Part shown: one piece after another, positions 1-38,389 of the stretch | How positions within the stretch are numbered: position 1 is the stretch's first letter | How the letters are laid out: the number at the start of each line of letters is the position of its first letter | Sequence record: JX509734 | Reading direction: 5' to 3' (one strand) | Source of the DNA: Enterobacteria phage SfI | DNA length: 38,389 nt | Translations under genes and position numbers: made by a program | The notes under the pieces: model-generated | Databases searched by the model: none | The model's input: only the letters and a program-made list of their open reading frames with translations | Told to the model about the DNA's origin: nothing

Positions 1-50
1 GTCGTTTTTTTATACCCGCGAAAAATGAAATTTAACCAGGAGTGCCGCAT

Positions 51-545
51 ATGGCTGGAACGGCGGGGCGTTCCGGGCGTCGCCCCAAGCCAACGGCGCG
101 CAAGGCGCTGGCCGGAAACCCCGGCAAGCGAGCCCTGAACAAAGATGAACCTGTTTTTACGCCCATCAAAGGTGTTGAGCCACCGGAGTGGTTCGCAGAA
201 GAAGATCTCCCTCTCGCCACGATCATGTGGCAACTGACAACCAAAGAACTCTGCGGTCAGGGCCTGCTGTGCGTGACTGACCTTGCGGTACTTGAGCGGT
301 GGTGCGTGGCCTATGAGTTCTGGCGACGTGCCGTGAAAAATATTGCCAGACAGGGCAACACCATCACCGGTGCAATGGGTGGCATGGTTAAAAATCCGGA
401 GCTGACCGCCAAGAAAGAACAGGAGTCCGAGATGAGCAGCACGGGGGCAATTCTCGGACTCGACCCCAGCAGCCGCCAGCGTCTGATTGGCCTGGCGGGG
501 CAGAAGAAAGCCACTAACCCGTTTCTGAAAATCATCGAATCATGA
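51..545 (+). CDS. Terminase small subunit (P27/HK97-like TerS)
   Basis: Track ORF 42..545 starts at GTG; AGGAG at 37-41 favours the ATG at 51. Stop overlaps the terL start (ATGA at 542-545). Sits immediately upstream of the large terminase. Confidence 0.75.
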
Positions 546-2275
546 GCCGGAAATCTTACCCCAACGTAAATGCTGCCAATCAGTATGCCCGTGATGTCGT
601 GCGCGGAAAGATTGTGGCCTGCCAGTTTGTGATTCAGGCCTGCCAGCGCCATCTTGATGACCTGATGGCGGAAAAAAGTAAGTCGTTTCGTTACCGCTTC
701 GACAAGGACCTGGCTGAACGGGCCGCGAAATTTATTCAGCTGTTGCCACACACCAAGGGGGAGTGGGCATTCAAGAGGATGCCCATCACACTGGAACCGT
801 GGCAGCTCTTTGTGATCTGCTGTGCGTTTGGCTGGGTCAATAAAGGCTCCCGGCTGCGCCGCTTCAGGGAGGTGTATACCGAAATCCCCCGTAAGAACGG
901 CAAATCGGCAATCTCTGCCGGTGTTGCCCTGTATTGTTTTGCCTGTGATAACGAGTTTGGCGCGGAAGTGTATTCCGGTGCCACGACAGAGAAACAGGCG
1001 TGGGAAGTCTTTCGCCCGGCGCGACTGATGTGTAAACGCACACCCATGCTGACGGAAGCGTTCGGGATTGAGGTTAACGCCTCAAACATGAACCGTCCGG
1101 AGGATGGCGCGCGGTTTGAACCGCTGATCGGTAACCCCGGTGATGGTTCATCACCCCACTGTGCCGTGGTGGATGAATATCACGAGCACGCCACCGATGC
1201 GCTTTATACCACGATGCTTACCGGGATGGGCGCGCGACGTCAGCCACTGATGTGGGCCATCACCACCGCCGGGTACAACATTGAGGGGCCGTGCTACGAC
1301 AAGCGGCGGGGAGGTATCGAGATGCTCAACGGTTCGGTACCCAACGATGAACTGTTCGGGATCATCTATACCGTTGACGAAGGCGATGACTGGACCGACC
1401 CGCAGGTGCTGGAAAAAGCCAATCCAAATATTGGCGTGTCGGTTTATCGCGAATTTTTGTTAAGTCAGCAGCAGCGTGCGAAAAATAACGCCCGTCTGGC
1501 AAACGTCTTTAAAACAAAACACCTCAATATCTGGGTGTCGGCGCGTTCGGCGTATTTCAACCTGGTGAGCTGGCAGAGCTGCGAGGATAAATCACTGACC
1601 CTTGAGCAGTTCGAGGGGCAGCCGTGCATTCTGGCCTTTGACCTGGCGCGTAAGCTGGATATGAACAGCATGGCGCGACTTTATACCCGTGAGATTGACG
1701 GTAAAACGCATTACTACAGTGTGGCCCCGCGTTTCTGGGTACCGTATGACACGGTGTACAGCGTCGAGAAAACTGAAGATCGCCGGACCGCCGAACGCTT
1801 TCAGAAATGGGTGGAAATGGGCGTCCTGACCGTTACCGATGGTGCAGAGGTGGATTATCGCTACATCCTCGAAGAGGCCAAAGCGGCGAACAAAATCAGC
1901 CCGGTCAGCGAGTCACCCATCGACCCCTTCGGGGCGACCGGGCTCTCACATGACCTTGCTGATGAAGACCTGAATCCCGTCACTATCGTCCAGAACTTCA
2001 CCAATATGTCCGATCCGATGAAAGAGCTGGAAGCAGCGATTGAATCGGGACGTTTTCATCATGACGGCAATCCCATCATGACCTGGTGTATCGGCAACGT
2101 GGTCGGCAAAAACATGCCGGGTAACGATGATGTGGTGAAGCCTGTCAAGGAGCAGGCGGAAAACAAAATTGACGGTGCAGTTGCGCTGATTATGGCGGTT
2201 GGCAGAGCCATGCTGTACGAGAAAGAAGACACGCTGTCTGACCACATTGAGTCCTACGGGATCCGCTCGCTTTAA
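542..2275 (+). CDS. Terminase large subunit (ATPase/nuclease)
   Basis: 577-aa ORF translationally coupled to TerS; size and position typical of HK97-like TerL, followed by the portal gene. Confidence 0.88.
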
Positions 2276-2286
2276 CTGAGGTAATT

Positions 2287-2469
2287 ATGATCATGCTGAT
2301 TCTCGCGCCTCTGGTGGGCGTGCTGGGTGCGCTTTTGCTGGCATATGGTGCCTGGCTGATTTATCCCCCGGCGGGTTTTGTTGTTGCCGGGGCGTTGTGC
2401 CTGTTCTGGTCGTGGCTGGTAGCGCGATATCTCGATCGTACACAGCTGTCTGTTGGTGGAGGTAAATAG
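2287..2469 (+). CDS. Small hydrophobic protein (about 2 predicted TM helices), unknown function
   Basis: 60-aa ORF with GAGG RBS about 8 nt upstream; very hydrophobic sequence ([26 protein letters not shown]...); wedged between terL and portal. Confidence 0.4.
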
Positions 2470-3710
2470 TGTTCTTTTCGGGATTATTTCAACGAAAAAG
2501 TGACGCACCGGTGACCACGCCAGCAGAGCTGGCGGATGCCATCGGGTTGTCCTACGACACCTATACCGGAAAGCAGATCAGCAGTCAGCGGGCCATGCGA
2601 CTGACGGCGGTTTTTTCCTGCGTCAGAGTGCTGGCAGAGTCGGTCGGGATGTTGCCCTGCAATCTGTATCACCTGAACGGCAGCCTGAAGCAGAGAGCCA
2701 CCGGCGAACGTCTGCATAAACTGATCTCCACGCATCCCAATAGCTATATGACGCCGCAGGAGTTCTGGGAGCTGGTGGTCACCTGTCTGTGCCTGCGGGG
2801 AAATTTTTACGCCTACAAAGTGAAAGCATTTGGCGAAGTGGCTGAACTGCTGCCCGTCGATCCCGGTTGTGTGGTACCGAAGCTTAACAGTAGCTGGGAA
2901 CCGGTTTACCAGGTCACATTTCCGGACGGCTCCACGGATGTACTGAGCCAGGAAGATATCTGGCATGTGCGCACGCTGACGCTGGACGGTCTGGTGGGAC
3001 TGAATCCCATCGCCTATGCCCGCGAGGCAATATCGCTGGCGGCAGCGACCGAAGAGCACGGGGCCAGACTGTTCAGCAATGGCGCGGTGACGTCGGGTGT
3101 GTTGCGTACAGAGCAGACGCTGTCGGATCAGGCTTATGAGCGCCTGAAGAAAGATTTTGAGGAGCGTCACACCGGGCTTGGCAATGCTCACCGCCCGATG
3201 ATCCTTGAGATGGGGCTGGACTGGAAGTCGATGGCGTTGAACGCAGAGGACAGCCAGTTCCTGGAAACCCGCAAGTTTCAGCTTGAAGAAATCTGTCGTC
3301 TGTTCCGGGTGCCATTGCACATGGTGCAGAACACCGATCGCGCCACCTTCAACAATATCGAAGAACTGGGGCTCGGATTTATCAACTATTCACTGGTGCC
3401 GTATCTGACCCGCATCGAACAGCGGATCAACACCGGACTGGTACGAAAAAGTAAGCAGGGCGTTTATTACGCCAAATTTAACGCCGGGGCGTTACTGCGC
3501 GGGGATATGAAGTCCCGTTTTGAAGCCTACGCCACCGGGATTAACTGGGGAATTTACTCTCCCAATGACTGCCGCGACCTGGAAGATATGAATCCGCGTC
3601 CCGGTGGGAATGTCTATCTCACACCGATGAACATGACCACGAAACCCTCCGATGGCAGTAAAGCCGGTAAGCAGAAGGATAACGCCAATGCAGACGAAAC
3701 AACGTCTTGA
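2469..3710 (+). CDS. Portal protein (HK97 family)
   Basis: 413-aa ORF with GTG start preceded by GGAGG; length and position between TerL and prohead protease. Confidence 0.88.
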   Translation: MFFSGLFQRKSDAPVTTPAELADAIGLSYDTYTGKQISSQRAMRLTAVFSCVRVLAESVGMLPCNLYHLNGSLKQRATGERLHKLISTHPNSYMTPQEFWELVVTCLCLRGNFYAYKVKAFGEVAELLPVDPGCVVPKLNSSWEPVYQVTFPDGSTDVLSQEDIWHVRTLTLDGLVGLNPIAYAREAISLAAATEEHGARLFSNGAVTSGVLRTEQTLSDQAYERLKKDFEERHTGLGNAHRPMILEMGLDWKSMALNAEDSQFLETRKFQLEEICRLFRVPLHMVQNTDRATFNNIEELGLGFINYSLVPYLTRIEQRINTGLVRKSKQGVYYAKFNAGALLRGDMKSRFEAYATGINWGIYSPNDCRDLEDMNPRPGGNVYLTPMNMTTKPSDGSKAGKQKDNANADETTS

Positions 3711-4338
3711 TGTACCGCTGAGTCTGAAATCTGTCAGTGACTCCGGTGAGTTTGAAGGGTATGGCTCCGTCTTTGGTGTAAAGGACAGCCACGATGATGT
3801 GGTGATGTCCGGGGCATTTGCTGCTTCCCTGCGGGCGTGGAGTGACAGAAAAGCGTTACCTGCGCTGCTCTGGCAGCACCGCATGGATGAACCCATCGGT
3901 GTTTACACCGAAATGAAGGAAGACGATGTCGGGCTTTACGTCAGGGGACGGTTGCTTATTGATGATGATCCCCTCGCAAAACGCGCACATGCACACATGA
4001 AGGCCGGTTCGTTAACCGGCCTTTCTATTGGGTACGTCCTGAAAGACTGGGAATACGACCGGAGCAAAGAAGCCTTTCTGCTGAAAGAAATCGACCTCTG
4101 GGAAGTCAGCCTGGTGACGTTCCCGTCTAACGACGAGGCGCGGATCAGCGACGTCAAGAACGCACTGGCCCGCGGGGAAATCCCCGAACAGAAAAAAATC
4201 GAAAGAGTCCTGCGTGATGTCGGACTCTCCCGTACCCAGGCCAAAGCATTCATGGCCGGGGGCTATGGCGCACTGTCCCTGCGCGACGCTGAGGATGTGG
4301 GCTCTGCACTGAATGCACTGAAAAATCTGAACTTCTAA
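3652..4338 (+). CDS. Prohead maturation protease (HK97 gp4-like)
   Basis: 228-aa ORF between portal and major capsid; start could be the internal ATG near 3688 because 3652 overlaps the portal end. Confidence 0.8.
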   Translation: MAVKPVSRRITPMQTKQRLDVPLSLKSVSDSGEFEGYGSVFGVKDSHDDVVMSGAFAASLRAWSDRKALPALLWQHRMDEPIGVYTEMKEDDVGLYVRGRLLIDDDPLAKRAHAHMKAGSLTGLSIGYVLKDWEYDRSKEAFLLKEIDLWEVSLVTFPSNDEARISDVKNALARGEIPEQKKIERVLRDVGLSRTQAKAFMAGGYGALSLRDAEDVGSALNALKNLNF

Positions 4339-4352
4339 TCAGGAGAAATACG

Positions 4353-5558
4353 ATGGCGGTTGATATTAAAGATGTCGAACAGGTCGCGCAGGAGCTGCAG
4401 CAGAAGTTTGACGACTTCAAAGCAAAGAACGACAAGCGCGTGGATGCGATTGAGCAGGAAAAAGGCAAGCTTGCCGGGCAGGTGGAAACCCTGAACGGGA
4501 AACTCAGCGAGCTGGAAAATCTCAAAAGCGACCTTGAAAAAGAGCTGCTTGAGCTGAAACGTCCGGCAGGTGGTGCGCAAAATAAACTGGCCACCGAGCA
4601 TAAAGAGGCGTTTGTGGGCTTCCTGCGTAAAGGCCGTGAAGACGGTCTGCGCGATCTGGAGCGTAAGGCATTGCAGGTGGGTACCGATGAAGACGGTGGC
4701 TACGCCGTGCCGGAAGAACTGGATCGCAACATTCTTAACCTGCTGAAAGATGAAGTGGTGATGCGTCAGGAAGCCACGGTGATCACCGTTGGCGGTTCCG
4801 ACTACAAAAAACTGGTGAATCTGGGCGGTACGGCTTCCGGATGGGTGGGGGAAACGGATACGCGATCCCAGACTGCCACCTCCAGACTGGAGCTGATTGA
4901 ACCTCTCATGGGGGAAATTTACGGCAACCCGCAGGCTACCCAGAAAATGCTGGACGATGCCTTCTTCAACGTGGAGGCCTGGATCAACAGCGAGCTGGCA
5001 ACCGAATTTGCCGAACAGGAAGAAATTGCCTTTACCTCAGGCGATGGCACCAAGAAGCCGAAAGGGTTCCTGGCGTATGAATCCACTGATGAAACCGACA
5101 AGGTCCGGGCGTTCGGCAAACTTCAGCATATTGTATCCGGCGAAGCGACCGCGGTGACCGCAGACGCCATTATCAAACTGATTTACACGCTGCGTAAGGC
5201 ACACCGCACTGGCGCGAAGTTCATGATGAACAACAACAGCCTGTTTGCCATCCGTCTGCTGAAAGACACCGAGGGTAACTATCTGTGGCGTCCTGGGCTG
5301 GAACTGGGGCAGCCATCCTCTCTGGCGGGTTACGGTATCGCTGAAAACGAGCAGATGCCGGATATTGCCGCGGATGCGAAAGCCATTGCATTTGGTAACT
5401 TCAAACGGGGTTACACCATCGTTGACCGTATCGGTACCCGCATTCTTCGCGATCCGTACACCAATAAACCGTTTGTCGGTTTTTATACCACCAAGCGCAC
5501 CGGCGGCATGCTGGTCGATTCGCAGGCCATCAAACTGCTGAAGATTGCAGCGGCGTAA
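4353..5558 (+). CDS. Major capsid protein (HK97 fold) with N-terminal coiled-coil delta/scaffold domain
   Basis: 401-aa ORF; N-terminal about 100 aa is charged and coiled-coil-like (KLSELENLKSDLEKELLELK), as in HK97 gp5-type capsid precursors; follows the protease. Confidence 0.88.
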   Translation: MAVDIKDVEQVAQELQQKFDDFKAKNDKRVDAIEQEKGKLAGQVETLNGKLSELENLKSDLEKELLELKRPAGGAQNKLATEHKEAFVGFLRKGREDGLRDLERKALQVGTDEDGGYAVPEELDRNILNLLKDEVVMRQEATVITVGGSDYKKLVNLGGTASGWVGETDTRSQTATSRLELIEPLMGEIYGNPQATQKMLDDAFFNVEAWINSELATEFAEQEEIAFTSGDGTKKPKGFLAYESTDETDKVRAFGKLQHIVSGEATAVTADAIIKLIYTLRKAHRTGAKFMMNNNSLFAIRLLKDTEGNYLWRPGLELGQPSSLAGYGIAENEQMPDIAADAKAIAFGNFKRGYTIVDRIGTRILRDPYTNKPFVGFYTTKRTGGMLVDSQAIKLLKIAAA

Positions 5559-5565
5559 TCACTCA

Positions 5566-5585
5566 GGGGCGCGGAACCGCGCCCC
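5566..5585 (+). terminator. GC-rich stem-loop directly after the capsid gene (putative terminator or mRNA-stability hairpin)
   Basis: GGGGCGCG / CGCGCCCC 8-bp perfect stem with 4-nt loop, 8 nt after the capsid stop; the trailing U-tract is weak. Confidence 0.4.
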
Positions 5586-5607
5586 CTGTTCTGACGGGTG
5601 AAGAATC

Positions 5608-5808
5608 ATGATCCTGAAACAAGATCTGAAATGGTCACCGGACGGTATGCGTGTTGATGTCATTCGGGCCGGTGAGTATGACGACGGGACGCTTCCTGCC
5701 CGGGTGCAGGAGATTGCACTTCAGGCCGGGTTAGCAGAGCGCGGAACCAGTGCAAAAAGCAGTAAAGCGACAAAAGAGAAAAAAGCCACGACCAGTAAAG
5801 AGGGCTGA
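5608..5808 (+). CDS. Small hypothetical protein, Lys/Ser/Thr-rich C-terminus
   Basis: 66-aa ORF between capsid and connector genes; modest RBS (GGTGAAG). Confidence 0.35.
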   Translation: MILKQDLKWSPDGMRVDVIRAGEYDDGTLPARVQEIALQAGLAERGTSAKSSKATKEKKATTSKEG

Positions 5809-5810
5809 GT

Positions 5811-6163
5811 ATGCTTCTGACAATGGAAGAGATTAAAGCCCAACTCCGGCTGGATGAGGATTTCGATGCTGATGACGGCTGGATGAGGATTTCGATGCTG
5901 ATGCCCGCCATCTGCAACTGCTGGCCTGTGCGGCGCAAAAGCGGACGGAAACGTATCTGAACCGGAAGCTCTATGCTCCGGATGAAACCATTCCGGACAG
6001 CGATCCGGACGGGCTGCACCTGCCGGATGATATTCGTCTGGGGATGCTGATGCTTATCAGCCATTTTTACGAAAATCGCTCGTCGGTTACAGACGTTGAG
6101 AAAATGGAGTTGCCAATGAGCTTTAACTGGCTTGTCGGCCCGTACAGGTATTTCCCGCAATGA
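5811..6163 (+). pseudogene. Head-tail connector (gp6-like) gene disrupted by a 29-bp tandem duplication
   Basis: ATG at 5811 with GAGGG RBS. The 28-mer CGGCTGGATGAGGATTTCGATGCTGATG occurs at 5847-5874 and again at 5876-5903 (period 29). As written the frame stops at 5958-5960 (49 aa). Removing one copy gives a continuous gp6-like ORF (MLLTMEEIKAQLRLDEDFDAD...SFNWLVGPYRYFPQ) ending at 6163 with ATGA coupling to the next gene. Confidence 0.6.
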
Positions 6164-6570
6164 AAATTCGTCAGGCGCAGACCAGCGCAACCTACATTCT
6201 GCCGGACCCCGGTGAACTGAATAAACGCGTCCTGATCCGCCAGCGGGTGGATATGCCCGCGGATAACTTTGGCGTGGAGCCTCAATACCCGGTTGCGTTC
6301 CGGACATGGGCGAAGGTTGTCCAGACCAGTGCCACCACCTGGCAGGAAACCGCGCAGACCGGGGACGCCATCACCCATTACATCACCATTCGTTACCGCC
6401 GGGGGATCACCGCTGATTATGAGGTGGTCTGCGGTGACAGTGTGTACCGGGTGAAACGTCAGCGCGATCTGAACGGGGCGCGGCGCTTTCTGCTGCTGGA
6501 GTGTACGGAGCTGGGCGAATGTAGGCAGAGTCACGGAGGCAACAATGACGACTTCCTTTTTGCACGTTGA
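6160..6570 (+). CDS. Head closure / head-tail joining protein
   Basis: 136-aa ORF, ATGA-coupled to the connector frame; position in the head-tail adaptor block. Confidence 0.65.
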   Translation: MKIRQAQTSATYILPDPGELNKRVLIRQRVDMPADNFGVEPQYPVAFRTWAKVVQTSATTWQETAQTGDAITHYITIRYRRGITADYEVVCGDSVYRVKRQRDLNGARRFLLLECTELGECRQSHGGNNDDFLFAR

Positions 6571-7051
6571 TTTTCAGCAGCCCGCGGAGATGCGCTTTAA
6601 CCGCGCCCGTGTCCGGCGGGCGTTTGTCACGATTGGTCAGCGTCATATGCGTGATGCCCGTCGGCTGGTGATGCGCCGTGCGCGGTCGGCACCGGGTGAA
6701 AACCCCGGTTATCAGACCGGACGCCTGGCTCGTTCGATTGGTTACATGGTACCCAGAGCCAGTAAACATCGCCCCGGTTTTATGGCACGTATAGCCCCTA
6801 ACCAGCGTAATGGAGAGGGAAACCGCCGTATCACCGGTGATTTTTATCCGGCTTTTTTGTTCTATGGCGTGAGGCGAGGGGCAAAGCGTCGTCGCAGCCA
6901 TCATCGTGGTGCATCCGGTGGCAGCGGCTGGCGACTGGCTCCACGTAATAACTTCATGGTGGAAACGCTTGAAAAGAACCGCAGCTGGACACGCTATTTT
7001 CTGGCGCGGGAATTGCGTAAATCACTGAAGCCGGAGCGACGACACAGATGA
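6545..7051 (+). CDS. Tail component, HK97 gp10-like (basic C-terminus)
   Basis: 168-aa ORF in the adaptor block; family assignment from position and composition only. Confidence 0.55.
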   Translation: MTTSFLHVDFQQPAEMRFNRARVRRAFVTIGQRHMRDARRLVMRRARSAPGENPGYQTGRLARSIGYMVPRASKHRPGFMARIAPNQRNGEGNRRITGDFYPAFLFYGVRRGAKRRRSHHRGASGGSGWRLAPRNNFMVETLEKNRSWTRYFLARELRKSLKPERRHR

Positions 7052-7608
7052 AACTGACGCCTGTTATTGCTGCACTGCGTGCCCGCTGTCCGTATTTTGA
7101 AAACCGGGTGGCAGGCGCGGCCCAGTTCAAAAATCTGCCGGAGGTCGGAAAGCTGAGACTCCCGGCGGCGTATGTGGTACCGGGTGATGACTCTCCGGGA
7201 GAAAACAAAAGCCAGACCGACTACTGGCAGGAGCTGAAAGAGGGCTTCTCCGTGGTTGTCATACTGAGTAACGGGCGTGATGAGCGCGGTCAGTTTGCCT
7301 CGTATGATGTGGTGGACGATGTCCGGCAGATGCTCTTTAAGGCTCTGCTGGGCTGGAACCCGGAGGCGTGCGGTAACCCGATTACCTATGACGGCGGCAC
7401 GCTGCTGGATCTGAATCGTCATGAGCTGATTTATCAGTTCGATTTTTCGGTCATCAGCGAGCTGACTGAAGACGATACCCGCCAGCAGGATGATCTGAAC
7501 AGTCTGGATGAACTGCAAACGCTGGCGATTGATGTTGATTATCTCGAGCCCGGTAACGGGCCTGACGGCGATATCGAACATCACACCGAAATAACCCTTC
7601 CTTCCTGA
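7048..7608 (+). CDS. Neck / tail-completion protein, acidic C-terminus
   Basis: 186-aa ORF overlapping the previous stop by 4 nt; precedes the sheath module. Confidence 0.5.
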   Translation: MKLTPVIAALRARCPYFENRVAGAAQFKNLPEVGKLRLPAAYVVPGDDSPGENKSQTDYWQELKEGFSVVVILSNGRDERGQFASYDVVDDVRQMLFKALLGWNPEACGNPITYDGGTLLDLNRHELIYQFDFSVISELTEDDTRQQDDLNSLDELQTLAIDVDYLEPGNGPDGDIEHHTEITLPS

Positions 7609-7616
7609 GGATCCTC

Positions 7617-7787
7617 ATGTTTGTCAAACCTGTTAAAGGGCGGTCAGTTCCTGACCCTGCCCGCGGCGACCTTTTGCCCGCCGAGGGGCGAAATGTTGAT
7701 GAGAACAACTACTGGCTGCGCCGTGAAGCAGCGGGTGATATCCGGCGCGTGAATAAAAAGGTGAATACCGATGACGATAAGCTTTAA
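7617..7787 (+). CDS. Small protein preceding the tail sheath gene (DUF2635-like)
   Basis: 56-aa ORF (MFVKPVKGRSVPDPARGDLLPAEG...) with GAGGA RBS; overlaps the sheath start; not in the ORF track because it is under 60 aa. Confidence 0.45.
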   Translation: MFVKPVKGRSVPDPARGDLLPAEGRNVDENNYWLRREAAGDIRRVNKKVNTDDDKL

Positions 7788-9267
7788 CACCATTCCGTCG
7801 AATACGCTGGTTCCGTTGTTTTATGCGGAAATGGATAACCAGGCGGCGAATACTGCACAGGACAGCGGAGCATCGCTGCTGATTGGTCATGCCAATAACG
7901 GTGCAGAGATTGTTGCCAACAGTCTGGTGCTGATGCCATCGGCAGACTATGCACGCCAGATTTGTGGTGCGGGAAGTCAGCTGGCGCGTATGGTCGAGGC
8001 TTATCGCCAGACCGACCCGTTTGGTGAACTGTATGTGATTGCCGTTCCTGAATCCACGGGCGCGGCGGCAACAGTTACGCTGACGGTGACCGGCGCGGCA
8101 ACCGAAACCGGCACGGTGAATGTTTATGTGGGACGTACCCGCGTGCAGGCACCGGTGACCAACGGCGATAACGTCGCGACGATTGCCAGCAGTATCCAGG
8201 ATGCCATCAATGCCGTTCCGACCCTGCCGTTTACGGCTTCATCTTCGGCAGGCGTGGTCACACTGACCGCGCGTCATAAGGGGCTTTGCGGGAATGAAAT
8301 TCCTGTCAGCCTCAATTACTACGGCTTTGGTGGGGGCGAAGTGCTGCCAGCGGGCGTACAGATTGCCGTGGCGACGGGTACCGCCGGAACGGGCGCTCCT
8401 GTTCTCACCGGCGCGGTGGCTGCAATGGCGGATGAGCCGTTTGATTATATCGGCCTGCCGTTCAACGACACGGCCTCCGTTAACACGCTGGTGACCGAGA
8501 TGAACGATACCAGCGGTCGCTGGAGCTATGCGCGTCAGCTGTATGGTCATGTGTACACGGCAAAGATCGGCACGCTGTCAGAACTGGTGACCGCAGGTGA
8601 CCAGTTTAACCAGCAGCACATTACCCTGGCGGGATACGAAAAAGAGACCCAGACGCCTGCCGACGAGCTGGCGGCAAGCCGTACCGCCCGCGCAGCGGTG
8701 TTTATTCGCAACGATCCGGCACGTCCCACGCAGACCGGTGAGCTGGTGGGTATGCTGCCTGCGCCGAAGGGGAAACGGTTCACGATGACCGAACAACAGA
8801 CCCTGCTGTCTCATGGCGTGGCAACGGCGTATGTCGAAAGCGGGGTGCTGCGCATTCAGCGTGATGTCACCACGTACAGGAAAAACGCTTACGGTGTTGC
8901 GGATAACAGCTACCTCGACAGCGAGACGCTGCATACCAGCGCGTATGTACTGCGCAAACTGAAATCCGTCATTACCAGTAAGTACGGGCGTCACAAGCTT
9001 GCCAGCGACGGTACCCGCTTTGGTCCCGGTCAGGCGATTGTCACCCCGGCGGTGATCAAAGGGGAACTGCTGGCAACCTACCGTCAGCTTGAGCGTGCGG
9101 GGATCGTGGAAAACTACGAACTTTTTAAGCAGTACCTGGTTGTGGAGCGTGATGCCAGCGATCCGAACCGCCTGAACACGCTGTTCCCGCCTGACTATGT
9201 TAACCAGTTGCGTGTCTTTGCCGTGGTTAACCAGTTCCGTCTTCAGTATTCAGAGGAGTCCGCATAA
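7771..9267 (+). CDS. Contractile tail sheath protein (Mu gpL-like)
   Basis: 498-aa ORF followed immediately by a tube-sized ORF; sheath-like size and composition. Confidence 0.82.
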   Translation: MTISFNTIPSNTLVPLFYAEMDNQAANTAQDSGASLLIGHANNGAEIVANSLVLMPSADYARQICGAGSQLARMVEAYRQTDPFGELYVIAVPESTGAAATVTLTVTGAATETGTVNVYVGRTRVQAPVTNGDNVATIASSIQDAINAVPTLPFTASSSAGVVTLTARHKGLCGNEIPVSLNYYGFGGGEVLPAGVQIAVATGTAGTGAPVLTGAVAAMADEPFDYIGLPFNDTASVNTLVTEMNDTSGRWSYARQLYGHVYTAKIGTLSELVTAGDQFNQQHITLAGYEKETQTPADELAASRTARAAVFIRNDPARPTQTGELVGMLPAPKGKRFTMTEQQTLLSHGVATAYVESGVLRIQRDVTTYRKNAYGVADNSYLDSETLHTSAYVLRKLKSVITSKYGRHKLASDGTRFGPGQAIVTPAVIKGELLATYRQLERAGIVENYELFKQYLVVERDASDPNRLNTLFPPDYVNQLRVFAVVNQFRLQYSEESA

Positions 9268-9623
9268 TGGCCCGTATCGGGGGAACCTGTTATTTCAAAA
9301 TTGACGGTCAGCAGCTATCGCTGACCGGCGGCATTGAGGTGCCCATGAACAGGACGGTCAATGATGACATCATCGGCCTGGACGGTTCAGTGGACCGCAA
9401 GGAAACTCACCGTGCGCCTTATGTCAAAGGGACCTTCAAGGTGCCGAAGAATTTTCCGGTGAGCAAAATCACCTCGTCTGATGAGATGACCATCACTGCC
9501 GAGCTGGCGAACGGTCAGGTCTATGTATTGTCGTCCGCCTGGCTGCACGGAGAAGCGAACCATAATGCCGAAGAAGGCACGGTTGATCTTGAGTTCCACG
9601 GTGAAGAAGGGGATTACCAGTAA
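9267..9623 (+). CDS. Tail tube protein (Mu gpM-like)
   Basis: 118-aa ORF sharing a start/stop overlap with the sheath gene; canonical sheath-tube order. Confidence 0.78.
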   Translation: MARIGGTCYFKIDGQQLSLTGGIEVPMNRTVNDDIIGLDGSVDRKETHRAPYVKGTFKVPKNFPVSKITSSDEMTITAELANGQVYVLSSAWLHGEANHNAEEGTVDLEFHGEEGDYQ

Positions 9624-9892
9624 TGAAAGAGCTTGAGTTAAAGAAACCGATTACCGCTCATGGCGAGACACTCTCCGTACTGGAGTTTGATGAGCCCACC
9701 GGGAAAGATGTCCGCGAGCTGGGGTATCCCTACCAGATGAATCAGGATGAGTCCGTCAGACTTCTGGCGCATGTGGTATCGAAATACATTGTGCGGCTGG
9801 CGAAAGTGCCGCAAAGCTCTGTCGACCAGATGTCTCCGGCAGACCTGAATGCAGCGGCGTGGCTTGTGGCTGGTTTTTTCCTCCAGGCCTGA
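9623..9892 (+). CDS. Tail assembly chaperone, zero-frame product
   Basis: 89-aa ORF between tube and tape measure; ends ...AGFFLQA just downstream of a slippery heptamer. Confidence 0.7.
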   Translation: MKELELKKPITAHGETLSVLEFDEPTGKDVRELGYPYQMNQDESVRLLAHVVSKYIVRLAKVPQSSVDQMSPADLNAAAWLVAGFFLQA

Positions 9893-10041
9893 CGGCTGAA
9901 TACCTCACTGATCGCTTCTTTGACTGCGCCAGTTACTGGCGCATTAATCCTTTCGAATTGCTGAATATGCCGATCAGTGAAATTCCCTTACTGGTCAGTC
10001 AGGCAAACAGGATAGAGCAGGAGAAACGCACACATGGCTGA
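9859..10041 (+). CDS. Tail assembly chaperone -1 frame extension (expressed by frameshift as a fusion of about 139 aa)
   Basis: ORF in the -1 frame relative to 9623..9892, overlapping its 3-prime end and terminating just inside the tape-measure gene start; classic chaperone pair arrangement. Confidence 0.6.
   Translation: MACGWFFPPGLTAEYLTDRFFDCASYWRINPFELLNMPISEIPLLVSQANRIEQEKRTHG
9874..9880 (+). promoter_or_regulatory. Programmed -1 ribosomal frameshift slippery heptamer T TTT TTC
   Basis: Zero-frame codons GGT TTT TTC at 9872-9880; X XXY YYZ heptamer at 9874-9880; a -1 slip places ribosomes in the 9859..10041 frame. Confidence 0.6.
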
Positions 10042-11869
10042 ATTTGAGCTTAAGGCGTTGATCACCGGTGTCGACAGGCTTTCTCCCGCGCTGTCGAAAA
10101 TGCAAAAGAAAATCCGGGGATTTAAACGCCAGGCGGAAGAAGCGTCACAGGGTGGGCTGGCGCTTGGTGGCGGACTGGCAGCGGGTCTGACGCTTTCCCT
10201 GAAATCTTATGCCGATCAGGAAAACGCCGCCACCGGGCTGAAAGTCGCTATGATGGATGCGAACGGCGAGATTGGAAAGCGCTTTCAGGACATCAATAAA
10301 CTGGCTATTGGCCTGGGTAACCAGCTACCCGGTACAACGGCTGATTTCCAGAACATGATGCAGATGCTGGTGCGTCAGGGGATCCCGGCAGAAAACATTC
10401 TGAGTGGTGTGGGTAAAGCGACAGCTTATCTTGCGGTACAACTGAAAAAAACACCGGAAGCGGCTGCTGAGTTTGCTGCAAAGATGCAGGATGCTACCGG
10501 AACGGCGTCAGAAGACATGATGGGGCTGTTCGACACTATCCAGAAGGCGTTTTATCTGGGCGTGGACGATACCAACATGTTGTCCTTCTTCACTAAAACC
10601 AGCTCTGTTCTGAAGATGGTGAACAAGGACGGTCTTCAGGCTGCACAGAGCCTTGCCCCCATCAGCGTCATGATGGATCAGATGGGGATGAACGGGGAGT
10701 CGGCAGGTAACGCCCTGCGAAAAGTTATCCAGTCCGGATTAAGCGTTAAGAAAATCAGGGACGTCAATAAAGTCATGGCCCGCCAGAAACTCGGAGTGCA
10801 GCTCGATTTTACTGACGGCAAAGGGAGTTTTGGCGGTCTTGATAACATGTTCAGGCAACTGGCAAAGCTGCGAAAACTGACCGACGTTAAGCGAACAGGT
10901 GTACTTAAGGCAATATTTGGTGATGATGCCGAAACCCTTCAGGTGGTCAATGCTCTGATCGATAAAGGAAAGGATGGTTACGATCAGATCCAGCAGAAGA
11001 TGAATAAACAGGCCAGCCTGAATAAACGTGTTCAGGCACAGCTTGGTACGCTGTCCAACCTGTGGGAGGCAATGACGGGGACCGCAACTAACGGTCTTGC
11101 AGCTATTGGCGGCGCATTTTCTGGTGACGCTAAAAATATCACGCAATGGCTGGGGGAGTTGGGGGAGAAATTCACGAAGTTTGCGGATGAAAATCCCCGG
11201 GTTATTCGCGGCGTCGTCGGGCTTGCTGCTGGTCTTGCGATTCTGAAACTGGGATTGATGGGCGTTGGCGGTGCCATCAGTATTGTCAGCAGGATCATGT
11301 CGATGACGCCGATTGGCATGATTGCGACGGCGATAGCCCTGGCTGCGGGATTAATTATCACTAACTGGGATGTTGTCGGACCTTATTTTAAGAAACTCTG
11401 GGAAACCATTGGTCCTTATTTTGAGGCTGGCTGGGAACTCCTTAAGAAAGTTTTTGCCTGGTCGCCGCTGGGGATGGTGATCAATAACTGGGGGCCGGTT
11501 GTTAAGTGGTTTCAGGATATGTGGGACAAGCTGAAGCCAATTATTGAGTGGTTTACCGACAGTTCCGGTGACACGGTCGATGCCATTAACTCTGCGCAGT
11601 GGGGCGCGGGTGCTTATGATGCTTATGGGACGGGAATACCGGCGCGGGGATACACACCTTATCCGGCGGTAGATCCGGCTCAGTCAAACAACGCCTCCGG
11701 TGCCACAGGCCCGAATCCCTTCATGATTAACAAAGCTTCTGCGCCAAAAGTTGATGGTGAGATCAAGGTCTCTTTTATGAATTCGCCCCCGGGTATGCGG
11801 GTTATGGAAACGCGATCCAGCGGTTTTGATGTCAGCCATGATGTTGGCTATACGCGCTTTGGCAGGTAA
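10034..11869 (+). CDS. Tail tape measure protein
   Basis: 611-aa ORF immediately after the chaperone pair; Ala/Gly-rich with hydrophobic segments typical of tape measures. Confidence 0.85.
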   Translation: MAEFELKALITGVDRLSPALSKMQKKIRGFKRQAEEASQGGLALGGGLAAGLTLSLKSYADQENAATGLKVAMMDANGEIGKRFQDINKLAIGLGNQLPGTTADFQNMMQMLVRQGIPAENILSGVGKATAYLAVQLKKTPEAAAEFAAKMQDATGTASEDMMGLFDTIQKAFYLGVDDTNMLSFFTKTSSVLKMVNKDGLQAAQSLAPISVMMDQMGMNGESAGNALRKVIQSGLSVKKIRDVNKVMARQKLGVQLDFTDGKGSFGGLDNMFRQLAKLRKLTDVKRTGVLKAIFGDDAETLQVVNALIDKGKDGYDQIQQKMNKQASLNKRVQAQLGTLSNLWEAMTGTATNGLAAIGGAFSGDAKNITQWLGELGEKFTKFADENPRVIRGVVGLAAGLAILKLGLMGVGGAISIVSRIMSMTPIGMIATAIALAAGLIITNWDVVGPYFKKLWETIGPYFEAGWELLKKVFAWSPLGMVINNWGPVVKWFQDMWDKLKPIIEWFTDSSGDTVDAINSAQWGAGAYDAYGTGIPARGYTPYPAVDPAQSNNASGATGPNPFMINKASAPKVDGEIKVSFMNSPPGMRVMETRSSGFDVSHDVGYTRFGR

Positions 11870-11929
11870 TGAAAAATTAATCTGTTAATGAGTCCCACTC
11901 CGGTGGGATTTTTTATGTACGGAGTTTAT

Positions 11930-13258
11930 ATGACGTGGAAAGACAGACTTCAGGACGCGTCATTTCGCGGTGTGCCGTTTAAGGTTGAAGAAGAAAGTGC
12001 GGGAACCGGTCGTCGTGTGGAAACGCACGAATACCCGAACCGCGACAAACCCTATACCGAAGACCTGGGGAAAATCACTTTCCGCCCGTCCATCACAGCT
12101 TATGTGGTGGGAGATGACTGCTTTGACCAGCGCGATCGCCTGATTGACGCGCTGAATAAACCCGGTCCCGGCACGCTTGTCCATCCGACTTACGGTGAGC
12201 TGAAAGTCTGTGTTGACGGGGAAGTTCGGGTCAGCACATCGAAGAGTGAAGGGCGTATTGTCCGCTTTGACCTGAAGTTTGTCGAAGCGGGAGAACTCTC
12301 TTACCCCACTTCAGGTGCGGCGACGGCGCAGACGCTGATGTCATCCTGTTCTGCACTGGATGACTGCATCAGTGACAGCTTCAGTGGTTTCAGTATCGAT
12401 GGCGTGGCAGATTTTGTGCAGAACGACGTCGTCGGTAATGCCAGCACAATGCTTGGGTATGTTTCTGATGCGATGAAAGTGGTGGATTCTGCCGTATCGG
12501 ATGCCGCCAGGCTGTTGCAGGGGGATATCTCGGTACTTCTGCCACCGCCATCGTCAGGCAAAAATTTCGTTGAGCAGGTGCAGAAAATGTGGCGTACCGG
12601 GAAACGCCTTTATGGTAACGCCAGCGACCTGGTCACCATGATCAAAACGCTTTCCGGTGTCAGCCTCGGCAGCGATCTGCAACCGCGCGGCGTCTGGAAA
12701 ACGGACAGTAAAACCAACGCCACGGCGACGCAGCAGCGTAACGTGGTTGCCAGCACCCTTCGTACGACCGCAATCAGCGAAGCGGCGTATGCCGTCACAC
12801 GATTGCCTGCGCCCACAACTTCCGCGGTGATGCAGAATGCCACAATGGGGCAGTCAACAACACCCGCGCAGAGCACCGGCTGGCCTTCTGTCACGCATCC
12901 GGCACTGAACAATGCACCGGCGGTGAAAAACACGGTTGACCTGCCAACGTGGGAAGAACTGACCGACATTCGCGACACACTGAATACGGCAATTGATAAG
13001 GAGTTGTCCCGTACAACCAGTGATGCGTTGTTTCTGGCGCTGCGCCGGGTGAAAGCAGATCTGAATGCGGATATCAACACGCGCCTTGAACAGTCTGCAC
13101 GGATCATTCAGCGCACGCCGGATGAGGTTTTACCCGCGCTGGTGCTGGCGGCGACCTTGTTTGATAACGCGGCGCGTGACGCGGACATTATCCGGCGTAA
13201 TGCCATTACGCATCCCGGCTTTGTGCCGGTGATCCCTCTGAAGGTGCCAGTGCAATGA
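11930..13258 (+). CDS. Mu gpN-like DNA circularisation / tail protein
   Basis: Track ORF 11888..13258; GGAG RBS favours the ATG at 11930, giving the N-terminus MTWKDRLQDASFRGVPF. Confidence 0.68.
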   Translation: MTWKDRLQDASFRGVPFKVEEESAGTGRRVETHEYPNRDKPYTEDLGKITFRPSITAYVVGDDCFDQRDRLIDALNKPGPGTLVHPTYGELKVCVDGEVRVSTSKSEGRIVRFDLKFVEAGELSYPTSGAATAQTLMSSCSALDDCISDSFSGFSIDGVADFVQNDVVGNASTMLGYVSDAMKVVDSAVSDAARLLQGDISVLLPPPSSGKNFVEQVQKMWRTGKRLYGNASDLVTMIKTLSGVSLGSDLQPRGVWKTDSKTNATATQQRNVVASTLRTTAISEAAYAVTRLPAPTTSAVMQNATMGQSTTPAQSTGWPSVTHPALNNAPAVKNTVDLPTWEELTDIRDTLNTAIDKELSRTTSDALFLALRRVKADLNADINTRLEQSARIIQRTPDEVLPALVLAATLFDNAARDADIIRRNAITHPGFVPVIPLKVPVQ

Positions 13259-14334
13259 ACGACAATGTCACGCTACGGGTAAATGGCCGGGAGTGGAATG
13301 GCTGGACATCGGTGCGCATCGGTGCCGGTGTTGAACGACTGGCGCGGGATTTCAGTGTGGAGATCACCCGCCAGTGGCCGGGAGATGAGGGTATTACCAC
13401 GCTTCAGTCGCGCATTAAAAACGGTTCAAAAGTGGAGGTGCTGATTGGTGATGAGCTGGTGATCACCGGCTGGGTGGAGGCGACGCCCGTTCGTTACGAT
13501 GCCCGTTCGGTCAGCACCGGTATTGCCGGACGTAGTCTGACGGCTGACCTGATTGACTGTGCAGCCGAACCGACACAGTTTAACGGACGCTCGCTGGTGC
13601 AGATTGCGCAGGCGCTTGCTGCGCCTTTCGGCATTGAGGTGGTGAACAGCGGTGCGCCGTCGGGTGTTATTCCTGATGTTCAGCCTGATCACGGTGAAAC
13701 GGTGATTGAGGTAATCAACAAAATACTCGGTCAGCAGCAGGCACTGGCTTACGACGACCCGCACGGCAGGCTGGTGATTGGCGGTATTGGCTCAACGCGG
13801 GCACATACTGCGCTGGTACTCGGGGAAAACATCCTTTCCTGTGATACGGAGAAGAGTATCCGGGAGCGGTTTTCTGTTTACCAGGTGGCGGGGCAGCGTG
13901 CCGGAAACGACGATGATTTCGGTGAGGCCACCACCACCGCGCTGCGGGCCCGCACAGAGGACGCATTTATTGCCCGTTACCGTCCGATGTATATCAGGCA
14001 GACAGGGCAGGCTACGGGGGCAGGCTGTATTGCCCGTGCGGACTTTGAAGCCAGACAACGGGCGGCGCGGACGGATGAAACCACCTACGTGGTGCAGGGC
14101 TGGCGACAGGGTAACGGTACGCTGTGGCAGCCCAACCAGCGGGTGATTGTCTTTGATCCGGTCTGTGGTTTCGACAATACCGAACTGCTTGTTTCGGAAG
14201 TCACGTTTACTCAGGACCAGAACGGCACCCTGACGGAAATCCGTGTCGGCCCACCTGATGCTTATCTGCCTGAACCCGAAGCCCCCGGCGCGCGAAAAAA
14301 GAAAAAAGCCAGAGTACAGGAGGACCCGTTCTGA
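13255..14334 (+). CDS. Baseplate hub / tail protein (Mu gpP-like)
   Basis: 359-aa ORF coupled to the previous gene; position in the Mu-type baseplate block. Confidence 0.7.
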   Translation: MNDNVTLRVNGREWNGWTSVRIGAGVERLARDFSVEITRQWPGDEGITTLQSRIKNGSKVEVLIGDELVITGWVEATPVRYDARSVSTGIAGRSLTADLIDCAAEPTQFNGRSLVQIAQALAAPFGIEVVNSGAPSGVIPDVQPDHGETVIEVINKILGQQQALAYDDPHGRLVIGGIGSTRAHTALVLGENILSCDTEKSIRERFSVYQVAGQRAGNDDDFGEATTTALRARTEDAFIARYRPMYIRQTGQATGAGCIARADFEARQRAARTDETTYVVQGWRQGNGTLWQPNQRVIVFDPVCGFDNTELLVSEVTFTQDQNGTLTEIRVGPPDAYLPEPEAPGARKKKKARVQEDPF

Positions 14335-14882
14335 TGAGGACGATTGAAGCCATGCAGCGACAACTCCTCGGCCTGATTGGGCGGGCCGTGGTGAAAAGCA
14401 TCAGTGCCGCCACGAAATGTCAGACCGTGGATGTGTCTCTGATTGCCGGTGAACCCAAAGCTGGGGTTGAACATCTTGAACCCTACGGTTTTACCGCAAG
14501 GGCAAACAGCGGTGCGGAAGCGGTGGTGTTGTTTCCGGATGGCGACCGTTCTCATGCGGTGGTTGTTACGGTGTCGGACCGGCGCTACCGCCTGAAAGGG
14601 CTGCAGACGGGTGAGGTGGCTGTCTATGACGATCAGGGGCAGTCCGTGACGCTGACCCGGGAGGGGATCGTGGTGGACGGTGCAGGTAAAACGATCACGT
14701 TTCGCAATGCACCTGAAGCACGTTTTGAAATGGACCTGGAAGTGACAGGACAGGTGAAAGACCTGTGCGACTCCGGCGGCACCACCATGTCAGCGATGCG
14801 GCTTGCCTATAACGGGCATCGTCACAGAGAGAACGGTCAGGGCAGTAACACCGACAAACCTGATAAAGCGATGGAGGCATGA
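14334..14882 (+). CDS. Baseplate spike / assembly protein V-like
   Basis: 182-aa ORF, start overlapping the previous stop; baseplate block order. Confidence 0.65.
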   Translation: MRTIEAMQRQLLGLIGRAVVKSISAATKCQTVDVSLIAGEPKAGVEHLEPYGFTARANSGAEAVVLFPDGDRSHAVVVTVSDRRYRLKGLQTGEVAVYDDQGQSVTLTREGIVVDGAGKTITFRNAPEARFEMDLEVTGQVKDLCDSGGTTMSAMRLAYNGHRHRENGQGSNTDKPDKAMEA

Positions 14883-15307
14883 TGGAACTGTGGCTGACGG
14901 TGAACGGTAAACGCACCTGCGCCAGCGCACCGCTGGATCCGCTGACCCGCGCCGTGGTGATTTCCCTGTTTACCTGGCGGCGGGCGGAGCCTGATGACAA
15001 CGCCGACGTCCCGATGGGATGGTGGGGGGATACCTGGCCTGCGGTACAGAATGACCGTTACGGCTCCCGACTGTGGCTGCTTCAGCGCAGCAAACTGACC
15101 AATCAGCTGGTGCAGACGGTAAGGGGGTATATCCGCGAATGCCTGCAATGGATGATTGATGACGGCGTGGTGTCCCGTATTGATCTGGATATCCGCCGCA
15201 CCGGGATTAATGAACTGGGTAACAGTATCACTCTCTGGCGTCGTGACGGACCGGTAATGATTTCTTTTGATGATCTGTGGAGTGCGATAACGCATGGCGG
15301 ACAGTGA
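14879..15307 (+). CDS. Baseplate protein (Mu gp46 / gpW-like)
   Basis: 142-aa ORF with 4-nt overlap to the previous gene. Confidence 0.7.
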   Translation: MMELWLTVNGKRTCASAPLDPLTRAVVISLFTWRRAEPDDNADVPMGWWGDTWPAVQNDRYGSRLWLLQRSKLTNQLVQTVRGYIRECLQWMIDDGVVSRIDLDIRRTGINELGNSITLWRRDGPVMISFDDLWSAITHGGQ

Positions 15308-16352
15308 ATTTCAGCGCCCGACGCTGGCAGAAAATATCAGTATGCTCCGTAACGATTTATTCGCCAGGCTGGACGTCAGCGACACGCTCCGGCGCATGGA
15401 TGAAGACGTGCGGGCAAAGGTGTATGCGGCGGCGCTGCATACGGTTTACGGGTACATCGATTATCTGGCAATGAATATGCTGCCTGACCTGTGCGATGAG
15501 TCCTGGCTGGCGCGACATGCTGCGATGAAACGGTGTCCGCGCAAGGGGGCCACGGCTGCCAGCGGGTATATGCGCTGGGAAGGTGTCAGCGATGGCCTGA
15601 AGGTGACTGCCGGGAGCGTGATTCAGCGCGATGACCTGGTTCAGTACACGGCAACTGCCGATGCAACCAGCTCCGGTGGTGTCCTGCGTGTGCCGATCAC
15701 TTGCTCAACTACAGGCGCGGTCGGTAACGCTGACGACGGTACGGCATTAATCCTGGTCACGCCGGTGAATGGTCTGCCGTCTTCCGGTGTGGCTGACACC
15801 CTGACAGGCGGATTTGATACTGAAGAGCTGGAAACGTGGCGCGCCCGCGTCATTGAGCGGTATTACTGGACGCCTCAGGGCGGGGCTGACGGGGACTATG
15901 TCGTCTGGGCTAAAGAAGTGCCAGGCATTACCCGTGCATGGACATACCGCCACTGGATGGGAACGGGAACTGTCGGTGTGATGATTGCCAGCAGTGACCT
16001 GATTAATCCCATTCCGGAAGAATCAACGGAAACGGCAGCAAGACAACATATCGGGCCACTGGCCCCGGTGGCAGGCTCTGATTTGTATGTATTCAGGCCG
16101 GTGGCACATACGGTGGATTTTCATATCCGCGTGACGCCGGACACACCAGAAATACGGGCTGCCATTACCGCGGAGTTGCGTTCGTTCCTGCTGCGTGATG
16201 GTTATCCGCAGGGAGAACTGAAGGTGTCACGTATCAGTGAAGCGATTTCCGGTGCGAACGGGGAATACAGCCATCAGTTGCTTGCACCGGCGGACAATAT
16301 CTCCATTGCAAAAAATGAACTGGCGGTACTGGGGACGATTTCATGGACGTGA
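15294..16352 (+). CDS. Baseplate J-like protein (Mu gp47-like)
   Basis: 352-aa ORF; size and position typical of baseplate J. Confidence 0.78.
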
Positions 16353-16927
16353 CAAACGATGATTACATCCGTCTGTTGTCGGCACTGTTGCCACCCGGTC
16401 CGGCGTGGTCAGCCAGAGATCCGGCGATTGCCGGTGCGGCACCGTCATTAACCCGCGTTCATCAGCGTGCGGATGCCCTGATGCGGGAGCTGGATCCGCG
16501 CACCACCACTGAACTGATAAACCGCTGGGAGCGTCTGTGCGGTCTGCCGGATGAATGTATTCCCGCAGGGACACAGACCCTTCGCCAGCGTCAGCAACGA
16601 CTGGATGCGAAGGTTAACCTGGCGGGCGGCATCAATGAGGATTTTTACCTTGCACAGCTTGCTGCCCTGGGCAGACCAGACGCTACCATCACGCGATACG
16701 ACAAAAGCACGTTCACCTGCTCATCTGCCTGTACTGACGCGGTGAATGCACCGGAATGGCGGTATTACTGGCAGGTCAACATGCCAGTCGCCACCAACAC
16801 CACCTGGATGACATGTGGCGATCCCTGTGATTCCGCGCTGCGCTTCTGGGGGGACACCGTTGTCGAGTGTGTGCTTAACAAACTCTGCCCGTCGCATACC
16901 TATGTGATTTTTAAATATCCGGAGTAA
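16343..16927 (+). CDS. Tail protein, Mu gp48 / YmfQ-like (DUF2313)
   Basis: 194-aa ORF between baseplate J and the tail fibre gene. Confidence 0.65.
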
Positions 16928-16930
16928 TCC

Positions 16931-17581
16931 ATGCATCGTATAGACACGAAAACCGCGCAGAAGGATAAGTTCGGCGCGGGTAAGAACGGTTTTACCCGTG
17001 GTAACCCCCAGACTGGCACGCCTGCCACCGATCTGGATGATGACTACTTTGACATGTTGCAGGAGGAGCTTTGCAGCGTGGTGGAGGCATCCGGTGCCAG
17101 CCTGGAGAAGGGGCGGCACGATCAGTTGCTTACCGCACTTCGCGCGCTGCTGTTAAGCCGCAAGAATCCGTTTGGCGATATCAAATCGGATGGCACGGTG
17201 AAAACGGCTCTCGAAAACCTTGGTTTGGGAGAAGCAGCTAAAAGGAATGTAGGTACAGGGGCGAATCAGATACCTGATATGAGCCTGTTCGCGTCAAGTA
17301 ATACCGCAACGGCTGCTGCGCAAAAATTTCCGTCTGGATTAATTTTACAGTGCGGTCAGTTGAATGGCTCCCCTAATGTATCTTCAACATACGGGATGAG
17401 GTTCCCGATGACATTCTCAAGAGTCCTTGCTGTCACAGTTACATTGAACGTTACTGGCGCGTCAGGGCAGCCGACTGTATCGGCGACAAATGTCCATAAC
17501 ACTGGATTTGATATTACAGTGTCGCCCGGTTCAGGATATGGTTCATCTGCTGATGCGTATTACATTGCAATGGGATATTAA
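16931..17581 (+). CDS. Tail fibre protein (short; AT-rich receptor-binding C-terminus)
   Basis: 216-aa ORF with N-terminus [17 protein letters not shown]; the C-terminal half drops markedly in GC. Confidence 0.72.
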
Positions 17582-17585
17582 CGAA

Positions 17586-17993
17586 ATGTCATATTTTTAT
17601 TCTGCATCGACAAACGGATTTTATTCGACTGAATTTCACGGCACCAATATTCCTGATGATGCAGTGGAAATCTCGGAATCAGAGTGGAAAACACTGATTA
17701 ATTCGCAGAGTGTAACAAAAATGATTACCTGTGGTGAGAATGGTCACCCTGTCATTGTTGACCGTCCTTCTCCAACACCAGAACAATTAGCCTTAATAAA
17801 TAATGAAAAGAAATCTGCACTGATAGCAGAGGCAACGAATGTAATAGCGCCGCTTCAGGATGCGGTTGATTTAGATATGGCAACAGATGATGAAACGAAA
17901 CTGTTACTGGCATGGAAAAAATATCGCGCACTATTGATGCGTGTTGATATAAAAAATACAGAGTGGCCGAAAAAACCAGAGAGCAATCTATAA
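17586..17993 (+). CDS. Tail fibre assembly chaperone (Tfa-like)
   Basis: Track ORF 17490..17993; functional start taken as the ATG at 17586 (MSYFYSASTNGFYS...), 5 nt after the fibre stop. Confidence 0.68.
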   Translation: MSYFYSASTNGFYSTEFHGTNIPDDAVEISESEWKTLINSQSVTKMITCGENGHPVIVDRPSPTPEQLALINNEKKSALIAEATNVIAPLQDAVDLDMATDDETKLLLAWKKYRALLMRVDIKNTEWPKKPESNL

Positions 17994-18163
17994 GAGAAAA
18001 TTCGTTATTGGATGAAAAGCGAGACATCTAATTATAACAGCATATGGTTTTTCTAATGATAGCTCCTTCAACTTTATAGTATCTCATATACTCTAGAATA
18101 TAGCTCTAAATGAGGGTTTGTTGTATACGGCAACCACTCCATTTTTATTCCTGATAGGGATAT

Positions 18164-18185
18164 AACCCGTCGAAAAAGACGGGTT
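18164..18185. terminator. Stem-loop between convergent tfa and gtrC (possible bidirectional terminator)
   Basis: AACCCGTC / GACGGGTT 8-bp perfect stem with GAAAAA loop, between the convergent ends of tfa (+) and gtrC (-); U-tracts are weak. Confidence 0.4.
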
Positions 18186-18226
18186 ATTCATTCGTTAGTG
18201 TGGTTTATATGGTAGGGGGCAATTTA

Positions 18227-19747
18227 CTATAGGTTAAGTTTTTTGTTAAATACTAATATTACTCTTCCTTCAAAGTTCAAAACTTCGTCAGGCTTACCTA
18301 ATTGTTCTTGAATACCTGCAAGGCAGGATGTCATTTCTTTACATCGTTCAGGTTCGTTAGCTATGGAAACTGCTATAAACTGTCGCTCAGGAGCAGAATT
18401 GAACGCCTCCTTGCTATGCCAAGAAGCCAGTGTCTGTTGTCTCACGCCAGTAAAGTTAATTTTCCCCGAATCAGCATTAAAGAAAACAGGAGTTATCTGT
18501 ATGTCCCCACCAGATAACCAATTTACAGTCATTGACAAATCCCAAAAAGAGCCGTACCCATAATGGAGATTATTTTTTTTTAAAAAATCAATGTATGATT
18601 TAACAATCTTCTCCTGATCGTGTAATGGTGAAGCATTATTTGTGTAAGATTTAATTGAACTGATCGAAAATAAAAATGCGATTAGATAAAATAATATCTT
18701 TGCTTTTGTTGATGTACCGATACAGCACAATATCAGTGCGAAACAGGTAACATTCATAAAGAAACGCATGCTAATATAATCAGGGGATTTATAGCTCAGT
18801 ATGAATGATGAGACAATACCTGCGATAGATAATAATGAAAATAACACAATATAAATACGGTATGTGTTTTTTTTATTGTCCGATAAAACAAACCACGCAG
18901 ATGTAATAATGGCAATGAACCAAATGACAAATGAGGCGTAAGATGTTGCGTTATTGTCGACAACTAATAAATTAAGACTTTTTCCTATTAACAGAATGCA
19001 CCATTTTGCATTTAAAATCATATCATTGAGTGATACAATTTCAAATTGGTGGGGAGGTATGTTAAGTAGATTTTGCAATACATTGGAAAGAGAGATTAAA
19101 CATGCAAATAGTATTAATGCAGTATGCTTAAATAATTTTTTATCCCATACAGAGAATAAAAAGTAAGATATTAATAGTGGAATAAAAAATGCAGCTGTAA
19201 ACCACGGATCGGATACGCTGGAAAATAATGCTGTCAAACTTAAGAGGAGAGTGATAAATATATTTTTATACTGTATGTTGAAAACAGATATAAGCAAGCA
19301 TAAAAAGCCGAAAGCGTTTGTTGAATTATGAGAAAAAGGATGTGATACAAAACCATAAGTGTATGAAAAATATGGTATTAGAGATAGAAGTATAATAGAA
19401 AATAAAGCAGGGGTAAACCCGAATGCCTTACGTAGCGTTAACATCGCTGCTATTACTATAGCAATAGAGAAAACTGCAGTTGATAATCTTAATGCTACTA
19501 AGCCATCATCACCTAACAGCATATAAAATAAAAAGTTAATTGGGTAAACGGTGAAATACCAATTATCCACGGTTGGTTTCCAGTCGTGGATTGATGATAT
19601 ACCATTCTCTAAAATATGCCTCCATACAATTGGGCTGTTAGCAACATCCGGTTCAACTGGAAAGTATCTGGTAGTCAACCAAGTTATTAGGAGTGCTGAT
19701 AAAGCCAATAATATTTTTAATGCTGATTGTTTAATACATATGCTCAT
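18227..19747 (-). CDS. GtrC-family serotype-specific O-antigen glucosyltransferase (polytopic membrane protein)
   Basis: 506-aa very hydrophobic, AT-rich ORF directly downstream of gtrB in the same operon; gtrC genes are the variable, serotype-defining member of gtr cassettes. Confidence 0.72.
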   Translation of the reverse strand: MSICIKQSALKILLALSALLITWLTTRYFPVEPDVANSPIVWRHILENGISSIHDWKPTVDNWYFTVYPINFLFYMLLGDDGLVALRLSTAVFSIAIVIAAMLTLRKAFGFTPALFSIILLSLIPYFSYTYGFVSHPFSHNSTNAFGFLCLLISVFNIQYKNIFITLLLSLTALFSSVSDPWFTAAFFIPLLISYFLFSVWDKKLFKHTALILFACLISLSNVLQNLLNIPPHQFEIVSLNDMILNAKWCILLIGKSLNLLVVDNNATSYASFVIWFIAIITSAWFVLSDNKKNTYRIYIVLFSLLSIAGIVSSFILSYKSPDYISMRFFMNVTCFALILCCIGTSTKAKILFYLIAFLFSISSIKSYTNNASPLHDQEKIVKSYIDFLKKNNLHYGYGSFWDLSMTVNWLSGGDIQITPVFFNADSGKINFTGVRQQTLASWHSKEAFNSAPERQFIAVSIANEPERCKEMTSCLAGIQEQLGKPDEVLNFEGRVILVFNKKLNL

Positions 19748-19749
19748 GG

Positions 19750-20670
19750 TTATTTTCTACCTTTCTTCAAAATATACTTAGGTCTTGATTTTGTTTCTAA
19801 GTAAATTCTACCTATATATTCACCGAGAACACCAATCCCGATCAGTTGCACTCCACCCAAGAAAAGTATTGATACAAGCAGGGAGGGATACCCGCGTACT
19901 GGGTTACCAAAGACAAGGGTGTCTATAATCATCCATGCACCATATAAAAATGAAATGCTTGCAACAAACAAGCCTATATAAGTCCATACGCGAAGAGGAA
20001 AGGTTGAAAAACTTGTGATACCTTCCAGTGCCAGATTCCATAATTTCCAGCCATTAAATTTTGAGATGCCAGCAACACGCTCTGCGCGTACATATTCAAC
20101 GACATCCGTCTGACCACCCACCCAGCTCAGTATGCCTTTCATGAAAAGATTGCGCTCAGGCAACAGTTTAATGTTCTCCACAACCTCACGAGACATGAGT
20201 CGAAAATCTCCGACATTTTCCTCGATCTTTGGGGTGCTTATTTTGTTGTGTAATTTATAGAACCACTCAGCTGTCTTACGTTTCAGTCGTCCATCAGTTG
20301 AGCGGTCTGAACGTTTAGCAAGCACCATGTCAGCACCTGCCTGCCACTTTTCAATAAGATGAGGGATAACCTCAATTGGGTCTTGCAGGTCGACATCAAT
20401 AGGAATTACAGCATCGCCGCTTGCATGGTCTAACCCTGCAAATAAGGCTGGTTCTTTACCAAAGTTGCGTGTAAATGACAGCGGAACAACTAGCGGGTCT
20501 GAAACAGCCAGCGCGTTAATAATTGACTCTGTGGCATCTTTACTTCCGTCATTTATGAATACAATTTCTACTTCATATGGCTTCAACTCTTGGAATTCAC
20601 GTACCGTTTTATAGAAAACAGGTATCGCTTCTTCTTCATTGAAGACAGGAACGACAAGAGATATTTTCAT
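19750..20670 (-). CDS. gtrB: Bactoprenol glucosyltransferase GtrB (GT2 family)
   Basis: 306-aa ORF ([17 protein letters not shown]...) with C-terminal TM segments; coupled to gtrA upstream. Confidence 0.88.
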
Positions 20671-21029
20671 TTCGCATCCCTAAAGACAATGAACTTTGAA
20701 TAGACGAAACCGCACACCAGACTGATGGCGGAGAAGGTGATAAGAGTGACTATTGGAGGAAGTGAGCATTTATCAGCTGCCCAACCAACAATCACACTCA
20801 ATATTCCCATAAATCCCACGTATAACATGTAGCGCATCGCTGTAGTCGATGCTTTGAATGTGAATCTTGCATTCGCGAAGAAGCTAAAGCTCACAGCCAC
20901 TACGAAACCTGTGAAGTTTGCCAGAGCCTGACTGGTATGTGCGGCATAGATACATACACCAAAAACCACCCAGTGTATAAGTGTGTTCAGCACACCTATA
21001 GATGTGTACTTTACAAATAACTTTAACAT
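20667..21029 (-). CDS. gtrA: GtrA flippase for undecaprenyl-phosphate glucose
   Basis: 120-aa four-TM protein; first gene of the minus-strand gtr operon. Confidence 0.85.
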
Positions 21030-21230
21030 TTATTTAATCAATGAGCTCTGAAAGGCATGAAGTCTATCATCCAAGTCTCAATTGATCGATACTTGCTATG
21101 TCTGATGAGACAAAACTGAGACACATAAGGCCTCACAATGGCTTGCAAGGCTTTACATGTTTTGATGTGGTGGGACGTGTGAGCGCAGTGTTGATGGGAT
21201 AATCCTTTGAATTACAAGCGGATTCTTATA

Positions 21231-21276
21231 ATTCGTAATGCGAAGGTCGTAGGTTCGACTCCTATTATCGGCACCA
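21231..21276 (+). other. attP core: 3-prime 46 nt of tRNA-Thr (thrW-type), ending GGCACCA
   Basis: ATTCGTAATGCGAAGGTCGTAGGTTCGACTCCTATTATCGGCACCA matches the anticodon-to-CCA portion of enterobacterial thrW as I remember it; upstream sequence is not tRNA-like; integrase gene lies 15 nt away. Confidence 0.75.
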
Positions 21277-21290
21277 TTAAAATCAATAAG

Positions 21291-22454
21291 TTACACATCA
21301 TTAGTACCTTCCTTATTTTTTGACTGGGACAAATTTGGGACCGATGGGTTCAGGATCGAGTCTATTTGCCGTGCGTGTTCGGTAAGGTGATTAGGTGCAA
21401 GGTGAGCATATCGACGAACCATTTCGATAGACTCCCAGCCTCCCATTTCCTGTAACACTGACAATGGGACTCCGGCTTGAACCAGCCAACTTGCCCAGGT
21501 GTGTCTCAAGTCGTGAAATCTGAAATCATCAATACCAGCCCGTCTCAGCGCCGCTTTCCAGGCTGTGTTTGCGTCATACCGCATCTTCCTTACTGTTGGC
21601 GCTTTCGTTCCGTCTGGTTTGGTACAGCTTTCCTTGTATACAAATACCCAACGGTGATGATTCCCGATTTGTTTTTTCAATACGCGACATGCAGTATCAT
21701 TCAGCGCAACGCCAATTGCGCGGTTTGATTTACTCTCTTCCGGGTTTATCCATGCCACCCGGCGCTGCATGTCTATTTGTTGCCATTCAAGGTTGATGAT
21801 GTTCGAGCGTCTTAAGCCTGTTGCCAGTGCAAATTCAACAACAGACTTTAATGGCTCCGGACATTCATCAATCAGCCTTTGTGCTTCATGAGGCTCCAGC
21901 CAGCGGATACGTTTATTCTTCGGTTGAGGCACTTTAATAATTGGTGCCTTATCCAGCATTTTCCATTCACGCTCTGCGGCTCTTAGCAGGGCCTTTATAA
22001 ATGAAAGATGCGTAGCCTTCGTTGCAACGGACGCTGGTTTTGGCGTGTATTCTGGAACAGGTTTCCCTTTTTTTCTGCATGCTTCTGCCCTGAGTTTCCA
22101 GTTTTCCTCATGACGCCGGTTCGTCATTTTCTGCATTGCTGAATAAATTTTTGATTCAGTAATGTCTTTTAGTTGCATTCCTGCGAAATGTTGAAGCCAG
22201 AATCCGATCCGGCTTTTGTCATCGTCCAGTGATTTTTTATGTGCTTTCTCTTCGAGCCACCTGACACACGCTTCCTCAAACGTCATATCAGGTATTTCAC
22301 CAAGTTTGCTGACCCGCCATGCTTCAGCCTTTAGCTTGTCATGGAGCTCTGTCGCCTGCCTTTTGTCCTTTGTTCCAAGAGACTGTTTAAATCTTTTACC
22401 GTTCGGCAATGTGAAACTGGCGTACCATATTTCACTTCTGCGGAAGAGTGACAT
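21291..22454 (-). CDS. int: Tyrosine integrase (P22 Int-like)
   Basis: 387-aa ORF ([47 protein letters not shown]...) with C-terminal [11 protein letters not shown]...RYAHL catalytic signature; adjacent to attP. Confidence 0.9.
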
Positions 22455-22681
22455 TTTCTTTCCTCTGTTATGCCATCACCCGCGCTCACCTTGATAGTAT
22501 GCAGCGGAGACTGAAGCGCCGCAATGCAGGCTTGTCGCGTTGTGAGGTAAGGAGATTTTGGTTTAGTGGGGTCTTTGCGTGTTGCCTGTAGGCGGCCTGT
22601 TCGTATCCAGTTGGTGGCGGTTGGTCTGGATATCTTAAGAAACTGACAGGCCTCATCGAGTGTGAGGCTGTATGTTTCCAT
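22331..22681 (-). CDS. xis: Excisionase (P22 Xis-like)
   Basis: Track ORF 22331..22711; GAGG RBS favours the ATG at 22681 ([33 protein letters not shown]...); overlaps the int 5-prime end. Confidence 0.78.
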
Positions 22682-22931
22682 GGTTACCTCTGCTTTTTGA
22701 ACGCATGTCACGTAACTTCTTAATGTGTTCTGCCGTTTCGATCTCTTCTGCTATCCGATCTGCATCAGCTTTATTCACAGGTTCAAAGTCATGATTAAAG
22801 CGGAACATGCTGGCGATACATGTTCTGCCTTTTCGGATGTAGTGAACTTTGTTGTGGGTAGAACGCAGGATTTTGCAGGGAGTGCCGTGGTGGTCGACGT
22901 ACCAGGTGTTAGGCAAAATGATTCTGAACAT
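22653..22931 (-). CDS. Hypothetical protein
   Basis: 92-aa ORF with GAGGTG RBS; lies in the pL-distal accessory region. Confidence 0.5.
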   Translation of the reverse strand: MFRIILPNTWYVDHHGTPCKILRSTHNKVHYIRKGRTCIASMFRFNHDFEPVNKADADRIAEEIETAEHIKKLRDMRSKSRGNHGNIQPHTR

Positions 22932-22978
22932 TTTTACACCTCAGTTGGACGATGTTGAAATTTGCTGCCTTGAGGCCA

Positions 22979-23197
22979 TCACAGTCCCCATTGTTTGTTC
23001 TTAAGTTCGATCTCCTCCTGGCAACTTGCACAAGTCCGACAACCCTGAACAGCCAGGCGTCTTCGCTCATCTATCGGATCGCCACACTCACAACAATGAG
23101 TTGCGGATACAGTCTGGTAGTTCAGACGACGCATTTTTATTGCTGTATTGCGCTGTAATTCTTCGATTTCTGATGCTGAATCAATGATGTCTGCCAT
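22979..23197 (-). CDS. TraR/DksA-family C4 zinc-finger protein
   Basis: 72-aa ORF with CxxC-x17-CxxC (CECG...CRTC) and the size typical of phage TraR homologues. Confidence 0.68.
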   Translation of the reverse strand: MADIIDSASEIEELQRNTAIKMRRLNYQTVSATHCCECGDPIDERRRLAVQGCRTCASCQEEIELKNKQWGL

Positions 23198-23295
23198 CTT
23201 TCATTAATCCCTGAATTGTTGGTTAATACGCTTGAGGGTGAATGCGAATAATAAAAAAGGAGCCTGTAGCTCCCTGATGATTTTGCTTTTCATGT

Positions 23296-23511
23296 TCACC
23301 GTTCCTTAAAGACGCCGTTTAACATACCGATTGCCAGACTTAAGTGAGTCGGTGTGAATCCCATCAGCGTTACCGTTTCGCGGTGCTTCTTTAGTACGCT
23401 ACGGCAAATGTCATTGACGTTTTTATCCGGAAACTGCTGTCTGGCTTTTTTGATTTCATAATTAGCCTGACGGGCAATGCTGCGAAGGGCGTTATTATGT
23501 TCTATTGTCAT
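23296..23511 (-). CDS. Hypothetical protein (71 aa)
   Basis: Track ORF 23296..23649; RBS GAGG placed 9 nt upstream of the ATG at 23511, which sits 8 nt downstream of the preceding gene stop. Confidence 0.45.
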   Translation of the reverse strand: MTIEHNNALRSIARQANYEIKKARQQFPDKNVNDICRSVLKKHRETVTLMGFTPTHLSLAIGMLNGVFKER

Positions 23512-23518
23512 ATTGGCC

Positions 23519-24271
23519 TCACACTTCGAATGCCAGTTGAGGGGTAAAGACGTCCCGTTCAGCGTTGTAATTAAGTGAACTGGCACTGTTGAATGATTCA
23601 ATGCGTTCCACAAGAACTTGCGTACGGGTTTCTTTACTTGCGGGAGCATATGGCGAACCTACCCAGGATTTGTCGATGCCTATATTTCTTGCGACGTTCG
23701 TGCTGTCTGCAGACGAAAGCGGTACATGAGTAAAAATGTCTTTATTTAACATCCGTAACCCATGAATCTTGGTGATTGGGTAGCCGTACTGATCTACAAC
23801 ATGACGTATAAGATCGCGTAGTTTAGCCCGACACGCTCTCGGTCGTTTTGCATCGTATTCCCCCATCGAGCCGATGCAGACGCGGGGAAACTCATGGCAC
23901 AGACGAATAAATCGCTCATCTGGTTCGTTCATGTGCCACACCGGAGCACCAATAAATTTACCGTGAGGCCATGCCGCAATCAGGGCGTCATTCTCTTCAC
24001 TGGTTCCGCCGATAACATCCGGGATAACCGCGAATGAGAAACGAGGGTGATTGCCCCAGCGTTCAACAAATCTGTAATATTCATTCCAGTCTACGGCCTT
24101 GTTTTTTGTCCAGAATGTGAATGCACCATTATCAAGAGCAAATGATTGGGTGACTTCGGAAGCCAGATCAATCTGAGCTGGATTAGCAAAACTGATGAAT
24201 GCGTGTCTGCCTTTCCAGGCTTTCAACGCACAGGTATCGGGAGTTATTGGACCACCGTGAAAATGAATCAT
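23519..24271 (-). CDS. TGT-fold protein, candidate DpdA-like DNA-guanine transglycosylase (7-deazaguanine DNA modification)
   Basis: 250-aa ORF with GGGAGAG RBS. By eye it carries LDNGAF (compare DSGGFQ of tRNA-guanine transglycosylase), IGSMG (compare LMGVG) and SADSTNVARNIG (compare DCVMPTRNARNG) in the right order, and lacks the C-terminal zinc site, as phage DpdA proteins do. The gene is solid; the functional call is inference. Confidence 0.45.
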   Translation of the reverse strand: MIHFHGGPITPDTCALKAWKGRHAFISFANPAQIDLASEVTQSFALDNGAFTFWTKNKAVDWNEYYRFVERWGNHPRFSFAVIPDVIGGTSEENDALIAAWPHGKFIGAPVWHMNEPDERFIRLCHEFPRVCIGSMGEYDAKRPRACRAKLRDLIRHVVDQYGYPITKIHGLRMLNKDIFTHVPLSSADSTNVARNIGIDKSWVGSPYAPASKETRTQVLVERIESFNSASSLNYNAERDVFTPQLAFEV

Positions 24272-24432
24272 ACACTCTCCCGTTTATTATTTATCTCCTC
24301 AGCCAGCCGCTGGGCTTTCAGCGGATTTCGGATAACAGAAAGGCCGGGAAATACCCAGCCTCGCTTTGTAACGGAGTAGACGAAAGTGATCGCGCCTACC
24401 CGGATATTATCGTGAGGATGCTTCATCGCCAT
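24268..24432 (-). CDS. Lambda orf60a-like small protein
   Basis: 54-aa ORF ([54 protein letters not shown]) overlapping the exo stop and ATGA-coupled to the downstream gene; under 60 aa so absent from the track. Confidence 0.5.
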
Positions 24433-25103
24433 TGCTCCCCAAATACAAAACCAATTTCAGCCAGTGCCTCGTCCATTTTTTCGATGAACTCCGGCACCAT
24501 CTCGTCAAAACTCGCCATGTAATTTTCATCCCGCTCAACCACGACATAATGCAGGCCTTCACGCTTCATTCGTGGGTCATAGTTGGCAAAGTACCAGGCA
24601 TCTTTTCGCGTTACCCACATGCTGTACTGCACCTGGGCCATGTAAGCCGACTTTATGGCCTCGAAACCACCGAGCCGGAATTTCATGAAATCCCGGGAGG
24701 TAAACGGGCATTTCAGTTCAAGGCCGTTGCCGTCACTGCATAAACCATCGGGAGAGCAGGCGGTGCGCATATTTTCGTCGCGATAGATGATCGGGGATTC
24801 AGTAACATTCACGCCGGAAGTGAATTCAAACAGGGTTCTGGCGTCGTTCTCGTACTGTTTTCCCCAGGCCAGCGCCTTAGCATTAACTTCCGGAGCCACA
24901 CCGGTGCAAACCTCAGCCAGCAGGGTGTGGAAGTAGGACATTTTCATGTCAGGCCACTTCTTTCCTGAGCGGGGCTTTGCTATCACGTTGTGAACTTCTG
25001 AAGCGGTGATGACGCCGAGCCGTAATTTGTGCCATGCATCATCCCCCTGTTCGACAGCTCTCACGTCGATCCCGGTACGCTGCAGGATAATGTCCGGTGT
25101 CAT
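24423..25103 (-). CDS. exo: Lambda-type 5-prime to 3-prime exonuclease Exo (Red-alpha)
   Basis: 226-aa ORF ([53 protein letters not shown]...) matching lambda Exo as remembered; coupled to bet. Confidence 0.9.
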
Positions 25104-25885
25104 GCTGCCACCTTCTGCTCAGTGGCTTTCTGTTTCAGGAATCCAAGAGCTTTCACTGCTTCGGCCTGTGTCAGTTCTGACGATGCGCGAATGTCGCGGC
25201 GAAATATCTGGGAACAGAGCGGCAATAAGTCGTCATCCCATGTTTTATCCAGGGCGATCAGCAGAGTGTTAATCTCCTGCATGGTTTCATCGTTAACCGG
25301 AGTGATGTCGCGTTCCGGCTGACGTTCTGCAGTGTATGCAGTATTTTCGACAATGCGCTCGGCTTCATCCTTGTCATAGATACCAGCAAATCCGAAGGCC
25401 AGACGGGCACACTGAATCATGGCTTTATGCCGTAACATCCGTTTGGGATGCGACTGCCACGGTCCGGTGATTTCTCTGCCTTCGCGGGTTTTGAATGGTT
25501 CGCGGCGGCATTCATCCATCCACTCGGTAACGCAGATCGGATGATTACGGTCCTTGCGGTAAATCCGGCATGTGCAGGATTCATTGTCCTGCTCAAAGTC
25601 CATGCCATCAAACTGCTGGTTTTCATTGATGATACGGGACCAGCCATCAACGCCCACCACCGGAACGATGCCGTTCTGCTTGTCAGGGAAGGCGTAAATT
25701 TCTTTCGTCCACGGATTAAGGCCGTACTGGTTGGCGACGATCAACAATGCGATGAACTGCGCATCGCTGGCATCACCTTTAAATGCCGTCTGGCGAAGAG
25801 TGGTGATCAGTTCCTGTGGGTCGACAGAATCCATGCCGACACGTTCAGCCAGCTTCCCAGCCAGCGTTGCGAGTGCTGTACTCAT
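25100..25885 (-). CDS. bet: Bet single-strand annealing protein (Red-beta)
   Basis: 261-aa ORF ([66 protein letters not shown]...) matching lambda Bet as remembered. Confidence 0.9.
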
Positions 25886-25890
25886 CCGTT

Positions 25891-26307
25891 TTATACCTCT
25901 GAATCAATATCAACCTGGTGGTGAGCAATGGTTTCAACCATGTACCGGATGTGTTCTGCCATGCGCTCCTGAAACTCAACATCGTCATCAAACGCACGGG
26001 TAATGGCTTTTTTGATGGCCCCGTGGCGTTGCAAATGATCGAAGCATAGCGATTCAAACAGGTGCTGGGGCAGGCCTTTTTCCATGTCGTCTGCCAGTTC
26101 TGCCTCTTTCTCTTCACGGGCGATCTGCTGGTAGTGACGCGCCCAGCTCTGAGCCTCAAGACGATCCTGAATGTAATAAGCGTTCATGGCTGAACTCCTG
26201 AAATAGCTGTGAAAATATCGCCCGCGAAATGCCGGGCTGATTAGGAAAACAGGAAAGGGGGTTAGTGAATGCTTTTGCTTGATCTCAGTTTCAGTATTAA
26301 TATCCAT
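25891..26307 (-). CDS. gam: Gam, RecBCD inhibitor
   Basis: 138-aa ORF ([61 protein letters not shown]...) matching lambda Gam as remembered. Confidence 0.9.
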
Positions 26308-26405
26308 TTTTTATAAGCGTCGACGGCCTCACGAAACATCTTTTCATCGCCAATAAAAGTGGCGATAGTGAATTTAGTCTGGATAGCCATAAGTGTTTGA
26401 TCCAT
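26262..26405 (-). CDS. kil: Kil (host cell-division inhibitor)
   Basis: 47-aa reading frame [47 protein letters not shown] inside track ORF 26262..26531, with GGAG RBS; overlaps the gam start as in lambda. Confidence 0.72.
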
Positions 26406-26538
26406 TTTTTGGGACTCCTGGCTGATTAAGTATGTCGATAAGGCGTTTCCATCCGTCACGTAATTTACGGGTGATTCGTTCAAGTAAAGATTCGGAAGGG
26501 CAGCCAGCAACAGGCCACCCTGCAATGGCATATTGCAT
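26374..26538 (-). CDS. cIII: cIII, FtsH (HflB) protease inhibitor
   Basis: 54-aa frame read by hand ([54 protein letters not shown]), overlapping the kil start; under 60 aa so absent from the track. Confidence 0.8.
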   Translation of the reverse strand: MQYAIAGWPVAGCPSESLLERITRKLRDGWKRLIDILNQPGVPKNGSNTYGYPD

Positions 26539-26610
26539 GGTGTGCTCCTTATTTATACATAACGAAAAACGCCTCGAGTGAAGCGTTATTGGTATGCGGT
26601 AACGCCGCGC

Positions 26611-26979
26611 TCAGGCGGCTTTGATAGTCATATCATCTGAATCAAATATTCCTGATGTATCGATATCGGTAATTCTTATTCCTTCGCTACCATCCATTGG
26701 AGGCCATCCTTCCTGACCATTTCCATCATTCCAGTCGAACTCACACACAACACCATATGCATTTAAGTCGCTTGAAATTGCTATAAGCAGAGCATGTTGC
26801 GCCAGCATGATTAATACAGCATTTAATACAGAACCGTGTTTATTGAGTCGGTATTCAGAGTCTGACCAGAAATTATTAATCTGGTGAAGTTTTTCCTCTG
26901 TCATTACGTCATGGTCGATTTCAATTTCTATTGATGCTTTCCAGTCGTAATCAATGATGTATTTTTTGATGTTTGACAT
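26611..26979 (-). CDS. ea10: Ea10-like protein
   Basis: 122-aa ORF with GAGGA RBS, at the lambda ea10 position between cIII and ral; identity from memory of size and context. Confidence 0.6.
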   Translation of the reverse strand: MSNIKKYIIDYDWKASIEIEIDHDVMTEEKLHQINNFWSDSEYRLNKHGSVLNAVLIMLAQHALLIAISSDLNAYGVVCEFDWNDGNGQEGWPPMDGSEGIRITDIDTSGIFDSDDMTIKAA

Positions 26980-26995
26980 CTATTCATATCCTCAC

Positions 26996-27024
26996 AGAAA
27001 AAAATCGCCCTCACACTGGAGGGC
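26996..27024 (-). terminator. Rho-independent terminator (tL2-like) in the pL operon
   Basis: On the minus strand GCCCTC-CAGTGT-GAGGGC hairpin followed by GATTTTTTTCT, between ral and ea10. Confidence 0.5.
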
Positions 27025-27181
27025 AAAGAAGATTTCCAATAATCAGAACAAGTCGGCTCCTGTTTAGTTACGAGCGACATTGCTCCGTGTATTCACTCGT
27101 TGGAATGAATACACAGTGCAGTGTTTATTCTGTTATTTATGCCAAAAATAAAGGCCACTATCAGGCAGCTTTGTTGTTCTG

Positions 27182-27361
27182 TTAACCAAGTTCTCTGGCA
27201 ATCATTGCCGTCGTTCGTATTGCCCATTTATCGACATATTTCCCATCTTCCATTACAGGAAACATTTCTTCAGGCTTAACCATGCATTCCGATTGCAGCT
27301 TGCATCCATTGCATCGCTTGAATTGTCCACACCATTGATTTTTATCAATAGTCGTAGTCAT
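27182..27361 (-). CDS. ral: Ral-like restriction alleviation protein
   Basis: 59-aa frame read by hand (MTTTIDKNQWCGQFKRCNGCKLQSECMVKPEEMFPVMEDGKYVDKWAIRTTAMIARELG); lambda Ral as I remember it is a few residues longer at the C-terminus. Confidence 0.62.
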   Translation of the reverse strand: MTTTIDKNQWCGQFKRCNGCKLQSECMVKPEEMFPVMEDGKYVDKWAIRTTAMIARELG

Positions 27362-27431
27362 ACGGATAGTCCTGGTATTGTTCCATCACATCCTGAGGAT
27401 GCTCTTCGAACTCTTCAAATTCTTCTTCCAT
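27345..27431 (-). CDS. Small acidic peptide (28 aa), lambda orf28-like
   Basis: MEEEFEEFEEHPQDVMEQYQDYPYDYDY with GAGGTG RBS; overlaps the ral start. Confidence 0.3.
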   Translation of the reverse strand: MEEEFEEFEEHPQDVMEQYQDYPYDYDY

Positions 27432-27631
27432 ATATCACCTCAAATAAGTTGTTTGCTGCGAAAGTAAATACGCTTAAGTTACCTGTTATTTATTCCACCA
27501 AGTTCCGTATCTATCTATCCAGTTACACCAATCATCGACACTCCATTTTGTTGTGTCGCATTTTGGCAACTGGCATGAATATCTACCTTCTTTGTAAAGT
27601 CGGCGTTTGACTTTCTTGAGCATGGCTCACC

Positions 27632-27964
27632 TCAATCGTAATAAGCTGGAATTGATTTTCCGCGTTGCTTCTGGCGGCCTGAGCAAGTCACACCCATTTC
27701 ACAGCGTGGCTTGCTGTACCATGTGCGCTGATTCTTGCGCTCAATACGTTGCAGGTTGCTTTCAATCTGTTCGTGGTATTCAGCCAGCACCGTAAGGTCT
27801 ATCGGATTCAGTGCGCTTTCTACTCGTGATTTCGGTTTGCGATTCAGCGAGAGAATAGGGCAGTTAACTGGTTTTGCGCTTACCCCAACCAACAGGGGAT
27901 TTGCTGCTTTCCATTGAGCCTGTTTCTCTGCGCGACGTTCGCGGCGGCGTGCTTGTGCATCCAT
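27632..27964 (-). CDS. N: N antiterminator (lambda-type, Arg-rich motif)
   Basis: Track ORF 27632..28054; true start at MDAQARRRERRAEKQAQWKAANPLLVGVSAKPVN... (ATG at 27964, preceded by AGGAGAATCCAG); the C-terminal about 25 aa differ from lambda N as remembered. Confidence 0.82.
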   Translation of the reverse strand: MDAQARRRERRAEKQAQWKAANPLLVGVSAKPVNCPILSLNRKPKSRVESALNPIDLTVLAEYHEQIESNLQRIERKNQRTWYSKPRCEMGVTCSGRQKQRGKSIPAYYD

Positions 27965-28074
27965 CTGGATTCTCCTGTCAGTTAGCTTTGAGTAACGCGC
28001 CGTGATGCTTATCTCCACGGTTGCTGTCTTGCAGCTGCATTTCGCGCTACTCAAAGCCTTCTGCTTTGAATGCT

Positions 28075-28105
28075 GCCCTTCTTCAGGGCTAAATTTTTAA
28101 GAGCC
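28075..28105 (-). promoter_or_regulatory. nutL site (boxA-like GCTCTTA plus boxB GCCCTGAAGAAGGGC)
   Basis: On the minus strand GCTCTTAAAAATTTAGCCCTGAAGAAGGGC; boxB is a perfect 5-bp stem with GAAGA loop; boxA differs at one position from the lambda CGCTCTTA. Confidence 0.7.
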
Positions 28106-28145
28106 TCACCTTCAATGGTGGTCAGTGCGTCCTGCTGATGTGCTC

Positions 28146-28208
28146 AGTATCACCGCTAGTGGTATTTATGTCAACACCGCCAGAGATAATTTATCACCGC
28201 AGATGGTT
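28146..28208 (-). promoter_or_regulatory. pL promoter with oL1-oL2-oL3 repressor operators
   Basis: On the minus strand TTGACA (28169-28174) and GATACT (28146-28151) with 17-bp spacing; three 17-bp operators at 28148-28164, 28172-28188 and 28192-28208 with the TATCACCGC half-site. Confidence 0.8.
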
Positions 28209-28353
28209 ATCTGTATGTTTTTTATATGAATTTATTTTTTGCAGGGGGCATTGTTTGGTAGGTGAGAGATCTGAATTGCTATGTTTAGTGAGTTGTATCT
28301 ATTTATTTTTCAATAAATACAATTGGTTATGTGTTTTGGGGGCGATCGTGAGG

Positions 28354-28380
28354 CAAAGAAAACCCGGCGCTGAGGCCGGG
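28354..28380 (-). terminator. Terminator downstream of rexB (timm-like)
   Basis: CCCGGC/GCCGGG stem with 6-nt loop immediately after the rexB stop, followed on the minus strand by TTTTCTTTG. Confidence 0.45.
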
Positions 28381-28815
28381 TTATTCTTGTTCTCTGGTCA
28401 AATTATATAGTTGGAAAACAAGGATGCATATATGAATGAACGATGCAGAGGCAATGCCGATGGCGATAGTGGGTATCATGTAGCCGCTTATGCTGGAAAG
28501 AAGCAATAACCCGCAGAAAAACAAAGCTCCAAGCTCAACAAAACTAAGGGCATAGACAATAACTACCGATGTCATATACCCATACTCTCTAATCTTGGCC
28601 AGTCGGCGCGTTCTGCTTCCGATTAGAAACGTCAAGGCAGCAATCAGGATTGCAATCATGGTTCCTGCATATGATGACAATGTCGCCCCAAGACCATCTC
28701 TATGAGCTGAAAAAGAAACACCAGGAATGTAGTGGCGGAAAAGGAGATAGCAAATGCTTACGATAACGTAAGGAATTATTACTATGTAAACACCAGGCAT
28801 GATTCTGTTCCGCAT
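28381..28815 (-). CDS. rexB: RexB, membrane channel of the Rex abortive-infection/exclusion system
   Basis: 144-aa polytopic membrane ORF immediately downstream of rexA in the cI operon; AT-rich. Confidence 0.85.
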   Translation of the reverse strand: MRNRIMPGVYIVIIPYVIVSICYLLFRHYIPGVSFSAHRDGLGATLSSYAGTMIAILIAALTFLIGSRTRRLAKIREYGYMTSVVIVYALSFVELGALFFCGLLLLSSISGYMIPTIAIGIASASFIHICILVFQLYNLTREQE

Positions 28816-28830
28816 AATTACTCCTGATAA

Positions 28831-29670
28831 TTAATCCTTAACTTTGCCCACCTGCCTTTTAAAACATTCCAGTATATCACTTTTCATTCTTGCGTAGCAA
28901 TATGCCATCTCTTCAGCTATCTCAGCATTGGTGACCTTGTTTAGAGGCGCTGAGAGATGGCCTTTTTCTGATAGATAATGTTCTGTTAAAATATCTCCGG
29001 CCTCATCTTTTGCCCGCAGGCTAATGTCTGAAAATTGAGGTGACGGGTTAAAAATAATATCCTTGGCAACCTTTTTTATATCCCTTTTAAATTTTGGCTT
29101 AATGACTATATCCAATGAGTCAAAAAGCTCCCCTTCAATATCTGTTGCCCCTAAGACCTTTAATATATCGCCAAATACAGGTAGCTTGGCTTCTACCTTC
29201 ACCGTTGTTCGGCCGATGAAATGCATATGCATAACATCGTCTTTGGTGGTTCCCCTCATCAGTGGCTCTATCTGAACGCGCTCTCCACTGCTTAATGACA
29301 TTCCTTTCCCGATTAAAAAATCTGTCAGATCGGATGTGGTCGGCCCGAAAACAGTTCTGGCAAAACCAATGGTGTCGCCTTCAACAAACAAAAAAGATGG
29401 GAATCCCAATGATTCGTCATCTGCGAGGCTGTTCTTAATATCTTCAACTGAAGCTTTAGAGCGATTTATCTTCTGAACCAGACTCTTGTCATTTGTTTTG
29501 GTAAAGAGAAAAGTTTTTCCATCGATTTTATGAATATACAAATAATTGGAGCCAACCTGCAGGTGATGATTATCAGCCAGCAGAGAATTAAGGAAAACAG
29601 ACAGGTTTATTGAGCGCTTATCTTTCCCTTTATTTTTGCTGCGGTAAGTCGCATAAAAACCATTCTTCAT
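28831..29670 (-). CDS. rexA: RexA, sensor of the Rex exclusion system
   Basis: 279-aa ORF (MKNGFYATYRSKNKGKDKRSINLSVFLNSLLADNHHLQVG...) downstream of cI; matches lambda RexA in size and sequence as remembered. Confidence 0.85.
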   Translation of the reverse strand: MKNGFYATYRSKNKGKDKRSINLSVFLNSLLADNHHLQVGSNYLYIHKIDGKTFLFTKTNDKSLVQKINRSKASVEDIKNSLADDESLGFPSFLFVEGDTIGFARTVFGPTTSDLTDFLIGKGMSLSSGERVQIEPLMRGTTKDDVMHMHFIGRTTVKVEAKLPVFGDILKVLGATDIEGELFDSLDIVIKPKFKRDIKKVAKDIIFNPSPQFSDISLRAKDEAGDILTEHYLSEKGHLSAPLNKVTNAEIAEEMAYCYARMKSDILECFKRQVGKVKD

Positions 29671-29782
29671 AATTCAATCCATTTACTATGTTATGTTCTG
29701 AGGGGAGTGAAAATTCCCCTAATTCGATGAAGATTCTTGCTCAATTGTTATCAGCTATGCGCCGACCAGAACACCTTGCCGA

Positions 29783-30499
<717 letters not shown>

Positions 30500-30506
30500 T
30501 TAAATC

Positions 30507-30572
30507 TATCACCGCAAGGGATAAATATCTAACACCGTGCGTGTTGACTATTTTACCTCTGGCGGTGATAAT
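30507..30572. promoter_or_regulatory. oR3-oR2-oR1 operators with divergent pRM / pR promoters
   Basis: TATCACCGCAAGGGATA (30507-30523), TAACACCGTGCGTGTTG (30530-30546), TACCTCTGGCGGTGATA (30554-30570); pR -35 TTGACT 30544-30549 and -10 GATAAT 30567-30572; cro RBS AGGAGG follows. Confidence 0.88.
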
Positions 30573-30587
30573 GGTTGCATGTACTAA

Positions 30588-30797
<210 letters not shown>

Positions 30798-30804
30798 ATA
30801 ACCC

Positions 30805-30836
30805 CGCTCTTACACATTCCAGCCCTGAAAAAGGGC
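30805..30836 (+). promoter_or_regulatory. nutR site (boxA CGCTCTTA plus boxB GCCCTGAAAAAGGGC)
   Basis: CGCTCTTACACATTCCAGCCCTGAAAAAGGGC between cro and cII. Confidence 0.75.
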
Positions 30837-30915
30837 ATCAAATTAAACCACACCTATGGTGTATGCATTTATTTGCATACATTCAATCAATTGTTATCTA
30901 AGGAAATACTTACAT

Positions 30916-31209
30916 ATGGTTCGTGCAAACAAACGCAACGAGGCTCTACGAATCGAGAGTGCGTTGCTTAACAAAATCGCAATGCTTGGAACTGAGAAGA
31001 CAGCGGAAGCTGTGGGCGTTGATAAGTCGCAGATCAGCAGGTGGAAGAGGGACTGGATTCCAAAGTTCTCAATGCTGCTTGCTGTTCTTGAATGGGGGGT
31101 CGTTGACGACGACATGGCTCGATTGGCGCGACAAGTTGCTGCGATTCTCACCAATAAAAAACGCCCGGCGGCAACCGAGCGTTCTGAACAAATCCAGATG
31201 GAGTTCTGA
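30916..31209 (+). CDS. cII: cII transcriptional activator
   Basis: Track ORF 30856..31209; true start at MVRANKRNEALRIESALLNKIAMLGTEKTAEAVGVDKSQISRWKRDWIPKF... (97 aa). Confidence 0.9.
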   Translation: MVRANKRNEALRIESALLNKIAMLGTEKTAEAVGVDKSQISRWKRDWIPKFSMLLAVLEWGVVDDDMARLARQVAAILTNKKRPAATERSEQIQMEF

Positions 31210-31241
31210 GGTCATTACTGGATCTATCAACAGGAGTCATT

Positions 31242-32141
31242 ATGACAAATACAGCAAAAATACTCAACTTCGGCAGAGGTAACTTTGCCGGACAGGAGCG
31301 TAATGTGGCAGATCTCGATGATGGTTACGCCAGACTATCAAATATGCTGCTTGAGGCTTATTCGGGCGCAGATCTGACCAAGCGACAGTTTAAAGTGCTG
31401 CTTGCCATTCTGCGTAAAACCTATGGGTGGAATAAACCAATGGACAGAATCACCGATTCTCAACTTAGCGAGATTACAAAGTTACCCGTCAAACGGTGCA
31501 ATGAAGCCAAGTTAGAACTCGTCAGAATGAATATTATCAAGCAGCAAGGCGGCATGTTTGGACCAAATAAAAACATCTCAGAATGGTGCATCCCTCAAAA
31601 CGAGGGAAAATCCCCTAAAACGAGGGATAAAACATCCCTCAAATTGGGGGATTGCTATCCCTCAAAACAGGGGGACACAAAAGACACTATTACAAAAGAA
31701 AAAAGAAAAGATTATTCGTCCGAGAATTCTGGCGAATCCTCTGACCAGCCAGAAAACGATCTTTCTGTGGTTAAACCGGATGCTGCAATTCAGAGCGGCA
31801 GCAAGTGGGGGACAGCAGAAGACCTGACCGCCGCAGAGTGGATGTTTGACATGGTGAAGACCATCGCGCCATCAGCCAGAAAACCGAATTTTGCAGGGTG
31901 GGCTAACGATATCCGCCTGATGCGTGAACGTGACGGACGTAACCACCGCGACATGTGCGTGCTGTTCCGCTGGGCATGCCAGGACAACTTCTGGTCCGGT
32001 AACGTGCTGAGTCCGGCCAAACTCCGCGACAAGTGGACCCAGCTCGAAATCAACCGAAACAAGCAACAGGCTGGCGTGACAGCCGGCAAACCAAAACTCG
32101 ACCTGACGAACACTGACTGGATTTACGGGGTGGATTTATGA
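31242..32141 (+). CDS. O: Replication initiator O
   Basis: 299-aa ORF (MTNTAKILNFGRGNFAGQERNVADLDDGYARLSNMLLEAYSG...) containing the ori iterons; coupled to P. Confidence 0.9.
   Translation: MTNTAKILNFGRGNFAGQERNVADLDDGYARLSNMLLEAYSGADLTKRQFKVLLAILRKTYGWNKPMDRITDSQLSEITKLPVKRCNEAKLELVRMNIIKQQGGMFGPNKNISEWCIPQNEGKSPKTRDKTSLKLGDCYPSKQGDTKDTITKEKRKDYSSENSGESSDQPENDLSVVKPDAAIQSGSKWGTAEDLTAAEWMFDMVKTIAPSARKPNFAGWANDIRLMRERDGRNHRDMCVLFRWACQDNFWSGNVLSPAKLRDKWTQLEINRNKQQAGVTAGKPKLDLTNTDWIYGVDL
31591..31675 (+). repeat. Replication origin iterons (four O-binding repeats) with adjacent AT-rich region
   Basis: Four spaced repeats of the TCCCTCAAAACGAGGGA type at 31591, 31611, 31635 and 31658, followed by an A-rich stretch at 31676-31720, inside the O gene. 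Confidence 0.78.
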
Positions 32142-32839
32142 AAAACATCGCCGCACAGATGGTTAACTTTGACCGTGAGCAGATGCGCCGGATCGCCAAC
32201 AATATGCCGGAACAGTACGACGAAAAGCCGCAGGTACAGCAGGTAGCGCAGATCATCAACGGTGTGTTCAGCCAGTTACTGGCAACTTTCCCGGCGAGCC
32301 TGGCTAACCGTGACCAGAATGAACTGAACGAAATCCGCCGCCAGTGGGTTCTGGCTTTCCGGGAAAACGGGATCACCACAATGGAACAGGTTAACGCTGG
32401 AATGCGCGTAGCCCGTCGGCAGAATCGACCATTCCTGCCATCACCCGGGCAGTTTGTCGCCTGGTGCCGGGAAGAAGCATCTGTTAACGCCGGGCTGCCA
32501 AACGTCAGCGAGCTGGTTGATATGGTTTACGAGTATTGCCGGAAGCGTGGCCTGTATCCGGATGCAGAGTCTTATCCGTGGAAATCGAACGCGCATTACT
32601 GGTTGGTTACCAACTTGTACCAGAACATGCGGGCCAATGCGCTGGCTGACGCGGAATTACGGCGCAAGGCTGCCGATGAACTGACCTGTATGACAGCGCG
32701 AATTAACCGTGGTGAGACGATACCTGAACCAGTAAAACAACTTCCTGTTATGGGCGGTAGACCTCTAAATCGTGCACAGGCTCTGGCGAAGATCGCAGAA
32801 ATTAAAGCTAAGTTCGGACTGAAAGGAGCAAGTGTATGA
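32138..32839 (+). CDS. P: Replication protein P (DnaB helicase loader)
   Basis: 233-aa ORF ATGA-coupled to O, matching lambda P as remembered. Confidence 0.9.
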   Translation: MKNIAAQMVNFDREQMRRIANNMPEQYDEKPQVQQVAQIINGVFSQLLATFPASLANRDQNELNEIRRQWVLAFRENGITTMEQVNAGMRVARRQNRPFLPSPGQFVAWCREEASVNAGLPNVSELVDMVYEYCRKRGLYPDAESYPWKSNAHYWLVTNLYQNMRANALADAELRRKAADELTCMTARINRGETIPEPVKQLPVMGGRPLNRAQALAKIAEIKAKFGLKGASV

Positions 32840-33126
32840 CGGGCAAAGAGGCAATTATTCATTACCTGGGGACGCATAAGAGCTTCTGTGCACAGGACGT
32901 TGCCGCGGTAACAGGCGCAACCGTAACCAGCATAAATCAGGCTGCGGCTAAAATGGCGCGGGCAGGAATCCTGGTCGTTGATGGTAAGGTCTGGCGAACG
33001 GTGTATTACCGGTTCGCTACCAGAGAAGAATGGGAAGGAAAGGTGAGCACGAATCTGATTTTTAAGGAGTGTCGCCAGAGTGCCGCGATGAAACGGGTAT
33101 TGGCGGTATATGGAGTTAAAAGATGA
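32836..33126 (+). CDS. ren: Ren (Rex exclusion escape)
   Basis: 96-aa ORF coupled to P; MTGKEAIIHYLGTHKSFCAQDVAAVTGATVTSINQAAAKMARAGILVVDGK... Confidence 0.78.
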   Translation: MTGKEAIIHYLGTHKSFCAQDVAAVTGATVTSINQAAAKMARAGILVVDGKVWRTVYYRFATREEWEGKVSTNLIFKECRQSAAMKRVLAVYGVKR

Positions 33127-33151
33127 CCATCTACATTACTGAGCTAATAAC

Positions 33152-33183
33152 AGGCCTGCTGGTAATCGCAGGCCTTTTTATTT
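33152..33183 (+). terminator. Rho-independent terminator (tR2-like)
   Basis: AGGCCTGC / GCAGGCCT 8-bp stem with 8-nt loop followed by TTTTTATTT, between ren and ninB. Confidence 0.6.
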
Positions 33184-33199
33184 GGGGGAGAGGGAAGTC

Positions 33200-33640
33200 A
33201 TGAAAAAACTAACCTTTGAAATTCGATCTCCAGCACATCAGCAAAACGCTATTCACGCAGTACAGCAAATTCTTCCAGACCCAACCAAACCAATCGTAGT
33301 AACCATTCAGGAACGCAACCGCAGCTTAGACCAAAACCGAAAGCTTTGGGCTTGCCTTGGTGACGTCTCTCGTCAGGTTGAATGGCATGGTCGCTGGCTG
33401 GATGCAGAAAGCTGGAAGTGTGTGTTTACCGCAGCATTAAAGCAGCAGGACGTTGTTCCTAACCTTGCCGGGAATGGCTTTGTGGTAATAGGCCAGTCAA
33501 CCAGCAGGATGCGTGTAAGCGAATTTGCGGAGCTATTAGAGCTTATACAGGCATTCGGTACAGAGCGTGGCGTTAAGTGGTCAGACGAAGCGCGACTAGC
33601 TCTCGAATGGAAAGCGCGATGGGGAGATCGGGCTGCATGA
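33200..33640 (+). CDS. ninB: NinB (Orf family recombination mediator)
   Basis: Track ORF 33182..33640; start taken at MKKLTFEIRSPAHQQNAIHAVQQILPDPTKPIVVTIQERNRSLDQNRKLWA... Confidence 0.8.
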   Translation: MKKLTFEIRSPAHQQNAIHAVQQILPDPTKPIVVTIQERNRSLDQNRKLWACLGDVSRQVEWHGRWLDAESWKCVFTAALKQQDVVPNLAGNGFVVIGQSTSRMRVSEFAELLELIQAFGTERGVKWSDEARLALEWKARWGDRAA

Positions 33641-34164
33641 CTATCAAATCAAATACGCCAGCACACGACAAGGACTGCTGGCAAACGCCGCTTTGGCTTT
33701 TTGATGCACTGGATATTGAGTTTGGATTCTGGCTGGATTCGGCAGCGAGCGACAAAAATGCTCTGTGCGCTCACTGGTTAACTGAGGCCGACGACGCGCT
33801 AAATTCTGAGTGGATAAGCCACGGTGCAATCTGGAATAACCCACCGTACAGCAATATCAGGCCGTGGGTGGAAAAAGCCGCTGAGCAGTGCATACAACAG
33901 CGACAGACGGTAGTGATGCTTGTGCCAGAGGATATGTCTGTCGGATGGTTCAGCAAGGCTCTGGAGAGTATTGACGAAGTTCGCATCATCACTGATGGAC
34001 GGATTAATTTTATCGAACCATCGACAGGGCTGGAGAAGAAGGGAAACAGCAAAGGTTCCATGCTGCTGATTTGGCGACCGTTCATCAATCCTCGACGGAT
34101 GTTTACTACCGTATCCAAAGCGGCATTGATGGCGATCGGGCAGGGCGTCAGGAGGGCAGCATGA
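33637..34164 (+). CDS. Phage Dam-like DNA N6-adenine methyltransferase (NPPY motif)
   Basis: Track ORF 33577..34164; ATG at 33637 is ATGA-coupled to the ninB stop; the 175-aa product has the WNNPPYS motif typical of N6-adenine methyltransferases; occupies the position of lambda ninC. Confidence 0.68.
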
Positions 34165-34343
34165 GACGACAGCGACGAAGTATCACCGACATCATCTGCG
34201 AAAACTGCAAATACCTTCCAACGAAGCGCTCCAGAAATAAACGCAAGCCAATCCCAAAAGAATCTGACGTAAAAACCTTCAACTACACGGCTCACCTGTG
34301 GGATATCCGGTGGCTTAGAGAACGTGCGAGGAAAACAAGGTGA
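34161..34343 (+). CDS. ninE: NinE-like protein
   Basis: 60-aa frame ([60 protein letters not shown]) inside track ORF 34071..34343; coupled to the methyltransferase stop. Confidence 0.6.
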
Positions 34344-34510
34344 TTGACCAAAATCGAAGTTACGAACAAGGAAGTGTCGAGCGAGCTTTAACGTGCGCTA
34401 ACTGCGGTCAGAAGCTGCATGTGCTGGAAGTTCACGTGTGTGAGCACTGCTGCGCAGAACTGATGAGCGATCCGAATAGCTCGATGCACGAGGAAGAAGA
34501 CGATGGCTAA
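34340..34510 (+). CDS. ninF: NinF-like small Cys-rich protein (GTG start)
   Basis: 56-aa frame read by hand ([56 protein letters not shown]); overlaps ninE and ninG ends. Confidence 0.5.
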
Positions 34511-35114
34511 ACCAGCGCGAAGACGATGTAAAAACGATGAATGTCGGGAATGGTTTCACCCTGCATTCGCCAATCAGTGGTGGTGCTCTCCAGAGTGTGG
34601 AACCAAGATAGCACTCGAACGACGAAGCAAAGAACGCGAAAAAGCGGAAAAGGCAGCAGAGAAGAAACGACGACGAGAGGAGCAGAAACAGAAAGATAAA
34701 CTTAAGATTCGAAAACTCGCCTTAAAGCCCCGCAGTTACTGGATTAAACAAGCCCAACAAGCCGTAAACGCCTTCATCAGAGAAAGAGACCGCGACTTAC
34801 CATGTATCTCGTGCGGAACGCTCACGTCTGCTCAGTGGGATGCCGGGCATTACCGGACAACTGCTGCGGCGCCTCAACTCCGATTTGATGAACGCAATAT
34901 TCACAAGCAATGCGTGGTGTGCAACCAGCACAAAAGCGGAAATCTCGTTCCGTATCGCGTCGAACTGATTAGCCGCATCGGGCAGGAAGCAGTAGACGAA
35001 ATCGAATCAAACCATAACCGCCATCGCTGGACTGTCGAAGAGTGCAGGGCCATCAAGGCGGAGTATCAGCAGAAACTCAAAGACCTGCGAAACAGCAGAA
35101 GTGAGGCCGCATGA
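34503..35114 (+). CDS. ninG: NinG / Rap recombination endonuclease
   Basis: 203-aa ORF with N-terminal Cys cluster (CKNDECREW...CSPEC) and basic region, as in lambda NinG. Confidence 0.78.
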
Positions 35115-35157
35115 CGTTCTCAGTAAAAACCATTCCAGATCACAAGGGAGAAGGCGC

Positions 35158-35646
35158 ATGGGCATAAGAGAACTAAACCTCACCAAAGAACAGCACGAGT
35201 GGCTGAATGGCTGGCTTGAACTGTGGGGCGCATGGGTTTATTCAGGTCGTCTGGAAAAGCGCATGAGCAGCGTAATAGCTAAGTTCATGGAGAGCGTAGA
35301 GCCGGGAAGAGTTATGACAAGGCCAATGTGTAATGATGATGATGGAATGTTGATTTCTCAGGTCGTCGATTCCGTCATGTACATTGACAAGAAAGCCTTT
35401 GGTATCCTCCTCAGCTACTACGCCCACGGCTCTTCCAAGCACGCCATTGCATCTTACTATCATCGCGTCGCAAGACCTCGCAAGATGTTATGCCGGGGCG
35501 GCGGGCGCATTCAAAAACCATCGCTCGCAACCTGTCGACGGGAAGTTGACGAAATCCTCAATGCCTCGTTGTTTATGATTTACCCGGTTCTGGATAGTGC
35601 GTTTAAAAACCGGAAACGTGTAGAGAAAATTAAACATGTAGCATAG
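35158..35646 (+). CDS. Q: Late-gene antiterminator Q (non-lambda, phage 21/82-like type)
   Basis: Track ORF 35101..35646; GGGAGAAGG RBS favours the ATG at 35158; position after the nin genes and before the late promoter, tRNAs and lysis genes; the family call is from context. Confidence 0.55.
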   Translation: MGIRELNLTKEQHEWLNGWLELWGAWVYSGRLEKRMSSVIAKFMESVEPGRVMTRPMCNDDDGMLISQVVDSVMYIDKKAFGILLSYYAHGSSKHAIASYYHRVARPRKMLCRGGGRIQKPSLATCRREVDEILNASLFMIYPVLDSAFKNRKRVEKIKHVA

Positions 35647-35737
35647 AACGTGTTGACATCATTGAGCAAATGAGCAACACTATTCGCATAAGCTGCCGTT
35701 AGTGACTCTTAAGTTGCAACGGTGGCTTTTTTTATTT

Positions 35738-35812
35738 GGGTCAGTCGTATAAAGGTCATTACGGAAGGCTGTTAACCTTCTTATCGTGGTTCGAGTCCAC
35801 GCTGTCCCGCCA
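35738..35812 (+). tRNA. tRNA, anticodon GTT by hand fold (Asn-like); slightly imperfect stems
   Basis: 75 nt with CCA end; perfect anticodon stem GAAGG/CCTTC with loop CTGTTAA, T-arm CGTGG-TTCGAGT-CCACG, one T-T mismatch in the acceptor stem and a 3-bp D-stem. Confidence 0.5.
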
Positions 35813-35817
35813 AATAT

Positions 35818-35893
35818 GCTGGTTTAGCTCCAATGGTAGAGCGGTCGCCTTGTAAGCGAATGGGTAGCGGTTCAAGTCCGTTAACCAGCACCA
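35818..35893 (+). tRNA. tRNA-Thr (anticodon TGT) by hand fold
   Basis: 76 nt; perfect 7-bp acceptor stem (GCTGGTT/AACCAGC), D-stem GCTC/GAGC, anticodon loop CTTGTAA, T-loop TTCAAGT, 3-prime ACCA. Confidence 0.72.
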
Positions 35894-36011
35894 TAACTGA
35901 GCCGTAGTCACTGGATGTCCTGAATTCATCAGTGATAGTTATGCTGCGGTCTTCTTTTTCTCCCTTCCCAATATAAGAACTACGCAATCCGTTACTGGCG
36001 GAGGCGTTGCT

Positions 36012-36227
36012 ATGAAATCAATGGACAAAATCTCAACTGGCATTGCCTACGGAACATCCGCTGGTAGTGCGGGATACTGGTTTTTGCAGTGGTTGGATCA
36101 GGTCAGTCCATCACAGTGGGCTGCGATTGGGGTGCTTGGAAGCCTTGTGTTGGGCTTTCTCACCTATCTGACAAATCTGTACTTCAAAATCAGAGAAGAC
36201 AGAAGAAAGGCTGCGAGAGGTGAATAA
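36012..36227 (+). CDS. S: Pinholin S (phage 21 S21-type, dual-start motif)
   Basis: 71-aa [74 protein letters not shown] with Met1/Met4 dual start and two TM segments; matches S21 as remembered. Confidence 0.85.
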
Positions 36228-36724
36228 TGCCTCCATCATTACGAAAAGCCGTTGCTGCGGCTATTGGTGGCGGGGCTATTGCTATAGCATCTGTGTTAAT
36301 CACTGGCCCAAGTGGTAACGATGGTCTGGAAGGCGTCAGCTACTTACCATATAAAGATATCGTTGGTGTATGGACTGTATGTTACGGGCATACCGGAAAA
36401 GACATTATGCTCGGTAAAACGTATACCGAAGCAGAATGCAAAGCCCTCCTGAATAAAGACCTTGCCACTGTCGCCAGACAAATTAACCCGTACATCAAAG
36501 TCGATATACCGGAAACAACGCGCGGCGCTCTTTACTCGTTCGTTTACAACGTTGGTGCTGGAAATTTCAGAACATCGACGCTTCTTCGCAAAATAAACCA
36601 GGGCGATATCAAAGGCGCATGTGATCAGCTACGGCGCTGGACATACGCTGGCGGTAAGCAATGGAAAGGGCTGATGACTCGCCGTGAGATTGAGCGTGAA
36701 GTCTGTTTGTGGGGGCAACAATGA
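36227..36724 (+). CDS. R: SAR endolysin R (T4-lysozyme-like muramidase with N-terminal signal-arrest-release helix)
   Basis: 165-aa ORF with Gly/Ala-rich hydrophobic N-terminus ([18 protein letters not shown]) followed by a lysozyme-like domain; TAATG-coupled to S. Confidence 0.85.
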
Positions 36725-37164
36725 GTAGAGTAACCGCGATTATCTCCGCTCTGGTTATCTGCATCATCGTCTGCCTGTCATGGGCTGTTAATCATTACCG
36801 TGATAACGCCATGACCTACAAAGAACAGCGCGACAAAGCCACATCCATCATCGCTGACATGCAGAAGCGTCAACATGATGTAGCTGAACTCGACGCCAGA
36901 TACACAAAGGAGCTTGCTGATGCTAACGCGACTATCGAAAGTCTTCGTGCTGATGTTTCTGCTGGTCGTAAGTGGCTGCACGTCAAAGCAGTCTGTCCGG
37001 ACAAGCATAAAACCACCGCCGCCTCCGGCGTGGATGATGCTTCCAGCCCCAGACTTACTGACACCGCTCAACGGGATTATTTCGTTCTCAGAGAGCGCAT
37101 CGAAACCATAACTAACCAATTGAATGGCCTGCAAGAATATGTGAGATCACAGTGTTCATATTAG
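36721..37164 (+). CDS. Rz: Rz spanin, inner-membrane subunit
   Basis: Track ORF 36709..37164; ATG at 36721 overlaps the R stop; N-terminal TM helix then coiled-coil periplasmic domain. Confidence 0.75.
36914..37111 (+). CDS. Rz1: Rz1 spanin, outer-membrane lipoprotein, embedded in Rz in the +1 frame
   Basis: 65-aa ORF with signal peptide and lipobox LVVSGC followed by a proline-rich segment ([13 protein letters not shown]); wholly inside Rz. Confidence 0.58.
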
Positions 37165-37202
37165 AAAAGTCTTATCATAAGATTTTTGTATATGGATGCA
37201 TT

Positions 37203-37577
37203 ATGTCTCAATACGCTCACGTTGCTTTAATCGCTTATCATTTGGTGGCTGATAGCTCAATGACTCCTCGTGATGCATGGGATGCAGCTATCGCAGAGGT
37301 TACAGAAAGCGAATCGTCAAGAAAGAAGATATGCCCAAGGGCAACATTTCTCGCCCTGGCGGATAGCGGTTACCTGAAGAATGTAAAACCACTGCATGGG
37401 GAGAAAAAAGGCGGTAAGTTGTACCAAAGGGCAATTGAAGTTGCGAATCTGATTCTTGATTTACCCGGAATCAGTAAAGCTGAATTGGTTGATAAAACTG
37501 GTTACAAAGACAGGCAAGGGTCTTATGACCTGATTCTCGCTCTGTATCATCATGAGCAACTCCAGCGATCGGAATAA
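37203..37577 (+). CDS. Hypothetical protein (moron between lysis and packaging genes)
   Basis: Track ORF 37152..37577; start chosen at the ATG at 37203 to avoid overlap with Rz (37152 is also possible); followed by an AT-rich intergenic region. Confidence 0.45.
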   Translation: MSQYAHVALIAYHLVADSSMTPRDAWDAAIAEVTESESSRKKICPRATFLALADSGYLKNVKPLHGEKKGGKLYQRAIEVANLILDLPGISKAELVDKTGYKDRQGSYDLILALYHHEQLQRSE

Positions 37578-37694
37578 TTATCCCAGCATCAGTGTCAAAA
37601 ATAGGCAGTGATACGCTATTTTCCTGAAAATACTTTACTAACATTTTATGAGAATTATCCTAGTAATGTGTTTATTTAAAAGGAGTTTGGGTTT

Positions 37695-37898
37695 ATGAAA
37701 ATTCTCTGGGTCATCAGTCTTTTGTGTAGTGCTATTGGATTTATTGAAGGAATCCTCGGGGTTTTCGGTGCTCAGAGTGCTCCACAACAGGCTGCAGGTG
37801 CAGCAATGGGAGTAGCATGGGCAGTTATTCCATATTGTATTTGTCGTGCTATCCAACAATTGCGCCCTCGAGAAGTCATTATTAAAAAGGAAGAATGA
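37695..37898 (+). CDS. Small membrane protein (67 aa)
   Basis: GGAG RBS 8 nt upstream; hydrophobic N-terminus and a second hydrophobic segment; AT-rich; followed by its own terminator. Confidence 0.5.
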   Translation: MKILWVISLLCSAIGFIEGILGVFGAQSAPQQAAGAAMGVAWAVIPYCICRAIQQLRPREVIIKKEE

Positions 37899-37929
37899 CC
37901 AGATCTTATCCGGTGTTTTTTCTGTCTAA

Positions 37930-37951
37930 GCCTCGCGTCGCGGGGCTTTTT
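37930..37951 (+). terminator. Rho-independent terminator after the small membrane-protein gene
   Basis: GCCTCGC / GCGGGGC stem (one G-U pair) with 3-nt loop followed by TTTTTATT, 13 nt before the HNH start. Confidence 0.5.
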
Positions 37952-37963
37952 ATTGGAGCCAGC

Positions 37964-38314
37964 ATGCCACCACGAACCCCAAAAGCCTGCCGTGTTCGCG
38001 GCTGCCGCCATACCACAACTGACCCGTCAGGCTATTGCGAAAGCCACAAAAGTGAAGGCTGGAAGCAATACAAGCCGGGCCAGTCCAGACACCAGCGCGG
38101 TTATGGTTCGAAATGGGATGTTATCCGTGAACGTGTGCTCAAGCGTGACAAAGGACTGTGTCAGTTATGTCTGCGTGGTGGTGTGGTACGTGAGGCGAAA
38201 ACCGTTGACCACATCATCCCTAAAGCGCATGGCGGCACTGATGCCGACAGCAATCTGCAGAGCCTGTGCTGGCCGTGTCATAAGGCGAAGACGGCCCGTG
38301 AACGGTTGAAGTAA
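37964..38314 (+). CDS. HNH endonuclease (terminase-associated, HK97 gp74-like)
   Basis: Track ORF 37895..38314; start taken at the ATG at 37964 (GGAG RBS, downstream of the terminator); Cys-rich N-terminus and DHIIPKAHGG...N...CWPCHKAKT HNH motif; sits at the genome end opposite TerS. Confidence 0.8.
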   Translation: MPPRTPKACRVRGCRHTTTDPSGYCESHKSEGWKQYKPGQSRHQRGYGSKWDVIRERVLKRDKGLCQLCLRGGVVREAKTVDHIIPKAHGGTDADSNLQSLCWPCHKAKTARERLK

Positions 38315-38389
38315 GAACCAGTTCCCACTGCCAGAGGGGAGGGGCGGGTCAAATCTCTGTGACCTGACGTCTTCCGGACTGCCCGCCCC

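Follow-up and report, generated by a model that had tools for sequence, protein, structure and literature searches.

The window analysed here, by which we mean the whole 38,389-nucleotide stretch of Enterobacteria phage SfI (record JX509734), belongs to a temperate phage of the SfII/SfIV/ST64B type, whose head module is of the HK97 type and whose contractile tail resembles that of Mu; its first 22.7 kb are 98% identical to Shigella phage SfII. The head genes run in the order TerL (542-2275), a 60-aa membrane ORF, portal (2469-3710), S78 protease, major capsid protein (401 aa; 4353-5558, + strand; Pfam Phage_capsid, E 3.8e-79), the 66-aa ORF considered here, the gp6-like head-tail adaptor Ad1 (5811-6163, + strand) and the head closure protein Hc1 (6160-6570), with the neck, sheath and tube genes coming after Hc1. 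The capsid protein has an HK97 fold with an N-terminal coiled-coil delta domain, and the solved structure nearest to it is the RcGTA capsid (6TB9, E 5e-76).

The 66-aa ORF lies on the + strand, from an ATG at 5608 to a TGA at 5806-5808, which is exactly where the original prediction had put an ORF with a Lys/Ser/Thr-rich tail; it also sits, as described there, between a hairpin behind the capsid gene (5566-5585) and the connector, the head-tail adaptor, whose ATG comes 2 nt past the stop. Its translation is MILKQDLKWSPDGMRVDVIRAGEYDDGTLPARVQEIALQAGLAERGTSAKSSKATKEKKATTSKEG, a product of 7.1 kDa from which the tryptic peptides AGEYDDGTLPAR and VQEIALQAGLAER are predicted. Codons 1-45 (5608-5742, + strand) appear, from AlphaFold2, the alignment, dN/dS and hhalign, to encode an acidic globular N-domain, and codons 46-66 with the stop (5743-5808, + strand) a Lys/Ser/Thr-rich tail that is predicted, from pLDDT and the composition of homologues, to be disordered; the last 21 residues are rich in Lys, Ser, Thr and Ala and carry a net charge of +4. 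The GC3 of the ORF, at 0.52, is below that of the neighbouring genes (0.54-0.69), because the tail carries Lys codons. A fusion to the capsid protein by read-through or frameshifting was considered and rejected, as the reading frame of the ORF is shifted by +1 from that of the capsid gene, and a TGA in the ORF's own frame (5599-5601) comes before the ATG. There is also an antisense ORF at 5660-6307, the length of which is not kept in SfIV.

Upstream of the start, a purine-rich motif resembling a Shine-Dalgarno (SD) sequence, GGGTGAAG (5596-5603, + strand), can be read from the sequence, with 6 nt between its GGTGA and the ATG. Such motifs stand 5-9 nt before the start in most lineages, and those of most related loci are often stronger (GGAGG, GAGGTG, AGGAG). 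At the other end, the junction with the adaptor gene, TGAGTATG (5800-5813, + strand), places the adaptor's own SD, GAGGG (5800-5804), inside the small ORF; this junction, with its 2-nt spacing from stop to start, is present in 79 of the 80 closest viral contigs, and in two other lineages the stop and the adaptor start overlap as ATGA. As far as can be read from the sequence, the arrangement is one typical of translational coupling.

The adaptor gene of this particular phage is itself disrupted: a 29-bp tandem duplication (5847-5875 and 5876-5904) frameshifts it, and removal of one copy of the repeat restores a 107-aa Ad1. The duplication was not found in 842 E. coli records, SfII, SfIV, ST64B or the 80 closest viral contigs. 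Since it is private to this sequence and breaks the adaptor reading frame, either the phage copy is defective in head completion or the record contains a sequence error.

The hairpin behind the capsid stop is a G+C-rich stem-loop (5566-5585, + strand) formed by a perfect 9-bp inverted repeat, 5566-5574 with 5577-5585 (GGGGCGCGG-AA-CCGCGCCCC). The tail that follows it, CTGTTCTG, is too poor in T, and a terminator scan makes no call; T-rich tails are found in some relatives (Yersinia, TTTCTTTT; the metagenomic contig L015, ATTTTT). A stable tetraloop hairpin follows the capsid stop in every related locus and in HK97, with differing sequences and dG of -12 to -22 kcal/mol, and folding of the 76-nt region 5550-5625 of the window gave a structure no better than that of shuffled sequence (z -0.42). 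The element is likely to be an mRNA 3'-stabiliser or a partial terminator, and the small gene, being 3' of it, is therefore downstream of any attenuating or mRNA-stabilising effect. In Symbiopectobacterium, Serratia, Lonsdalea and a contig labelled 'Martelella', the small gene is itself followed by another hairpin, which has a T-run. Taken together, the post-capsid hairpin and the coupling to the adaptor give no clear stoichiometric signal.

The length of the ORF is not beyond chance, because the ORF list for the window holds dozens of similar size. The original prediction had allowed that the ORF might be non-coding, and the idea of an untranslated spacer that merely houses the capsid terminator and the ribosome-binding site of the adaptor could further appeal to the RefSeq record of SfIV, where the ORF is intact yet unannotated, and to scans against Pfam and NCBIfam, in which neither the ORF nor 19 homologues matched a family. 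Selection on the protein tells against it. Over the first 40 aligned codons of eight lineages, whose DNA is at synonymous saturation, substitutions fall mostly at third codon positions, and dN/dS is 0.03-0.35 in 22 of the 28 pairwise comparisons, with dS saturated in the other six. The protein motif is kept, at 23-60% identity, across Enterobacterales and Pseudomonas despite diverged DNA; the SD-like motifs are conserved as well, and Rfam, searched with both strands of the region, gave no family match at gathering score that might offer an RNA element instead. An intact 66-aa ORF stands at the same position in all 80 IMG/VR contigs compared (the closest 80, 97-100% identical, of 480 stretches encoding a relative), three of which encode the identical protein, and the gene keeps the same slot in the 12 loci compared. 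Purifying selection and strict synteny thus refute the non-coding reading, which we regard as scarcely credible.

What lies at 5608-5808 is, then, a genuine, conserved small gene of the head-morphogenesis module. It has already been catalogued, as a hypothetical protein with no function assigned, in SfII (SfII_07), in ST64B (sb7) and in RefSeq E. coli genomes, and it matches PHROG 1020 (function unknown) over its whole length, with an E-value of 9.3e-44 and residues 1-66 aligned to profile positions 1-66 of 66; all 19 diverse homologues match this PHROG too. The gene is also a common one, in that, of 5426 complete E. coli genomes, 1268 contain a match to the 801 bp surrounding it, 840 of them at a coverage of at least 80%.

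The homologues, of 63-95 aa, have three parts: an acidic N-domain, a linker and a basic C-terminus. For the N-domain, of about 45 aa, AlphaFold2 predicts strands around a WSPDG turn, forming a beta-hairpin, followed by a helix, LPARVQEIALQAGL, at residues 31-40; given an alignment of 19 sequences, the model reaches a pLDDT of 84-87 for residues 1-40. The consensus of this part is LKWSPDGxRVExIxAGEY..LPxRAxEIAxQLGI, with W9, P11, G13, G22, R32, I36 and A37 invariant, and codons 1 to about 26 are nearly invariant among the relatives in E. coli, Shigella and Salmonella. The linker is very variable in length and composition and is often rich in Pro and Glu. Beyond residue 45 the pLDDT of the 19-sequence model averages about 50, falling below 50 at residues 48-54, and in a first AlphaFold model it was below 50 throughout residues 46-66. 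Among 94 homologues the tail measures 12-49 aa and differs in sequence; its last eight residues carry a net charge of +2.2 on average, and its basic ends include KKxKK, TKRGKTK and NKRGEGK. These features predict a two-part protein in which an acidic beta-beta-alpha N-domain would be joined by a flexible spacer to a basic tail.

Fold searches of the PDB with the predicted N-domain gave no significant match, and a sequence-profile search of the PDB returned only chance matches to the WSPDG motif (E of 0.07 or more). Homology to Big_2 domains, to Ig/I-set domains and to PD40/WD40 repeats, for which phmmer E-values go down to 1e-13, was rejected; these values are sums of matches of 5-7 bits each, and arise because many repeats of a short beta-hairpin motif add up.

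The company that the gene keeps is informative. Immediately 5' of it, in 12 of 12 loci (Escherichia, Shigella, Salmonella, Edwardsiella, Klebsiella, Serratia, Symbiopectobacterium, Lonsdalea and Yersinia), stands a capsid gene of 79-100% identity; identity of the adaptor on its 3' side ranges between 36 and 100%. The same place between capsid and adaptor is seen in additional contigs for which Pfam calls had been precomputed. As to tails, the gene is found alongside those of siphoviruses (phi467 and a metagenomic contig) and those of myoviruses (the window and Yersinia). SfV, with an adaptor 68% and an Hc1 97% identical to those of the window and a capsid protein only 25% identical, has no such gene. 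The small gene is thus co-inherited with one clade of HK97-fold capsid proteins. Among phage records with a capsid at least 78% identical and the slot present, phiP27 alone lacks it: although its capsid is 88% identical, the capsid gene is followed by an SfV-like intergenic region and the adaptor, from which we take the gene to be dispensable or replaceable. The suggestion in the original prediction of an accessory protein fits a head-module gene that accompanies a single capsid clade and that phiP27 does without.

A finer view of this linkage comes from phi467, which is 93-100% identical to the window through the capsid gene and the first 20 or so codons of the small gene and 40-60% identical thereafter; the mosaic junction falls inside the small gene, at about 5660-5690, so that the hairpin half of the protein stays with the capsid gene. 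Across lineages, the divergence of this N-terminal beta-hairpin half tracks that of the capsid (r = 0.84), and the divergence of the helix/tail half correlates with that of the adaptor with a Pearson coefficient of 0.75 and a Spearman coefficient of 0.25. Such correlations are also what simple linkage would predict and are not proof of protein contact; the association of the N-terminal half with the capsid and of the C-terminal half with the adaptor can be explained by physical proximity and a single recombination junction.

The slot between capsid and connector had been described as usually empty in HK97-type heads. This stands for HK97, SfV and phiP27, in which it is empty, and fails for lambda, the Pseudomonas phage D14E, the Burkholderia phage Bcep176 and a Streptococcus phage, in which it is occupied. 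In Pseudomonas phages whose capsid protein is 60-63% identical to that of the window, a small ORF fills the same slot, in the order TerL-portal-S78 protease-capsid-[small]-connector-HCP (capsid protein 63% identical). The N-domains of the window family and of the Pseudomonas family align over 48 columns with an hhalign probability of 90% (E 1.5e-6). The C-terminus of the Pseudomonas orthologues is either a short Lys/Arg/Pro-rich tail or a HeH/LEM domain (PF12949), which in one orthologue scores 32.7 bits against a gathering score of 28.9 over residues 56-89 and which is precomputed on 22 of 33 matches; the window protein itself gave no HeH or SAP match in the Pfam scan. HeH, SAP and LEM motifs are nucleic-acid-binding modules. 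Since a basic tail and a HeH motif interchange at an orthologous position, we infer that the tail of the small protein contacts DNA; the exchange suggests, at the level of sequence, that the C-terminus binds nucleic acid, although RNA, lipopolysaccharide or the acidic surface of a protein would be equally possible ligands of a Lys-rich tail.

Elsewhere, in an unrelated Streptococcus phage, the gene of a small HeH/LEM protein separates the capsid gene from that of a gp6-like connector (PMC10221047); a search of the literature on the function of small HeH proteins returned nothing usable. For the 54-aa gp75 of Bcep176, which has the same slot and layout and ends in KKPTAPKK, homology is not supported, with an hhalign probability of 2.5%.

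Synthesising these findings, we propose that the product of the 66-aa gene is probably a dispensable head-assembly helper with a DNA-contacting tail. More specifically, and by analogy, we would give somewhat less than an even chance to its being a non-essential tether between head and DNA, that is to say a packaging helper akin to gpFI of lambda, or a minor DNA-contacting accessory of the head. According to this model, the N-domain would dock on the capsid or on the prohead shell and the basic tail would make non-specific electrostatic contact with DNA, such that the protein might act like the packaging chaperone gpFI in bridging the prohead and the terminase-DNA complex; alternatively, it may stay on the head as a minor DNA-contacting accessory. 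Binding of the N-domain to the capsid and a role in packaging are the parts of this proposal that we infer weakly.

A decoration or cement protein, as the original prediction had mooted, is the first of the alternatives to be weighed. Here the N-domain would bind the outside of the mature shell in near-stoichiometric amounts, with the basic tail pointing outwards to stabilise a shell that has no crosslinks or to stick to anionic cell surfaces. Co-inheritance with one capsid clade speaks for such a protein, and the variable Pro/Glu-rich spacers resemble exposed linkers; moreover, the capsid protein aligns without the segment that carries the HK97 crosslink residues (N356/E363) and a related solved capsid is entirely non-covalent, so that some extra stabilisation of the shell is conceivable. 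Very small decoration proteins do exist, SPP1 gp12 and T4 Soc among them, and as a class these are small, encoded in head modules, tied to a particular capsid and in some cases non-essential. Against this, searches of PHROG, Pfam, NCBIfam, PDB profiles and folds brought up no likeness in sequence or fold to known decoration families, and the gene, placed after the post-capsid hairpin and coupled to that of a 12-copy neck protein, is not positioned for expression at the level of the capsid. The related RcGTA and cf-PICI capsids need no decoration protein, nor does phiP27 with its 88%-identical capsid carry the gene, an absence that is nonetheless compatible with a non-essential decoration protein. 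It is also difficult to see why a cement that faces outwards should have its tail exchanged for a HeH DNA-binding motif. The HeH exchange, the position relative to the hairpin and the coupling to the adaptor together point to a DNA-contacting helper rather than a shell cement, and we consider decoration unlikely. Virion proteomics for SfII, SfIV, ST64B and phi467 was sought in the searchable literature and none was found.

The coupling to the adaptor gene might, on the other hand, indicate a function at the neck, with the protein as an accessory of the neck or portal vertex, either a chaperone of the adaptor or a holder of the DNA end at the portal once packaging is over; translational coupling would then keep it equimolar with the adaptor. 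Both the 2-nt or ATGA junction and the placing of the adaptor's SD within the small ORF speak for this, a basic or HeH tail could well hold a DNA end, and the helix/tail half does show the correlation with adaptor divergence given above; its low rank coefficient and the fact that simple linkage predicts as much reduce what can be made of the latter. SfV and phiP27, however, have homologous adaptors and no such gene, the gene is found with adaptors that are only 36-48% identical to each other, and in the four lineages named above a T-run hairpin stands between it and the adaptor. We therefore hold a neck accessory to be improbable.

It might also be argued that the gene has nothing to do with assembly and encodes a nucleic-acid-binding regulator or a moron, for instance a binder of late transcripts or a lysogen factor lodged in a permissive slot. 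The HeH motif has a relative in the N-terminal, RNA-binding domain of Rho, two hairpins bracket the gene in those same four lineages, its GC3 is low and it is dispensable in phiP27. No promoter-like site was found in 4300-7800, however, and a PADLOC scan of the ORF and 19 homologues matched no defence system; the low GC3 follows, as said above, from the Lys codons in the tail, and slot, orientation and capsid clade are the same in 12 of 12 loci and in 80 of the 80 closest contigs. A role of this kind seems to us very improbable.

Returning to the head-DNA tether, it may be asked how far the proposal extends. It is possible, though on balance we doubt it, that the capsid-adaptor slot of many HK97-type phages houses unrecognised head-DNA tethers, analogues of gpFI built from a new capsid-docking fold of about 45 residues and interchangeable DNA-binding ends, of which PHROG 1020 would be the enterobacterial representative. 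About one in four complete E. coli genomes has the gene, which carries no functional annotation anywhere. Should it encode a gpFI-like helper or tether, packaging chaperones would be general in HK97-type temperate phages, including the serotype-converting Shigella phages and Salmonella ST64B, and the way in which complexes of DNA and terminase locate proheads could be approached through a tractable protein of 7 kDa. As no more than a filler or a dispensable decoration protein, it would stay one of many small conserved phage ORFs, and nothing would change.

It remains to compare the protein with known systems. The hypothetical proteins of PHROG 1020 and PHROG 21989, from phages and prophages of the SfII, SfIV and ST64B types, are the same gene, the window protein being 97% identical to SfII_07 and 80% to Sb7; the SfII_07 and Sb7 entries occupy the same position between capsid and Ad1 and differ in nothing substantive. 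The HeH/LEM proteins of Pseudomonas (phage vB_PaeS-D14E, DBA08393, and prophages of P. putida and P. donghuensis) share the slot; they sometimes carry an extra insert of about 50 aa, and have sister proteins with basic tails like that of the window protein. From lambda gpD, T4 Soc and SPP1 gp12 the window protein differs in its predicted disordered basic tail, as against a compact trimeric fold.

The closest functional parallel that we can offer is with lambda gpFI, although the window protein is, as judged from sequence comparisons, not a member of the gpFI family. The hhalign probability against gpFI is 0.4% with the window-family alignment and 0.2% with a second alignment, Packaging_FI (PF14000) matches neither the window protein nor any of the 19 homologues in the Pfam scan, and the fold of the gpFI head-binding domain (gpFI-C, PDB 2LSM) was not matched in the PDB fold searches; the N-terminus of gpFI itself gives only a sub-threshold SAP match. 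Besides this, gpFI is twice as long and belongs with an E-type capsid, as opposed to the HK97/RcGTA-type capsid of the window. The head-binding domain of gpFI is said to have been placed at the C-terminus by Popovic et al. in 2012, in which case the order of modules in the window protein would be the reverse. What the two have in common is, firstly, the slot, since FI in the order E-FI-FII lies directly after the capsid gene and before the head-tail joining genes, and, secondly, the plan, in which two modules make up a small protein; in gpFI they are joined by an acidic linker that is long and flexible, and in the window protein both the modules and the linker, which over the homologues is 12-49 aa long and biased in composition, are predicted only. 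As to function, gpFI forms a bridge, with one module bound to the head and the other engaged with the terminase-DNA complex; mutations in capsid or terminase can bypass it, and it is a helper and not a core component (PMC13595911). Proteins like gpFI have been reported after the capsid gene in other phages (PMC4493119). The analogy extends to where the gene lies, to the size and modularity of its product, to the linkage with the capsid, to a presumptive contact with DNA and to dispensability, and on these grounds a gpFI-like tether would be the most economical mechanism for the small protein encoded here.

The small ORF (5608-5808, plus strand; 66 codons) sits between the capsid gene and that of the head-tail adaptor, Ad1, and a comparison of the window with the phi467 locus places a mosaic recombination junction inside it, at approximately 5660-5690 (codons ~18-27). 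Identity between the two is 93-100% upstream of this point, capsid gene included, and 40-60% downstream; we suggest that crossover of head modules with neck/tail modules may take place in the conserved 5' part of the small ORF.

In four distant lineages (the Symbiopectobacterium, Serratia, Lonsdalea and ‘Martelella’-labelled loci, L010-L013), an additional hairpin that has an evident T-run (exemplified by CCCGATTCGTCGGGTTTTGTTTG) lies just 3' of the small ORF, such that the small gene is flanked there by two terminator-like hairpins rather than coupled to the adaptor gene. The enterobacterial ST64B-type head genes of the ‘Martelella alba’ scaffold (L011) stand under an alphaproteobacterial label, and those of the 1429-bp record OR844966.1 (‘Enterococcus phage Efm 3-10’) under that of a Gram-positive host; both records are probably mislabelled or contaminated. 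In SfIV (NC_022749; locus L005, 1708-1908) the 66-aa ORF is intact but lacks annotation in this RefSeq record; SfII and ST64B do annotate it.

The Ad1 gene itself (5811-6163, plus strand) carries a 29-bp tandem duplication at 5847-5904 (CGGCTGGATGAGGATTTCGATGCTGATGA/C), which shifts the reading frame and leaves an ORF of just 49 aa (5811-5960); deletion of one repeat copy in silico regains the 107-aa Ad1 protein. The duplication was found in none of 842 matching E. coli records, in none of SfII, SfIV and ST64B, and in none of 80 IMG/VR loci. Its presence in the window marks either a defective prophage or else a sequence error.

Between the TerL and portal genes lies a 60-aa ORF (2287-2469, plus strand), predicted to encode a two-helix membrane protein, and kept in that slot in the divergent relatives L015 (a metagenomic contig), L016 and L018. 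A PADLOC search with this ORF returned no match. The slot is an unusual location for a predicted membrane protein.

Turning to known systems, the N-terminal region of lambda gpFI (gene FI, 1503-1901 of the lambda locus) gives a sub-threshold match to Pfam SAP (18.3 bits, where the cutoff is 23.9; E 0.0018), a hint that a HeH/SAP-like module on the DNA side may be present in gpFI as well. For the shell, alignment indicates that the capsid protein (gene 4353-5558) lacks the segment bearing the HK97 crosslink residues N356/E363, and the solved structures closest to it are 6TB9, the gene-transfer-agent capsid of Rhodobacter (E 5e-76), and 9GYI, a cf-PICI capsid; the shell is, on this sequence comparison, therefore probably not chainmail-crosslinked.

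Follow-up and report, generated by a model that had tools for sequence, protein, structure and literature searches.

SfI is a serotype-converting phage of Shigella flexneri with a genome of 38,389 bp (Sun et al. 2013, PMC3636060), and this sequence, at its full length, is the window analysed in our study, which agrees exactly with the publication in length and in ORF coordinates. The authors had already described the phage as a combination of a myovirus-type structural module with a lambda immunity and replication module (PMC3636060), the early region (window 23000-34000) being about 98 % identical to phage lambda according to the same paper and the cI, rexA, rexB, cro and cII proteins being 100 % identical to their lambda counterparts (Table S1, PMC3636060). 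The sequence was derived from a SOAPdenovo 1.04 assembly of Illumina GAIIx paired-end reads from the lysogenic strain 019, not from virion DNA, and this assembly comprised 376 contigs and scaffolds (PMC3636060). A contig extract was combined with a PCR-sequenced attP fragment and then re-linearised; the PCR checks described concern the attP and cos sites only, and none is described for orf8 (PMC3636060). When induced, SfI formed plaques and was propagated on strain 036, it lysogenised 34 strains (10 of serotype Y and 24 of serotype X), and electron microscopy revealed complete particles with a head as well as a long, contractile tail (PMC3636060). In Table 1 of the source paper, two lambda rows duplicate the SfV coordinates (2-2,194; 6,053-18,042), evidently through a copy-paste mistake, and this shows that proofreading of the record and the paper was limited.

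Our study concerns orf8 of this genome, a gene of the gp6-like connector or Ad1 family of head–tail adaptors. In HK97 (gp6) and SPP1 (gp15), the adaptor is required for head completion and tail joining. Adaptors of this family form a ring on the portal, and for SfI the attached tails of its virions are indirect evidence of such a role. Orf8 lies across a short tandem repeat in the deposited sequence, and the known errors of short-read data are of relevance to its interpretation. By far the most characteristic systematic error of Illumina sequencing is a GGT in which the T is miscalled as G (Meacham et al., PMC3295828). Sequence-specific errors of GA-era data are strand-specific and begin at most 10 nt after GGC; in most of them the preceding base is copied, and de novo assembly is made significantly harder (Nakamura et al., PMC3141275). 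In de Bruijn assemblies, those of SOAPdenovo2 included, discordant bases accumulate at a distance of one k-mer from the contig ends, and overlapping contigs within scaffolds are mishandled by SOAPdenovo2, with a gap inserted between them (Briskine and Shimizu, PMC5368935).

The repeat and the adaptor gene in the SfI record

Tandem Repeats Finder identified a repeat at 5847-5903 with a period of 29, 2.0 copies, a 100 % match and a score of 114. A separate repeat search aligned 5847-5875 with 5876-5904 as a direct, head-to-tail repeat of 97 % identity with an unlike 29th base, and returned no other direct repeat that is short and near-tandem from the whole 38,389-bp window. The 28-mer CGGCTGGATGAGGATTTCGATGCTGATG is present at 5847-5874 and again at 5876-5903, and is followed by A at 5875 in the first copy and by C at 5904 in the second, the two units being identical at 28/29 positions. 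An exact repeat of 28 nt at a distance of 29 cannot be a product of chance. The junction in the record reads GATGCTGATGA followed directly by CGGCTGGATGAGG, and a single copy at this site would read GATGCTGATGACCGCC. The features of the locus, together with three further substitutions discussed below, are listed in Table 1.

Table 1. Features of the SfI window that bear on the repeat in orf8, in order of position
Feature	Position	Strand	Remarks
Private substitution G>T	452		Met>Ile, small terminase
Private substitution A>G	1311		Glu>Gly, large terminase
Private substitution T>G	1314		Val>Gly, large terminase
Major capsid protein gene	4353..5558	+	Upstream, HK97-type head-neck module; PF05065 in syntenic loci
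orf7, small ORF between the capsid gene and orf8	5608-5808		ORF list and published table
orf8, gp6-like head–tail adaptor (Ad1) gene	5811..6163	+	Frameshifted as written
Native repeat copy	5847..5875	+	28-mer plus A; agrees with all relatives (SfII, SfIV, E. coli YZ22MPE54 alignment)
TGA in the downstream (native C-terminal) frame	5873..5875	+	Just ahead of the second copy; three-frame translation
Extra 29 nt	5876..5904	+	Exact copy of the 28-mer plus C; absent from every relative
Aberrant base C, template A	5904..5904	+	Minus strand: T to G in GGCGG-T
Premature TGA	5958..5960	+	Ends the ATG 5811 frame after 49 codons
Head completion/closure protein gene (orf9)	6160..6570	+	Pfam PF05521 Phage_HCP, 79 bits
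Neck1/tail completion gene	6545-7051		PHROG 879
Tail terminator gene	7048-7608		Follows the Neck1 gene

As written, the C-terminal part of the orf8 protein has no usable start upstream of ATG 6044, and the sole ORF listed in the native C-terminal frame is 6044-6163. This downstream frame ends at 6163 and overlaps the ATG of the next gene (6160) in an ATGA. Removal of 5876-5904 results in an intact gene of 324 nt with a product of 107 aa, and this product matched Pfam PF05135 with 40.8 bits (cutoff 21.2) and PHROG 40, 'head-tail adaptor Ad1', with 1.8e-39, whereas a profile search with the 49-aa product as written gave no family match. The corrected adaptor is 100 % identical to SfII_08 and to E. 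coli WP_000927710.1, the 324-nt genes of these relatives being annotated "head-tail connector protein", and its sequence weakly matched chain 9lbn_I of a solved structure, an 'adaptor protein gp5' (E = 0.02). The order of the module is of the HK97 type (capsid, orf7, orf8, PF05521 head completion, Neck1, tail terminator) and was the same in nine related loci.

Much of this had been anticipated by the original prediction, which was made from the letters of the sequence. The period-29 repeat at 5847-5904 was recovered by both repeat programs; the ORF list and translation reproduced the stop of the ATG 5811 frame after 49 codons at 5958-5960, including the exact tail that had been quoted; the continuation to 6163 and the ATGA coupling are as described; and the gp6-like identity was borne out by both profile databases. 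The proposal that removal of one unit restores the frame was correct; deletion of 5876-5904 yields D-A-D-D-R-H as in SfII and WP_000927710.1. The restored sequence that had been given, D-A-D-A-R-H, results from deletion of the other unit, has A for D at residue 22 and occurs in no relative, the unlike last base of the repeat having been overlooked.

The real SfI gene is most likely intact and, to judge from its corrected translation, an ordinary gp6-like adaptor of 107 aa, the same as that of SfII. By analogy, it would act as an ordinary bridge from the portal to the head-closure protein and the tail, and the corrected protein has no unusual feature. The frameshift in orf8 is not new, as the published annotation already lists 5811->6163 as "Pseudo gene", without explanation (Table S1, PMC3636060). 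A later comment on orf8 was looked for in the comparative paper on SfIV and none was found. A frameshift in the portal gene was also suspected, as Table S1 gives 371 aa compared to 414 aa in ST64B. This was rejected, since a full ORF of 413 codons runs from GTG 2469 to 3710 without an indel relative to SfII, and the published 2595-3710 reflects another choice of start.

Comparison with related phages and prophages

Comparison with related genomes, which the original prediction had proposed as a check, found every related sequence to be 29 bp shorter than SfI at this site. This was the case for SfII, SfIV, other phages and some 840 E. coli genomes; an identical adaptor was encoded by prophages in 841 of the 5,426 E. 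coli genomes searched. In the alignment with SfII, SfIV and E. coli YZ22MPE54, the relatives read GATGCTGATGA followed by CCGCC, which identifies the first unit, ending in A, as native and 5876-5904 as the extra segment. Among nine independent assemblies that encode an identical tape-measure protein, the connector was 107 aa in 9/9. The duplication was encountered in no relative, SfII, SfIV and the others being single-copy.

The agreement of SfI with its closest relatives extends well beyond this site. With 5876-5904 removed, the window showed zero differences from 1315 to 21286 compared to a prophage of E. coli YZ22MPE54 (locus L005, NZ_CP139337.1). Loci L126, L128 and L131 shared at least 99.93 % identity with the corrected window along a stretch of about 21 kb that takes in the gtrI-type gene, and L133 shared 99.97 % over its span of 17.3 kb. 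No further indel relative to SfII or the E. coli prophage was seen in the first 21 kb.

The junction was sought in larger collections. A probe of 36 nt spanning it returned 0 matches in GTDB representatives, IMG/VR, JGI metagenomes, the 5,426 E. coli genomes and 50,697 phage records; a 24-nt junction probe was found in 0 of 134 fetched loci; and the 49-aa product was on no contig of an assembly index of 153 billion genes. The C at 5904 was equally private. Its 33-mer (GATGCTGATGCCCGCC...) was absent from GTDB representatives and IMG/VR, and the allele was carried by none of the 841 matching E. coli genomes (BLAST, 5,426 genomes) and by 0/134 loci. The A allele was present in at least 120 viral contigs and in 132/134 loci. 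An origin of C as a natural second allele from a co-resident prophage was considered and is unsupported, given the lack of a C allele in GTDB, IMG/VR and the 5,426 E. coli genomes.

These comparisons also bear on the distribution and composition of SfI-like elements. The SfI structural module was found together with a 506-aa glycosyltransferase in the gtrI position, gtrB and gtrA in six prophages (L005, L126, L127, L128, L131 and L132). The prophage of YZ22MPE54, a pork isolate, occupies 14402-35666 of its locus and is essentially base-identical to SfI over 21 kb, indicating that the SfI-type serotype-conversion cassette circulates outside Shigella flexneri. At about 26201 of the window, in gam/kil, a length difference of a single base (A) from the E. 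coli prophage lies within a lambda-like stretch of 98 % identity, and this could be either natural variation or a further error of the record.

Probable base-calling errors and the proposed origin of the repeat

The identity of the aberrant base is informative. Read on the minus strand, the native sequence around it is ...GATGGCGG-T-CATC, with this T replaced by G in the record, such that C at 5904 corresponds to a change of GGT to GGG directly after GGC. Sites of this type, where the T belongs to a GGT that has GGC within 10 nt upstream, make up 0.41 % of window positions. The native copy itself begins C-GGC, the GGC at 5848-5850 being an error-trigger motif for plus-strand Illumina reads, and the 28-mer block is thus flanked by convergent triggers on both strands. 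The first 21 kb of the record contain three other private substitutions (452, 1311 and 1314), which are shared by 0/6 near-identical relatives. All four, including 5904, lie at most 10 nt after GGC and have a new base equal to the preceding base (4/4). This signature is seen in 7.25 % of random substitutions, and the corresponding p^4 is ~3e-5 in a test that was post hoc, although based on a published definition. The substitutions at 452, 1311 and 1314 are probably uncorrected systematic errors of the Illumina GAIIx, and the record appears to contain a number of such errors, the C at 5904 among them.

Our study considers it very probable, judging from the assembled sequence, that the 29-nt repeat is a short-read assembly error in the deposited SfI sequence rather than a property of the phage. 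Of the two options left by the original prediction, an inactivating duplication and an artefact, the evidence favours the latter. Strand-specific systematic miscalls at the site would have generated a sibling k-mer, with the 28-mer followed by C beside the 28-mer followed by A, and this second k-mer path may have led to a fork in the graph or a break of the contig. One contig would then have ended in the 28-mer plus A, and the next would have started with the 28-mer plus C, followed by CCGCC. These two ends would share a true overlap of 29 nt in which the miscalled base is the sole mismatch. Had the overlapping ends been concatenated during scaffolding or gap closing, instead of merged, the outcome would be the 28-mer plus A, the 28-mer plus C and then CCGCC, as observed, and the extra segment 5876-5904 would represent the start of the second contig. 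If C is a read error, an assembly artefact would be expected to put it where it is, at the very end of the block. An odd k of 29 would suit the block of 28+1 nt and is within the limit of 31 permitted by SOAPdenovo 1.04, but this is a matter of consistency only, as the SfI paper gives no k. Under the SOAPdenovo2 convention, the discordant base lies at K+1, an even position, and 29 fits only when the boundary is shifted by one base (PMC5368935). A literature search yielded no specific account of GapCloser or SOAPdenovo making exactly such concatenations. Since the authors kept the sequence and annotated a pseudogene, reads in support of the repeat may have been before them.

A real duplication in the prophage of strain 019, inactivating the adaptor and with C due either to a further mutation or to a misread at an error-prone site, is in our view unlikely. 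Tandem duplications revert readily, and plaque-forming phage could accordingly be rare precise-deletion revertants, produced by recombination or slippage, or could be supplied with the adaptor in trans by another prophage. Complementation of this kind is conceivable given how common identical-adaptor prophages are (841/5,426 E. coli genomes). Retention of the repeat by the authors, with orf8 labelled a pseudogene, also accords with a real duplication, as does the absence of an induction titre from the source paper, which leaves room for a low yield (PMC3636060). However, the copies left by simple slippage are identical, yet copy 2 here ends in another base. With zero other differences in about 20 kb, it is very unlikely that a separate substitution fell precisely on the boundary of the repeat, and if C is taken to be a misread, the duplicated unit would have had to end by coincidence at a type of site that accounts for 0.41 % of positions. 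The junction is present in no other assembly searched, and the phage underwent lytic propagation and established lysogeny in 34 strains (PMC3636060). Plaques, lysogens and tailed virions are hard to reconcile with a dead adaptor gene, and they contradict the suggestion in the original prediction of a defective or decaying phage. It is more doubtful still that a real 29-nt duplication acts on an essential neck gene as an unstable lesion of the on/off kind, with infectious SfI arising only through collapse of the repeat or an adaptor borrowed from a co-resident prophage; if true, virion production in this serotype-converting phage would be gated by a repeat.

The remaining explanations fare worse on the available evidence. 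The described combination of a contig extract with a PCR-sequenced attP fragment, followed by re-linearisation, offered an occasion for a slip of manual editing or contig merging by the authors, rather than the assembler, while the prophage was stitched together (PMC3636060). Nevertheless, none of the joins described is near 5.9 kb, their places being attP (about 21-22 kb) and the terminase/cos ends, and the prophage reportedly came from one contig or scaffold (PMC3636060), making a manual slip very improbable. Recoding of a real repeat would reconcile a viable phage with a frameshifted record, since a -1 shift anywhere in 5876-5957, by ribosomal frameshifting or transcriptional slippage, restores the native C-terminus and would produce an adaptor 10 residues longer. 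We regard this as scarcely credible: 5811-5957 contains no canonical X_XXY_YYZ heptamer in frame 0, its only homopolymer run of at least four is AAAA at 5937, and the insert occurs in no relative, hence there is no conservation to hint at a programmed signal.

Implications and comparison with described systems

The biological weight of this finding is small, since SfI most likely has an intact adaptor gene identical to the SfII one, and the practical value of the finding lies in the correction of a public reference genome. The SfI reference probably contains a false pseudogene in an essential morphogenesis gene and, in addition, three false non-synonymous substitutions in the terminase genes. 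Such errors can spread to comparative genomics, pseudogene counts, the calling of 'defective prophages' and protein databases. The locus also provides a worked example of a class of error that can be read from sequence alone, that is, a near-tandem repeat of k-mer size with copies that are unlike only at the last base, where the difference is of the GGT to GGG type.

Compared to the gp6-like connector or Ad1 family (PF05135, Phage_connect_1; PHROG 40), the corrected SfI product shares the profile, the small size (107 aa, where about 100-110 aa is typical) and the position between the capsid and head-closure genes, whereas the ORF in the record differs in being split, and its frame is uninterrupted only without 5876-5904. 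Genuine short tandem duplications, which arise by slipped-strand mispairing, resemble the SfI repeat in their head-to-tail layout, a length not divisible by three and an early stop codon, but the SfI repeat departs from them in its unlike boundary base, its absence from other assemblies and the intact phenotype of the phage. With regard to Illumina sequence-specific errors, the record is alike both in the change of GGT to GGG after GGC and in the presence of the same signature at the other private substitutions. Join errors at the contig ends of de Bruijn assemblies have in common with the SfI record a SOAPdenovo and GAIIx origin, a repeat length in the k-mer range and a discordant base at the end of the block; the literature on these errors describes a bias at position k and the insertion of gaps, whereas the outcome in SfI is a concatenation.

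Follow-up and report, generated by a model that had tools for sequence, protein, structure and literature searches.

Predicted -1 frameshifting between the tail tube and tape-measure genes of Enterobacteria phage SfI

Enterobacteria phage SfI (sequence record JX509734) was analyzed over a stretch of 38,389 nucleotides, referred to below as the window. Upstream from the tape-measure gene, a short reading frame encoding a tail assembly chaperone ends inside a second frame, which remains open in the -1 register up to the tape-measure gene. This arrangement raises the question of whether the chaperone gene specifies one product or two, the longer one resulting from a ribosomal frameshift. The occurrence of tail-chaperone frameshifting was reportedly generalized beyond lambda G/GT by Xu, Hendrix, and Duda in 2004. 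The lambda G/GT pair is the paradigm for this type of recoding (Levin 1993; Xu, Hendrix, Duda 2004, 2013, 2014, as summarised in PMC5009743). G/GT-type frameshifting is widely conserved in long-tailed dsDNA phages (PMC5009743; PMC2628397), with shifts of -1, -2, or +1 used by different phages (PMC5009743).

The window belongs to a phage or prophage resembling SfV, and its contractile tail module is of the Mu type. Positions 9200 to 10400 displayed 98.5-99% identity with the Shigella/Escherichia phages SfV, SfII, SKA5, and vB_EcoM-689R6. A prophage of E. coli AR_0055 was 100% identical over the segment 9600-10100, and of 5426 complete E. coli genomes, 918 contained a match. Two overlapping frames lie between the tube (PF10618) and tape-measure (PF10145) genes, which is the position of G/GT-type genes (Table 1). 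The tape-measure gene is followed by the genes for a DNA circulation protein and, next, a Mu gpP-like baseplate hub. No promoter or terminator was found inside the chaperone/extension region. The first-pass annotation had recognized here the conserved two-product chaperone arrangement found upstream from tape-measure genes, an assignment that the gene order supports together with the PF10109 match and the conservation of the heptamer described below.

Table 1. Features of the tail module surrounding the putative frameshift site, in window coordinates.
Feature	Position	Strand	Basis
Tail sheath gene	7771..9267	+	PF04984, PF17482, PF17481; SfV orf11 'similar to phage Mu GpL'
Tail tube protein gene, directly 5' of the chaperone gene	9267..9623	+	PF10618 Tail_tube, 2.4e-33
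0-frame tail assembly chaperone gene ('G'-like, equivalent of P2 E), 89 aa	9623..9892	+	ORF list; PF10109
Putative slippery heptamer T_TTT_TTC, X_XXY_YYZ phase, Gly84 Phe85 Phe86	9874..9880	+	Sequence, codon conservation
Predicted -1 frame extension ('T'-like, equivalent of P2 E'), 53 codons PPGLTAEYLTDRFFDCASYWRINPFELLNMPISEIPLLVSQANRIEQEKRTHG and stop TGA 10039-10041	9880..10041	+	
Tape-measure protein gene	10034..11869	+	ORF list; PF10145, 5e-27
Candidate long-range stem	9887..10004	+	RNA folding prediction

The 89-aa product of the 0 frame matched PF10109 Phage_TAC_7, the P2 gpE family, with an E value of 1.9e-16 and a score of 60.3 bits (gathering cut-off, 25). The alignment placed residues 4-86 of the chaperone on profile positions 2-78 of 79. 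The protein also matched phrog_166, designated 'tail protein', at 7e-24, and is labeled 'phage tail assembly protein' by PGAP. The AlphaFold model of the chaperone attained a pLDDT of only 60 and a pTM of 0.41, and a profile search of PDB sequences returned no meaningful match.

The chaperone ORF ends with the codons GCT GGT(9872-74) TTT(9875-77) TTC(9878-80) CTC CAG GCC TGA(9890-92), the letters at 9860-9892 being tggcttgtgg ctggtttttt cctccaggcc tga. Verification of the phase in the sequence confirmed that this ORF ends 12 nt after a perfect slippery heptamer, as first annotated; the distance includes the stop codon, which itself begins 9 nt past the heptamer. The -1 frame is open already from position 9751 and, read from CCT (9880), offers 53 codons before its stop. 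The extension overlaps the tape-measure gene, beginning with the ATG at 10034, by 8 nt (ATGGCTGA), in keeping with the earlier description of an ORF running to just inside the start of that gene. The +1 frame is open only to position 9899. Since the frame reached by a +1 or a -2 shift closes 7 nt beyond the 0-frame stop, only a -1 shift is possible at this locus. The conceptual fusion, join(9623..9880, 9880..10041), comprises 86 + 53 = 139 aa, the size initially predicted, and contains the expected passage from GFF to PPGLTAEYL. Its junction reads ...VAGFF|PPGLTAEYL, and the corresponding junction peptide is ...AAWLVAGFFPPGLTAEYLTDR.

The sequence TTTTTTC occurs 20 times in the whole window, and 54 in-phase X_XXY_YYZ heptamers are present in its mechanical ORFs of at least 80 aa. 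The heptamer by itself is not beyond chance; its position between the tube and tape-measure genes and its conservation across relatives exceed chance. The 20 copies of TTTTTTC, counted on both strands of the whole window, compare with an expectation of 9.85 ± 3.4, and none of 100 dinucleotide-preserving shuffles contained as many.

Relatives of the locus were collected by a scan limited to one genome per species, which yielded 20 loci with 40-100% protein identity. These loci originated from Edwardsiella, Buttiauxella, Citrobacter, Erwinia, Pantoea, Kosakonia, and other genera, down to the betaproteobacterium Derxia. Records of phages SfIV, ST64B, phiP27, Burkholderia BgVeeders33, Pantoea AH07, Pseudomonas DVM-2008 and PG1, and Bordetella PBb002 were added. 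All 25 distinct loci (25/25; about 35-92% identity) had T_TTT_TTN, with neither its place in the alignment nor its phase varying. Among 17 non-redundant loci, Gly84 was encoded by GGT (17/17), Phe85 by TTT (17/17), and Phe86 by TTC (16/17) or TTT (1/17); each of the other 25 invariant residues of the chaperone was encoded by 2 to 6 synonymous codons. Distant phages retained T_TTT_TTT, T_TTT_TTC, or T_TTT_TTG in the same phase, and the UUUUUUU variant was present in SfIV, ST64B, and phiP27. The residue preceding Phe-Phe was variable (G, R, N, S, D, or P), and the third base of its codon was T throughout: AGT, GAT, and CCT were seen in distant members, and the T of the Arg and Asn codons was deduced from the phase. 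In distant members, the preceding residue changes and its codon always ends in T, indicating that the base is kept rather than the residue. The 0-frame stop was located 9 to 63 nt downstream from the heptamer, depending on the locus, the heptamer itself being fixed. For annotation purposes, these observations provide a rule for PF10109 proteins, namely an in-phase T_TTT_TTN at the '..(A/L)xFF' position.

A scan of IMG/VR contigs with the chaperone protein retrieved 80 loci. All were 100% identical in protein sequence and were of no use for covariation analysis; they served for inspection of the T run only. Three of the 80, in near-identical prophage contigs (L024, L055, and L061), harbored a synonymous GGT to GGG change at position 1752 of the respective locus, corresponding to window position 9874, and had thereby lost the first base of the heptamer. 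L024 additionally harbored a TTC to TTT change. These three copies were the sole exceptions found to the frozen slip site. They imply that the constraint on the heptamer is not absolute or that the copies in question are decaying. They may belong to decaying prophages, or the site may tolerate a mismatch in the P site.

The part of the -1 frame located beyond the heptamer was open for 50-59 codons in all loci and ended at, or a few bases from, the start of the tape-measure gene, the ATGGCTGA overlap with that start being kept in most loci. The +1 frame was not conserved among the loci. Pairwise differences per site in the -1 frame amounted to 0.20, 0.12, and 0.40 at codon positions 1, 2, and 3, respectively. 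The extension contains the motif FDCA.YW.I.P...L......A.RI, the general form of which, (F/Y)(D/N)xAx(Y/F)Wx(I/L)xP...L......A.RI, extends from E. coli to Derxia. No ATG, GTG, or TTG codon was present 5' of the conserved part of the extension in 11 of the 17 loci, and three of the 17 were devoid of any start codon in the entire -1 ORF. The extension was matched at 2e-41 by phrog_32181, a family of unknown function; a Pfam search with the extension alone gave no match. Together, the three-base periodicity of substitutions, the shared motif, and the lack of an independent start indicate that the extension is under selection at the protein level and is reachable only from the upstream frame. The -1 extension is thus a coding sequence without a translation start of its own.

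The closest known counterpart of this locus is the E/E+E' pair of phage P2. The two loci have in common PF10109, a contractile tail, and the gene order tube, chaperone, and tape measure. The sizes of the products are similar, 91 and 142 aa for P2 E and E+E', versus 89 and 139 aa here. The slip codons are GGT TTT TTG in P2, in the context '..VVGF|L', and GGT TTT TTC here, in the context '..VAGF|F', and they fall at the same aligned residue. In both phages, the last 8 nt of the extension lie within the tape-measure gene (gene T in P2). The alignment of the fusion profile with P2 E+E' by hhalign extended from end to end, with an E value of 2.8e-4 and a probability of 41% over 119 columns spanning the junction; we have moderate confidence in the homology of the extension alone to P2 E'. 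P2 differs by the seventh base of the heptamer (G instead of C), the pairwise identity is only about 22-27%, and the surrounding module is here of the Mu/SfV type, with the DNA circulation protein and the gpP-like hub, rather than of the P2 type. In addition, the P2 pair (T_TTT_TTG, FETUD tail operon) carries a curated annotation of -1 translational frameshift, whereas the SfI site is predicted from the sequence alone. The aligned slip sites suggest a site already present before P2-type and SfV-type chaperones diverged.

The similarity to lambda is limited to organization. Lambda G/GT occupies the same gene position and combines a short abundant form with a rare C-terminally extended form, the -1 extension ending at the tape-measure gene. 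The lambda heptamer is G_GGA_AAG, the lambda tail is non-contractile, and no sequence similarity with the SfI locus was detected. A ratio of about 30:1 and the binding partners are known for lambda. Phage Mu, whose tail genes the neighboring genes resemble (sheath L, tube M, DNA circulation N, and hub P), is reported to express gp41 and its downstream extension by a -2 frameshift (PMC2628397, PMC5009743). Mu gp41 consists of 144 aa versus 89 aa for the chaperone studied here, and no BLASTP alignment between the two proteins was obtained at E<=100. With the -2/+1 frame closed and the chaperone unlike Mu gp41 in sequence, the SfI site is of the P2 type and not of the Mu type.

The arrangement described above very probably reflects a -1 ribosomal frameshift yielding a 139-aa GT-like protein, and the proposal of a programmed -1 frameshift made in the first-pass annotation is supported, every sequence-level feature predicted for a G/GT-type pair having been found. 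In the proposed mechanism, most ribosomes translating the chaperone gene would terminate at the TGA at 9890 and release the 89-aa chaperone. A minority would slip while the P site (UUU 9875-77) and the A site (UUC 9878-80) are each occupied by tRNA-Phe, the two tRNAs shifting back by one base onto UUU UUU (9874-79), and would then translate the -1 frame from CCU 9880 to the TGA at 10039-41. The resulting 139-aa product would have its first 86 residues in common with the short form. The slip would probably occur with an efficiency of roughly a few per cent at most. If the pair works as lambda G/GT and P2 E/E+E' do, the N-terminal part common to both forms would coat the tape-measure protein, whose gene lies directly downstream, and the extension would recruit the tube protein, so that the tail would polymerize to a length defined by the tape measure; neither the short nor the long chaperone would be expected to end up in the virion. 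The sequences show the anatomy of the locus, the conservation of the slip site at the nucleotide level, and the selection on the extension as a protein; from these we infer the slip, its efficiency, the proteins bound, and the part played in tail assembly.

The same 139-aa protein (GGU UUU UUU CCU CCA) would be produced if RNA polymerase added one U on the T6 run (9874-9879), since an insertion of 1 nt in the run leads to the same fusion. Transcriptional slippage of this kind would be compatible with the codon data, the conserved third base of the preceding codon also lengthening the run, and some relatives harbor a T7 run. Productive cases are documented in bacteria (PMC5009743). The efficient ones, however, involve runs of about 9 A or T (PMC5009743), as compared to 6 here and at most 7 in the relatives. 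Furthermore, the run is always found in the one X_XXY_YYZ phase, its seventh base stays within known slippery motifs, and the homologous site of P2 is annotated as translational. We consider slippage of the polymerase to be very unlikely. An absence of any recoding, leaving the 89-aa protein as the only product with an incidental heptamer and open -1 frame, or with a spacer or decayed gene at 9893-10033, would fit the abundance of in-phase slippery heptamers in the window, the annotation of the 89-aa protein alone by RefSeq and PGAP, and the few copies devoid of a perfect heptamer. A spacer would not account for a heptamer frozen at synonymous sites, nor for three-base periodicity of substitutions and a peptide conserved from Enterobacteria to Betaproteobacteria, and this possibility appears highly improbable. 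A sequencing error or a pseudogene is contradicted by dozens of independent genomes in which the arrangement is identical.

The extension might also be thought of as a small gene of its own, translated independently from the GTG at 9859 into a 60-aa protein. Record ON470584 annotates the -1 ORF in this manner, as a separate 'hypothetical protein', and phrog_32181 was built from such ORF calls. The -1 ORF had indeed been delineated at first as 9859..10041; its overlap with the chaperone gene and its 3' end were confirmed, but the GTG was not retained as a start codon. This GTG arises where the 0-frame codons GCG and TGG adjoin, the latter encoding the invariant Trp80, and is merely the first NTG of a mechanically defined ORF. 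Neither a Shine-Dalgarno-like sequence nor a promoter-like site was found before the -1 ORF, and the distribution of start codons among the 17 loci argues in the same direction. Independent translation is extremely unlikely, and the 'hypothetical protein' call of ON470584 is a mis-call.

As regards the -1 ribosomal frameshift that we favor, the motif U_UU.U_UU.C is of the H_HH.U_UU.Y type, a class that ranks with the most efficient ones in E. coli (PMC4066793). In E. coli reporters, UUUUUUC led to -1 frameshifting at 0.12% in the absence of a stimulator, 0.89% with that of IS911, and 7.6% with the IS3 pseudoknot; the corresponding values for UUUUUUU were 0.33%, 0.45%, and 10.2% (PMC4066793 supplement). 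Since bare UUUUUUC is weak, stimulatory elements were looked for in the vicinity of the heptamer. No upstream Shine-Dalgarno-like element was found, the best duplex in the window reaching -2.7 kcal/mol and having no conserved position among relatives. The first 50 nt past the heptamer were not more structured than shuffled sequences (z=+0.6). Longer downstream segments folded better than shuffles, with z=-3.1 for 140 nt and z=-2.8 for 184 nt, and a further MFE z-score for downstream folding was -2.4. At the base of the predicted long-range stem, which begins 6 nt past the heptamer, GCCUGAC (9887-9893) would pair with GUCAGGC (9998-10004); the stem encloses CACUGAUCG/CGAUCAGUG and a hairpin at 9927-9943.

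Comparison of 10 close relatives indicated that 81% of the pairs of the long-range structure were kept, versus 79% in shuffles. Two-sided changes occurred in 10 pairs versus 5.7±1.7 in shuffles, values that related sequences can reach without any structure. Covariation support for the putative long-range stem is thus weak. Its helices were not recovered in the alignment of the 17 loci and were not conserved in distant relatives. For the same 17 loci, RNAalifold proposed no consensus structure beyond 6 pairs. The pairing probability of nucleotides +5 to +16 was not significantly raised in any locus, and no Rfam match was detected in the region. Overall, the search revealed no stimulator conserved among the relatives. 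The hairpin at 9927-9943 is a perfect stem of 7 bp (GCGCCAG-UUA-CUGGCGC) over extension codons C-A-S-Y-W-R. Among the 10 closer relatives, no position of its stem varied, not even at synonymous sites, but the stem was broken in three loci (L097, L100, and L103). At 46 nt from the heptamer, this hairpin is too far for a canonical stimulator, unless it acts within the larger predicted stem. Strong local G+C-rich hairpins starting 2-9 nt past the heptamer were present in a proteobacterial MAG (L098, positions 1750-1770), Derxia gummosa (L103, 1752-1785), and Burkholderia phage BgVeeders33 (L108, 558-575), one example from these distant relatives being GGGCUCG-GCGG-CGAGCCC; the enterobacterial group was devoid of such hairpins. 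Stimulators, if any, may be lineage-specific. We regard it as unlikely that an unusual mRNA structure acting over a long range, a stem of about 118 nt with a canonical 6-nt spacing that spans almost the whole extension, tunes the frameshift. If this were the case, the extension would be stimulated by its own coding sequence, and the slip site, ancient, fixed, and common to this family and P2, would have acquired a different stimulator in each of several lineages.

The 139-aa fusion was annotated in none of the public records inspected, which included SfV, the RefSeq entry of SfII, other phage records, and E. coli genomes annotated by PGAP. In the RefSeq record of SfV (NC_003444) and in PGAP annotations, the 141 nt (9893-10033) separating the chaperone and tape-measure genes are without a feature, and the locus tags of E. 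coli AR_0055 (NZ_CP021935) skip RS16095 at this gap. Six database proteins of 107-139 aa (P0001-P0006) were considered as natural fused alleles and rejected, as each contained several internal frame errors and formed a single-member cluster; they appear to be artefacts of assembly or indels around the T run and elsewhere. In the literature searched, no frameshift was reported for the tail genes of SfV, SfII, SfIV, or ST64B; SfV may already be in the Xu 2004 list. The type of feature, the mechanism, and the homologous prototype (P2) are already known, and the missing annotation is the sole novelty. The scientific gain is small, since tail-chaperone frameshifting is a textbook form of recoding and an annotation of this kind already exists for the homologous site of P2; the practical value lies in the annotation of the 139-aa product in the SfV lineage and in E. 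coli prophages.

A second heptamer was observed in the baseplate hub gene. The strongest -1 frameshifting motif in E. coli is A_AAA_AAG, and this sequence occurs in phase at 14295-14301 (+ strand), 30 nt before the stop codon of the Mu gpP-like hub gene (13255..14334). The -1 frame is there that of the next gene (14334..14882), so that a slip would fuse the hub to a gp45-like protein. As a second recoding site, this heptamer was rejected for lack of conservation, SfIV harboring CGG AAA AAG and both ST64B and AH07 being devoid of an in-phase heptamer. It lies within a run of Lys codons (ARKKKKAR) and is probably incidental.

Follow-up and report, generated by a model that had tools for sequence, protein, structure and literature searches.

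Serotype 1 of Shigella flexneri, which is a major target of vaccines and surveillance, is determined by the gtrI gene, and this gene is used in both PCR and in-silico serotyping. The genes gtrAI-gtrBI-gtrI were reportedly described by Adhikari et al. in 1999 from strain Y53 (AAF09025-27). For the serotype-converting phage SfI, Table S1 of Sun et al. (2013, PMC3636060) gives ORF25 (18227<-19747) as GtrI, ORF26 (19750<-20670) as GtrBI and ORF27 (20667<-21029) as GtrAI, the entry for GtrI against AAF09027 being 100/506, that is, 100% identity. According to the same study, serotype Y cells that carry SfI as a prophage agglutinate as 1a, type I antigen is an alpha-1,4-linked glucose on the GlcNAc of the O-unit, and O-antigen modification leading to phage exclusion is a possible explanation for the narrow host range of SfI (PMC3636060). 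Conversion of serotype X to 1d by SfI lysogeny is also on record in the literature. Moreover, a serotype Y scaffold becomes 1a when gtrI is supplied on a plasmid, and NMR together with GLC-MS shows glucosylation of GlcNAc (PMC9243986). The serotype change and the glucosylation of GlcNAc are thus results of the literature, whereas the analysis described below gives the identity of the genes and their order, the families and folds to which they are assigned, the att site and the cassette boundaries.

We analysed a stretch of DNA of 38,389 nucleotides (the window) in which the region next to attP is almost certainly the gtrA-gtrB-gtrI O-antigen glucosylation operon of phage SfI (features in Table 1). 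The published gtrAI-gtrBI-gtrI of SfI has the same coordinates and ORF lengths, the published genome has the same length of 38,389 bp, and att core, primers, tRNAs and cos end agree as well; no difference was detected (Sun et al. 2013, PMC3636060). The published primers gtrI-F and intI-R each have a single, exact match, at 18398-18419 and 21438-21459, respectively. The 46-nt attP core, whose sequence, role and identity to the 3' end of thrW are taken from PMC3636060, likewise matches exactly and once, with 0 matches in 100 shuffles. The starts of tRNA-Asn (35738) and tRNA-Thr (35818) agree with that paper, as does the terminus of the window, which is the published cos overhang TGCCCGCCCC, and the G+C content of the whole window is 50.1%, the published value for SfI being 50.12% (PMC3636060). 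Operon and function have therefore already been published, and the observation made in the first-pass annotation, while correct, is an ordinary one.

Table 1. Coordinates of the gtr operon and adjoining features in the window.
Feature	Position	Strand	Description
Tail-fibre assembly gene	17490-17993		Pfam Caudo_TAP
Serotype-specific DNA segment	18046..19771		gtrI, 3' flank and last few gtrB codons; blastn breakpoints
10-bp stem-loop, probable terminator	18162..18187	-	Suggested by the fold
gtrI	18227..19747	-	506 aa, serotype-specific polytopic glucosyltransferase of predicted GT-C fold, type I antigen
gtrB (GtrBI)	19750..20670	-	306 aa, GT2 bactoprenol (undecaprenyl-phosphate) glucosyltransferase
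gtrA (GtrAI)	20667..21029	-	120 aa, small four-helix membrane protein; putative Und-P-glucose flippase
Leader, att core to gtrA, 201 nt	21030..21230	-	Presumed promoter region
attP core, 46 nt	21231..21276	+	3' end of host tRNA-Thr gene thrW
int, tyrosine integrase, 387 aa	21291..22454	-	Context, outside the operon; Pfam PF00589, E 2.8e-48

The ORF listing shows three co-oriented minus-strand frames, all intact and tightly packed in the order gtrA, gtrB, gtr(type): gtrA and gtrB share a 4-nt overlap (ATGA), and a 2-nt gap separates the gtrB stop from the gtrI start. A 506-codon open frame has a chance of ~1e-17 by simple arithmetic, with ~7% of random codons being stops at ~33% G+C. The minus-strand gtrA-gtrB-gtr(type) operon that had been proposed from the letters is borne out by these frames and by the family matches of GtrA and GtrB. 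The proposed AT-richness relative to the tail genes also holds, G+C being 33.4% in gtrI and 42-43% in gtrA and gtrB against 52-61% in the tail genes, and so does the proposed siting, with the Caudo_TAP gene on one side and the att core, followed by int, on the other. The region is accordingly an AT-rich moron at the prophage end that adjoins attP.

Because the window is SfI and the third gene is gtrI, the sugar and linkage that this gene specifies are answered in the literature. The figure of 100% identity to GtrI AAF09027 is that of Table S1, carried over by the agreeing coordinates, primers and landmarks; in addition, members of the 90% protein cluster of GtrI carry the name 'gtrI [Shigella flexneri]'. 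We consider it very unlikely that the third gene has a new specificity, creating a sugar or linkage unlike any characterised S. flexneri type. Such a reading could draw on the lack of sequence similarity to GtrII, GtrIV and GtrV (BLASTP, best E 0.066 over 53 aa; hhalign, probability 0.3-1.5%), on the lack of a curated family match for GtrI, and on a tblastn search of a phage collection that returned no full-length match, only a C-terminal GtrI-like remnant in phage N7. However, the collection searched was evidently one without the SfI record, which explains the missing match, and the table of the SfI paper has the same coordinates, the same length and complete identity to AAF09027, with the gtrI-specific primer and the cluster names pointing the same way.

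The first-pass annotation had proposed comparing the third protein with characterised Gtr types. That comparison gave identity with GtrI, through Table S1, the primer and the cluster names, but no resemblance to GtrII, GtrIV or GtrV. The other checks proposed there, serotyping of lysogens and NMR or MS of their O-antigen, already exist as published work. Unrelatedness to the GtrC family, which had been put forward as refuting evidence, is a poor test, absent similarity being normal among Gtr(type) proteins; the assignment as GtrI depends instead on identity with the characterised GtrI and on its GT-C fold.

GT-C lipid-phosphate-sugar-dependent transferases use a polyprenyl-phosphate-linked donor at the non-cytoplasmic face of the membrane. 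The hydropathy profile of GtrI shows ~9-11 hydrophobic spans followed by a polar C-terminal part of 150 aa, and its AlphaFold model is confident (pLDDT 92.9, pTM 0.90). When this model was compared with the PDB by Foldseek, the best 30 matches were all GT-C enzymes at probability 1.00, among them STT3, PglB, AglB, ArnT (5f15, TMq 0.58), ALG9/12, DPY19, Pmt4 and Aft. Hydropathy, model and fold matches together uphold the earlier description of the third gene as a polytopic serotype-specific transferase, and the model predicts with confidence a GT-C fold of the STT3/PglB/ArnT kind despite the lack of detectable similarity to GtrII, GtrIV and GtrV. With ArnT, PglB/STT3/AglB, the PMTs, ALG9/12, DPY19 and mycobacterial Aft/Emb, GtrI shares a polytopic membrane domain at the N-terminus, a first extramembrane loop with conserved acidic residues, and a soluble domain at the C-terminus that lies in the periplasm (Foldseek E 1e-6 to 1e-3, TM ~0.5-0.58), but sequence identity is just 9-15%, and the acceptor is the O-antigen repeat unit for GtrI and lipid A, protein or arabinan for the other enzymes. 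Within this loop, D34 and D61 of GtrI are invariant across 37 homologues and would be the catalytic residues, placed in the first periplasmic loop.

The match of GtrI to Pfam PMT_2 (16.7 bits, E 0.0087) lies under the cut-off of 26.1, NCBIfam gave no match, the sole match in PHROGs was partial and to a family of unknown function, and searches of PDB sequences, with the single sequence and with a profile, gave no usable match. Curated family libraries thus miss gtrI, leading to automatic labels such as 'hypothetical' or 'GT39'. In E. coli records the PGAP name is 'glycosyltransferase family 39 protein'.

Some Salmonella proteins named 'GtrC' are acyltransferases. This, and the failure of sequence searches alone to give GtrI a family, might suggest that the third gene encodes an O-antigen acetyltransferase of the Salmonella family-II GtrC or Oac type, a reading that we regard as extremely improbable. 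The confident model of GtrI matches only GT-C enzymes at E <= 1e-3 and shows no acyltransferase-3 fold, the PMT_2 match, weak as it is, also argues against it, and the published NMR shows that glucose is added, not acetyl (PMC9243986).

The two upstream genes are readily assigned to families. GtrA matches Pfam PF04138 GtrA_DPMS_TM (E 1.9e-14; 54.3 bits, cut-off 26.1) and PHROG 2224 'GtrA-like O-antigen conversion' (E 1.2e-69). GtrB matches Pfam PF00535 Glycos_transf_2 (E 7.4e-31) and PHROG 34335/841 GtrB, and aligns over residues 2-301 with the solved Synechocystis sll0501 (5ekp; E 8.6e-89), presumably the GtrB homologue of that organism. GtrB also has a DxD motif, DVD at residues 92-94, and hydrophobic stretches at 231-254 and 261-286 that correspond to two membrane helices near its C-terminus. 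In the pathway that these assignments suggest, GtrB would act as a GT2 enzyme on the cytoplasmic side of the inner membrane and load undecaprenyl phosphate with glucose taken from UDP-glucose, GtrA would flip the resulting Und-P-glucose to the periplasmic face, and GtrI, as a polytopic GT-C enzyme, would place the glucose on the GlcNAc of the O-unit in the periplasm in alpha-1,4 linkage, giving type I antigen. The operon is expressed in the lysogen, lysogeny turning Y into 1a and X into 1d. GtrA is a putative Und-P-glucose flippase; we know of no biochemical demonstration of this activity.

In the lysogen the operon end abuts host DNA, and the 201-nt leader, ~99% conserved with SfV and SfII, therefore presumably contains a promoter of the operon's own. 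A sigma-70 consensus scan gave no more sites than were found in shuffles and none that was convincing in the gtrA leader. Salmonella P22-type gtr operons are said, by Broadbent et al. in 2010, to be phase-variable under Dam/OxyR control. The paired GATC sites of such control were not found within 20901-21300, which holds one GATC, at 21084; with this single GATC in the gtrA leader, phase variation of the Salmonella type is unsupported for SfI gtr. At the other end, where gtrI and the tail-fibre assembly gene converge, a stem-loop follows the gtrI stop at a distance of 40 nt. Its AUAACCCGUC/GACGGGUUAU stem is present in the minimum-energy fold and its U-tract is weak; a consensus terminator scan did not list this hairpin, which is probably a transcription terminator. 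It is hardly credible that the cassette has decayed or fallen silent in this genome, like the gtr remnants of many cryptic prophages: many members of the GtrI 90% cluster are fragments of 87-316 aa, phage N7 holds only the C-terminal piece and the promoter scan found none, but the three SfI frames are intact and tightly coupled, lysogeny converts Y to 1a (PMC3636060), and many of the listed fragmentary members sit on short draft contigs of 0.3-4 kb.

Turning from SfI to the wider distribution of its operon, we found ~60 homologues of GtrI, down to 32% identity, and all those with an organism name are from Enterobacterales. One homologue, 50% identical, is encoded immediately behind a GT2 gene, with tail-fibre and baseplate genes alongside. 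An identical cassette is present in three complete E. coli genomes (CP139337, CP047594, CP182383). These carriers were rejected as copies of whole SfI: for its early and regulatory half the best matches are in other genomes, and the carriers are therefore mosaic lambdoid prophages that share the tail-gtr module. It is possible, if rather doubtful, that the GtrI family forms a separate GT-C clade, one without a curated Pfam or NCBIfam model, an annotated PHROG model or a solved structure, in which invariant D34 and D61, an H136-P-F-x-H140 motif and R328 would define the active site, and that the cassette in the three E. coli genomes might modify O-antigens beyond the S. flexneri backbone. If so, the E. 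coli carriers would imply either a broader acceptor range than has been assumed or strains with a flexneri-like (O13-group) backbone.

The predicted GT-C fold of GtrI, the cassette boundaries, the missing curated family and the three E. coli carriers of the identical cassette are new here, and minor; the residual value of the analysis lies in the clean boundaries of the serotype-specific segment and in a GT-C fold that comes without sequence similarity among Gtr(type) proteins. These boundaries emerge from comparison with the other S. flexneri phages. Homology to SfV in blastn stops at 18045 and restarts at 19772, with restarts at 19790 and 19802 for the pair SfII and SfIV, and megablast coverage agrees with blastn on this segment. 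Between the breakpoints, at ~18046-19771, homology to all three phages is absent at the DNA level, and G+C falls to the minimum of the window (31-37%).

The gtrABC clusters of SfV, SfII and SfIV have the same operon order as that of SfI and occupy the same slot, flanked by the tail-fibre assembly gene on one side and attP/int on the other. SfI GtrA is 99-100% identical to GtrA of SfV, SfII and SfIV, SfI GtrB is 94-98% identical to GtrB of SfII, SfV and SfIV, and the flanking DNA is 93-99% identical. The Gtr(type) proteins, by contrast, differ in length (GtrV 417 aa, GtrII 486 aa, GtrIV 437 aa and GtrI 506 aa), and the Gtr(type) gene is a non-homologous replacement. P22-like Salmonella phages have homologous gtrA and gtrB genes (~77% DNA identity) and an unrelated third gene. 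The acceptor of GtrV is a rhamnose. SfI and P22 have the attP core in common (PMC3636060). The acceptor sites differ as well, that of GtrI being O-4 of GlcNAc. GtrII acts on RhaI, and GtrIV also competes for GlcNAc (PMC9243986).

The window is the genome deposited for the S. flexneri serotype-converting phage SfI, described by Sun et al. in 2013 (PMC3636060), with which it agrees in length, base composition and the landmarks tabulated below; its best relatives by megablast in the phage collection were SfII, SfIV and SfV. The gtrABC serotype-conversion reading of the first-pass annotation is borne out overall, and the specificity that it had left open was already published. The identity of the third gene with AAF09027 is taken from the published table together with the matching landmarks, not from an alignment. 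The locus is already published and experimentally characterised. Downstream of the Q region, at 35738-35893, stand a tRNA-Asn(GTT) gene and a tRNA-Thr(TGT) gene in tandem, as PMC3636060 describes; the att core also belongs to a tRNA gene, forming the 3' end of host thrW (tRNA-Thr).

Landmarks and gtr genes of SfI in the published description (PMC3636060; ORFs from its Table S1) and in the window
Feature	PMC3636060	Window	Strand	Remark
Genome length	38,389 bp	38,389 bases		
G+C	50.12%	50.1%		
tRNA-Asn, tRNA-Thr starts	35,738 and 35,818	35738 and 35818		
cos overhang	TGCCCGCCCC	window terminates in same sequence		
attP core, 46 nt	sequence given	21231-21276		single exact match
Primer gtrI-F	sequence given	18398-18419		exact match
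Primer intI-R	sequence given	21438-21459		exact match
gtrA	ORF27, 20667<-21029, GtrAI	20667-21029	minus	120 aa; six-frame ORF list
gtrB	ORF26, 19750<-20670, GtrBI	19750-20670	minus	306 aa; six-frame ORF list
gtrI (third gene)	ORF25, 18227<-19747, 506 aa, GtrI, 100/506 identical to AAF09027 (strain Y53)	18227-19747	minus	506 aa; six-frame ORF list

In the six-frame ORF list the three ORFs, all on the minus strand, stand at precisely the positions first annotated, with an ATGA overlap at the gtrA/gtrB junction and 2 bases between gtrB and gtrI. Upstream, on the plus strand, are a tail-fibre gene, whose product has a gp53-like C-terminus, and a tail-fibre assembly gene (Caudo_TAP), and a tyrosine integrase gene lies downstream of gtrA. 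The AT-richness initially noted relative to the tail genes also held, G+C running at 31-37% over the 506-aa gene against 52-61% in the tail genes (33.4% for gtrI as a whole; 42.0% and 43.0% for the other two gtr genes). The 506-codon frame is not due to chance, for which we estimate a probability of ∼1e-17 at gtrI composition. The low-G+C block starts ahead of the gtr cassette, since the tail-fibre assembly gene (17490-17993), at 39.5% G+C, is AT-rich as well.

The route encoded by the operon is the established Gtr pathway. GtrB would transfer glucose from UDP-glucose to Und-P at the cytoplasmic face, GtrA is believed to flip the resulting Und-P-glucose, and GtrI would then pass the glucose to the O-unit in the periplasm. 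GtrA matches Pfam GtrA_DPMS_TM and the PHROG 'GtrA-like O-antigen conversion', and is 99-100% identical to its SfV, SfII and SfIV counterparts. GtrB is a GT2 enzyme by Pfam match, with a DVD motif (residues 92-94) and two hydrophobic helices at the C-terminus; it is 94-98% identical to the GtrBs of SfII, SfV and SfIV, and matches the solved structure of sll0501 (5ekp; E 8.6e-89), presumably the GtrB homologue of Synechocystis, and ArnC (E about 1e-43). GtrI produces the type I antigen, in which glucose is alpha-1,4-linked to GlcNAc, and on SfI lysogeny serotype Y types as 1a and serotype X as 1d (PMC3636060). A serotype Y scaffold strain likewise becomes 1a when given gtrI on a plasmid, NMR and GLC-MS place glucosylation on GlcNAc in gtrI strains, and gtrI and gtrIV compete for the same GlcNAc residue (PMC9243986). 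Phage exclusion through O-antigen modification was offered by the SfI authors only as a possible explanation for the narrow host range of SfI (PMC3636060).

At the level of sequence, GtrI is not captured by curated family libraries. Neither Pfam nor NCBIfam gave an above-threshold match, and sequence searches of the PDB found no match; the sole Pfam signal was PMT_2 at 16.7 bits, below the cut-off of 26.1, and the only PHROG match was partial (PHROG 22113, function unknown; residues 314-432). Neither BLASTP nor profile comparison detected similarity to GtrV, GtrII or GtrIV. The first-pass annotation had made relatedness to GtrC proteins a test of its reading, which is misleading: GtrI shares no sequence relationship with GtrII, GtrIV or GtrV, and such unrelatedness is the norm among Gtr(type) proteins. 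With 37 homologues as input, AlphaFold gave a confident model (pLDDT 92.9, pTM 0.90), whose best 30 Foldseek PDB matches were all GT-C enzymes (30/30; E 1e-6 to 2e-3, TM-scores ∼0.42-0.58), namely STT3, PglB, AglB, ArnT, ALG9/12, DPY19, Pmt4 and Aft. The model has a soluble alpha/beta C-terminal domain (residues ∼379-506). Asp34 and Asp61, in the first extramembrane loop, are invariant, as are the H136-P-F-x-H140 motif and Arg328; the D34/D61 pair would fit the arrangement typical of GT-C enzymes, with an acidic catalytic residue in external loop 1.

About 60 GtrI homologues were found (32-70% identity), those named by organism all being from Enterobacterales (E. coli, Rahnella, Erwinia, Pantoea, Yersinia, Hafnia, Sodalis and Citrobacter); one, at 50% identity, directly follows a GT2 gene beside the same tail-fibre/baseplate module. 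The 90%-identity cluster has 273 members, some named 'gtrI [Shigella flexneri]', which points to GtrI independently of PMC3636060. Database copies are mostly named 'hypothetical protein', and many cluster members are fragments of 87-316 aa, many from short contigs. Of 5,426 complete E. coli genomes, three have gtrI and the adjoining tail module at 99.9-100% identity (NZ_CP139337.1, here L004; NZ_CP047594.1; NZ_CP182383.1), where the PGAP name for GtrI is 'glycosyltransferase family 39 protein'. In E. coli YZ22MPE54 (L004) the match spans 16900-21294, ending 18 nt beyond the att core, and is neighboured by a truncated LysR-type gene and paoD-paoB, presumably the thrW/CP4-6 region, judging from the K-12 map. 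The early/regulatory half of SfI found its best matches in other E. coli genomes; the E. coli prophages are therefore mosaics with a common tail-gtr module. In the P22-like Escherichia phage N7 (MH717096.1) only a C-terminal GtrI-like remnant is present, at 3501-4130; it shows 39% identity to GtrI residues 291-504 and is recorded as a hypothetical ORF of 324 nt. The remnant is flanked by the int and tailspike genes, with neither gtrA nor gtrB adjoining, and looks like a decayed gtr cassette.

By blastn, homology to SfV stops at 18045, 52 nt beyond the tail-fibre assembly stop codon, and DNA homology restarts at 19772 for SfV and at 19790 and 19802 for the other two phages, in agreement with megablast coverage. 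These breakpoints delimit a serotype-specific segment of about 18046-19771, holding gtrI, its 3' flank and the final gtrB codons. A plausible candidate terminator is the 10-bp stem-loop at 18162-18187, in the interval where gtrI and the tail-fibre assembly gene converge; it has a weak U-tract and was missed by a consensus terminator scan. As the SfI paper annotates it, the tail-fibre assembly ORF overlaps the preceding tail-fibre gene (16931-17581) by 92 nt, and for the identical E. coli prophage PGAP places the start 63 nt further on (441 nt; L004 6154-6594), so the true start codon is ambiguous.

Since integration at the att core puts host DNA beyond it, the 201-nt gtrA leader (21030-21230) presumably carries the lysogen promoter; a consensus promoter scan located none there. 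Two overlapping terminator-like hairpins lie in this leader on the minus strand (21117-21151), and for the corresponding int-gtrA interval of SfII the record gives a putative rho-independent terminator; the hairpins could protect the gtr operon against read-through, coming in the free phage from int and in the lysogen from host DNA. Salmonella gtr operons bear a Dam/OxyR phase-variation signature; the SfI leader, in contrast, contains a single GATC and therefore lacks it.

Follow-up and report, generated by a model that had tools for sequence, protein, structure and literature searches.

The interval between the O-antigen glucosylation genes and the integrase gene of Enterobacteria phage SfI contains 46 nt that look like the end of a host tRNA gene. 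It raises the questions of whether these 46 nt are the site at which the phage recombines with its host, which host gene is the target, and whether the DNA around them is a phage genome or a piece of an integrated prophage. A first-pass annotation, made from the letters of the sequence, had read the segment as an intact attP beside a P22-type integrase. The window, by which we mean the whole stretch of DNA that was analysed, comprises the 38,389 nt of record JX509734. The best explanation, which we hold with near certainty, is that positions 21231-21276 are the attP common core of the serotype-converting Shigella flexneri phage SfI and that the window is its complete genome. This attP, its target thrW and its junctions are already known and were published in 2013 together with the genome, and earlier work on P22, SfV, SfII, and SfX had already described the same core, which makes the reading correct but ordinary. 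The comparative additions made here (arm geometry, thrW/argU modularity, and an 18-nt extension of the homology) refine the anatomy of the site and leave the picture unchanged.

The attP core and its tRNA origin

The segment ATTCGTAATGCGAAGGTCGTAGGTTCGACTCCTATTATCGGCACCA occupies positions 21231-21276 on the plus strand and is present as a single copy in the window even when up to three mismatches are allowed, with 0 copies expected from 100 shuffles. It is identical at 46 of 46 positions to the 3' part (tRNA positions 31-76) of the tRNA-Thr(cgt) gene adjoining proA in E. coli. In E. coli and Shigella, this gene beside proA is thrW, a tRNA-Thr with the anticodon CGT (CGU). The parts copied exactly into the attP common core are the last base of the anticodon stem (position 31), the anticodon loop, the variable loop, the T arm, the 3' strand of the acceptor stem, and CCA. 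Alignment with host thrW loci thus bears out the earlier proposal that the segment reproduces the 3' 46 nt of a thrW-type tRNA-Thr from the anticodon region to CCA, and the host target is indeed a tRNA-Thr gene, namely thrW(CGU) beside proA.

The 30 nt immediately upstream of the core (21201-21230) match the 5' half of thrW at only 6 of 30 positions. ARAGORN called no tRNA at 21231-21276, its calls in the window being limited to a tRNA-Asn and tRNA-Thr(UGU) pair at 35738-35893, and the best Rfam match in the core region at permissive E-values was a sub-threshold tRNA-Sec at noise level (14.3 bits, E 8.9). The window therefore carries a 3' fragment and not a tRNA gene. The 5' half of thrW is truly absent from the window at attP, as the first-pass annotation had stated, and no full tRNA emerged on closer examination of the upstream sequence.

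The likeness between attP and attB in E. coli continues for 18 nt beyond CCA. In a four-way alignment, this extension (TTAAAATCAATAAGTTAC, 21277-21294, plus strand) matches the empty attB at 17 of 18 positions, while the SfII version of the stretch matches attB in full; SfII differs from the window by one substitution right after CCA, reading TTTAAATC where the window reads TTAAAATC. The blastn overlap of the two arms of the YZ22MPE54 prophage, described below, likewise ends at 21294. Because similarity continues for 18 nt after CCA, the 46-nt core is the block shared without change by phages and hosts and not the limit of homology. The full attP extends roughly from 21106 to 21341.

Gene surroundings and the form of the window

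The core lies between two phage modules. On its P-arm side are the baseplate wedge, tail-fibre, and tail-fibre-assembly genes (15294-17993, plus strand), identified by PHROGs and by the annotation of a 99.98%-identical prophage, followed by the gtrI-gtrB-gtrA O-antigen glucosylation operon (18227-21029, minus strand), which is supported by Pfam GtrA and GT2 matches, by the SfII, SfIV, and SfV annotations, and by the published description (PMC3636060). The gtr(type) gene of this operon, gtrI, encodes 506 aa on the minus strand, and gtrB is the GT2 member. The operon stays at the attR end of the prophage. On the other side, int (21291-22454, minus strand) encodes a 387-aa P22-type tyrosine integrase that matches Pfam Phage_integrase (PF00589) at 2.8e-48 over profile positions 1-171 of 172, with an HxxR motif at residues 314-317 found by scan and a C-terminal RRYAH visible in the translation. 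Tail, gtr, attP, and int are thus contiguous, as had been noted at first pass. The assignment of the integrase to the P22 type is upheld by 90% amino acid identity over 387 aa to the Int of phage L, whose own record gives it as 98% identical to P22 Int.

The int start is overlapped by xis (22331-22681, minus strand), which encodes a 116-aa excisionase recognised by PHROG (1.4e-51) and HTH_17 and is near-identical to phage L Xis from Met11 of the open reading frame onward. The int stop codon lies 15 nt from CCA, so that int is transcribed toward the core and is convergent with the tRNA fragment. A sigma-70 scan of the minus strand over 21030-21230 returned no gtr promoter; the only match of the scan, a weak one on the plus strand inside the tRNA fragment, was regarded as chance and rejected.

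The start of the window (1-60) lies shortly before the small-terminase gene and coincides with that of the SfII, SfIV, and SfV records, and its last 10 nt are the cos sequence TGCCCGCCCC (38380-38389, plus strand). With the 10-nt cos at its end and its start at the small terminase, the window is a whole, artificially linearised phage genome. The published SfI genome (JX509734) is 38,389 bp long, with a 10-nt cos TGCCCGCCCC, an attP core that is exactly the 46-mer ATTCGTAATGCGAAGGTCGTAGGTTCGACTCCTATTATCGGCACCA, and tRNA-Asn and tRNA-Thr(UGU) genes starting at 35,738 and 35,818 (PMC3636060). The tRNA starts agree with those given by ARAGORN. These tandem phage-borne genes, tRNA-Asn(GUU) and tRNA-Thr(UGU) at 35738-35893 on the plus strand, are unrelated to the thrW fragment and are described in the SfI paper. 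The deposited sequence was composed of the strain 019 prophage and an attP amplicon and was linearised artificially from small terminase to cos (PMC3636060). The record hence represents the phage form and is not a direct read of virion DNA over its whole length.

This composition, partly from a prophage assembly (PMC3636060), lends some initial plausibility to a different account, which would make the segment a prophage junction (attL or attR) with host DNA on one side and the window an excerpt of an integrated prophage; most of the 46-mers among the IMG/VR matches listed are also of junction types. Both flanks of the segment, however, are phage DNA, the left one consisting of gtrA and the P arm and the right one of int, and neither proA nor paoD is found beside it. 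The window runs from the terminase end to cos, the true integrated form found in E. coli YZ22MPE54 is a permutation of it, the attP junction was itself sequenced from a PCR product (PMC3636060), and the SfII, SfIV, and SfV records show the same contiguity. We consider the prophage-excerpt account so improbable that it can be set aside. The terminase start, the cos end, and the permutation seen in YZ22MPE54 instead agree with the earlier view that the window is a phage form without host flanks. The attP site identifies the window as a whole temperate-phage genome, permuted as in the unintegrated form.

Empty site, junctions, and integrated relatives

Each of the sites expected of an attP that recombines with thrW was found in available genomes. 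An empty attB is present in E. coli CUVET25-1275, in which proB, proA, and thrW are followed directly by a LysR-family remnant and paoD, with no insert. An attL is represented by E. coli O157:H7 Z1835, where proA and a complete tRNA-Thr(cgt) are followed by a convergent integrase, and where identity to the window begins exactly at 21231 and runs on through int. An attR is found in E. coli S43, which combines the P arm of the window, the core with one base missing, and the paoD-side host flank; identity to the window extends from the P arm to 21276 and over 10 more nt in S43.

The whole integrated arrangement is seen in E. coli YZ22MPE54, whose prophage has the order paoD, 46-mer, gtrA-gtrB-gtrC (506 aa), tail through terminase, lysis, Q, replication, xis-int, 46-mer, and proA. 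Its two 46-mers are exact direct repeats 38,186 bp apart. The copy at the int end sits within a complete thrW, yielding a full tRNA-Thr, while the gtr end consists of the P arm and the 3' fragment. Window positions 1-21294 map to one arm of this prophage at 99.9-99.98% identity and positions 21231-26268 to the other at 99.0%, from which it follows that the prophage is a circular permutation of the window opened within 21231-21294. YZ22MPE54 is a pork isolate, and its prophage agrees with the window at 99.9-99.98% identity in the structural genes, in gtrB-gtrA, and in the 506-aa gtr(type) gene. Its early and regulatory region is mosaic, with window positions 26269-31674 and 33115-37963 having no match there.

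These junctions also bear on the proposal that the segment takes no part in integration and is a decayed phage-borne tRNA gene, comparable to the tRNA-Asn and tRNA-Thr(UGU) pair at 35.7 kb. In favour of it are the tRNA genes found elsewhere in the phage and the term 'tRNA-like fragment' used in the phage L annotation. Decay is not expected to leave 46 of 46 positions identical to thrW with a sharp boundary at the anticodon loop, though, and the thrW fragment is unrelated to the phage tRNA-Thr(UGU). Each prophage end, moreover, carries the 46-mer in direct orientation, and just one of the two copies is joined to the host 5' half. The probability that we attach to the decay proposal is negligible.

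The attP core reading is further carried by the published experiments, in which attP (the gtrA-int interval), the attB of the recipient, and attL and attR of the lysogen were PCR-amplified and sequenced, with the authors concluding that SfI integrates into thrW next to proA (PMC3636060). Together with the genomes described here, these four published sites show that attP recombines with thrW and that the 46-mer is duplicated at both prophage ends (PMC3636060). At the int-proximal junction (attL), a complete tRNA-Thr(CGU) is composed of the host 5' half and the phage-borne 3' part, and the gtr-proximal junction (attR) consists of the P arm, the 3' fragment, and then the host flank. The suggestion made at first pass that attP regenerates the tRNA on integration is therefore confirmed by the complete tRNA-Thr(cgt) at the int-side junction and the fragment at the other, and the attL/attR junctions it had named as a check are reproduced in silico (Z1835, S43, and YZ22MPE54) as well as by the published PCR sequencing (PMC3636060).

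Several further loci were seen. The thrW gene of E. coli H2 (locus 1471-1560) was set aside as a reference for the empty attB, because 15 nt (CTCACACAACAAAAT) are inserted close to its 3' end, right before the terminal CCA, and an IS3 lies nearby, about 240 nt downstream. ARAGORN and the record annotation give shortened tRNAs ending at or before the insertion (1471-1544 and 1471-1543). This locus may be a damaged attB. Three chromosomes, from E. coli ES9, S. flexneri SFBU1023, and E. coli ECMA0423, contain attP-like junctions composed of a variant left flank ending in TTGGTGCTACAG, the core, and a convergent int-type gene. The int-type gene is 98.7% identical to SfI Int in SFBU1023 and ECMA0423, and the left flank in ES9 follows gtrA. 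An alternative integration site was considered for the gtrA-core-int junction of ES9 and rejected, since the same variant P arm recurs in S. flexneri and E. coli ECMA0423; for this reason the three junctions most likely derive from tandem elements at thrW. The circular phi458 record, the end of which was examined for an attR copy, begins at the core.

Probable position of strand exchange

Counted in tRNA positions, the identity between attP and attB has its 5' limit at 31-32 in SfI and at 32 in DLP12, a relative specific for argU. Strand exchange most likely takes place within the anticodon loop TTCGTAA (21232-21238, plus strand), the predicted 7-bp overlap. This placement is based on the start of identity at the loop in both thrW and argU relatives and from the inverted repeat that the anticodon stem provides in attB. 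It agrees with the 21-mer CTTATAATTCGTAATGCGAAG (21225-21245, plus strand), which is identical in the window and in SfII, and which the SfII record AF021347 annotates as 'attachment site attP; similar to P22'. The SfII 21-mer, CTTATAA-TTCGTAA-TGCGAAG, is centred on the anticodon loop and can be divided into a putative core-type site C, the overlap, and a putative core-type site C' (7+7+7).

The same attP could also be used with strand exchange further 3' in the identity block, for example within the 23-mer ATGCGAAGGTCGTAGGTTCGACT. This 23-mer lies just 3' of the anticodon and is labelled as the attP site in records of the P22 lineage, and attP and attB are alike over 46-64 nt, over which sequence alone allows any position of exchange. 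We regard a more 3' exchange as possible, though less likely. In thrW- and argU-specific relatives alike, identity sets in where the anticodon loop starts, which is expected if the loop is the overlap and is otherwise unexplained. The attB loop is also flanked by the inverted repeat of the anticodon stem, which suits two core-type sites, and the SfII 21-mer annotation is centred on the loop. Among the tRNA sublocation classes that Williams is said to have set out in 2002, the P22-type group reportedly falls into the anticodon-loop class.

Candidate arm-type and IHF sites

The plus strand of 21106-21341 carries the motif TGRGAC at 21106, 21117, 21171, 21325, and 21336. Five copies on one strand in 391 nt compare with about 0.15 expected (Poisson P of about 6e-7). 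Three of them are located in the P arm. The copies at 21106 and 21117 form the candidate arm-type Int sites P1 and P2 (TGAGACAAAACTGAGAC, 21106-21122, plus strand), a block that DLP12 has as well, and the third lies in the block TGGGACGTGTGAGCGCAG (21171-21188, plus strand), which contains the candidate arm-type site P3 and is invariant in SfI, phage L, Cronobacter phage ENT47670, and the attR of DLP12. The remaining two, the candidate sites P'1 and P'2 of the P' arm (TGGGACAAATTTGGGAC, 21325-21341, plus strand), are found in the last codons of int.

Counted from the centre of the anticodon, the motifs are positioned at -129, -118, -64, +90, and +101 in SfI, SfII, and Cronobacter phage ENT47670. 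Phage L and SPN9CC have TGRGAC at -129, -64, +90, and +101, and the -118 copy of phage L reads CGGGAC. These offsets are kept although the arms are otherwise only about 65-80% identical.

Exact matches to the IHF consensus WATCAANNNNTTR occur only twice in the whole window. One of them, AATCAATAAGTTA at 21281-21293 (plus strand), overlaps the int stop codon and is the candidate H' site. The consensus stands at +46 in all five of SfI, SfII, phage L, SPN9CC, and ENT47670. An IHF-like site with one mismatch, ATTCAAAGGATTA (21200-21212, minus strand), is a weak candidate for an H site in the P arm, about one such match per kb being expected. From motif enrichment and conservation, we infer that these positions are arm-type and IHF sites, and they are treated as candidates throughout.

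P-arm hairpin and possible additional roles

A stable hairpin followed by a U-rich tract occupies 21121-21160 of the P arm on the minus strand and is a putative terminator of the leftward int transcript. The minus-strand RNA has a dG of -24 kcal/mol and a z-score of -4.3, with a terminator-like match. The hairpin is annotated as a putative rho-independent terminator on the same strand in SfII KC736978 and on the opposite (plus) strand in phage L. The SfI hairpin pairs better on the minus strand, by means of G-U pairs, and lies downstream of int across the core.

That attP carries more than recombination signals is conceivable but quite doubtful, and three such roles can be named. Integration would separate the hairpin at 21121-21160 from int, of which it could be a terminator or a sib-like retroregulator. 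Binding of Int, Xis, or IHF to the P arm upstream of gtrA at attR could couple the expression of O-antigen conversion to the recombination state. The IHF consensus, being common to the P' arm and the 3' flank of host thrW, could make attB itself a putative IHF-binding site.

Distribution of the site

Among 5,426 complete E. coli genomes, 564 matched a query of gtrB, gtrA, P arm, and core over at least 80% of its length. In species-representative genomes, at least 120 matches to the final 28 nt of thrW were listed, 110 of them with the exact 46-mer. Among the 120 matches listed, 91 were full genes from many Enterobacterales genera, and 26 were 3' fragments only, as expected of att repeats. The flanks following the CCA of thrW fell into several recurrent classes across Enterobacterales among the 120 matches listed, which indicates that several unrelated integrase families target thrW. 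One thrW locus was seen with a different, co-oriented integrase. The IHF consensus was placed exactly at +4 after CCA, as in the window, in 22 flanks among the 120 matches listed, and some thrW flanks with the IHF consensus had no P22-type int nearby.

In viral contigs of IMG/VR, at least 122 exact 46-mers were listed, with 56 of attL type, about 15 of attR type, and about 10 attP-like. Among these IMG/VR matches listed, the contiguous P-core-P' is the less commonly sampled, unintegrated form.

Proposed mechanism and significance

By homology to lambda and P22, SfI Int would act as a heterobivalent tyrosine integrase whose N-terminal domain binds arm-type sites, the candidates for which are the five TGRGAC motifs. 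Int would also bind the core-type sites flanking the 7-bp overlap, most likely TTCGTAA, and bridge arm and core sites. IHF would bend the arms, with the exact consensus (21281-21293) and the weaker candidate (21200-21212) as putative sites. Two ordered strand exchanges through a Holliday junction would then insert the circularised genome, and excision would use Xis (22331-22681). Identity would be needed for recombination in the overlap only, and the remaining ~39 nt would replace the displaced 3' part of the tRNA. In this proposed reading, the extra ~39 nt of identity would be present because they keep thrW functional in the lysogen.

From the site one can predict where lysogens carry the prophage (proA-thrW), a help in the typing of serotype-converting phages. 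The site is also a clean example of a tRNA-targeting phage that preserves the tRNA gene used for its insertion.

Comparison with known systems

The lambda attP (POP') has a long P arm, a short P' arm on the int side, IHF sites, and Xis. Its integrase is a heterobivalent tyrosine integrase with int directed toward attP, and its 15-bp core is not in a tRNA gene. SfI shares this general design with lambda, its IHF sites being candidates. The two differ in the number and arrangement of arm sites, and their arm-type motifs and Xis proteins show no sequence similarity.

The attP of P22 lies in a tRNA-like fragment that rebuilds thrW upon integration (PMC8022706). The module of the Salmonella phages P22 and L, with attB in thrW, has the same 46-nt core, an Int that is 90% identical, a Xis of 116 aa, and the IHF consensus at +46. 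It differs from SfI in its arms, which are about 65-80% identical, in the CGGGAC of phage L at -118, and in virion type, SfI being contractile-tailed (PMC3636060). A single GATC (21084) lies upstream of gtrA (21030-21105) in SfI. The P22-type phage L is longer there by about 87 nt, which contain four GATC sites that are described as regulatory Dam sites in the paper on phage L. SfI and SfII appear to be without the Dam-site module of phage L.

Published SfI itself (JX509734, Sun et al. 2013, PMC3636060) has the gene order gtrI-gtrB-gtrA-attP-int-xis, as in the window, and no difference from the window is detectable at the published values for length, tRNA starts, cos, and core. SfII, SfIV, SfV, and SfX have identical core and arm-motif offsets, and identity across gtrA-attP-int reaches 98.7-98.9%, with SfIV, SfII, and SfV as the best matches. 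They differ from SfI in their gtr(type) genes.

The cryptic prophage DLP12 of E. coli K-12 has been said to share the SfI attP core (PMC3636060). Its P arm is 96-97.5% identical to window positions 21109-21188 in the genomes listed, and its right end lies between ompT and envY. Matches of 80 nt to the P arm, without an annotated feature, recur across the E. coli genomes listed. After the P arm, DLP12 continues with a 3' segment of argU that begins at the first base of the anticodon loop, where SfI has thrW instead. At the left end, argU is followed by an IHF-like site AATTCAATCAGTTA, which is not an exact consensus, by paired TGGGAC motifs, and then by intD. The paired TGGGAC of the DLP12 attL stands at about the same distance from CCA as the pair in the P' arm of SfI, and IntD is 74% identical to SfI Int. 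As the DLP12 junctions carry argU and only the arms are shared, the published remark on a common core (PMC3636060) is not borne out. SfI and DLP12 thus represent one integrase lineage with the same arm architecture and different tRNA-derived cores, thrW and argU, both of which start at the anticodon loop.

Follow-up and report, generated by a model that had tools for sequence, protein, structure and literature searches.

The 38,389-bp window analysed here holds the entire genome of Shigella flexneri phage SfI; under study is the group of small genes between exo and xis. On the minus strand, the genes follow each other in the order N … cIII, kil, gam, bet, exo, the block, xis and int; N, rexB, rexA and cI all lie upstream of the block on the same strand. 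The coordinates of the block are equal to those of orf30-orf35 in the published ORF table, and it has been published before as the exo–xis accessory block of this lambda-like Shigella phage, with its ORFs entered as "Unknown" in the 2013 SfI paper. The genome also holds tRNA-Asn and tRNA-Thr, at 35738 and 35818. The block and its boundaries are made up of the following features:

24423..25103, minus strand: exo (lambda exonuclease), upstream block boundary; YqaJ domain E 5e-30; 98% aa identity to lambda Exo
24268..24432, minus strand: orf60a (SfI orf35), 54 aa; Pfam DUF1317 E 2e-33
23494..24268, no strand: non-lambda cassette in the orf63 slot, 775 bp, with lambda-identical DNA on both sides; blastn junctions
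23519..24271, minus strand: putative singleton DpdA (SfI orf34), 250 aa; PHROG 887 'queuine tRNA-ribosyltransferase' E 4e-99
23296..23511, minus strand: orf61 (core of SfI orf33), 71 aa; PHROG 303 E 1.5e-33
23204..23299, minus strand: 31-aa ORF (SfI orf32, there 29 aa); identical lambda ORF
23257..23275, minus strand: terminator-like hairpin and U-run between orf61 and orf73; pattern scan and RNA fold
22979..23197, minus strand: orf73 (SfI orf31), 72 aa, with a TraR/DksA-family C4 zinc finger; Pfam zf-dskA_traR E 3e-9
22653..22931, minus strand: DUF4222 protein (SfI orf30), 92 aa; Pfam DUF4222 69.6 bits, E 2e-19
22331..22681, minus strand: xis of P22/SfV type, 116 aa, downstream block boundary; HTH_17

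The first-pass annotation of this region had listed five ORFs, and all five are present on the minus strand, each with a strong family match. Because of these matches and the annotated orthologues in many phages and genomes, the five ORFs are real genes and not chance reading frames. The earlier calls of an orf60a-like, a DpdA-like and a TraR-like gene agree with the profile matches. The 71-aa and 92-aa ORFs, to which no function had been assigned, are placed by profile searches in the Orf61 (PHROG 303) and DUF4222/RgdR families, respectively, and a sixth ORF of 31 aa had been overlooked. The xis gene had been taken as P22-type, which is borne out by 87% nucleotide identity of the xis region to that of the P22-like phage BTP1 and by the SfI ORF table, which gives 94% identity to SfV Xis. 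Across the block, genes and families are identified with high confidence.

Transcription, junctions and lambda-derived genes

A pattern scan of the minus strand from 22000 to 25200 for promoter-like sites returned none, i.e., no internal promoter for the block. Together with the orientation downstream of pL-N-cIII-kil-gam-bet-exo, this agrees with the earlier suggestion of co-transcription from pL. In lambda, the exo–xis genes are transcribed from pL and translated (PMC8614690). The SfI block would form a delayed-early part of the leftward pL operon, which N-antiterminated RNA polymerase would read after exo.

The junctions had been described as tight or overlapping, and part of them are. It can be read from the sequence that exo and orf60a overlap. 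Translation of orf60a probably begins at its second ATG (24426), where start and exo stop overlap as ATGA; the shorter start is used in lambda and by PGAP, whose form is 52 aa. An ATGA overlap is also found between orf60a and the 250-aa gene, which is followed, after a 7-nt gap containing GAGG (8 nt upstream of the ATG), by the 71-aa ORF. At the other end of the block, the DUF4222 gene and xis overlap by 29 nt. The description fails for the remaining two junctions: 47 nt with a GAGGTG separate orf73 from the DUF4222 gene, and 98 nt separate orf61 from orf73. The latter gap contains the 31-aa ORF and, inside this ORF and within a lambda-identical segment, the hairpin at 23275-23257, which has a 7-bp GC-rich stem followed by U6 (-14.4 kcal/mol, z -2.4 by RNA fold).

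By blastn, two segments (23002-23493 and 24269-24600) have 95-96% nucleotide identity to lambda, and the published SfI description gives the same lambda homology coordinates. The product of orf60a matches that of lambda in 51 of its 54 residues (94%) and differs only in the last three, where the cassette begins. The 71-aa ORF covers positions 23-93 of the 101 in the PHROG 303 profile. Its residues 1-24 are 71% identical to annotated lambda orf61; residues 21-71 match, at 98% identity, a lambda ORF in a frame other than the annotated one. The SfI ORF is lambda orf61 in intact form, the lambda reference copy being frameshifted or truncated (PMC8614690). A deletion phenotype and a predicted homeodomain-like fold have been published for Orf61 (PMC6213356, PMC8614690), and SfI orf61 is predicted to encode a homeodomain-like small basic protein. 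The 117-aa form of orf33, starting from an ATG at 23649, was rejected: its first 46 codons overlap the 3' end of the DpdA gene in another frame, the PHROG 303 match and the similarity to lambda both set in at the 71-aa start with its GAGG ribosome-binding site, and PGAP and other phage records carry the 216-nt form.

The product of the 31-aa ORF is identical to that of a 31-aa lambda ORF (L004 2921-3016). Ribosome profiling has revealed a 31-aa peptide from this region of lambda (PMC8614690), to which the ORF of SfI and lambda appears to correspond. The next gene, orf73, has its counterpart in an Orf73 ORF that is unannotated in lambda (87% aa identity) and matches PHROG 54 with an E of 4e-26. 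Its dksA/traR C4 zinc finger scores 37.3 bits against Pfam PF01258, above the cut-off of 24.9, and 53.9 bits against NCBIfam TIGR02419, under the cut-off of 59.7. Lambda Orf73 binds the secondary channel of RNA polymerase and inhibits rRNA promoters (PMC9239242). Experiments on Orf73 orthologues revealed TraR-like RNA polymerase binding, reduced activity of rRNA and ribosomal-protein promoters and an increased burst size. The 87% identity suggests that SfI orf73 encodes an RNA-polymerase-binding regulator as well. Experiments also indicate that Orf60a and Orf61 orthologues tune the lysis–lysogeny decision. The absence of any deletion phenotype had been named earlier as grounds for giving up the reading of this block; deletions of the lambda and Phi24B orthologues of block genes do give phenotypes.

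The 92-aa protein matches all 53 positions of the DUF4222 profile (1-53; 69.6 bits against a cut-off of 27) and PHROG 285 with an E of 8e-38. The prophage regulator RgdR is a member of the DUF4222 family (PMC3378721), and the pairwise alignment with RgdR/ECs1581 gives 24% identity and an E of 4e-6. The gene is not of lambda origin. It goes with the P22/SfV-type xis-int module, and phages ev243 and PhiR30_1 carry the same module with 93% identity. The gene stands in for lambda ea22, ea8.5 and lambdap35.

The orf63 slot and the 250-aa protein

The lambda-identical DNA is interrupted by the cassette, whose blastn borders lie at 23493/23494 and 24268/24269. Searches of the block for lambda orf63, ea22 and ea8.5 by tblastn and blastn found no match. 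The ATG of the slot gene is at one position shared by the orf63, Dam and DpdA variants, and the cassette replaces lambda orf63 in register as a single gene. Among 5,426 complete E. coli genomes, the slot was found to carry orf63 in 2,891, a Dam-like N6-adenine methylase in 244 and DpdA in 95-100, which makes DpdA the rarest occupant (about 1.8%). The 80 IMG/VR loci comprise 41 with orf63, 31 with DpdA and three with the Dam-like gene. The region had been called a variable accessory locus, and this exchange of occupants at one slot in different phages confirms it.

Judged from its sequence, the 250-aa protein is a TGT-superfamily homologue of DNA guanine transglycosylases that lacks the Zn subdomain. 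SfI was entered among the "singleton DpdA" phages in Supplementary Data 1 of Hutinet et al. 2019, where group 3 comprises SfI, HK106, BTP1, SPN3UB, SEN1, SE131, 7-11 and PEAT2. The protein is 67.6% identical to those of BTP1 and SPN3UB, 39% to that of MED16, 37% to that of HK106 and 36% to that of 7-11, all of them DpdA-only phages according to the same study. An hhalign comparison with DpdA of phage 9g gave a probability of 98.3% (E 1.2e-14) and paired LDNGAF with LDSGAF, HGL with HGF and SADS with SCDS. The same method found nothing against the single sequence of E. coli Tgt. The protein had no true match in Pfam, NCBIfam, PADLOC or the PDB (by sequence), and the family profiles A1, A2 and A3 returned only spurious low-complexity or coiled-coil matches in these databases.

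The residues D47, H170, D189 and S190 are invariant in 62 sequences down to 31% identity. Within the L-D47-N-G-A-F51 motif, A50 is conserved in at least 90% of this alignment and F51 is invariant in closer alignments. By motif, D47 would be the equivalent of D95, the general acid/base of bacterial DpdA, which is followed four residues on by the aromatic F99. Likewise, D189 in S-A-D-S would correspond to the nucleophile, D256 of bacterial DpdA or D280 of TGT. Only 61 residues follow D189, and the family alignments A1 and A3 contain no conserved Cys or His there for a structural Zn2+ site. A TGT-type (beta/alpha)8 barrel was found for the protein. The first AF2 model, built from 20 sequences at least 63% identical, had a pLDDT of 58 and generic TIM-barrel matches only, and was discarded; a better model was obtained from the 62-sequence alignment, which reaches down to 31% identity, and its Foldseek matches in the PDB were non-discriminating. 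When FolE, QueD, Gat-QueC and QueE of 9g were searched against the whole 38,389-bp genome by tblastn, the best E was 0.13; 9g DpdA in that search matched SfI at an E of 6e-6.

Possible roles of the slot gene

Base exchange with a 7-deazaguanine in DNA has been shown for DpdA of 9g and CAjan, DpdA2 of nt-1 and VH7D and bacterial DpdA, and 9g DpdA alone inserts dPreQ0 into plasmid DNA in E. coli (PMC6884629). The SfI protein would be a TGT-fold base-exchange enzyme in which, by motif register, D47 would act as the general acid/base and D189 as the nucleophile. Since the phage carries no preQ0 genes, the enzyme would draw on preQ0 made by the host, or on a close derivative, as its substrate. Working on replicated, double-stranded DNA, the enzyme would put this base in the place of guanine at a low density of sites, probably those of a specific motif. 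The mark on progeny DNA would blunt some restriction or defence systems, and the DpdA would thereby do the same job as the Dam-like methylase in the identical slot of sister phages. We consider it likely that the block as a whole is a lambda mosaic with a stand-alone, DNA-modifying DpdA; as for the enzyme itself, we are mildly inclined to the view that it modifies DNA specifically. Several observations speak against DNA modification: the dADG of MED16 was not protective against the enzymes tried, the DNA of the DpdA-only phage Orion is unmodified, the structural Zn site that TGTs and bacterial DpdA conserve is absent, and sequence searches of Pfam, NCBIfam and the PDB, like the hhalign comparison with E. 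coli Tgt, gave no match.

An unlikely alternative is that the protein is active on something other than phage DNA. It may place a 7-deazaguanine on protein or RNA as Cap10 does, act on host tRNA or DNA, or sequester preQ0, and thus hit host defence or translation. CBASS Cap10 also has no Zn site and uses an Asp/His catalytic pair, and H170 and D189 are among the four invariant residues of the SfI protein, which is near-neutral (pI 7.15). The modification found in tested singleton-DpdA phages is very low: dADG amounts to 0.02% of G in 7-11 and 0.13% in MED16, where it gave no protection from the restriction enzymes tested. However, dADG is present in the DNA of both of these phages, the profile homology is to phage DpdA1, a proven DNA modifier, and not to Cap10, the cassette is a single gene with neither a Cap9/QueC-like nor a CD-NTase partner, and the slot can instead hold a DNA methylase.

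It is quite improbable that the cassette is a functionless passenger 'moron', a decaying or inert remnant of lambdoid mosaic recombination. Its rarity in the slot, the finding that phages can do without the exo–xis genes under laboratory conditions (PMC6213356) and the absence of modification in Orion, a phage with DpdA only, would fit such a remnant. Against this, the ORF is uninterrupted in every match, all 100 E. coli copies share at least 99% identity, and the family is large (1,579 cluster representatives at E <= 1e-3 in 50% identity clusters; 6,182 proteins in a larger database). The predicted catalytic residues are moreover invariant down to 31% identity, and the in-register start is kept with its ATGA translational coupling to orf60a.

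The earlier description of a non-lambda gene set that replaced the lambda ea/orf region as one block is very improbable, and the alignments to lambda refute it for orf60a, orf61 and orf73. In its favour, ea22, ea8.5 and lambdap35 are missing, xis–int is of P22/SfV type, and lambda has no counterpart of DUF4222 and DpdA. However, three of the five ORFs, as well as the one of 31 aa, are lambda genes and lie in DNA with 95-96% identity to that phage. Only orf63 and ea22/ea8.5/lambdap35 were swapped, in two separate replacements with junctions at 23493/23494, 24268/24269 and about 23002.

Starting from the preferred reading of a DNA-modifying DpdA, the Zn-less singleton clade found in temperate enterobacterial phages may write sequence-specific epigenetic marks with host queuosine precursors as its supply, perhaps with direct insertion of the amido form (ADG). 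In that case, the orf60a|orf61 junction of lambdoid phages would be a dedicated plug-in socket, in which single-gene Dam-like or DpdA modules are swapped in register with orf63 to suit the restriction or defence systems of the host. Alternatively, the enzyme may be Cap10-like and not directed at DNA, which would be a new phage use of deazaguanine chemistry. Taken jointly, these proposals are speculative and rather doubtful. Phages of SfI or lambda type with orf63, Dam or DpdA in the slot and otherwise alike would be an isogenic system, which could show what DpdA does without a dedicated preQ0 pathway, the question left by the results on 7-11 and MED16.

Taken together, the first reading of the block is partly supported. 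The block itself is already known from a published phage genome, a well-studied lambda region and a DpdA catalogued in 2019. The analysis thus carries little weight as a discovery; its practical value lies in correcting the annotation, both of SfI orf30–35, 'Unknown' since 2013, and of the 250-aa protein, which NCBI PGAP labels 'hypothetical' in about 100 complete E. coli genomes.

Comparison with known systems

The closest counterpart is the lambda exo–xis region studied by the Wegrzyn and Donaldson groups, whose place between exo and xis and orientation downstream of pL are those of the SfI block and which shares orf60a, orf61, the 31-aa ORF and orf73 with SfI at 87-100% aa identity. Where lambda has orf63, SfI has the 250-aa DpdA; where lambda has ea22, ea8.5 and lambdap35, SfI has one DUF4222 gene, and its xis-int is of P22/SfV type, unlike that of lambda. 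The 'conserved block' of PMC8614690 includes orf63 and ea22, both of which are missing from SfI.

RgdR (ECs1581), which in EHEC regulates motility and LEE type III secretion, belongs to the same Pfam family as the 92-aa protein and is likewise small, basic and prophage-encoded. However, the RGD motif needed for LEE activation (R20-G21-D22) pairs with P7-N8-T9 and is thus absent from the SfI protein, and the genomic site differs, RgdR lying before the primase gene of a P4-like element.

The singleton DpdA phages of gamma-proteobacteria (group 3 and Pantoea phage MED16) encode proteins with 36-68% aa identity to that of SfI, which also has DpdA without FolE, QueD, QueE and QueC. HK106 and BTP1 likewise carry the DpdA gene in the pL 'ea' region, with the recombination genes on one side and xis on the other. 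Chemical analysis in this group covers 7-11 and MED16 only, which are lytic, carry low-level dADG and have proteins 36-39% identical to that of SfI.

DpdA1 of Enterobacteria phage 9g and CAjan, a preQ0 DNA transglycosylase, has a homologous catalytic core with LD(N/S)GAF, HG and S(A/C)DS in common. The 9g enzyme is 317 aa, lies beside folE-queD-queE-gat-queC and modifies 25-30% of G, whereas the SfI protein is 250 aa, stands alone and is ~20% identical. Bacterial DpdA from the Dpd restriction-modification island of Salmonella Montevideo (PDB 7UI4) is longer (413 aa) and contains a large Ins8 insertion as well as a structural Zn site, both of which the SfI protein lacks. It requires the DpdB ATPase and sits in a cluster of more than 10 genes; SfI has neither. 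Cap10 of type IV CBASS (PDB 9NTN), encoded in a defence operon, works with the QueC-like Cap9 on the N-terminus of the CD-NTase, whereas the SfI protein, which has no such partners, is 10% identical to it.

Gene content and junctions of the exo–xis block

Five ORFs were called between exo and xis in the first-pass annotation, and all five stand at their coordinates on the minus strand, each with a strong family match. The ORF coordinates equal those in the SfI table of PMC3636060, and the block is therefore SfI orf30–orf35, each listed there as 'Unknown'. A sixth small ORF lies within it.

22653-22931, minus: orf30, 92 aa; DUF4222 (E 2e-19), PHROG 285 (E 8e-38)
22979-23197, minus: orf31, 72 aa (orf73); zf-dskA_traR (E 3e-9), PHROG 54 (E 4e-26)
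23204-23299, minus: the sixth ORF, 31 aa (MNMKSKIIRELQAPFLLFAFTLKRINQQFRD), between orf61 and orf73; orf32 of the SfI table (23204-23293)
23296-23649, minus: orf33, containing the 71-aa ORF (orf61); PHROG 303 (E 1.5e-33)
23519-24271, minus: orf34, 250 aa; PHROG 887 'queuine tRNA-ribosyltransferase' (E 4e-99)
24268-24432, minus: orf35, 54 aa (orf60a); DUF1317 (E 2e-33)

The gene and family identifications across the block can be held with high confidence. The tight or overlapping junctions described earlier were found in only part of it. By sequence inspection, exo and orf60a overlap (the orf60a start in lambda and in the PGAP annotation is the second ATG, at 24426), an ATGA is common to the end of orf60a and the start of DpdA, DpdA and orf61 lie 7 nt apart with GAGG at the junction, and the DUF4222 gene overlaps xis by 29 nt. 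The description does not hold for the gaps between orf73 and the DUF4222 gene (47 nt) and between orf61 and orf73 (98 nt). In the latter gap, and within the 31-aa ORF, there is a terminator-like hairpin (7-bp stem, then U6). The product of this ORF is identical in SfI and lambda (lambda comparison locus L004, 2921-3016, minus), and it may be the 31-aa peptide known from lambda ribosome profiling.

Lambda DNA and the two replacements

The block had been read as a non-lambda gene set replacing the lambda ea/orf region. It was found, however, that most of it is lambda DNA. By blastn, 23002-23493 (most of orf73, the 31-aa ORF and most of orf61) is 95% identical to lambda and 24269-24600 (orf60a and exo) is 96% identical; the published homology of SfI 23,002-23,493 to lambda 30,418-30,910 at 95% (PMC3636060) agrees. 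At the protein level, orf60a matches lambda at 51 of 54 residues, Orf73 at 87% and Exo at 98%. The 'non-lambda gene set' therefore shrinks to two replacements: a 775-bp segment (23494-24268) instead of orf63 and, left of about 23002, DUF4222, xis and int instead of ea22, ea8.5, lambdap35, xis and int. Since most of the block is lambda, the headline was wrong; the first reading was borne out in its gene calls, in the pL context and in treating the locus as variable.

Judged from the alignments, the 71-aa ORF is the intact version of lambda orf61, a form found in SfI and other phages. Residues 1-24 align to annotated lambda orf61 in its C-terminal part, and residues 21-71 have their counterpart, at 98% identity, in a lambda ORF of a different frame. 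The lambda reference orf61 (L004 3013-3325, minus) is thus split by a frameshift relative to 23296-23511 (minus), with its C-terminal 51 residues out of the annotated frame. This fits the published description of lambda Orf61 as a protein that 'appears to be truncated' (PMC8614690).

The DUF4222 gene moves with the P22/SfV-type xis–int module, an arrangement 93% identical in ev243 and PhiR30_1. One DUF4222 member has been studied: the prophage-encoded RgdR (ECs1581), which regulates LEE type III secretion and motility (PMC3378721). The 92-aa protein is only weakly similar to it (24% identity, pairwise E 4e-6) and does not keep the RGD motif, so that the label of small basic prophage regulator can serve only as a lead.

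The window is the complete genome (38,389 bp, G+C 0.50) of SfI, a serotype-converting phage of Shigella flexneri, and its size and tRNA positions agree with Sun et al. 2013 (PMC3636060). cI, rexA and rexB are lambda-family members with N upstream; the published table gives 100% identity to lambda for cI, RexA and RexB, and classes N as Sf6-type with 92% identity to its lambda counterpart (PMC3636060).

18227-21029, minus: gtrA, gtrB and a 506-aa serotype-specific gtr; O-antigen glucosylation cassette beside attP and the P22/SfV-type int
35738-35893, plus: tandem tRNA-Asn(GUU) (35738) and tRNA-Thr(UGU) (35818), 3' of Q, as published for SfI

The gtrA and gtrB genes share about 99% identity with those of SfII and SfV; the 506-aa gtr gave zero matches in Pfam and in the phage collection.

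The 250-aa DpdA and its exchange slot

The 250-aa protein gave zero sequence matches in Pfam, NCBIfam, PADLOC and PDB, and neither its clade nor 9g DpdA is covered by any Pfam or NCBIfam model. At E ≤ 1e-3 its family comprises 6,182 proteins in a 5.8-billion-protein set, nearly all named 'hypothetical', and 1,579 cluster representatives (50% identity clusters). In every E. coli genome inspected (e.g. NZ_CP139337.1, locus L005, 6070-6822), PGAP likewise names its homologue 'hypothetical protein'. Using tblastn against phage records, relatives were found in PhiR5_1 (99.6% identity), Klebsiella phages (84-86%), Salmonella BTP1 and SPN3UB (67.6%), MED16 and SEN1 (39%), HK106 (37%), and 7-11 and SE131 (36%). 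Hutinet et al. 2019 catalogued these phages as DpdA-only, and SfI (YP_009147480) is in the same catalogue. In two unrelated lambdoid phages, HK106 (L009 3495-4295) and the P22-like BTP1 (L010 3501-4256), the singleton DpdA likewise sits in the early-left accessory region that separates the recombination genes from xis.

With 9g DpdA as query, only this gene matched in the window (E 6e-6); no FolE, QueD, QueC or QueE homologue was found there. Profile comparison with 9g DpdA gave 93% probability using a shallow profile and 98.3% (E 1.2e-14, 152 columns) using the 62-sequence profile. The aligned motifs are LDNGAF/LDSGAF, K-I-H-G-L/K-V-H-G-F and S-A-D-S/S-C-D-S (SfI/9g). D47, H170, D189 and S190 are invariant in all 62 sequences, and D85, H113 and G134 are kept in at least 90%. 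By motif, D47 and F51 would correspond to bacterial DpdA D95 and F99, and D189 to the nucleophile D256 (PMC10164549).

The gene occupies an exchange slot between orf60a and orf61. At the right junction (24268/24269), …AATAATAAACGGGnGnTGT is common to all variants and the slot-gene ATG follows at the same nucleotide each time; the left junction (23493/23494) lies 18 nt into orf61.

Slot occupants in phages, in 5,426 complete E. coli genomes and in 80 IMG/VR loci picked by orf61 similarity (5 of the 80 without orf60a in the locus)
orf63 (DUF1382): lambda, ev243; 2,891 genomes; 41 loci
DpdA (250-aa gene): SfI, PhiR5_1; 95-100 genomes, all ≥99% identical; 31 loci
Dam-like N6-adenine methylase: PhiR30_1; 244 genomes; 3 loci

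Such exchange is ordinary lambdoid mosaicism. What stands out is that a single-gene DNA-modification enzyme fills the slot in two of its three forms. PMC3636060 also lists orf56 in the nin region (33607-34164, plus), which resembles HK97 gp62 and VT2-Sakai, as a 'DNA methylase'. The number of orphan DNA-modifying enzymes in SfI may thus be two.

Proposed action and published systems

In lambda, the genes between exo and xis belong to the early pL transcript and are translated (PMC8614690). One of their products, Orf73, binds RNA polymerase in a TraR-like manner, inhibits rRNA and ribosomal-protein promoters, slows growth of the host and raises phage yield (PMC9239242). When orf60a or orf61 is deleted from lambda or Phi24B, prophage induction and the choice between lysis and lysogeny both shift (PMC6213356). 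In SfI, the N-antiterminated pL transcript would carry orf34, whose translation would be coupled to that of orf60a. Drawing on the preQ0 pool of Shigella or E. coli, the enzyme would exchange guanines while phage DNA replicates, only a small subset of them and one probably defined by a motif. This role would be analogous to that of the orphan Dam-like methylase of the same slot.

In E. coli, 9g DpdA by itself puts host-made preQ0 into DNA (PMC6884629). Among DpdA-only phages, dADG makes up 0.02% of G in 7-11 and 0.13% in MED16. We lean somewhat towards DNA modification as the specific function of SfI DpdA. Among the points that weaken this reading, MED16 dADG gave no protection from any enzyme tried, and the best structural neighbour of the 250-aa protein is Cap10, which handles protein-linked deazaguanine. 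TGTs and bacterial DpdA have a structural Zn site, whereas the 250-aa protein and Cap10 do not.

Phage SfI and its ORFs were already published in 2013, the exo–xis genes between 2008 and 2024, and lambda Orf73 as a TraR homologue in 2022, while SfI DpdA is in the 2019 catalogue. Every component of the block is thus covered by earlier papers or by curated families.

Follow-up and report, generated by a model that had tools for sequence, protein, structure and literature searches.

The window, by which we mean the whole stretch of 38,389 nucleotides from Enterobacteria phage SfI that was analysed (JX509734), carries on its minus strand the genes cI, rexA and rexB, in the order of the lambda annotation (Table 1). 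The two rex genes fill positions 28381-29670 downstream of cI, and the coordinates and sizes that the original prediction gave for them are those of the ORF list. A spacer of 112 nt separates cI from rexA and one of 15 nt separates rexA from rexB, with AGGAG standing upstream of the rexB start. The block is AT-rich, as had been proposed, at 40.8% GC (rexA 40.1%, rexB 42.5%) versus 50.1% for the window and 55% for its structural half.

We turn to the products, for which a match to lambda RexA and RexB in size, order and sequence had been anticipated. BLASTP against lambda (NC_001416) bears this out at every residue, with 279/279 identities for RexA, 144/144 for RexB, whose DNA is identical as well, and 237/237 for CI. 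The PDB entry 8TWQ, 'Protein rexA', is also identical to the RexA of the window over 279/279 residues. The RexA and RexB family models are matched far above threshold, both in Pfam (PF15969 for RexA, E = 1e-97 and 326.8 bits at a cut-off of 25; PF15968 for RexB, E = 8.5e-92) and in PADLOC (9e-110 for RexA and 8.6e-61 for RexB); NCBIfam is without any RexA or RexB model, which makes that scan uninformative for both proteins. CI has the HTH_3 and Peptidase_S24 domains (Pfam), and nothing in the sequence argues against the RexA/RexB identification. Both rex ORFs had been described as polytopic membrane proteins, which is right for one of the two: a Kyte-Doolittle scan finds four hydrophobic stretches in RexB (approximately residues 3-30, 42-69, 80-111 and 112-139) and zero hydrophobic segments in RexA. 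The published proteins are a soluble RexA of 31 kDa and a RexB with four helices in the inner membrane (PMC11077077). Members of the RexB family have a mass of about 16 kDa. The RexB of the window is accordingly predicted to be a four-helix inner-membrane protein, and its RexA is predicted to be a soluble, dimeric, non-specific DNA-binding protein and no membrane protein.

In terms of distribution, a megablast search with window positions 28200-29800 against 50,697 phage records returned lambda and a dozen lambda-like records, all at 99.9% over the full length. In complete E. coli genomes, rexAB is present at an identity of at least 99% in 99 of 5426, and in these 99 genomes, as in the lambda records, rexA and rexB are annotated in the same arrangement. 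Among the 25 of the 99 that were listed, nearly all are K-12-derived or laboratory strains. With the window, imm-lambda and its rexAB are on record in a natural carrier that is not K-12. As a separate observation, the lambda rex region is matched at 99.9% by the 48,361-bp GenBank record MW057783.1, 'Campylobacter phage CJLB-4'; this record looks to be lambda and is probably mislabelled or a contaminant.

Table 1. Positions of the genes and sequence signals of the window
Feature	Position	Strand	Description
gtr cluster, third gene	18227-19747	-	506-aa membrane protein; downstream of gtrB; 33% GC
gtrB	19750-20670	-	Glycos_transf_2, 7.4e-31; 299/306 (98%) identical to SfII GtrB
gtrA	20667-21029	-	PF04138, 1.9e-14; 119/120 (99%) identical to SfII GtrA
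Integrase (Sf-type)	21291-22454		Beside gtr
Lambda_thermo	26493-26551	-	cIII thermoregulator; Rfam, 88.5 bits
ral-N interval	27457-27707		~250 bp
N	27632-27964		110 aa
OL1, OL2, OL3	28148-28164, 28172-28188, 28192-28208		Left border of the immunity region; operator pattern matches
P_L	28174..28146	-	Scan
T_IMM (lambda intrinsic terminator)	28355..28382	-	Predicted end of cI-rexA-rexB and P_LIT transcripts; terminator scan: AACCCGGCCTCAGCGCCGGGTT + TTCTTTGCCT
rexB	28381..28815	-	144 aa; ORF list
Candidate P_LIT (promoter-like site)	28871..28900	-	TTGCTA-18-TATACT with upstream TG; consensus scan; identical in lambda
rexA	28831..29670	-	279 aa; ORF list
Hairpin AGGGGA-N8-TCCCCT	29701..29720	-	cI-rexA spacer; no T-run; no terminator by scan; identical in lambda
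cI repressor	29783..30496	-	237 aa; opens the P_RM operon that also holds rexA and rexB
OR3, OR2, OR1	30507-30523, 30530-30546, 30554-30570		Divergent P_RM (leftward, to cI-rexA-rexB) and P_R (rightward); sequence and operator pattern matches
P_R	30544-30572		TTGACT-17-GATAAT; consensus scan
ren	32836..33126	+	96 aa; 87/96 (91%) identical to lambda Ren NP_040633
tRNA-Asn (GTT)	35738-35812	+	Between Q antiterminator and lysis genes
tRNA-Thr (TGT)	35818-35893	+	Between Q antiterminator and lysis genes

Control sequences of the cI-rexA-rexB operon

The operators OR1 to OR3 show zero differences from lambda in a base-by-base alignment. P_RM, a weak promoter that is activated by CI, stays below the consensus scan, and its DNA is that of lambda, base for base. 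The candidate P_LIT site lies within the last 70 nt of rexA, at its 3' end, from where it would transcribe rexB alone. Promoter-like sites found by the consensus scan are no commoner here than in shuffled sequence, so it is the identity of the site to lambda's, rather than the scan, that supports its assignment to P_LIT.

The T_IMM hairpin (28382..28361, minus strand) overlaps the rexB stop codon and comprises 8 pairs, 6 of them G-C, followed by TTTTCTTT. It folds at -21.2 kcal/mol versus -9.9 ± 2.3 kcal/mol for shuffles (z = -4.84), and both lambda and E. coli 2824 have exactly this sequence. The terminator scan of the minus strand finds no terminator-like site in the cI-rexA or the rexA-rexB interval. 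The rex block had been credited with a terminator of its own; a hairpin with a T-run does stand at the rexB stop, but it closes the whole cI-rexA-rexB operon and not a separate rex unit.

In lambda, P_RM drives cI-rexA-rexB, P_LIT lies in the end of rexA and T_IMM is found 'immediately downstream of rexB' (bioRxiv 10.1101/2021.04.19.439022). The sequences of P_RM, the P_LIT region and T_IMM are all unchanged from lambda, where this arrangement is established, and the predicted co-transcription with cI is to this extent upheld; the operon signals of the window are, at the sequence level, those of lambda. CI bound at OR1 and OR2 would thus activate P_RM to give a single leaderless cI-rexA-rexB transcript that ends at T_IMM, and P_LIT would add extra rexB.

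The left border of the immunity region, on the other hand, differs from lambda in one of its operators: at position 28157, OL1 has TATCACCGCTAGTGGTA in the window and TATCACCGCCAGTGGTA in both lambda and the E. coli 2824 prophage. This private, single-base change stands beside the operator centre and inside the P_L spacer. It could have an effect on the control of P_L by CI, though not directly on that of P_RM, and repression of P_L might have shifted with it in this lineage; alternatively, the base may have been misread in sequencing.

A lambda immunity cassette in a Shigella-type chassis

Between 28245 and 31486, a segment that spans rexB, rexA, cI, OR with pRM and pR, cro, cII and the first ~245 bp of O, the window has 1 difference from lambda in 3242 bp. 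It is the sole difference in rexA and falls at 28942, in the third position of the Leu243 codon (CTG>CTA), where it is synonymous. When the base-by-base alignment with lambda is taken over 28052-31300, six differences are found, five of them at 28091-28244 between nutL and OL and the sixth at 28942. Compared with lambda rexA (NC_001416 36275-37114) and rexB (35825-36259), then, the proteins, their order, the 15-bp and 112-bp spacers, OR/P_RM, the P_LIT region and T_IMM are the same; what is unlike lambda is the one synonymous rexA base and, outside the operon, the one OL1 base and small changes around nutL. The differences at 28942, 28157 and 28244 are private with respect to laboratory lambda. 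Per 250 bp, the number of differences beyond the cassette is 6-24 on the right, within O and P, and 1-4 leftward of N. This sharp change in divergence at the cassette edge suggests a recent exchange of the immunity cassette.

The remainder of the phage is of a different kind. Positions 1-22.7 kb, which hold terminase, portal, sheath, tape measure, baseplate, gtr and integrase, are 97-98% identical to the Shigella serotype-converting myoviruses SfII, SfV and SfIV, and positions 25-37 kb are ~97% identical to lambda and ev243. Judged by these matches, the window is a mosaic in which an SfII/SfV-type myovirus chassis has received a lambda immunity cassette (OL/P_L, rexB, rexA, cI, OR, cro and cII). 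In contrast to lambda, its morphogenesis module is of the SfII/SfV myovirus type and its integrase of the Sf type; gtr is present, N is a variant, and sieB is lacking. The gene order is that of the virion or circular genome, unlike that of an integrated prophage, with terminase at position 1 and gtr beside int across attP. The same int-gtrA junction occurs in DAXVIY010000029.1, a 37.5-kb contig of an E. coli assembly, and so hints that the phage DNA of that sample was excised or circular.

The genes that flank the cassette (N, ral, cIII, O, P and ren) are lambdoid too, at 90-99% to lambda. A 720-bp segment of lambda between ral and N is without a counterpart in the window, and with it sieB (lambda 34482-35036), the third of lambda's exclusion genes, which was sought as a further barrier, is absent; the ral-N interval of the window matches Sf6 gene 36 and phi458. 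N is 92% identical to lambda N and shows T5A in the arginine-rich motif, R34C and an altered C-terminal region, and the boxA of nutL reads GGCTCTTA where lambda has CGCTCTTA, E. coli 2824 being the same as the window. An Rfam scan of the window returned the cIII thermosensor and two tRNA genes only, with zero matches in the rex block; the tRNA genes are placed in the same way in the E. coli 2824 prophage.

Comparison with related phages and prophages helps to place this combination. First of all, a prophage in the chromosome of the chicken E. coli strain 2824, at thrW, matches window positions 22000-30500 at 99.1% over 8.5 kb, including rexAB, the 333-bp N gene and the lack of sieB; it differs in having another virion module and no gtr cluster beside thrW. 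Second, phage ev243 has imm-lambda with rexAB like the window, but has kept sieB. Third, SfII, SfV and SfIV share structural genes, gtrA, gtrB and integrase with the window at 97-98% identity, whereas in their immunity regions rex genes are lacking and a terminator follows straight after a CI-like repressor of another kind. The type-specific gtr gene of these phages bears no relation to the 506-aa gene of the window. Finally, E. coli YZ22MPE54 (NZ_CP139337.1 3610500-3654500) holds a sibling prophage at thrW beside paoD, with the same chassis and an identical gtr cluster. In its immunity region (locus 32550-34676), the place of rexAB after an XRE-type repressor is taken by three small hypothetical genes, of 107, 150 and 140 aa, and rex genes are absent; these three may be another lysogen-expressed cargo. 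Because strains 2824 and YZ22MPE54 each hold one half of the combination, the pairing of rexAB with gtr in the window is the product of module shuffling, and its assembly is credible.

Taken together, we put at about 96% the probability that these genes are the rexA-rexB pair of phage lambda, in a lambda immunity cassette that has recombined into a different temperate-phage chassis. By residue identity the pair is the prototype Rex system itself, neither a homologue nor a variant of it, and as such it is already known. Rex-like pairs elsewhere, such as Sbash gp30/31, CarolAnn gp44 and the P. putida RexABpp, share a two-gene layout by the repressor, with a soluble DNA-binding A protein, a membrane B protein and a defence phenotype (PMC11077077; PMC12894663; bioRxiv 10.1101/2021.04.19.439022); these Mycobacterium, Gordonia and Pseudomonas pairs are distant homologues or analogues, whereas the pair of the window is the lambda prototype. 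Annotators gain from this a clean call for the rex region. It is also mildly informative that an imm-lambda cassette is conserved almost perfectly inside a more divergent mosaic phage that is a natural carrier. Modules are seen here to shuffle between lambda-type early regions and Shigella-type serotype-converting myoviruses.

Proposed mechanism and role of the pair

The prototype Rex system has reportedly been known since Benzer's work on T4 rII. Because every residue and every control sequence equals that of lambda, the lambda literature applies directly to the window, and we infer from this identity both expression and every phenotype in the lysogen, T4 rII exclusion included. RexA would be a soluble, RdgC-like, DNA-binding dimer and RexB a four-helix inner-membrane protein; the two would interact, and the roles proposed for them are those of sensor/activator for RexA and effector/channel for RexB. 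In the classical model, an infecting phage (T4 rII, some lambdoid phages) would give a signal that is sensed by RexA, which would activate RexB by opening its channel, with collapse of membrane potential and ATP and abortion of the infection (PMC12894663). The block to T4 rII growth on lambda lysogens is exerted by RexA and RexB, which interact, and is abolished by deletion of rexAB (PMC11077077). However, the literature has yet to agree on the mechanism, and the classical model is incomplete. The signal that activates Rex is unknown and the Pseudomonas RexAB homologue causes membrane damage without depolarisation (PMC12894663); DNA binding by RexA does not track with exclusion, the two being separated by the D215W mutant (PMC11077077); and exclusion is maybe a by-product of energy sensing, as suggested by Thomason et al. 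(bioRxiv 10.1101/2021.04.19.439022).

The selected role may lie elsewhere, in tuning the phage's own switch from lysogeny to lysis and its early replication, with exclusion of other phages as a side effect. On its own, RexA binds both CI and DNA and makes the lytic state more stable, with RexB moderating RexA (bioRxiv 10.1101/2021.04.19.439022; PMC11077077), and RexB guards lambda O and the antitoxins Phd and MazE from Clp proteolysis (PMC11077077). In the phage of the window, RexA would in the same way bind CI and DNA and lock the lytic state, and RexB would temper RexA, spare O from ClpXP and shield antitoxins. The D215W mutant speaks for such a role, as does the inseparability of rexAB from the cI, cro, cII and OR cassette, whose single difference in 3242 bp, next to flanks that are several percent divergent, fits co-adapted components; furthermore, the sibling prophage with another repressor is without rexAB. 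On the other hand, exclusion of T4 rII needs both Rex proteins and is lost with them, and phages of Mycobacterium, Gordonia and Pseudomonas carry distant RexAB-like pairs with a defence phenotype (PMC12894663; bioRxiv 10.1101/2021.04.19.439022). The two roles are, moreover, not mutually exclusive. We hold switch tuning as the selected role to be possible but tentative; 'switch modulator first, exclusion second' is a live alternative on what was selected, and not on the identity of the genes.

The near-identical cassette in a gtr-carrying SfII/SfV-type myovirus of wild E. coli, combined with the rex-less sibling prophage, also points to a claim about movement, namely that rexAB is a passenger that never travels without the cI/cro/OR switch and was acquired very recently. 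We consider this unlikely. If true, it would favour Rex as a co-adapted component of the switch over Rex as a free-standing defence island.

Returning to a lambda Rex pair that is expressed in the lysogen, it could be argued that rexAB is intact but silent or ineffective in its host, in that the RexA:RexB ratio and the physiology of the host both bear on exclusion, and this phage may naturally live in a host unlike K-12. Rex effects do hinge on protein balance, with RexB modulating RexA (bioRxiv 10.1101/2021.04.19.439022), and the Rex proteins are reported to interact with the host NADH dehydrogenase and CysN (PMC11077077). Yet the control region and the proteins are those of lambda, where lysogens express the operon constitutively (PMC11077077; bioRxiv 10.1101/2021.04.19.439022), and the host is E. 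coli, in whose chromosomes the identical gtr cluster and the sibling prophages sit, so that a silent pair appears very improbable. Least credible of all is an artefact, in which the assembly would have fused laboratory lambda DNA (vector or control) to an SfV-like prophage and so created a rexAB/gtr combination that nature lacks: the near identity of 28245-31486 to laboratory lambda and the frequency of lambda DNA as a contaminant, as in the 'Campylobacter phage' record that is plainly lambda, would be expected from it, but we reject it because the region from the Sf-type integrase through rexAB is uninterrupted in the E. coli 2824 chromosome, the three private differences set the window apart from laboratory lambda, and divergence from lambda shifts gradually without a clean break into flanks that are lambdoid as well.

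The gtr cluster and barriers to superinfection

The original prediction also placed a gtrABC cluster alongside rexAB and counted at least two superinfection barriers. In such clusters, which glucosylate the O-antigen and thereby convert the serotype, gtrA encodes a small membrane protein, gtrB a GT2 bactoprenol glucosyltransferase and gtrC a type-specific integral-membrane glucosyltransferase. The first two assignments stand on the close identity of the window's gtrA and gtrB to those of SfII (Table 1), but the third gene is no known Shigella GtrC type. This candidate was rejected because the 506-aa protein has no similarity to SfII GtrII and its search against the 50,697 phage records yielded nothing above 40% identity. 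Its single Pfam match, to PMT_2, is sub-threshold (16.7 bits at a cut-off of 26.1). A hypothetical protein of E. coli has the same sequence (100% identity), the PGAP label is 'glycosyltransferase family 39 protein', and homologues at 35-70% identity occur across Enterobacterales, mostly unnamed; one of them, at 38%, is named 'GtrI family protein'. The gene is probably an uncharacterised type-specific O-antigen transferase. The exact gtr cluster is found in 3 of 5426 complete E. coli genomes.

CI immunity itself bars homo-immune phages. Beside it, it is reasonable to infer that Rex forms a second barrier to superinfection, and the gtr cluster, with its uncharacterised specific transferase, is a plausible third that would act at adsorption, through the modified O-antigen.

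Finally, the window carries a gene that is linked to Rex from the other side. Its ren product, for which there is no Pfam model, was compared directly with lambda Ren (Table 1), and the lambda annotation names this product Ren exclusion protein. Toothman and Herskowitz are said to have found in 1980 that ren shields lambda from Rex exclusion. Thomason et al. describe the Rex proteins as interacting with both O and Ren in two-hybrid assays (bioRxiv 10.1101/2021.04.19.439022).

Follow-up and report, generated by a model that had tools for sequence, protein, structure and literature searches.

A solitary phage N6-adenine methyltransferase gene, probably directed at GATC, between ninB and ninE of Enterobacteria phage SfI

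The DNA analysed here, referred to as the window, is the whole stretch of 38,389 nucleotides of Enterobacteria phage SfI (JX509734), a lambdoid temperate phage that encodes a large terminase and the sheath of a contractile tail (7771-9267). In its nin region, between ninB and ninE, lies a gene, here called dam, which is predicted to encode a DNA methyltransferase. The locus comprises the following features.

33152-33185, (+): tR2-type intrinsic terminator in the gap between ren and ninB, recognised by the stem-loop AGGCCTGC...GCAGGCCT followed by the T-run TTTTATTT
33200-33640, (+): ninB (orf), recombination mediator gene (Pfam NinB PF05772, 1.1e-54)
33621-33626, (+): Shine-Dalgarno-like GGGGAG within the 3' end of ninB, 10 nt 5' of the dam ATG (direct sequence reading)
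33637-34164, (+): dam, predicted 175-aa orphan phage N6-adenine DNA methyltransferase (profiles, identity to VT2-Sakai orf32, AF2 fold)
33736-33738, (+): codon of Asp34, which lies where the first core strand ends, in an L-D-x-A-A segment (invariant in both alignments described below)
33838-33849, (+): codons of the catalytic motif IV NPPY, residues 68-71 (invariant in the 8- and the 42-sequence alignment)
34161-34343, (+): ninE (Pfam NinE PF05322, 3.2e-43)

Read directly from the sequence, dam starts with ATG at 33637 and ends with TGA at 34162-34164, which amounts to 528 nt or 175 codons and a stop; the segment WNNPPYS occupies residues 66-72 (nt 33832-33852). At the upstream junction (GCATGACT, 33635-33642) the dam ATG (33637-33639) and the ninB TGA (33638-33640) share the four bases ATGA, and at the downstream junction (GCATGAGA, 34159-34166) the dam stop and the ninE start share ATGA in the same manner (34161-34164). 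The initial annotation had described an intact 175-aa reading frame carrying WNNPPYS and coupled to ninB by an ATGA; coordinates, motif and the overlap at 33637-33640 are all borne out by the sequence. In phage 434 a ribosome-binding site is annotated at the position equivalent to GGGGAG. One GATC, at 33626, overlaps this Shine-Dalgarno element. With family E-values of 1e-64 to 1e-87, the reading frame lies far beyond chance.

Comparison with lambda by BLAST delimits the exchanged segment. A block of 95.6% identity begins at lambda 40244 and ends together with the ninB stop codon (window 33640, lambda 41084), and homology resumes, at 97.4%, in the third codon of ninE (window 34168, lambda 42097). 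Between these points, a 527-bp segment containing dam stands in for lambda 41085-42096, i.e. 1012 bp with ninC and most of ninD, which confirms the earlier proposal that dam sits where lambda would have ninC. As judged from this alignment, the mosaic joints lie at gene borders. Downstream of dam the gene order is NinE, then NinF and NinG. No restriction endonuclease is found beside dam, whose neighbours are NinB, NinE and then NinF and NinG, and phage 434 shows the same arrangement; dam is an orphan (solitary) methyltransferase. Homology to lambda stops at 35139, just past ninG, and the window there (35101-35646, (+)) encodes a 181-aa PF06530 (Phage_antitermQ) antiterminator that replaces lambda ninH, ninI and Q. 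Genes for tRNA-Asn (GTT; 35738-35812, (+)) and tRNA-Thr (TGT; 35818-35893, (+)) lie between Q and the holin, the site at which Stx phages carry tRNAs and toxin genes (cf. VT2-Sakai), and are followed by the lysis genes.

The tR2-type stem-loop (33152-33175) with its T-run lies inside the stretch shared with lambda at 95.6% identity, phage 434 has an annotated terminator in the corresponding position, and the window encodes a lambda-type N. In lambda, transcription from pR reaches the genes past tR2 only once N has brought about antitermination. Since tR2 precedes dam, the gene is expected, by analogy with lambda biology, to be expressed as a delayed-early gene. In the Stx phage Phi24B, a 528-nt dam CDS (17559-18086), which we equated with the window gene solely by its identical length and name, is expressed in lysogen cultures (PMC3342100).

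With regard to the rest of the phage, the reading frames of O, P and ren lie in the 95.6% lambda-identical block and agree with the annotation of phage 434, whereas integrase, exo, bet, rexAB and cI are presumed to be present from the sizes and order of their reading frames. The initial annotation had also assigned dam, together with Ral, Gam and a candidate DpdA, to an "unusually rich anti-restriction set". This is overstated, as Ral (PF11058, 4.4e-44) and Gam (PF06064, 6e-63) belong to the standard gene set of lambda, dam occurs in about 29% of complete E. coli genomes, and annotations of phages 434, HK140, mEp043 and Stx phages have long shown it in this place. The DpdA-like reading frame (250 aa; 23519-24271, (-)), located in the exo-xis region, matches phrog_887 'queuine tRNA-ribosyltransferase' (4e-99) and has no match in Pfam. 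It shares 99.6% identity with Escherichia phage PhiR5_1 and 67.6% with proteins of the Salmonella phages BTP1 and SPN3UB; present in 106 phage records, it is rarer than dam. Its identity as DpdA is plausible from these sequence matches. Beside the presumed integrase reading frame lies a serotype-conversion cassette (18227-21029, (-)) for O-antigen modification with gtrA (GtrA PF04138, 1.9e-14) and gtrB (glycosyltransferase family 2, 7.4e-31); its 506-aa reading frame, for which Pfam gives no match, presumably encodes the serotype-specific GtrC-type transferase.

That the dam product belongs to a phage family of Dam-type N6-adenine methyltransferases, as first suggested from its motif, is strongly supported by profile searches. 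The protein matches Pfam PF05869 "DNA N-6-adenine-methyltransferase (Dam)" with 2.1e-64 and 216.7 bits (cutoff 28.1; profile positions 1-167 of 169), the NCBIfam equivalog TIGR01712 "phage N-6-adenine-methyltransferase" with 4.5e-79 and 263.7 bits (cutoff 97.05; positions 1-165 of 165) and PHROG phrog_111 "DNA methyltransferase" with 3.3e-87. It thus belongs, over its full length, to the small HP1/T1/VT2 phage Dam family PF05869/TIGR01712. PF05869 is its sole Pfam match; to PF02086 (MethyltransfD12), the family of E. coli, T4 and P1 Dam, the Pfam search gave no match at E<=0.01. The protein is Dam-like in its predicted activity, not in lineage, and stands outside the E. coli/T4 Dam family. With those alpha-class enzymes it has in common the predicted chemistry (methyl transfer from SAM to adenine N6), the presumed GATC target and the orphan status, but they belong to a different family, are about 100 residues longer and possess a dedicated DNA-recognition domain. 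Membership in the MT-A70 family, i.e. a relation to enzymes of the M.EcoGV / M.EcoPA8orf6770P type, was considered as well and rejected: only PF05869 is matched in Pfam, and the gene lies in the nin region rather than near int.

To describe conservation within the family we used two alignments. The first (A1) contains eight sequences, namely the window protein, VT2 orf32, phiARM81mr p11, HP1 orf13, T1 ST20 and one protein each from Vibrio, Staphylococcus and Gordonia phages. Invariant in A1 are T17, D34, L55, W59, N68-P69-P70-Y71, V78, A81, L95, W104, R122 and F125, and the invariance of T17, D34, NPPY, R122 and F125 holds across distant phage homologues at 32-49% identity (phiARM81mr p11 49%, HP1 orf13 34%, T1 ST20 32%). 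The second (A2) comprises 42 enterobacterial homologues of 58-97% identity and has 44 invariant columns. The window protein contains the family elements W-x-T-P in the N-terminal helix, the L-D-x-A-A strand and G-R-x-x-F; Asp34 is a candidate for the SAM-binding acidic residue. The database furthermore holds Dam-NinE fusions of 233-235 aa with both PF05869 and PF05322 (entries P0001, which represents 41 member sequences, and P0022), and in other entries Dam is fused with NinB, RusA or other neighbours. The form of these entries suggests frameshifts or miscalls at ATGA junctions.

HP1 Dam (orf13 of Haemophilus phage HP1) and T1 Dam (ST20) are founding members of the PF05869/TIGR01712 family. 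Both differ from the window gene in context, HP1 dam being located in a P2-like early operon and T1 being a lytic phage of the Drexlerviridae, and T1 Dam has an N-terminal extension of about 45 aa and an insertion relative to the window protein. T1 Dam has reportedly been described as a GATC enzyme by Auer and Schweiger in 1984 and by Schneider-Scherzer in 1990. Like the window protein, which it resembles in size, HP1 Dam lacks a separate target-recognition domain. It has been reported as a GATC (Dam-type) enzyme (PMC7556043).

A search of PDB sequences with the dam protein alone or with the eight-sequence profile yielded no relative (best E 0.23 and 1.3, respectively). We therefore used an AF2 model together with Foldseek. 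The model (m755333630c9f, 42-sequence alignment; pLDDT 83.3, pTM 0.84) predicts one alpha/beta domain of six strands with flanking helices and no separate target-recognition domain, in which NPPY follows directly after the strand formed by residues 64-68, while the loop 46-51 is poorly ordered. Against the PDB, Foldseek matches are weak to moderate, and the top ones are nearly all N6-adenine methyltransferases. First among them is PCIF1/CAPAM (TMq 0.58, E 4.5e-4); behind it rank TrmM, KsgA, E. coli Dam, CamA, METTL4 and Type ISP/IIL enzymes. The structures of E. coli Dam (2ore, 4rtl, 2g1p) align only partially (TMq 0.31-0.35, E 0.06-0.24; E 0.06-0.3 for the classical Dam enzymes), and those of METTL3/14 and METTL4 reach E 0.06-0.35 at TMq <0.31. 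The BFVD search recovered phage "DNA N-6-adenine-methyltransferase" models (TM up to 0.87) and, among its other matches, giant-virus PCIF1-like proteins.

With PCIF1/CAPAM (PDB 6iry, 6irv; TMq 0.57-0.59, prob 1.00) the model has in common an NPPF/NPPY-type motif that follows strand 4, a helix at the N-terminus and degenerate surroundings of strand 3, features that are typical of the M.EcoKI/M.TaqI-like group, in which PCIF1 is included (PMC4738411). Because the model of the window protein likewise shows an N-terminal helix with a conserved residue and is degenerate in the stretch from strand 1 to strand 4, it would fit into this group. PCIF1/CAPAM differs in being a eukaryotic RNA enzyme with additional helical and WW domains, and it aligns with only 13-16% identity at an rmsd >5 A. 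The resemblance is one of fold only, not of family membership.

An indication of the target of the enzyme comes from the Shiga-toxin phage VT2-Sakai. Its orf32 encodes a protein of 175 aa that is identical to the window protein in 172 of 175 positions, the three differences being the conservative substitutions I60V, I112V and N151S. It matches PF05869 with 6.4e-65, and its annotation reads "similar to DNA methylase"; the neighbouring genes are the nin146 (ninB) and nin60 (ninE) homologues. From prophage VT2-Sa the orphan enzyme M.EcoVT2Dam is known, for which a passage in PMC6602927, citing Radlinska & Bujnicki 2001, gives the target 5'-GATC-3'; VT-2, HP1 and phiARM81mr also appear in a list of phages that have Dam-like enzymes (PMC7556043). 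Because orf32 is the sole methylase-like reading frame annotated in VT2-Sakai, it is probably the cloned M.EcoVT2Dam. Orf4 (299 aa) was tried as the source of M.EcoVT2Dam and rejected, as it is a DUF551 protein and not a methyltransferase. We thus infer, on good grounds, that orf32 is M.EcoVT2Dam with GATC as target, which relates dam to a CHARACTERISED enzyme. By its 98% identity to the presumed M.EcoVT2Dam, for which the GATC claim is second-hand, the window protein is most probably specific for GATC. Specificities measured under overexpression may mislead, a caveat that has been raised for another Stx-phage methyltransferase (PMC10810198). The window gene and orf32 agree in length, PF05869 membership, position between ninB and ninE, and ATGA coupling, and dam genes in identical context are found in phages 434, HK140, mEp043, Phi24B and many Stx1/Stx2 phages. 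The phage backbone is unlike that of VT2-Sakai, since the window phage has lambda immunity and a contractile tail and carries no stx genes in the window.

Taken together, we consider it probable, at roughly 0.9, that dam encodes an orphan single-domain SAM-dependent N6-adenine methyltransferase, probably acting on GATC, which is produced as a delayed-early protein and completes the GATC methylation of the phage. According to this reading, the pR transcript would extend past tR2 after N antitermination, so that Dam would appear as a delayed-early product during phage DNA replication, and ninB, dam and ninE would be translationally coupled through their ATGA overlaps. The target adenine would be flipped into the NPPY pocket, where a methyl group would be transferred from SAM to N6. 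Some 130 GATC sites in the phage genome would thereby become fully methylated, topping up a limiting host Dam. Fully methylated progeny DNA would be protected from MboI/DpnII-type enzymes that are blocked by GATC m6A, and GATC methylation of the phage would become independent of the dam status of the host; side effects on GATC-dependent regulation or on lysogeny are conceivable.

The E. coli host itself methylates GATC, so that the selective benefit of a phage dam in this host is hypothetical, and GATC-specific methylation-sensitive restriction is, to our knowledge, not common in E. coli. On the other hand, host Dam leaves lambda and P22 virion DNA undermethylated (PMC8022706), and the endogenous enzyme is rate-limiting on high-copy DNA (bioRxiv 10.1101/2020.06.22.160242). 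Completing the GATC methylation of progeny DNA is the most economical function that can be proposed for dam. The window contains 130 GATC sites, with an observed/expected ratio of 0.70 under a Markov model and of 0.87 under base composition; this mild depletion says little for or against the function of dam. Among other words, CTAG is strongly avoided in the window (6 observed; ratio 0.30, Markov), and GGCC has a ratio of 0.63 (Markov).

One alternative, which we regard as unlikely, is that the protein is an active adenine methyltransferase whose native target is something other than plain GATC DNA, be it relaxed or non-specific adenine methylation, a different motif, RNA, or activity that depends on a partner protein. 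The structural comparison speaks for it insofar as the best solved fold match is the RNA enzyme PCIF1/CAPAM, followed by the tRNA and rRNA enzymes TrmM and KsgA, and the protein comprises just 175 aa with no separate target-recognition domain. Moreover, a "Dam-like" label can mask an RNA methyltransferase, as with M.EcoPA8orf6770P, which acts on 16S rRNA when bound to PNB-2 (PMC10810198). M.EcoGV and M.EcoPA8orf6770P, too, are 'Dam homologues' carried on lambdoid prophages of E. coli, and this type and the nin-region dam can share one prophage (PMC6602927). However, the rRNA enzyme is encoded by another gene, gp5 beside int, which is MT-A70-like and similar to M.EcoGV; it thus differs in gene, locus and family and needs its PNB-2 partner (PMC10810198). 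We therefore rejected an identity of dam with this recently described Stx-prophage rRNA methyltransferase. The likeness to PCIF1 is modest as well (14% identity, rmsd >5 A) and fits common membership in an ancient M.EcoKI/M.TaqI-like group (PMC4738411). Against another target stand the 98% identity to VT2-Sakai orf32, probably the cloned GATC enzyme M.EcoVT2Dam, and the citation of HP1 Dam, VT-2 Dam and phiARM81mr as Dam-type enzymes (PMC7556043).

We also considered a role of the nin-region Dam beyond bulk GATC protection, which could involve RNA, single-stranded or replicating DNA, or a signal or decoy for methylation-sensing defences; its closest solved fold is that of an RNA cap adenosine methyltransferase. 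This is a speculative and improbable extension. Precedents for methylation sensing exist for other Dam enzymes, namely retron msDNA and m6-dAMP sensors. Two retrons were considered as possible cases with a PF05869 trigger and rejected: Ec86 is triggered by a phage Dcm, and the enzymes tried on Retron-Sen2 were the Dam proteins of E. coli, Salmonella and P1, none of them from PF05869. They provide context only.

It is very unlikely that dam is a decaying or neutral passenger, i.e. a mosaic filler of the nin region devoid of methyltransferase activity. Genes of the nin region are dispensable in the laboratory, as illustrated by the lambda nin5 deletion, Dam is already supplied by the host, and the databases contain truncated or fused dam variants (fragments of 105-152 aa, a 233-aa Dam-NinE fusion). 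Yet the reading frame in the window is intact and full-length relative to both curated profiles, every family-invariant residue is present, only the three conservative substitutions separate the protein from VT2-Sakai orf32, the coupling signals are intact at both ends of the gene, and 1566 E. coli genomes retain dam at 95-99% identity.

Finally, the possibility that the true coding feature is the 174-aa antisense reading frame 33771-34295 or a 195-aa version of dam starting from GTG at 33577, both of which occur in the mechanical list of open reading frames, can practically be dismissed and both were rejected: the antisense frame has no family match (the best being a sub-threshold match to Tat, E 0.024), and the GTG form would add 20 N-terminal residues inside ninB that are missing from all homologues and profiles, whereas the annotated homologues (phage 434, VT2-Sakai orf32) use the ATG and the family profiles start at residues 2-4, in agreement with a start at 33637.

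The preferred reading, a probable GATC methyltransferase that completes the methylation of the phage, concerns a gene that is widespread. At the DNA level, HK140, 434, mEp043 and many Stx-converting phages share the 1.3-kb ninB-dam-ninE block at 97-98% identity; matches occur in 424 phage records, 59 of which cover at least 80% of the query. The gene itself is present at >=95% identity in 1566 of 5426 complete E. coli genomes (~29%; 95-99% identity among these), where it carries the PGAP label "phage N-6-adenine-methyltransferase". At the protein level, 1898 phage records contain a member of the Dam family, among them those of T1-like, Vibrio, Klebsiella, Lactococcus, Staphylococcus and Gordonia phages.

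In conclusion, dam is an already known, routinely annotated and ordinary gene of lambdoid phages. As it is common in phages and E. coli genomes, and as work of 2001 had cloned a near-identical copy, presumably M.EcoVT2Dam, and attributed GATC specificity to it, the discovery value is small. What is useful is the documentation of a mosaic nin region, in which dam takes the place of lambda ninC and ninD exactly at gene borders.

Follow-up and report, generated by a model that had tools for sequence, protein, structure and literature searches.

Two tandem tRNA genes, tRNA-Asn(GUU) followed by tRNA-Thr(UGU), lie between the late antiterminator gene Q and the lysis genes of Enterobacteria phage SfI (JX509734), and our analysis of the whole stretch of 38,389 nucleotides, called the window below, confirmed that they are real. 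Judging from their sequences, both would be functional elongator tRNA genes, with which the late transcript would begin. Overall, we consider it probable that they constitute a cassette of the late leader, expressed under the control of Q, whose tRNAs replace those destroyed by Toprim tRNases; codon supply would be secondary.

As a finding, the tRNA pair itself is nothing new. Sun et al. (2013, BMC Microbiol 13:39), who reported the SfI genome of 38,389 bp under the accession JX509734, described two tandem tRNAs downstream of Q and placed them with tRNAscan at 35,738-35,809 for Asn(GUU) and at 35,818-35,890 for Thr(UGU). As the coordinates and the anticodons are the same, the pair that we describe is the published annotation of the same genome. 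Such genes are also routinely annotated, and the function of the tRNA-Thr has already been studied in a copy that differs by 1 nt. Structurally, nothing in our description differs from that of Sun et al. (2013), in which the terminator that the genes abut went unremarked. The worth of the cassette lies in its context: it is present in about 7% of the complete genomes of E. coli, and it would show, in a minimal form that occurs in nature, how a temperate phage is equipped with replacement tRNAs against the tRNA-cutting defences of rival elements (P2, PARIS-bearing satellites). Experiments performed on the near-identical copy of phages 21 and HK446 suggest that the tRNA-Thr, beyond the supply of a rare-codon decoder, mainly replaces a host tRNA that has been destroyed by a nuclease.

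Identification of the tRNA Genes

ARAGORN, applied to the whole window, called exactly two tRNA genes, both on the plus strand (Table 1). The boundaries, the lengths, the anticodons and the 5-nt gap all agree with the earlier note, which had proposed from the letters alone a tRNA of Asn type followed by a tRNA-Thr. The Rfam tRNA model RF00005, whose gathering score is 29 bits, also accepted both genes with the same boundaries and anticodons, at 55.3 bits (E 2e-9) for tRNA-Asn and at 61.2 bits (E 4.9e-11) for tRNA-Thr. The alignment to this model bore out the slightly imperfect acceptor and D stems that had been noticed in the first gene, the NC marks of cmscan falling on two non-standard pairs, one per stem (U4.U69 and U13.U22, respectively). 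U8, A14, G18-G19, U33, the T-loop GTTC and the 3' CCA are all present in tRNA-Asn. For tRNA-Thr, whose anticodon arm reads GUCGC/CUUGUAA/GCGAA, the same marks indicated a single mismatch, G27.A43, at the top of the anticodon stem. Position 14 of this tRNA is a C instead of the usual A in the cmscan alignment, and its other core nucleotides as well as the CCA are present.

The nucleotides that we take to be recognized by the cognate synthetases are also found, namely G34-U35-U36 and G73 for AsnRS, and G1-C72, C2-G71 and G35-U36 for ThrRS. Folding of single sequences gave no cloverleaf for tRNA-Thr and weak z-scores (-1.5 and -1.7) for the tRNAs. As this approach is uninformative for these molecules, we relied on covariance models and on covariation.

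Table 1. Coordinates of the tRNA genes and of neighboring or related features in the SfI window.
Feature	Position	Strand	Details and basis
Lambda-type gam, RecBCD inhibitor	25891..26307	-	Pfam Gam, 209.6 bits
Late antiterminator Q, phage 21 type	35158..35646	+	Pfam Phage_antitermQ, 87 bits; start by homology with phage 21 Q
Late promoter pR' region	35653..35688	+	-35 TTGACA 35653-35658; QBE 35661-35676; -10 35676-35681; start 35688
tR', intrinsic terminator that ends the short pR' leader RNA	35690..35737	+	Hairpin fold; annotated in phage 21 and Sf6
tRNA-Asn	35738..35812	+	75 nt; anticodon GTT 35771-35773; discriminator G; CCA encoded; ARAGORN, Rfam, covariation
Spacer AATAT between tRNA-Asn and tRNA-Thr, 5 nt	35813..35817	+	Sequence
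tRNA-Thr	35818..35893	+	76 nt; anticodon TGT 35851-35853; G1-C72, C2-G71; discriminator A; CCA encoded; ARAGORN, Rfam, covariation
Conserved 3' tail of the cassette	35894..35955	+	Predicted hairpin 35901-35950, then T-rich run
S21-type pinholin	36012..36227	+	Pfam Phage_holin_2_1, 122 bits; phage 21 annotation
SAR endolysin (lysozyme)	36227..36724	+	Pfam Phage_lysozyme, 159 bits; phage 21 annotation

Genomic Context and Expression

The location of the genes between Q and the lysis genes, as given in the earlier note, is upheld by their Pfam neighbors, Phage_antitermQ upstream and the holin and lysozyme families downstream, and the description of this slot as one where lambdoid phages commonly carry tRNAs is likewise supported. 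The longest ORF of Q covers 35101-35646 on the plus strand. The coordinates of pR', of the QBE and of tR' were carried over from the phage 21 record OL657228, and the alignment of SfI with phage 21 shows no difference from pR' through tR'. The hairpin of tR' folds at -20.2 kcal/mol (z = -6.1), a stability that none of 200 shuffled sequences attained. Its T-run, TTTTTTTATTT, stops one base ahead of tRNA-Asn. The note had placed the tRNAs just downstream of the late promoter; that position holds and can be refined, as the tRNA genes directly abut the late terminator. Since tRNA-Asn starts one base past the T-run, there is no room for a promoter of its own. A promoter and terminator scanner called neither pR' nor tR', and it did not detect a separate tRNA promoter either.

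Based on this arrangement, we infer that transcription would reach the tRNAs only when tR' is read through, owing to Q antitermination and, in addition, to any leak of the terminator. Transcription initiated at pR' would normally end at tR', and a Q-modified RNA polymerase would pass the terminator into tRNA-Asn and tRNA-Thr, and then into the genes for lysis and for the virion. The tRNAs would next be released from the late transcript by host RNase P and the 3' processing enzymes. The paper on phage L is explicit that the route of tRNA expression is not known. In phage BTP1, whose cassette is 98.7% identical to that of SfI, the late operon is reported to begin right after the tRNA genes, and the two tRNA genes were excluded from the published list of prophage genes highly expressed in lysogens (TPM >100). 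This exclusion implies, though it does not state, that the tRNAs are abundant in BTP1 lysogens. Together with the rescue brought about by the phage 21 and HK446 alleles described below, it supports indirectly the presence of mature, aminoacylated tRNAs in infected cells.

About 60 nt following tRNA-Thr (the 3' tail of Table 1) are kept in nearly all copies of the cassette, beyond which the similarity ends and the copies lead into different lysis cassettes; the megablast homology of SfI with P22-like phages also stops at 35955. The hairpin predicted in this tail has a consensus energy of -24.95 kcal/mol and no covarying pairs, so that its structure is unproven despite its stability and its conserved sequence. 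The equivalent feature of phage L is annotated as a terminator, and the tail is possibly a terminator or a processing site.

Distribution of the Cassette

Annotated copies of the cassette are found in phages 21, Sf6 and BTP1 as well as in many Salmonella P22-like phages, and SfI is 97.6% identical to phage 21 between 35600 and 36020. It was found in 369 of 5,426 complete E. coli genomes (~7%), where the hits listed are annotated as tRNA-Thr and tRNA-Asn by PGAP. A pattern scan of viral contigs (IMG/VR) recovered at least 120 loci. Among the matches listed, the Asn-Thr architecture was present at 102 of 122 viral loci, and the spacer of the viral loci listed was AATAT in 50 and AACAT in 49. Variants of the cassette add or substitute Gly(UCC), Phe(GAA) or Arg(UCU).

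In the commonest upstream variants, among the IMG/VR loci with a full 60-nt flank, tRNA-Asn stands directly 3' of the terminator T-run. At no fewer than 10 viral loci, the cassette is found behind a different tR' hairpin, of lambda type, and phage HK446 likewise has a lambda-type tR'. The same junction behind two different tR' hairpins indicates that the cassette is a mosaic unit which joins Q/tR' modules at the T-run. HK446 carries the same cassette, with a tRNA-Thr that is the phage 21 allele and with the Asn gene, the latter having been missed both by a recent preprint on OLD (bioRxiv 10.64898/2026.07.10.737580) and by the GenBank record.

Regarding the rest of the SfI genome, the ORF translations display a gtr-int layout; both terminase subunits, small and large, are encoded at the left end, and an HNH-like ORF lies at the right.

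Proposed Resistance of tRNA-Thr to Toprim tRNases

P2 OLD, the effector of the classic P2-lambda interference, kills by cutting the host tRNA-Thr(UGU) at two sites, after C28 and after C40, both of them in paired CNG motifs of its anticodon stem, and acts more slowly on Lys(UUU), Asn(GUU) and Val(UAC) (Govande et al., 2025; PMC12445682). In the same study, Thr(UGU) tRNAs of phages rescued cells exposed to OLD; that of phage 21 protected cells and resisted cleavage in vitro, a resistance ascribed to its shorter anticodon stem and to the C28U/G42A changes. A preprint further reported that the Thr(UGU) of HK446 restores plaquing of OLD-sensitive phages, and that the tRNAs depleted by OLD are Thr(UGU), Gly(UCC), fMet, Val(UAC) and Pro(UGG) (bioRxiv 10.64898/2026.07.10.737580). 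According to both sources, Gam is the trigger of the P2-OLD tRNase. The AriB nuclease of PARIS acts on Lys(UUU) and Thr(UGU), and to a lesser degree on Asn(GUU); it cuts between nucleotides 40 and 41, at a site that adjoins a U36-A-A-U39 motif; the change U39A abolishes cleavage, and tRNA-Lys(UUU) is required to beat the PARIS system of strain B185 (Belukhina et al., 2025). Thr and Asn are not mentioned in the 2024 PARIS paper in Nature, the relevant data being in the 2025 follow-up.

The tRNA-Thr of SfI differs from the allele shared by phages 21 and HK446 at one position only, nt 26 (35843), which is G for A and lies outside the anticodon arm; the arm itself is identical to that of the phage 21 allele. 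It has G27.A43, U28/A42 and G39, and its nucleotides 28-30 and 40-42 read UCG and CGA, vs. CUG and CAG in host thrU. The features of the tRNAs that rescue from P2 OLD are found together in this molecule, namely the UGU anticodon, a shortened anticodon stem and an altered CNG motif. Positions 27 and 43 are unpaired (G27.A43) in all 18 Thr variants of the cassette, and the pair is intact in the Thr tRNAs of P1 and N4. Resistance to OLD was demonstrated experimentally for the 21/HK446 allele, and the identical arm suggests that the SfI allele would behave in the same way. Also, SfI encodes Gam (Table 1), the trigger of OLD.

We hypothesize that Gam expression by a lambdoid phage would lead Toprim tRNases of rival elements, the OLD of a P2 prophage and to a lesser extent the AriB of PARIS, to cut the anticodon stem of host thrU. 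The Thr(UGU) of SfI would then be a cleavage-resistant stand-in for thrU, the single host tRNA that reads ACA. It would escape cleavage through its short anticodon stem (G27.A43), through a CNG motif deprived of its C28/G42 pair, and through G39 in place of U39. The tRNA-Asn(GUU) would probably play a corresponding part for another host tRNA, which these nucleases attack as a secondary target.

Several observations stand against this replacement role. The tRNAs would be late and Q-dependent, whereas the activation of OLD by Gam is early, as are the ACA-rich genes of the phage; the tRNA could thus come too late unless tR' leaks. Thr(UGU) alone rescues partially and was insufficient for lambda in one study, whose authors suggest that the tRNA of HK446 may be an adaptation to temperate life (bioRxiv 10.64898/2026.07.10.737580). 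In phages L and ST64T, the Thr gene has been left to decay. Also, ARAGORN found no tRNA-Lys(UUU) in the SfI window, so that the cassette by itself cannot defeat the PARIS system of strain B185. With respect to the full PARIS-neutralizing set (Lys-UUU, Thr-UGU, Asn-GUU), SfI has a Thr and an Asn with substituted sites (UAAGC|G and UAACC|U), and Lys is missing.

Two further arguments were considered and rejected. The lack of the AriB and OLD motifs cannot be taken as a strong sign of selection, as the whole anticodon stems differ from those of the host and the motifs are improbable by chance: we estimate that only ~3-6% of random stems would contain a paired CNG and that roughly one in four would have U39. 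An unrelated tRNA is therefore expected to lack the motifs, and the motif argument is weak. An evasion of HepS, the anticodon nuclease of Gifsy-1 which also cuts Thr tRNAs, was discarded too, as this enzyme cuts in the anticodon loop, in which the Thr(UGU) of the phage does not differ from that of the host.

Possible Role of tRNA-Asn

The replacement role could be extended to the tandem as a whole. The Asn-Thr pair would then serve specifically as an antidote in two parts, directed against Toprim tRNases (P2 OLD, PARIS AriB and relatives), in which tRNA-Asn is the second resistant replacement, the cassette grows by isoacceptors that are targets of these enzymes, and the position behind tR' delivers the antidote with Q antitermination and with a low leak in lysogens. 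We put this forward tentatively, as a possibility that we are inclined to doubt. As regards the role of stand-in that tRNA-Asn probably has, host Asn(GUU) is cut by P2 OLD, at a slower rate, and tRNA-Asn(GUU) is described as a biologically relevant secondary target of AriB (Belukhina et al., 2025). Codon usage offers no motive of supplementation for Asn, and the combination of Asn(GUU) and Thr(UGU) is also seen in P1 and N4, where the Asn is of unrelated lineage. In addition, some variants of the cassette have gained Gly(UCC), another reported target of OLD, which could have been captured from the host thrU-tyrU-glyT-thrT operon.

The anticodon stems give a mixed picture. Host asnT has CNG on both strands of the stem as well as U39, and the Asn of SfI (GAAGG/CCUUC, C39) has none of them. 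However, the Klebsiella-type Asn variants (GCAGG/CCUGC and GCUGG/CCAGC) have CNG on both strands, and the Asn of P1 retains U39, which are points against a resistant replacement. If true, the two-part antidote would explain the repeated pairing of Asn and Thr in unrelated coliphages (lambdoids, P1, N4).

Alternative Explanations

One or both tRNA genes could be decaying relics devoid of present function, and the earlier note had suggested that the first of them may be degenerate. The two non-standard pairs of tRNA-Asn and the C14 of tRNA-Thr point in this direction, as does the homologous Thr gene of phages L and ST64T, which is clearly decayed: their second tRNA, annotated as Leu-TAA, derives from the cassette Thr gene, has lost 4 nt, has a shorter anticodon loop and is rejected by ARAGORN. 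In SfI, both tRNAs score far over the Rfam threshold, they keep their CCA ends, and they keep what we take to be the recognition features of AsnRS and ThrRS. Over 14 sequence variants of tRNA-Asn, 90.1% of the cells are paired and 6 pairs have changed on both sides; for tRNA-Thr, over 18 cassette variants plus P1 and N4, the values are 95.2% and 8 pairs, and in neither case did any of 500 shuffles reach this level. Both genes are nearly invariant in >100 viral contigs and in the 369 E. coli genomes, and their stem changes are compensatory. The degeneracy suspected for tRNA-Asn is contradicted by its Rfam score and its two-sided pair changes, by a sequence identical in phages 21, Sf6 and L, and by the fact that its two mismatches are fixed in the lineage across variants. 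The phage 21 allele of tRNA-Thr, near-identical to the SfI copy, moreover decodes ACA in vivo (Govande et al., 2025; PMC12445682). We regard decay as extremely improbable. Scarcely more credible is a compensation for a host gene, thrW encoding tRNA-Thr(CGU), that would be disrupted by the integration of SfI. SfI does integrate into thrW (Sun et al., 2013), and the general idea was raised for HK446 by the authors of the OLD preprint (bioRxiv 10.64898/2026.07.10.737580). Against it, integration of P22 type at thrW rebuilds an intact gene, as reported in the phage L paper, the same cassette occurs in many mosaic backgrounds (phage 21, HK446, Sf6, BTP1, Klebsiella phages), and a position following a late terminator lends itself poorly to constant expression in lysogens. 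The Asn tRNA is also left unexplained.

The supply of decoders for codons favored by the phage, which would accelerate late translation, deserves more weight, and was also proposed by Sun et al. (2013); we nevertheless consider it rather unlikely as the main role of the pair. We called the SfI genes with the operon layout imposed and used 42 annotated K-12 genes as host sample. ACA represents 20.0% of the Thr codons in all SfI genes, about 2-fold over the host share of 10.2% (3.8% in six highly expressed K-12 genes), which is in line with the 17.3% in SfI vs. 7.1% in the host given by Sun et al. (2013). With one host gene only for tRNA-Thr(UGU), such an excess favors supplementation. However, the surplus is mainly in the early and accessory genes (29.7%, 77/259; p = 9e-13 vs. 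host), which would be expressed ahead of the Q-dependent tRNAs, rather than in the co-transcribed late genes (14.3%, 63/442; p = 0.04 vs. host; p = 1e-6 for early vs. late), and the most heavily expressed late gene, that of the capsid (4353-5558), has no ACA among 27 Thr codons. The suggestion that the tRNAs may supplement codons of late genes thus keeps a marginal increase of ACA in its favor and fails for the bulk of the excess and for Asn, of which the usage is host-like (42.5 vs. 37.7 codons per 1000 in SfI and the host, AAC making up 54% vs. 63%). E. coli also has four asn tRNA genes, a number which counts against a need for another one. In phage L, 24 of the 25 Asn codons of the capsid gene are AAC, which speaks for supplementation. 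The Asn test of Sun et al. (2013) used CAA, a Gln codon, and therefore says nothing about Asn. Finally, extra host tRNA-ThrU fails to rescue from OLD toxicity and phage alleles do rescue (Govande et al., 2025; PMC12445682), which indicates that the sequence matters, and not just the dosage. Codon supply is weakly supported: it would explain Thr in part at most, and it does not explain Asn. It can coexist with a counter-defence role, and extra decoding of ACA is a plausible side benefit, secondary to the replacement of cleaved host tRNAs.

Comparison with Known Systems

The slot used by the putative replacement cassette of SfI is presumably the same lambdoid late-leader slot as in the Stx phage 933W, which we take to carry an ileZ-argN-argO tRNA cluster between Q/pR' and stx. 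The isoacceptors of 933W differ, as they read rare Ile and Arg codons, and codon supplementation is the usual explanation there.

The tRNA-Thr of SfI is located in a Q-dependent late leader, unlike the tRNAs of T4 or T5, which belong to an early tRNA array. Among the three tRNAs with which T5 neutralizes PARIS (Lys-UUU, Thr-UGU, Asn-GUU), two isoacceptors are represented in SfI. As in the T5 set, the U36-A-A-U39 motif is missing from the Thr and Asn of SfI, and position 41, which borders the 40|41 cut, is changed in both. In contrast to T5, SfI has no Lys(UUU), and its tRNAs are only 61-63% identical to those of T5. The tandem Asn/Thr genes of P1, which are 2 nt apart, and the Asn-Ser-Thr-Pro cluster of N4 show the same pair of isoacceptors in the same order as SfI. 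Their Thr tRNAs are 81-86% identical to that of SfI, whereas their Asn tRNAs are of an unrelated lineage, with 58-62% identity. The P1 tRNAs are in the C1-controlled ban operon, unlike the late leader of SfI, and the 27-43 pair is intact in the Thr tRNAs of P1 and N4.

With regard to the proposed function, a close counterpart is the rescue tRNA-Thr of phage 21 (Govande et al., 2025, NAR; 2026 preprint), to which the Thr of SfI corresponds by its UGU anticodon, its short stem, C28U/G42A, G39 and an identical arm. With regard to organization, close counterparts are the late leader of phage 21 (OL657228: pR', QBE, tR', tRNA-Asn, tRNA-Thr, S21) and the copies of its cassette found in Sf6, BTP1 and HK446, which have the same order, the same spacer length, the same tR' junction and an identical Asn. 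HK446 and at least 10 viral contigs differ in that the same cassette follows a tR' of lambda type and not of phage 21 type. SfI itself is distinguished from phage 21 by one base of the Thr gene (nt 26, G for A) and one base of the spacer, and it displays the characters of the phage 21-type late-leader cassette, an Asn gene and a Thr gene separated by 5 nt, placed after the T-run of tR' and upstream of the lysis genes.

Variants of the cassette in related phages

In the copy carried by phage HK446, ARAGORN found both the Asn and the Thr tRNA genes (positions 2098-2253 of the compared locus L133), directly 3' of a lambda-type tR'. No tRNA is annotated in the HK446 record (NC_019714), and a single tRNA is stated for this phage in a recent preprint (bioRxiv 10.64898/2026.07.10.737580).

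In other relatives the second gene has been modified. The "tRNA-Leu(TAA)" annotated in phages L (locus L004, 781-852) and ST64T derives from the Thr gene of the cassette: 4 nt have been deleted, and the anticodon loop lacks 3 nt of the usual length. It scored 42 bits with Rfam, was rejected by ARAGORN and is probably not a normal decoder. A viral contig, L111, presents a chimeric Thr gene, in which nt 1-25 are of the phage type and nt 26-76 correspond to host thrU, and which is followed by a glyT-like Gly(UCC) gene. Also, Asn-Gly(tcc) cassettes were detected in seven contigs, their Gly gene being nearly identical to host glyT (contigs given with L111 for Gly-bearing cassettes: L014, L035, L081, L083, L092, L101). 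Taken together, the Thr chimera and the glyT-like Gly genes suggest, from sequence comparison, that recombination with the host thrU-tyrU-glyT-thrT operon remodels the cassette.

About 60 nt located 3' of the tRNA-Thr gene (35894-35955) accompany the cassette in nearly every copy. In SfI, a long hairpin is predicted at 35901-35950, followed by a T-rich run, and the counterpart of this tail carries a terminator annotation in phage L. Covariation was sought for the hairpin pairs among the cassette copies, and none was found.

Position 14 of the tRNA-Thr and codon usage

Position 14 in the D-loop of the tRNA-Thr (window 35831) is a C, at a site where A14 is near-universal in tRNAs. A T was found there in 5 contig sequences (two variants), and an A in P1, N4 and host thrU. 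Because D-loop contacts have been described for the tRNA-cutting nuclease AriB (Belukhina et al., 2025), this C might be relevant to nuclease evasion.

The codon bias attached to the tRNA-Asn (35738-35812) was judged in the SfI genome paper on "CAA (anticodon GUU)" (PMC3636060). CAA is a Gln codon and anticodon GUU decodes AAC/AAU, thus the test was made on the wrong codon. Recomputed on AAC/AAU, the Asn codon usage of SfI is host-like. As for Thr, ACA is unusually frequent (21 of 47 Thr codons) in three low-GC ORFs, and the genome-wide ACA excess of SfI is partly due to them. We tentatively take these ORFs to be gtr serotype-conversion genes.

Genomic context

Features of the SfI window discussed with the cassette
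Feature	Coordinates	Strand	Evidence or context
Three ORFs of low GC (0.33-0.43)	18227-21029	-	adjoin putative integrase ORF
Lambda-type exo, bet, gam recombination module	24423-26307	-	Pfam YqaJ, RecT, Gam
Lambda cIII thermoregulator element (RF01804)	26493-26551	-	Rfam, 88.5 bits, full length
ORF with HNH-like motif	37895-38314	+	DHIIPKAHGG...NLQSLCWPCH in translation

The HNH-like ORF, at the right end of the window, adjoins the terminase genes of the left end, an arrangement typical of cos phages. The RF01804 match confirms a lambda-type early-left region in SfI. The product of gam, Gam, is the trigger of the nuclease P2 OLD (PMC12445682; bioRxiv 10.64898/2026.07.10.737580).

Comparison with P1 and N4

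Asn and Thr tRNA genes also occur together in other phages. P1 carries them in tandem, 2 nt apart (locus L128, 2425-2578), in the C1-controlled ban operon. The order in N4 (locus L129, 2337-3016) is Asn-Ser(UGA)-Thr-Pro(UGG). The Asn tRNAs of P1 and N4 share 91% identity with each other, but only 58-62% with the SfI type.
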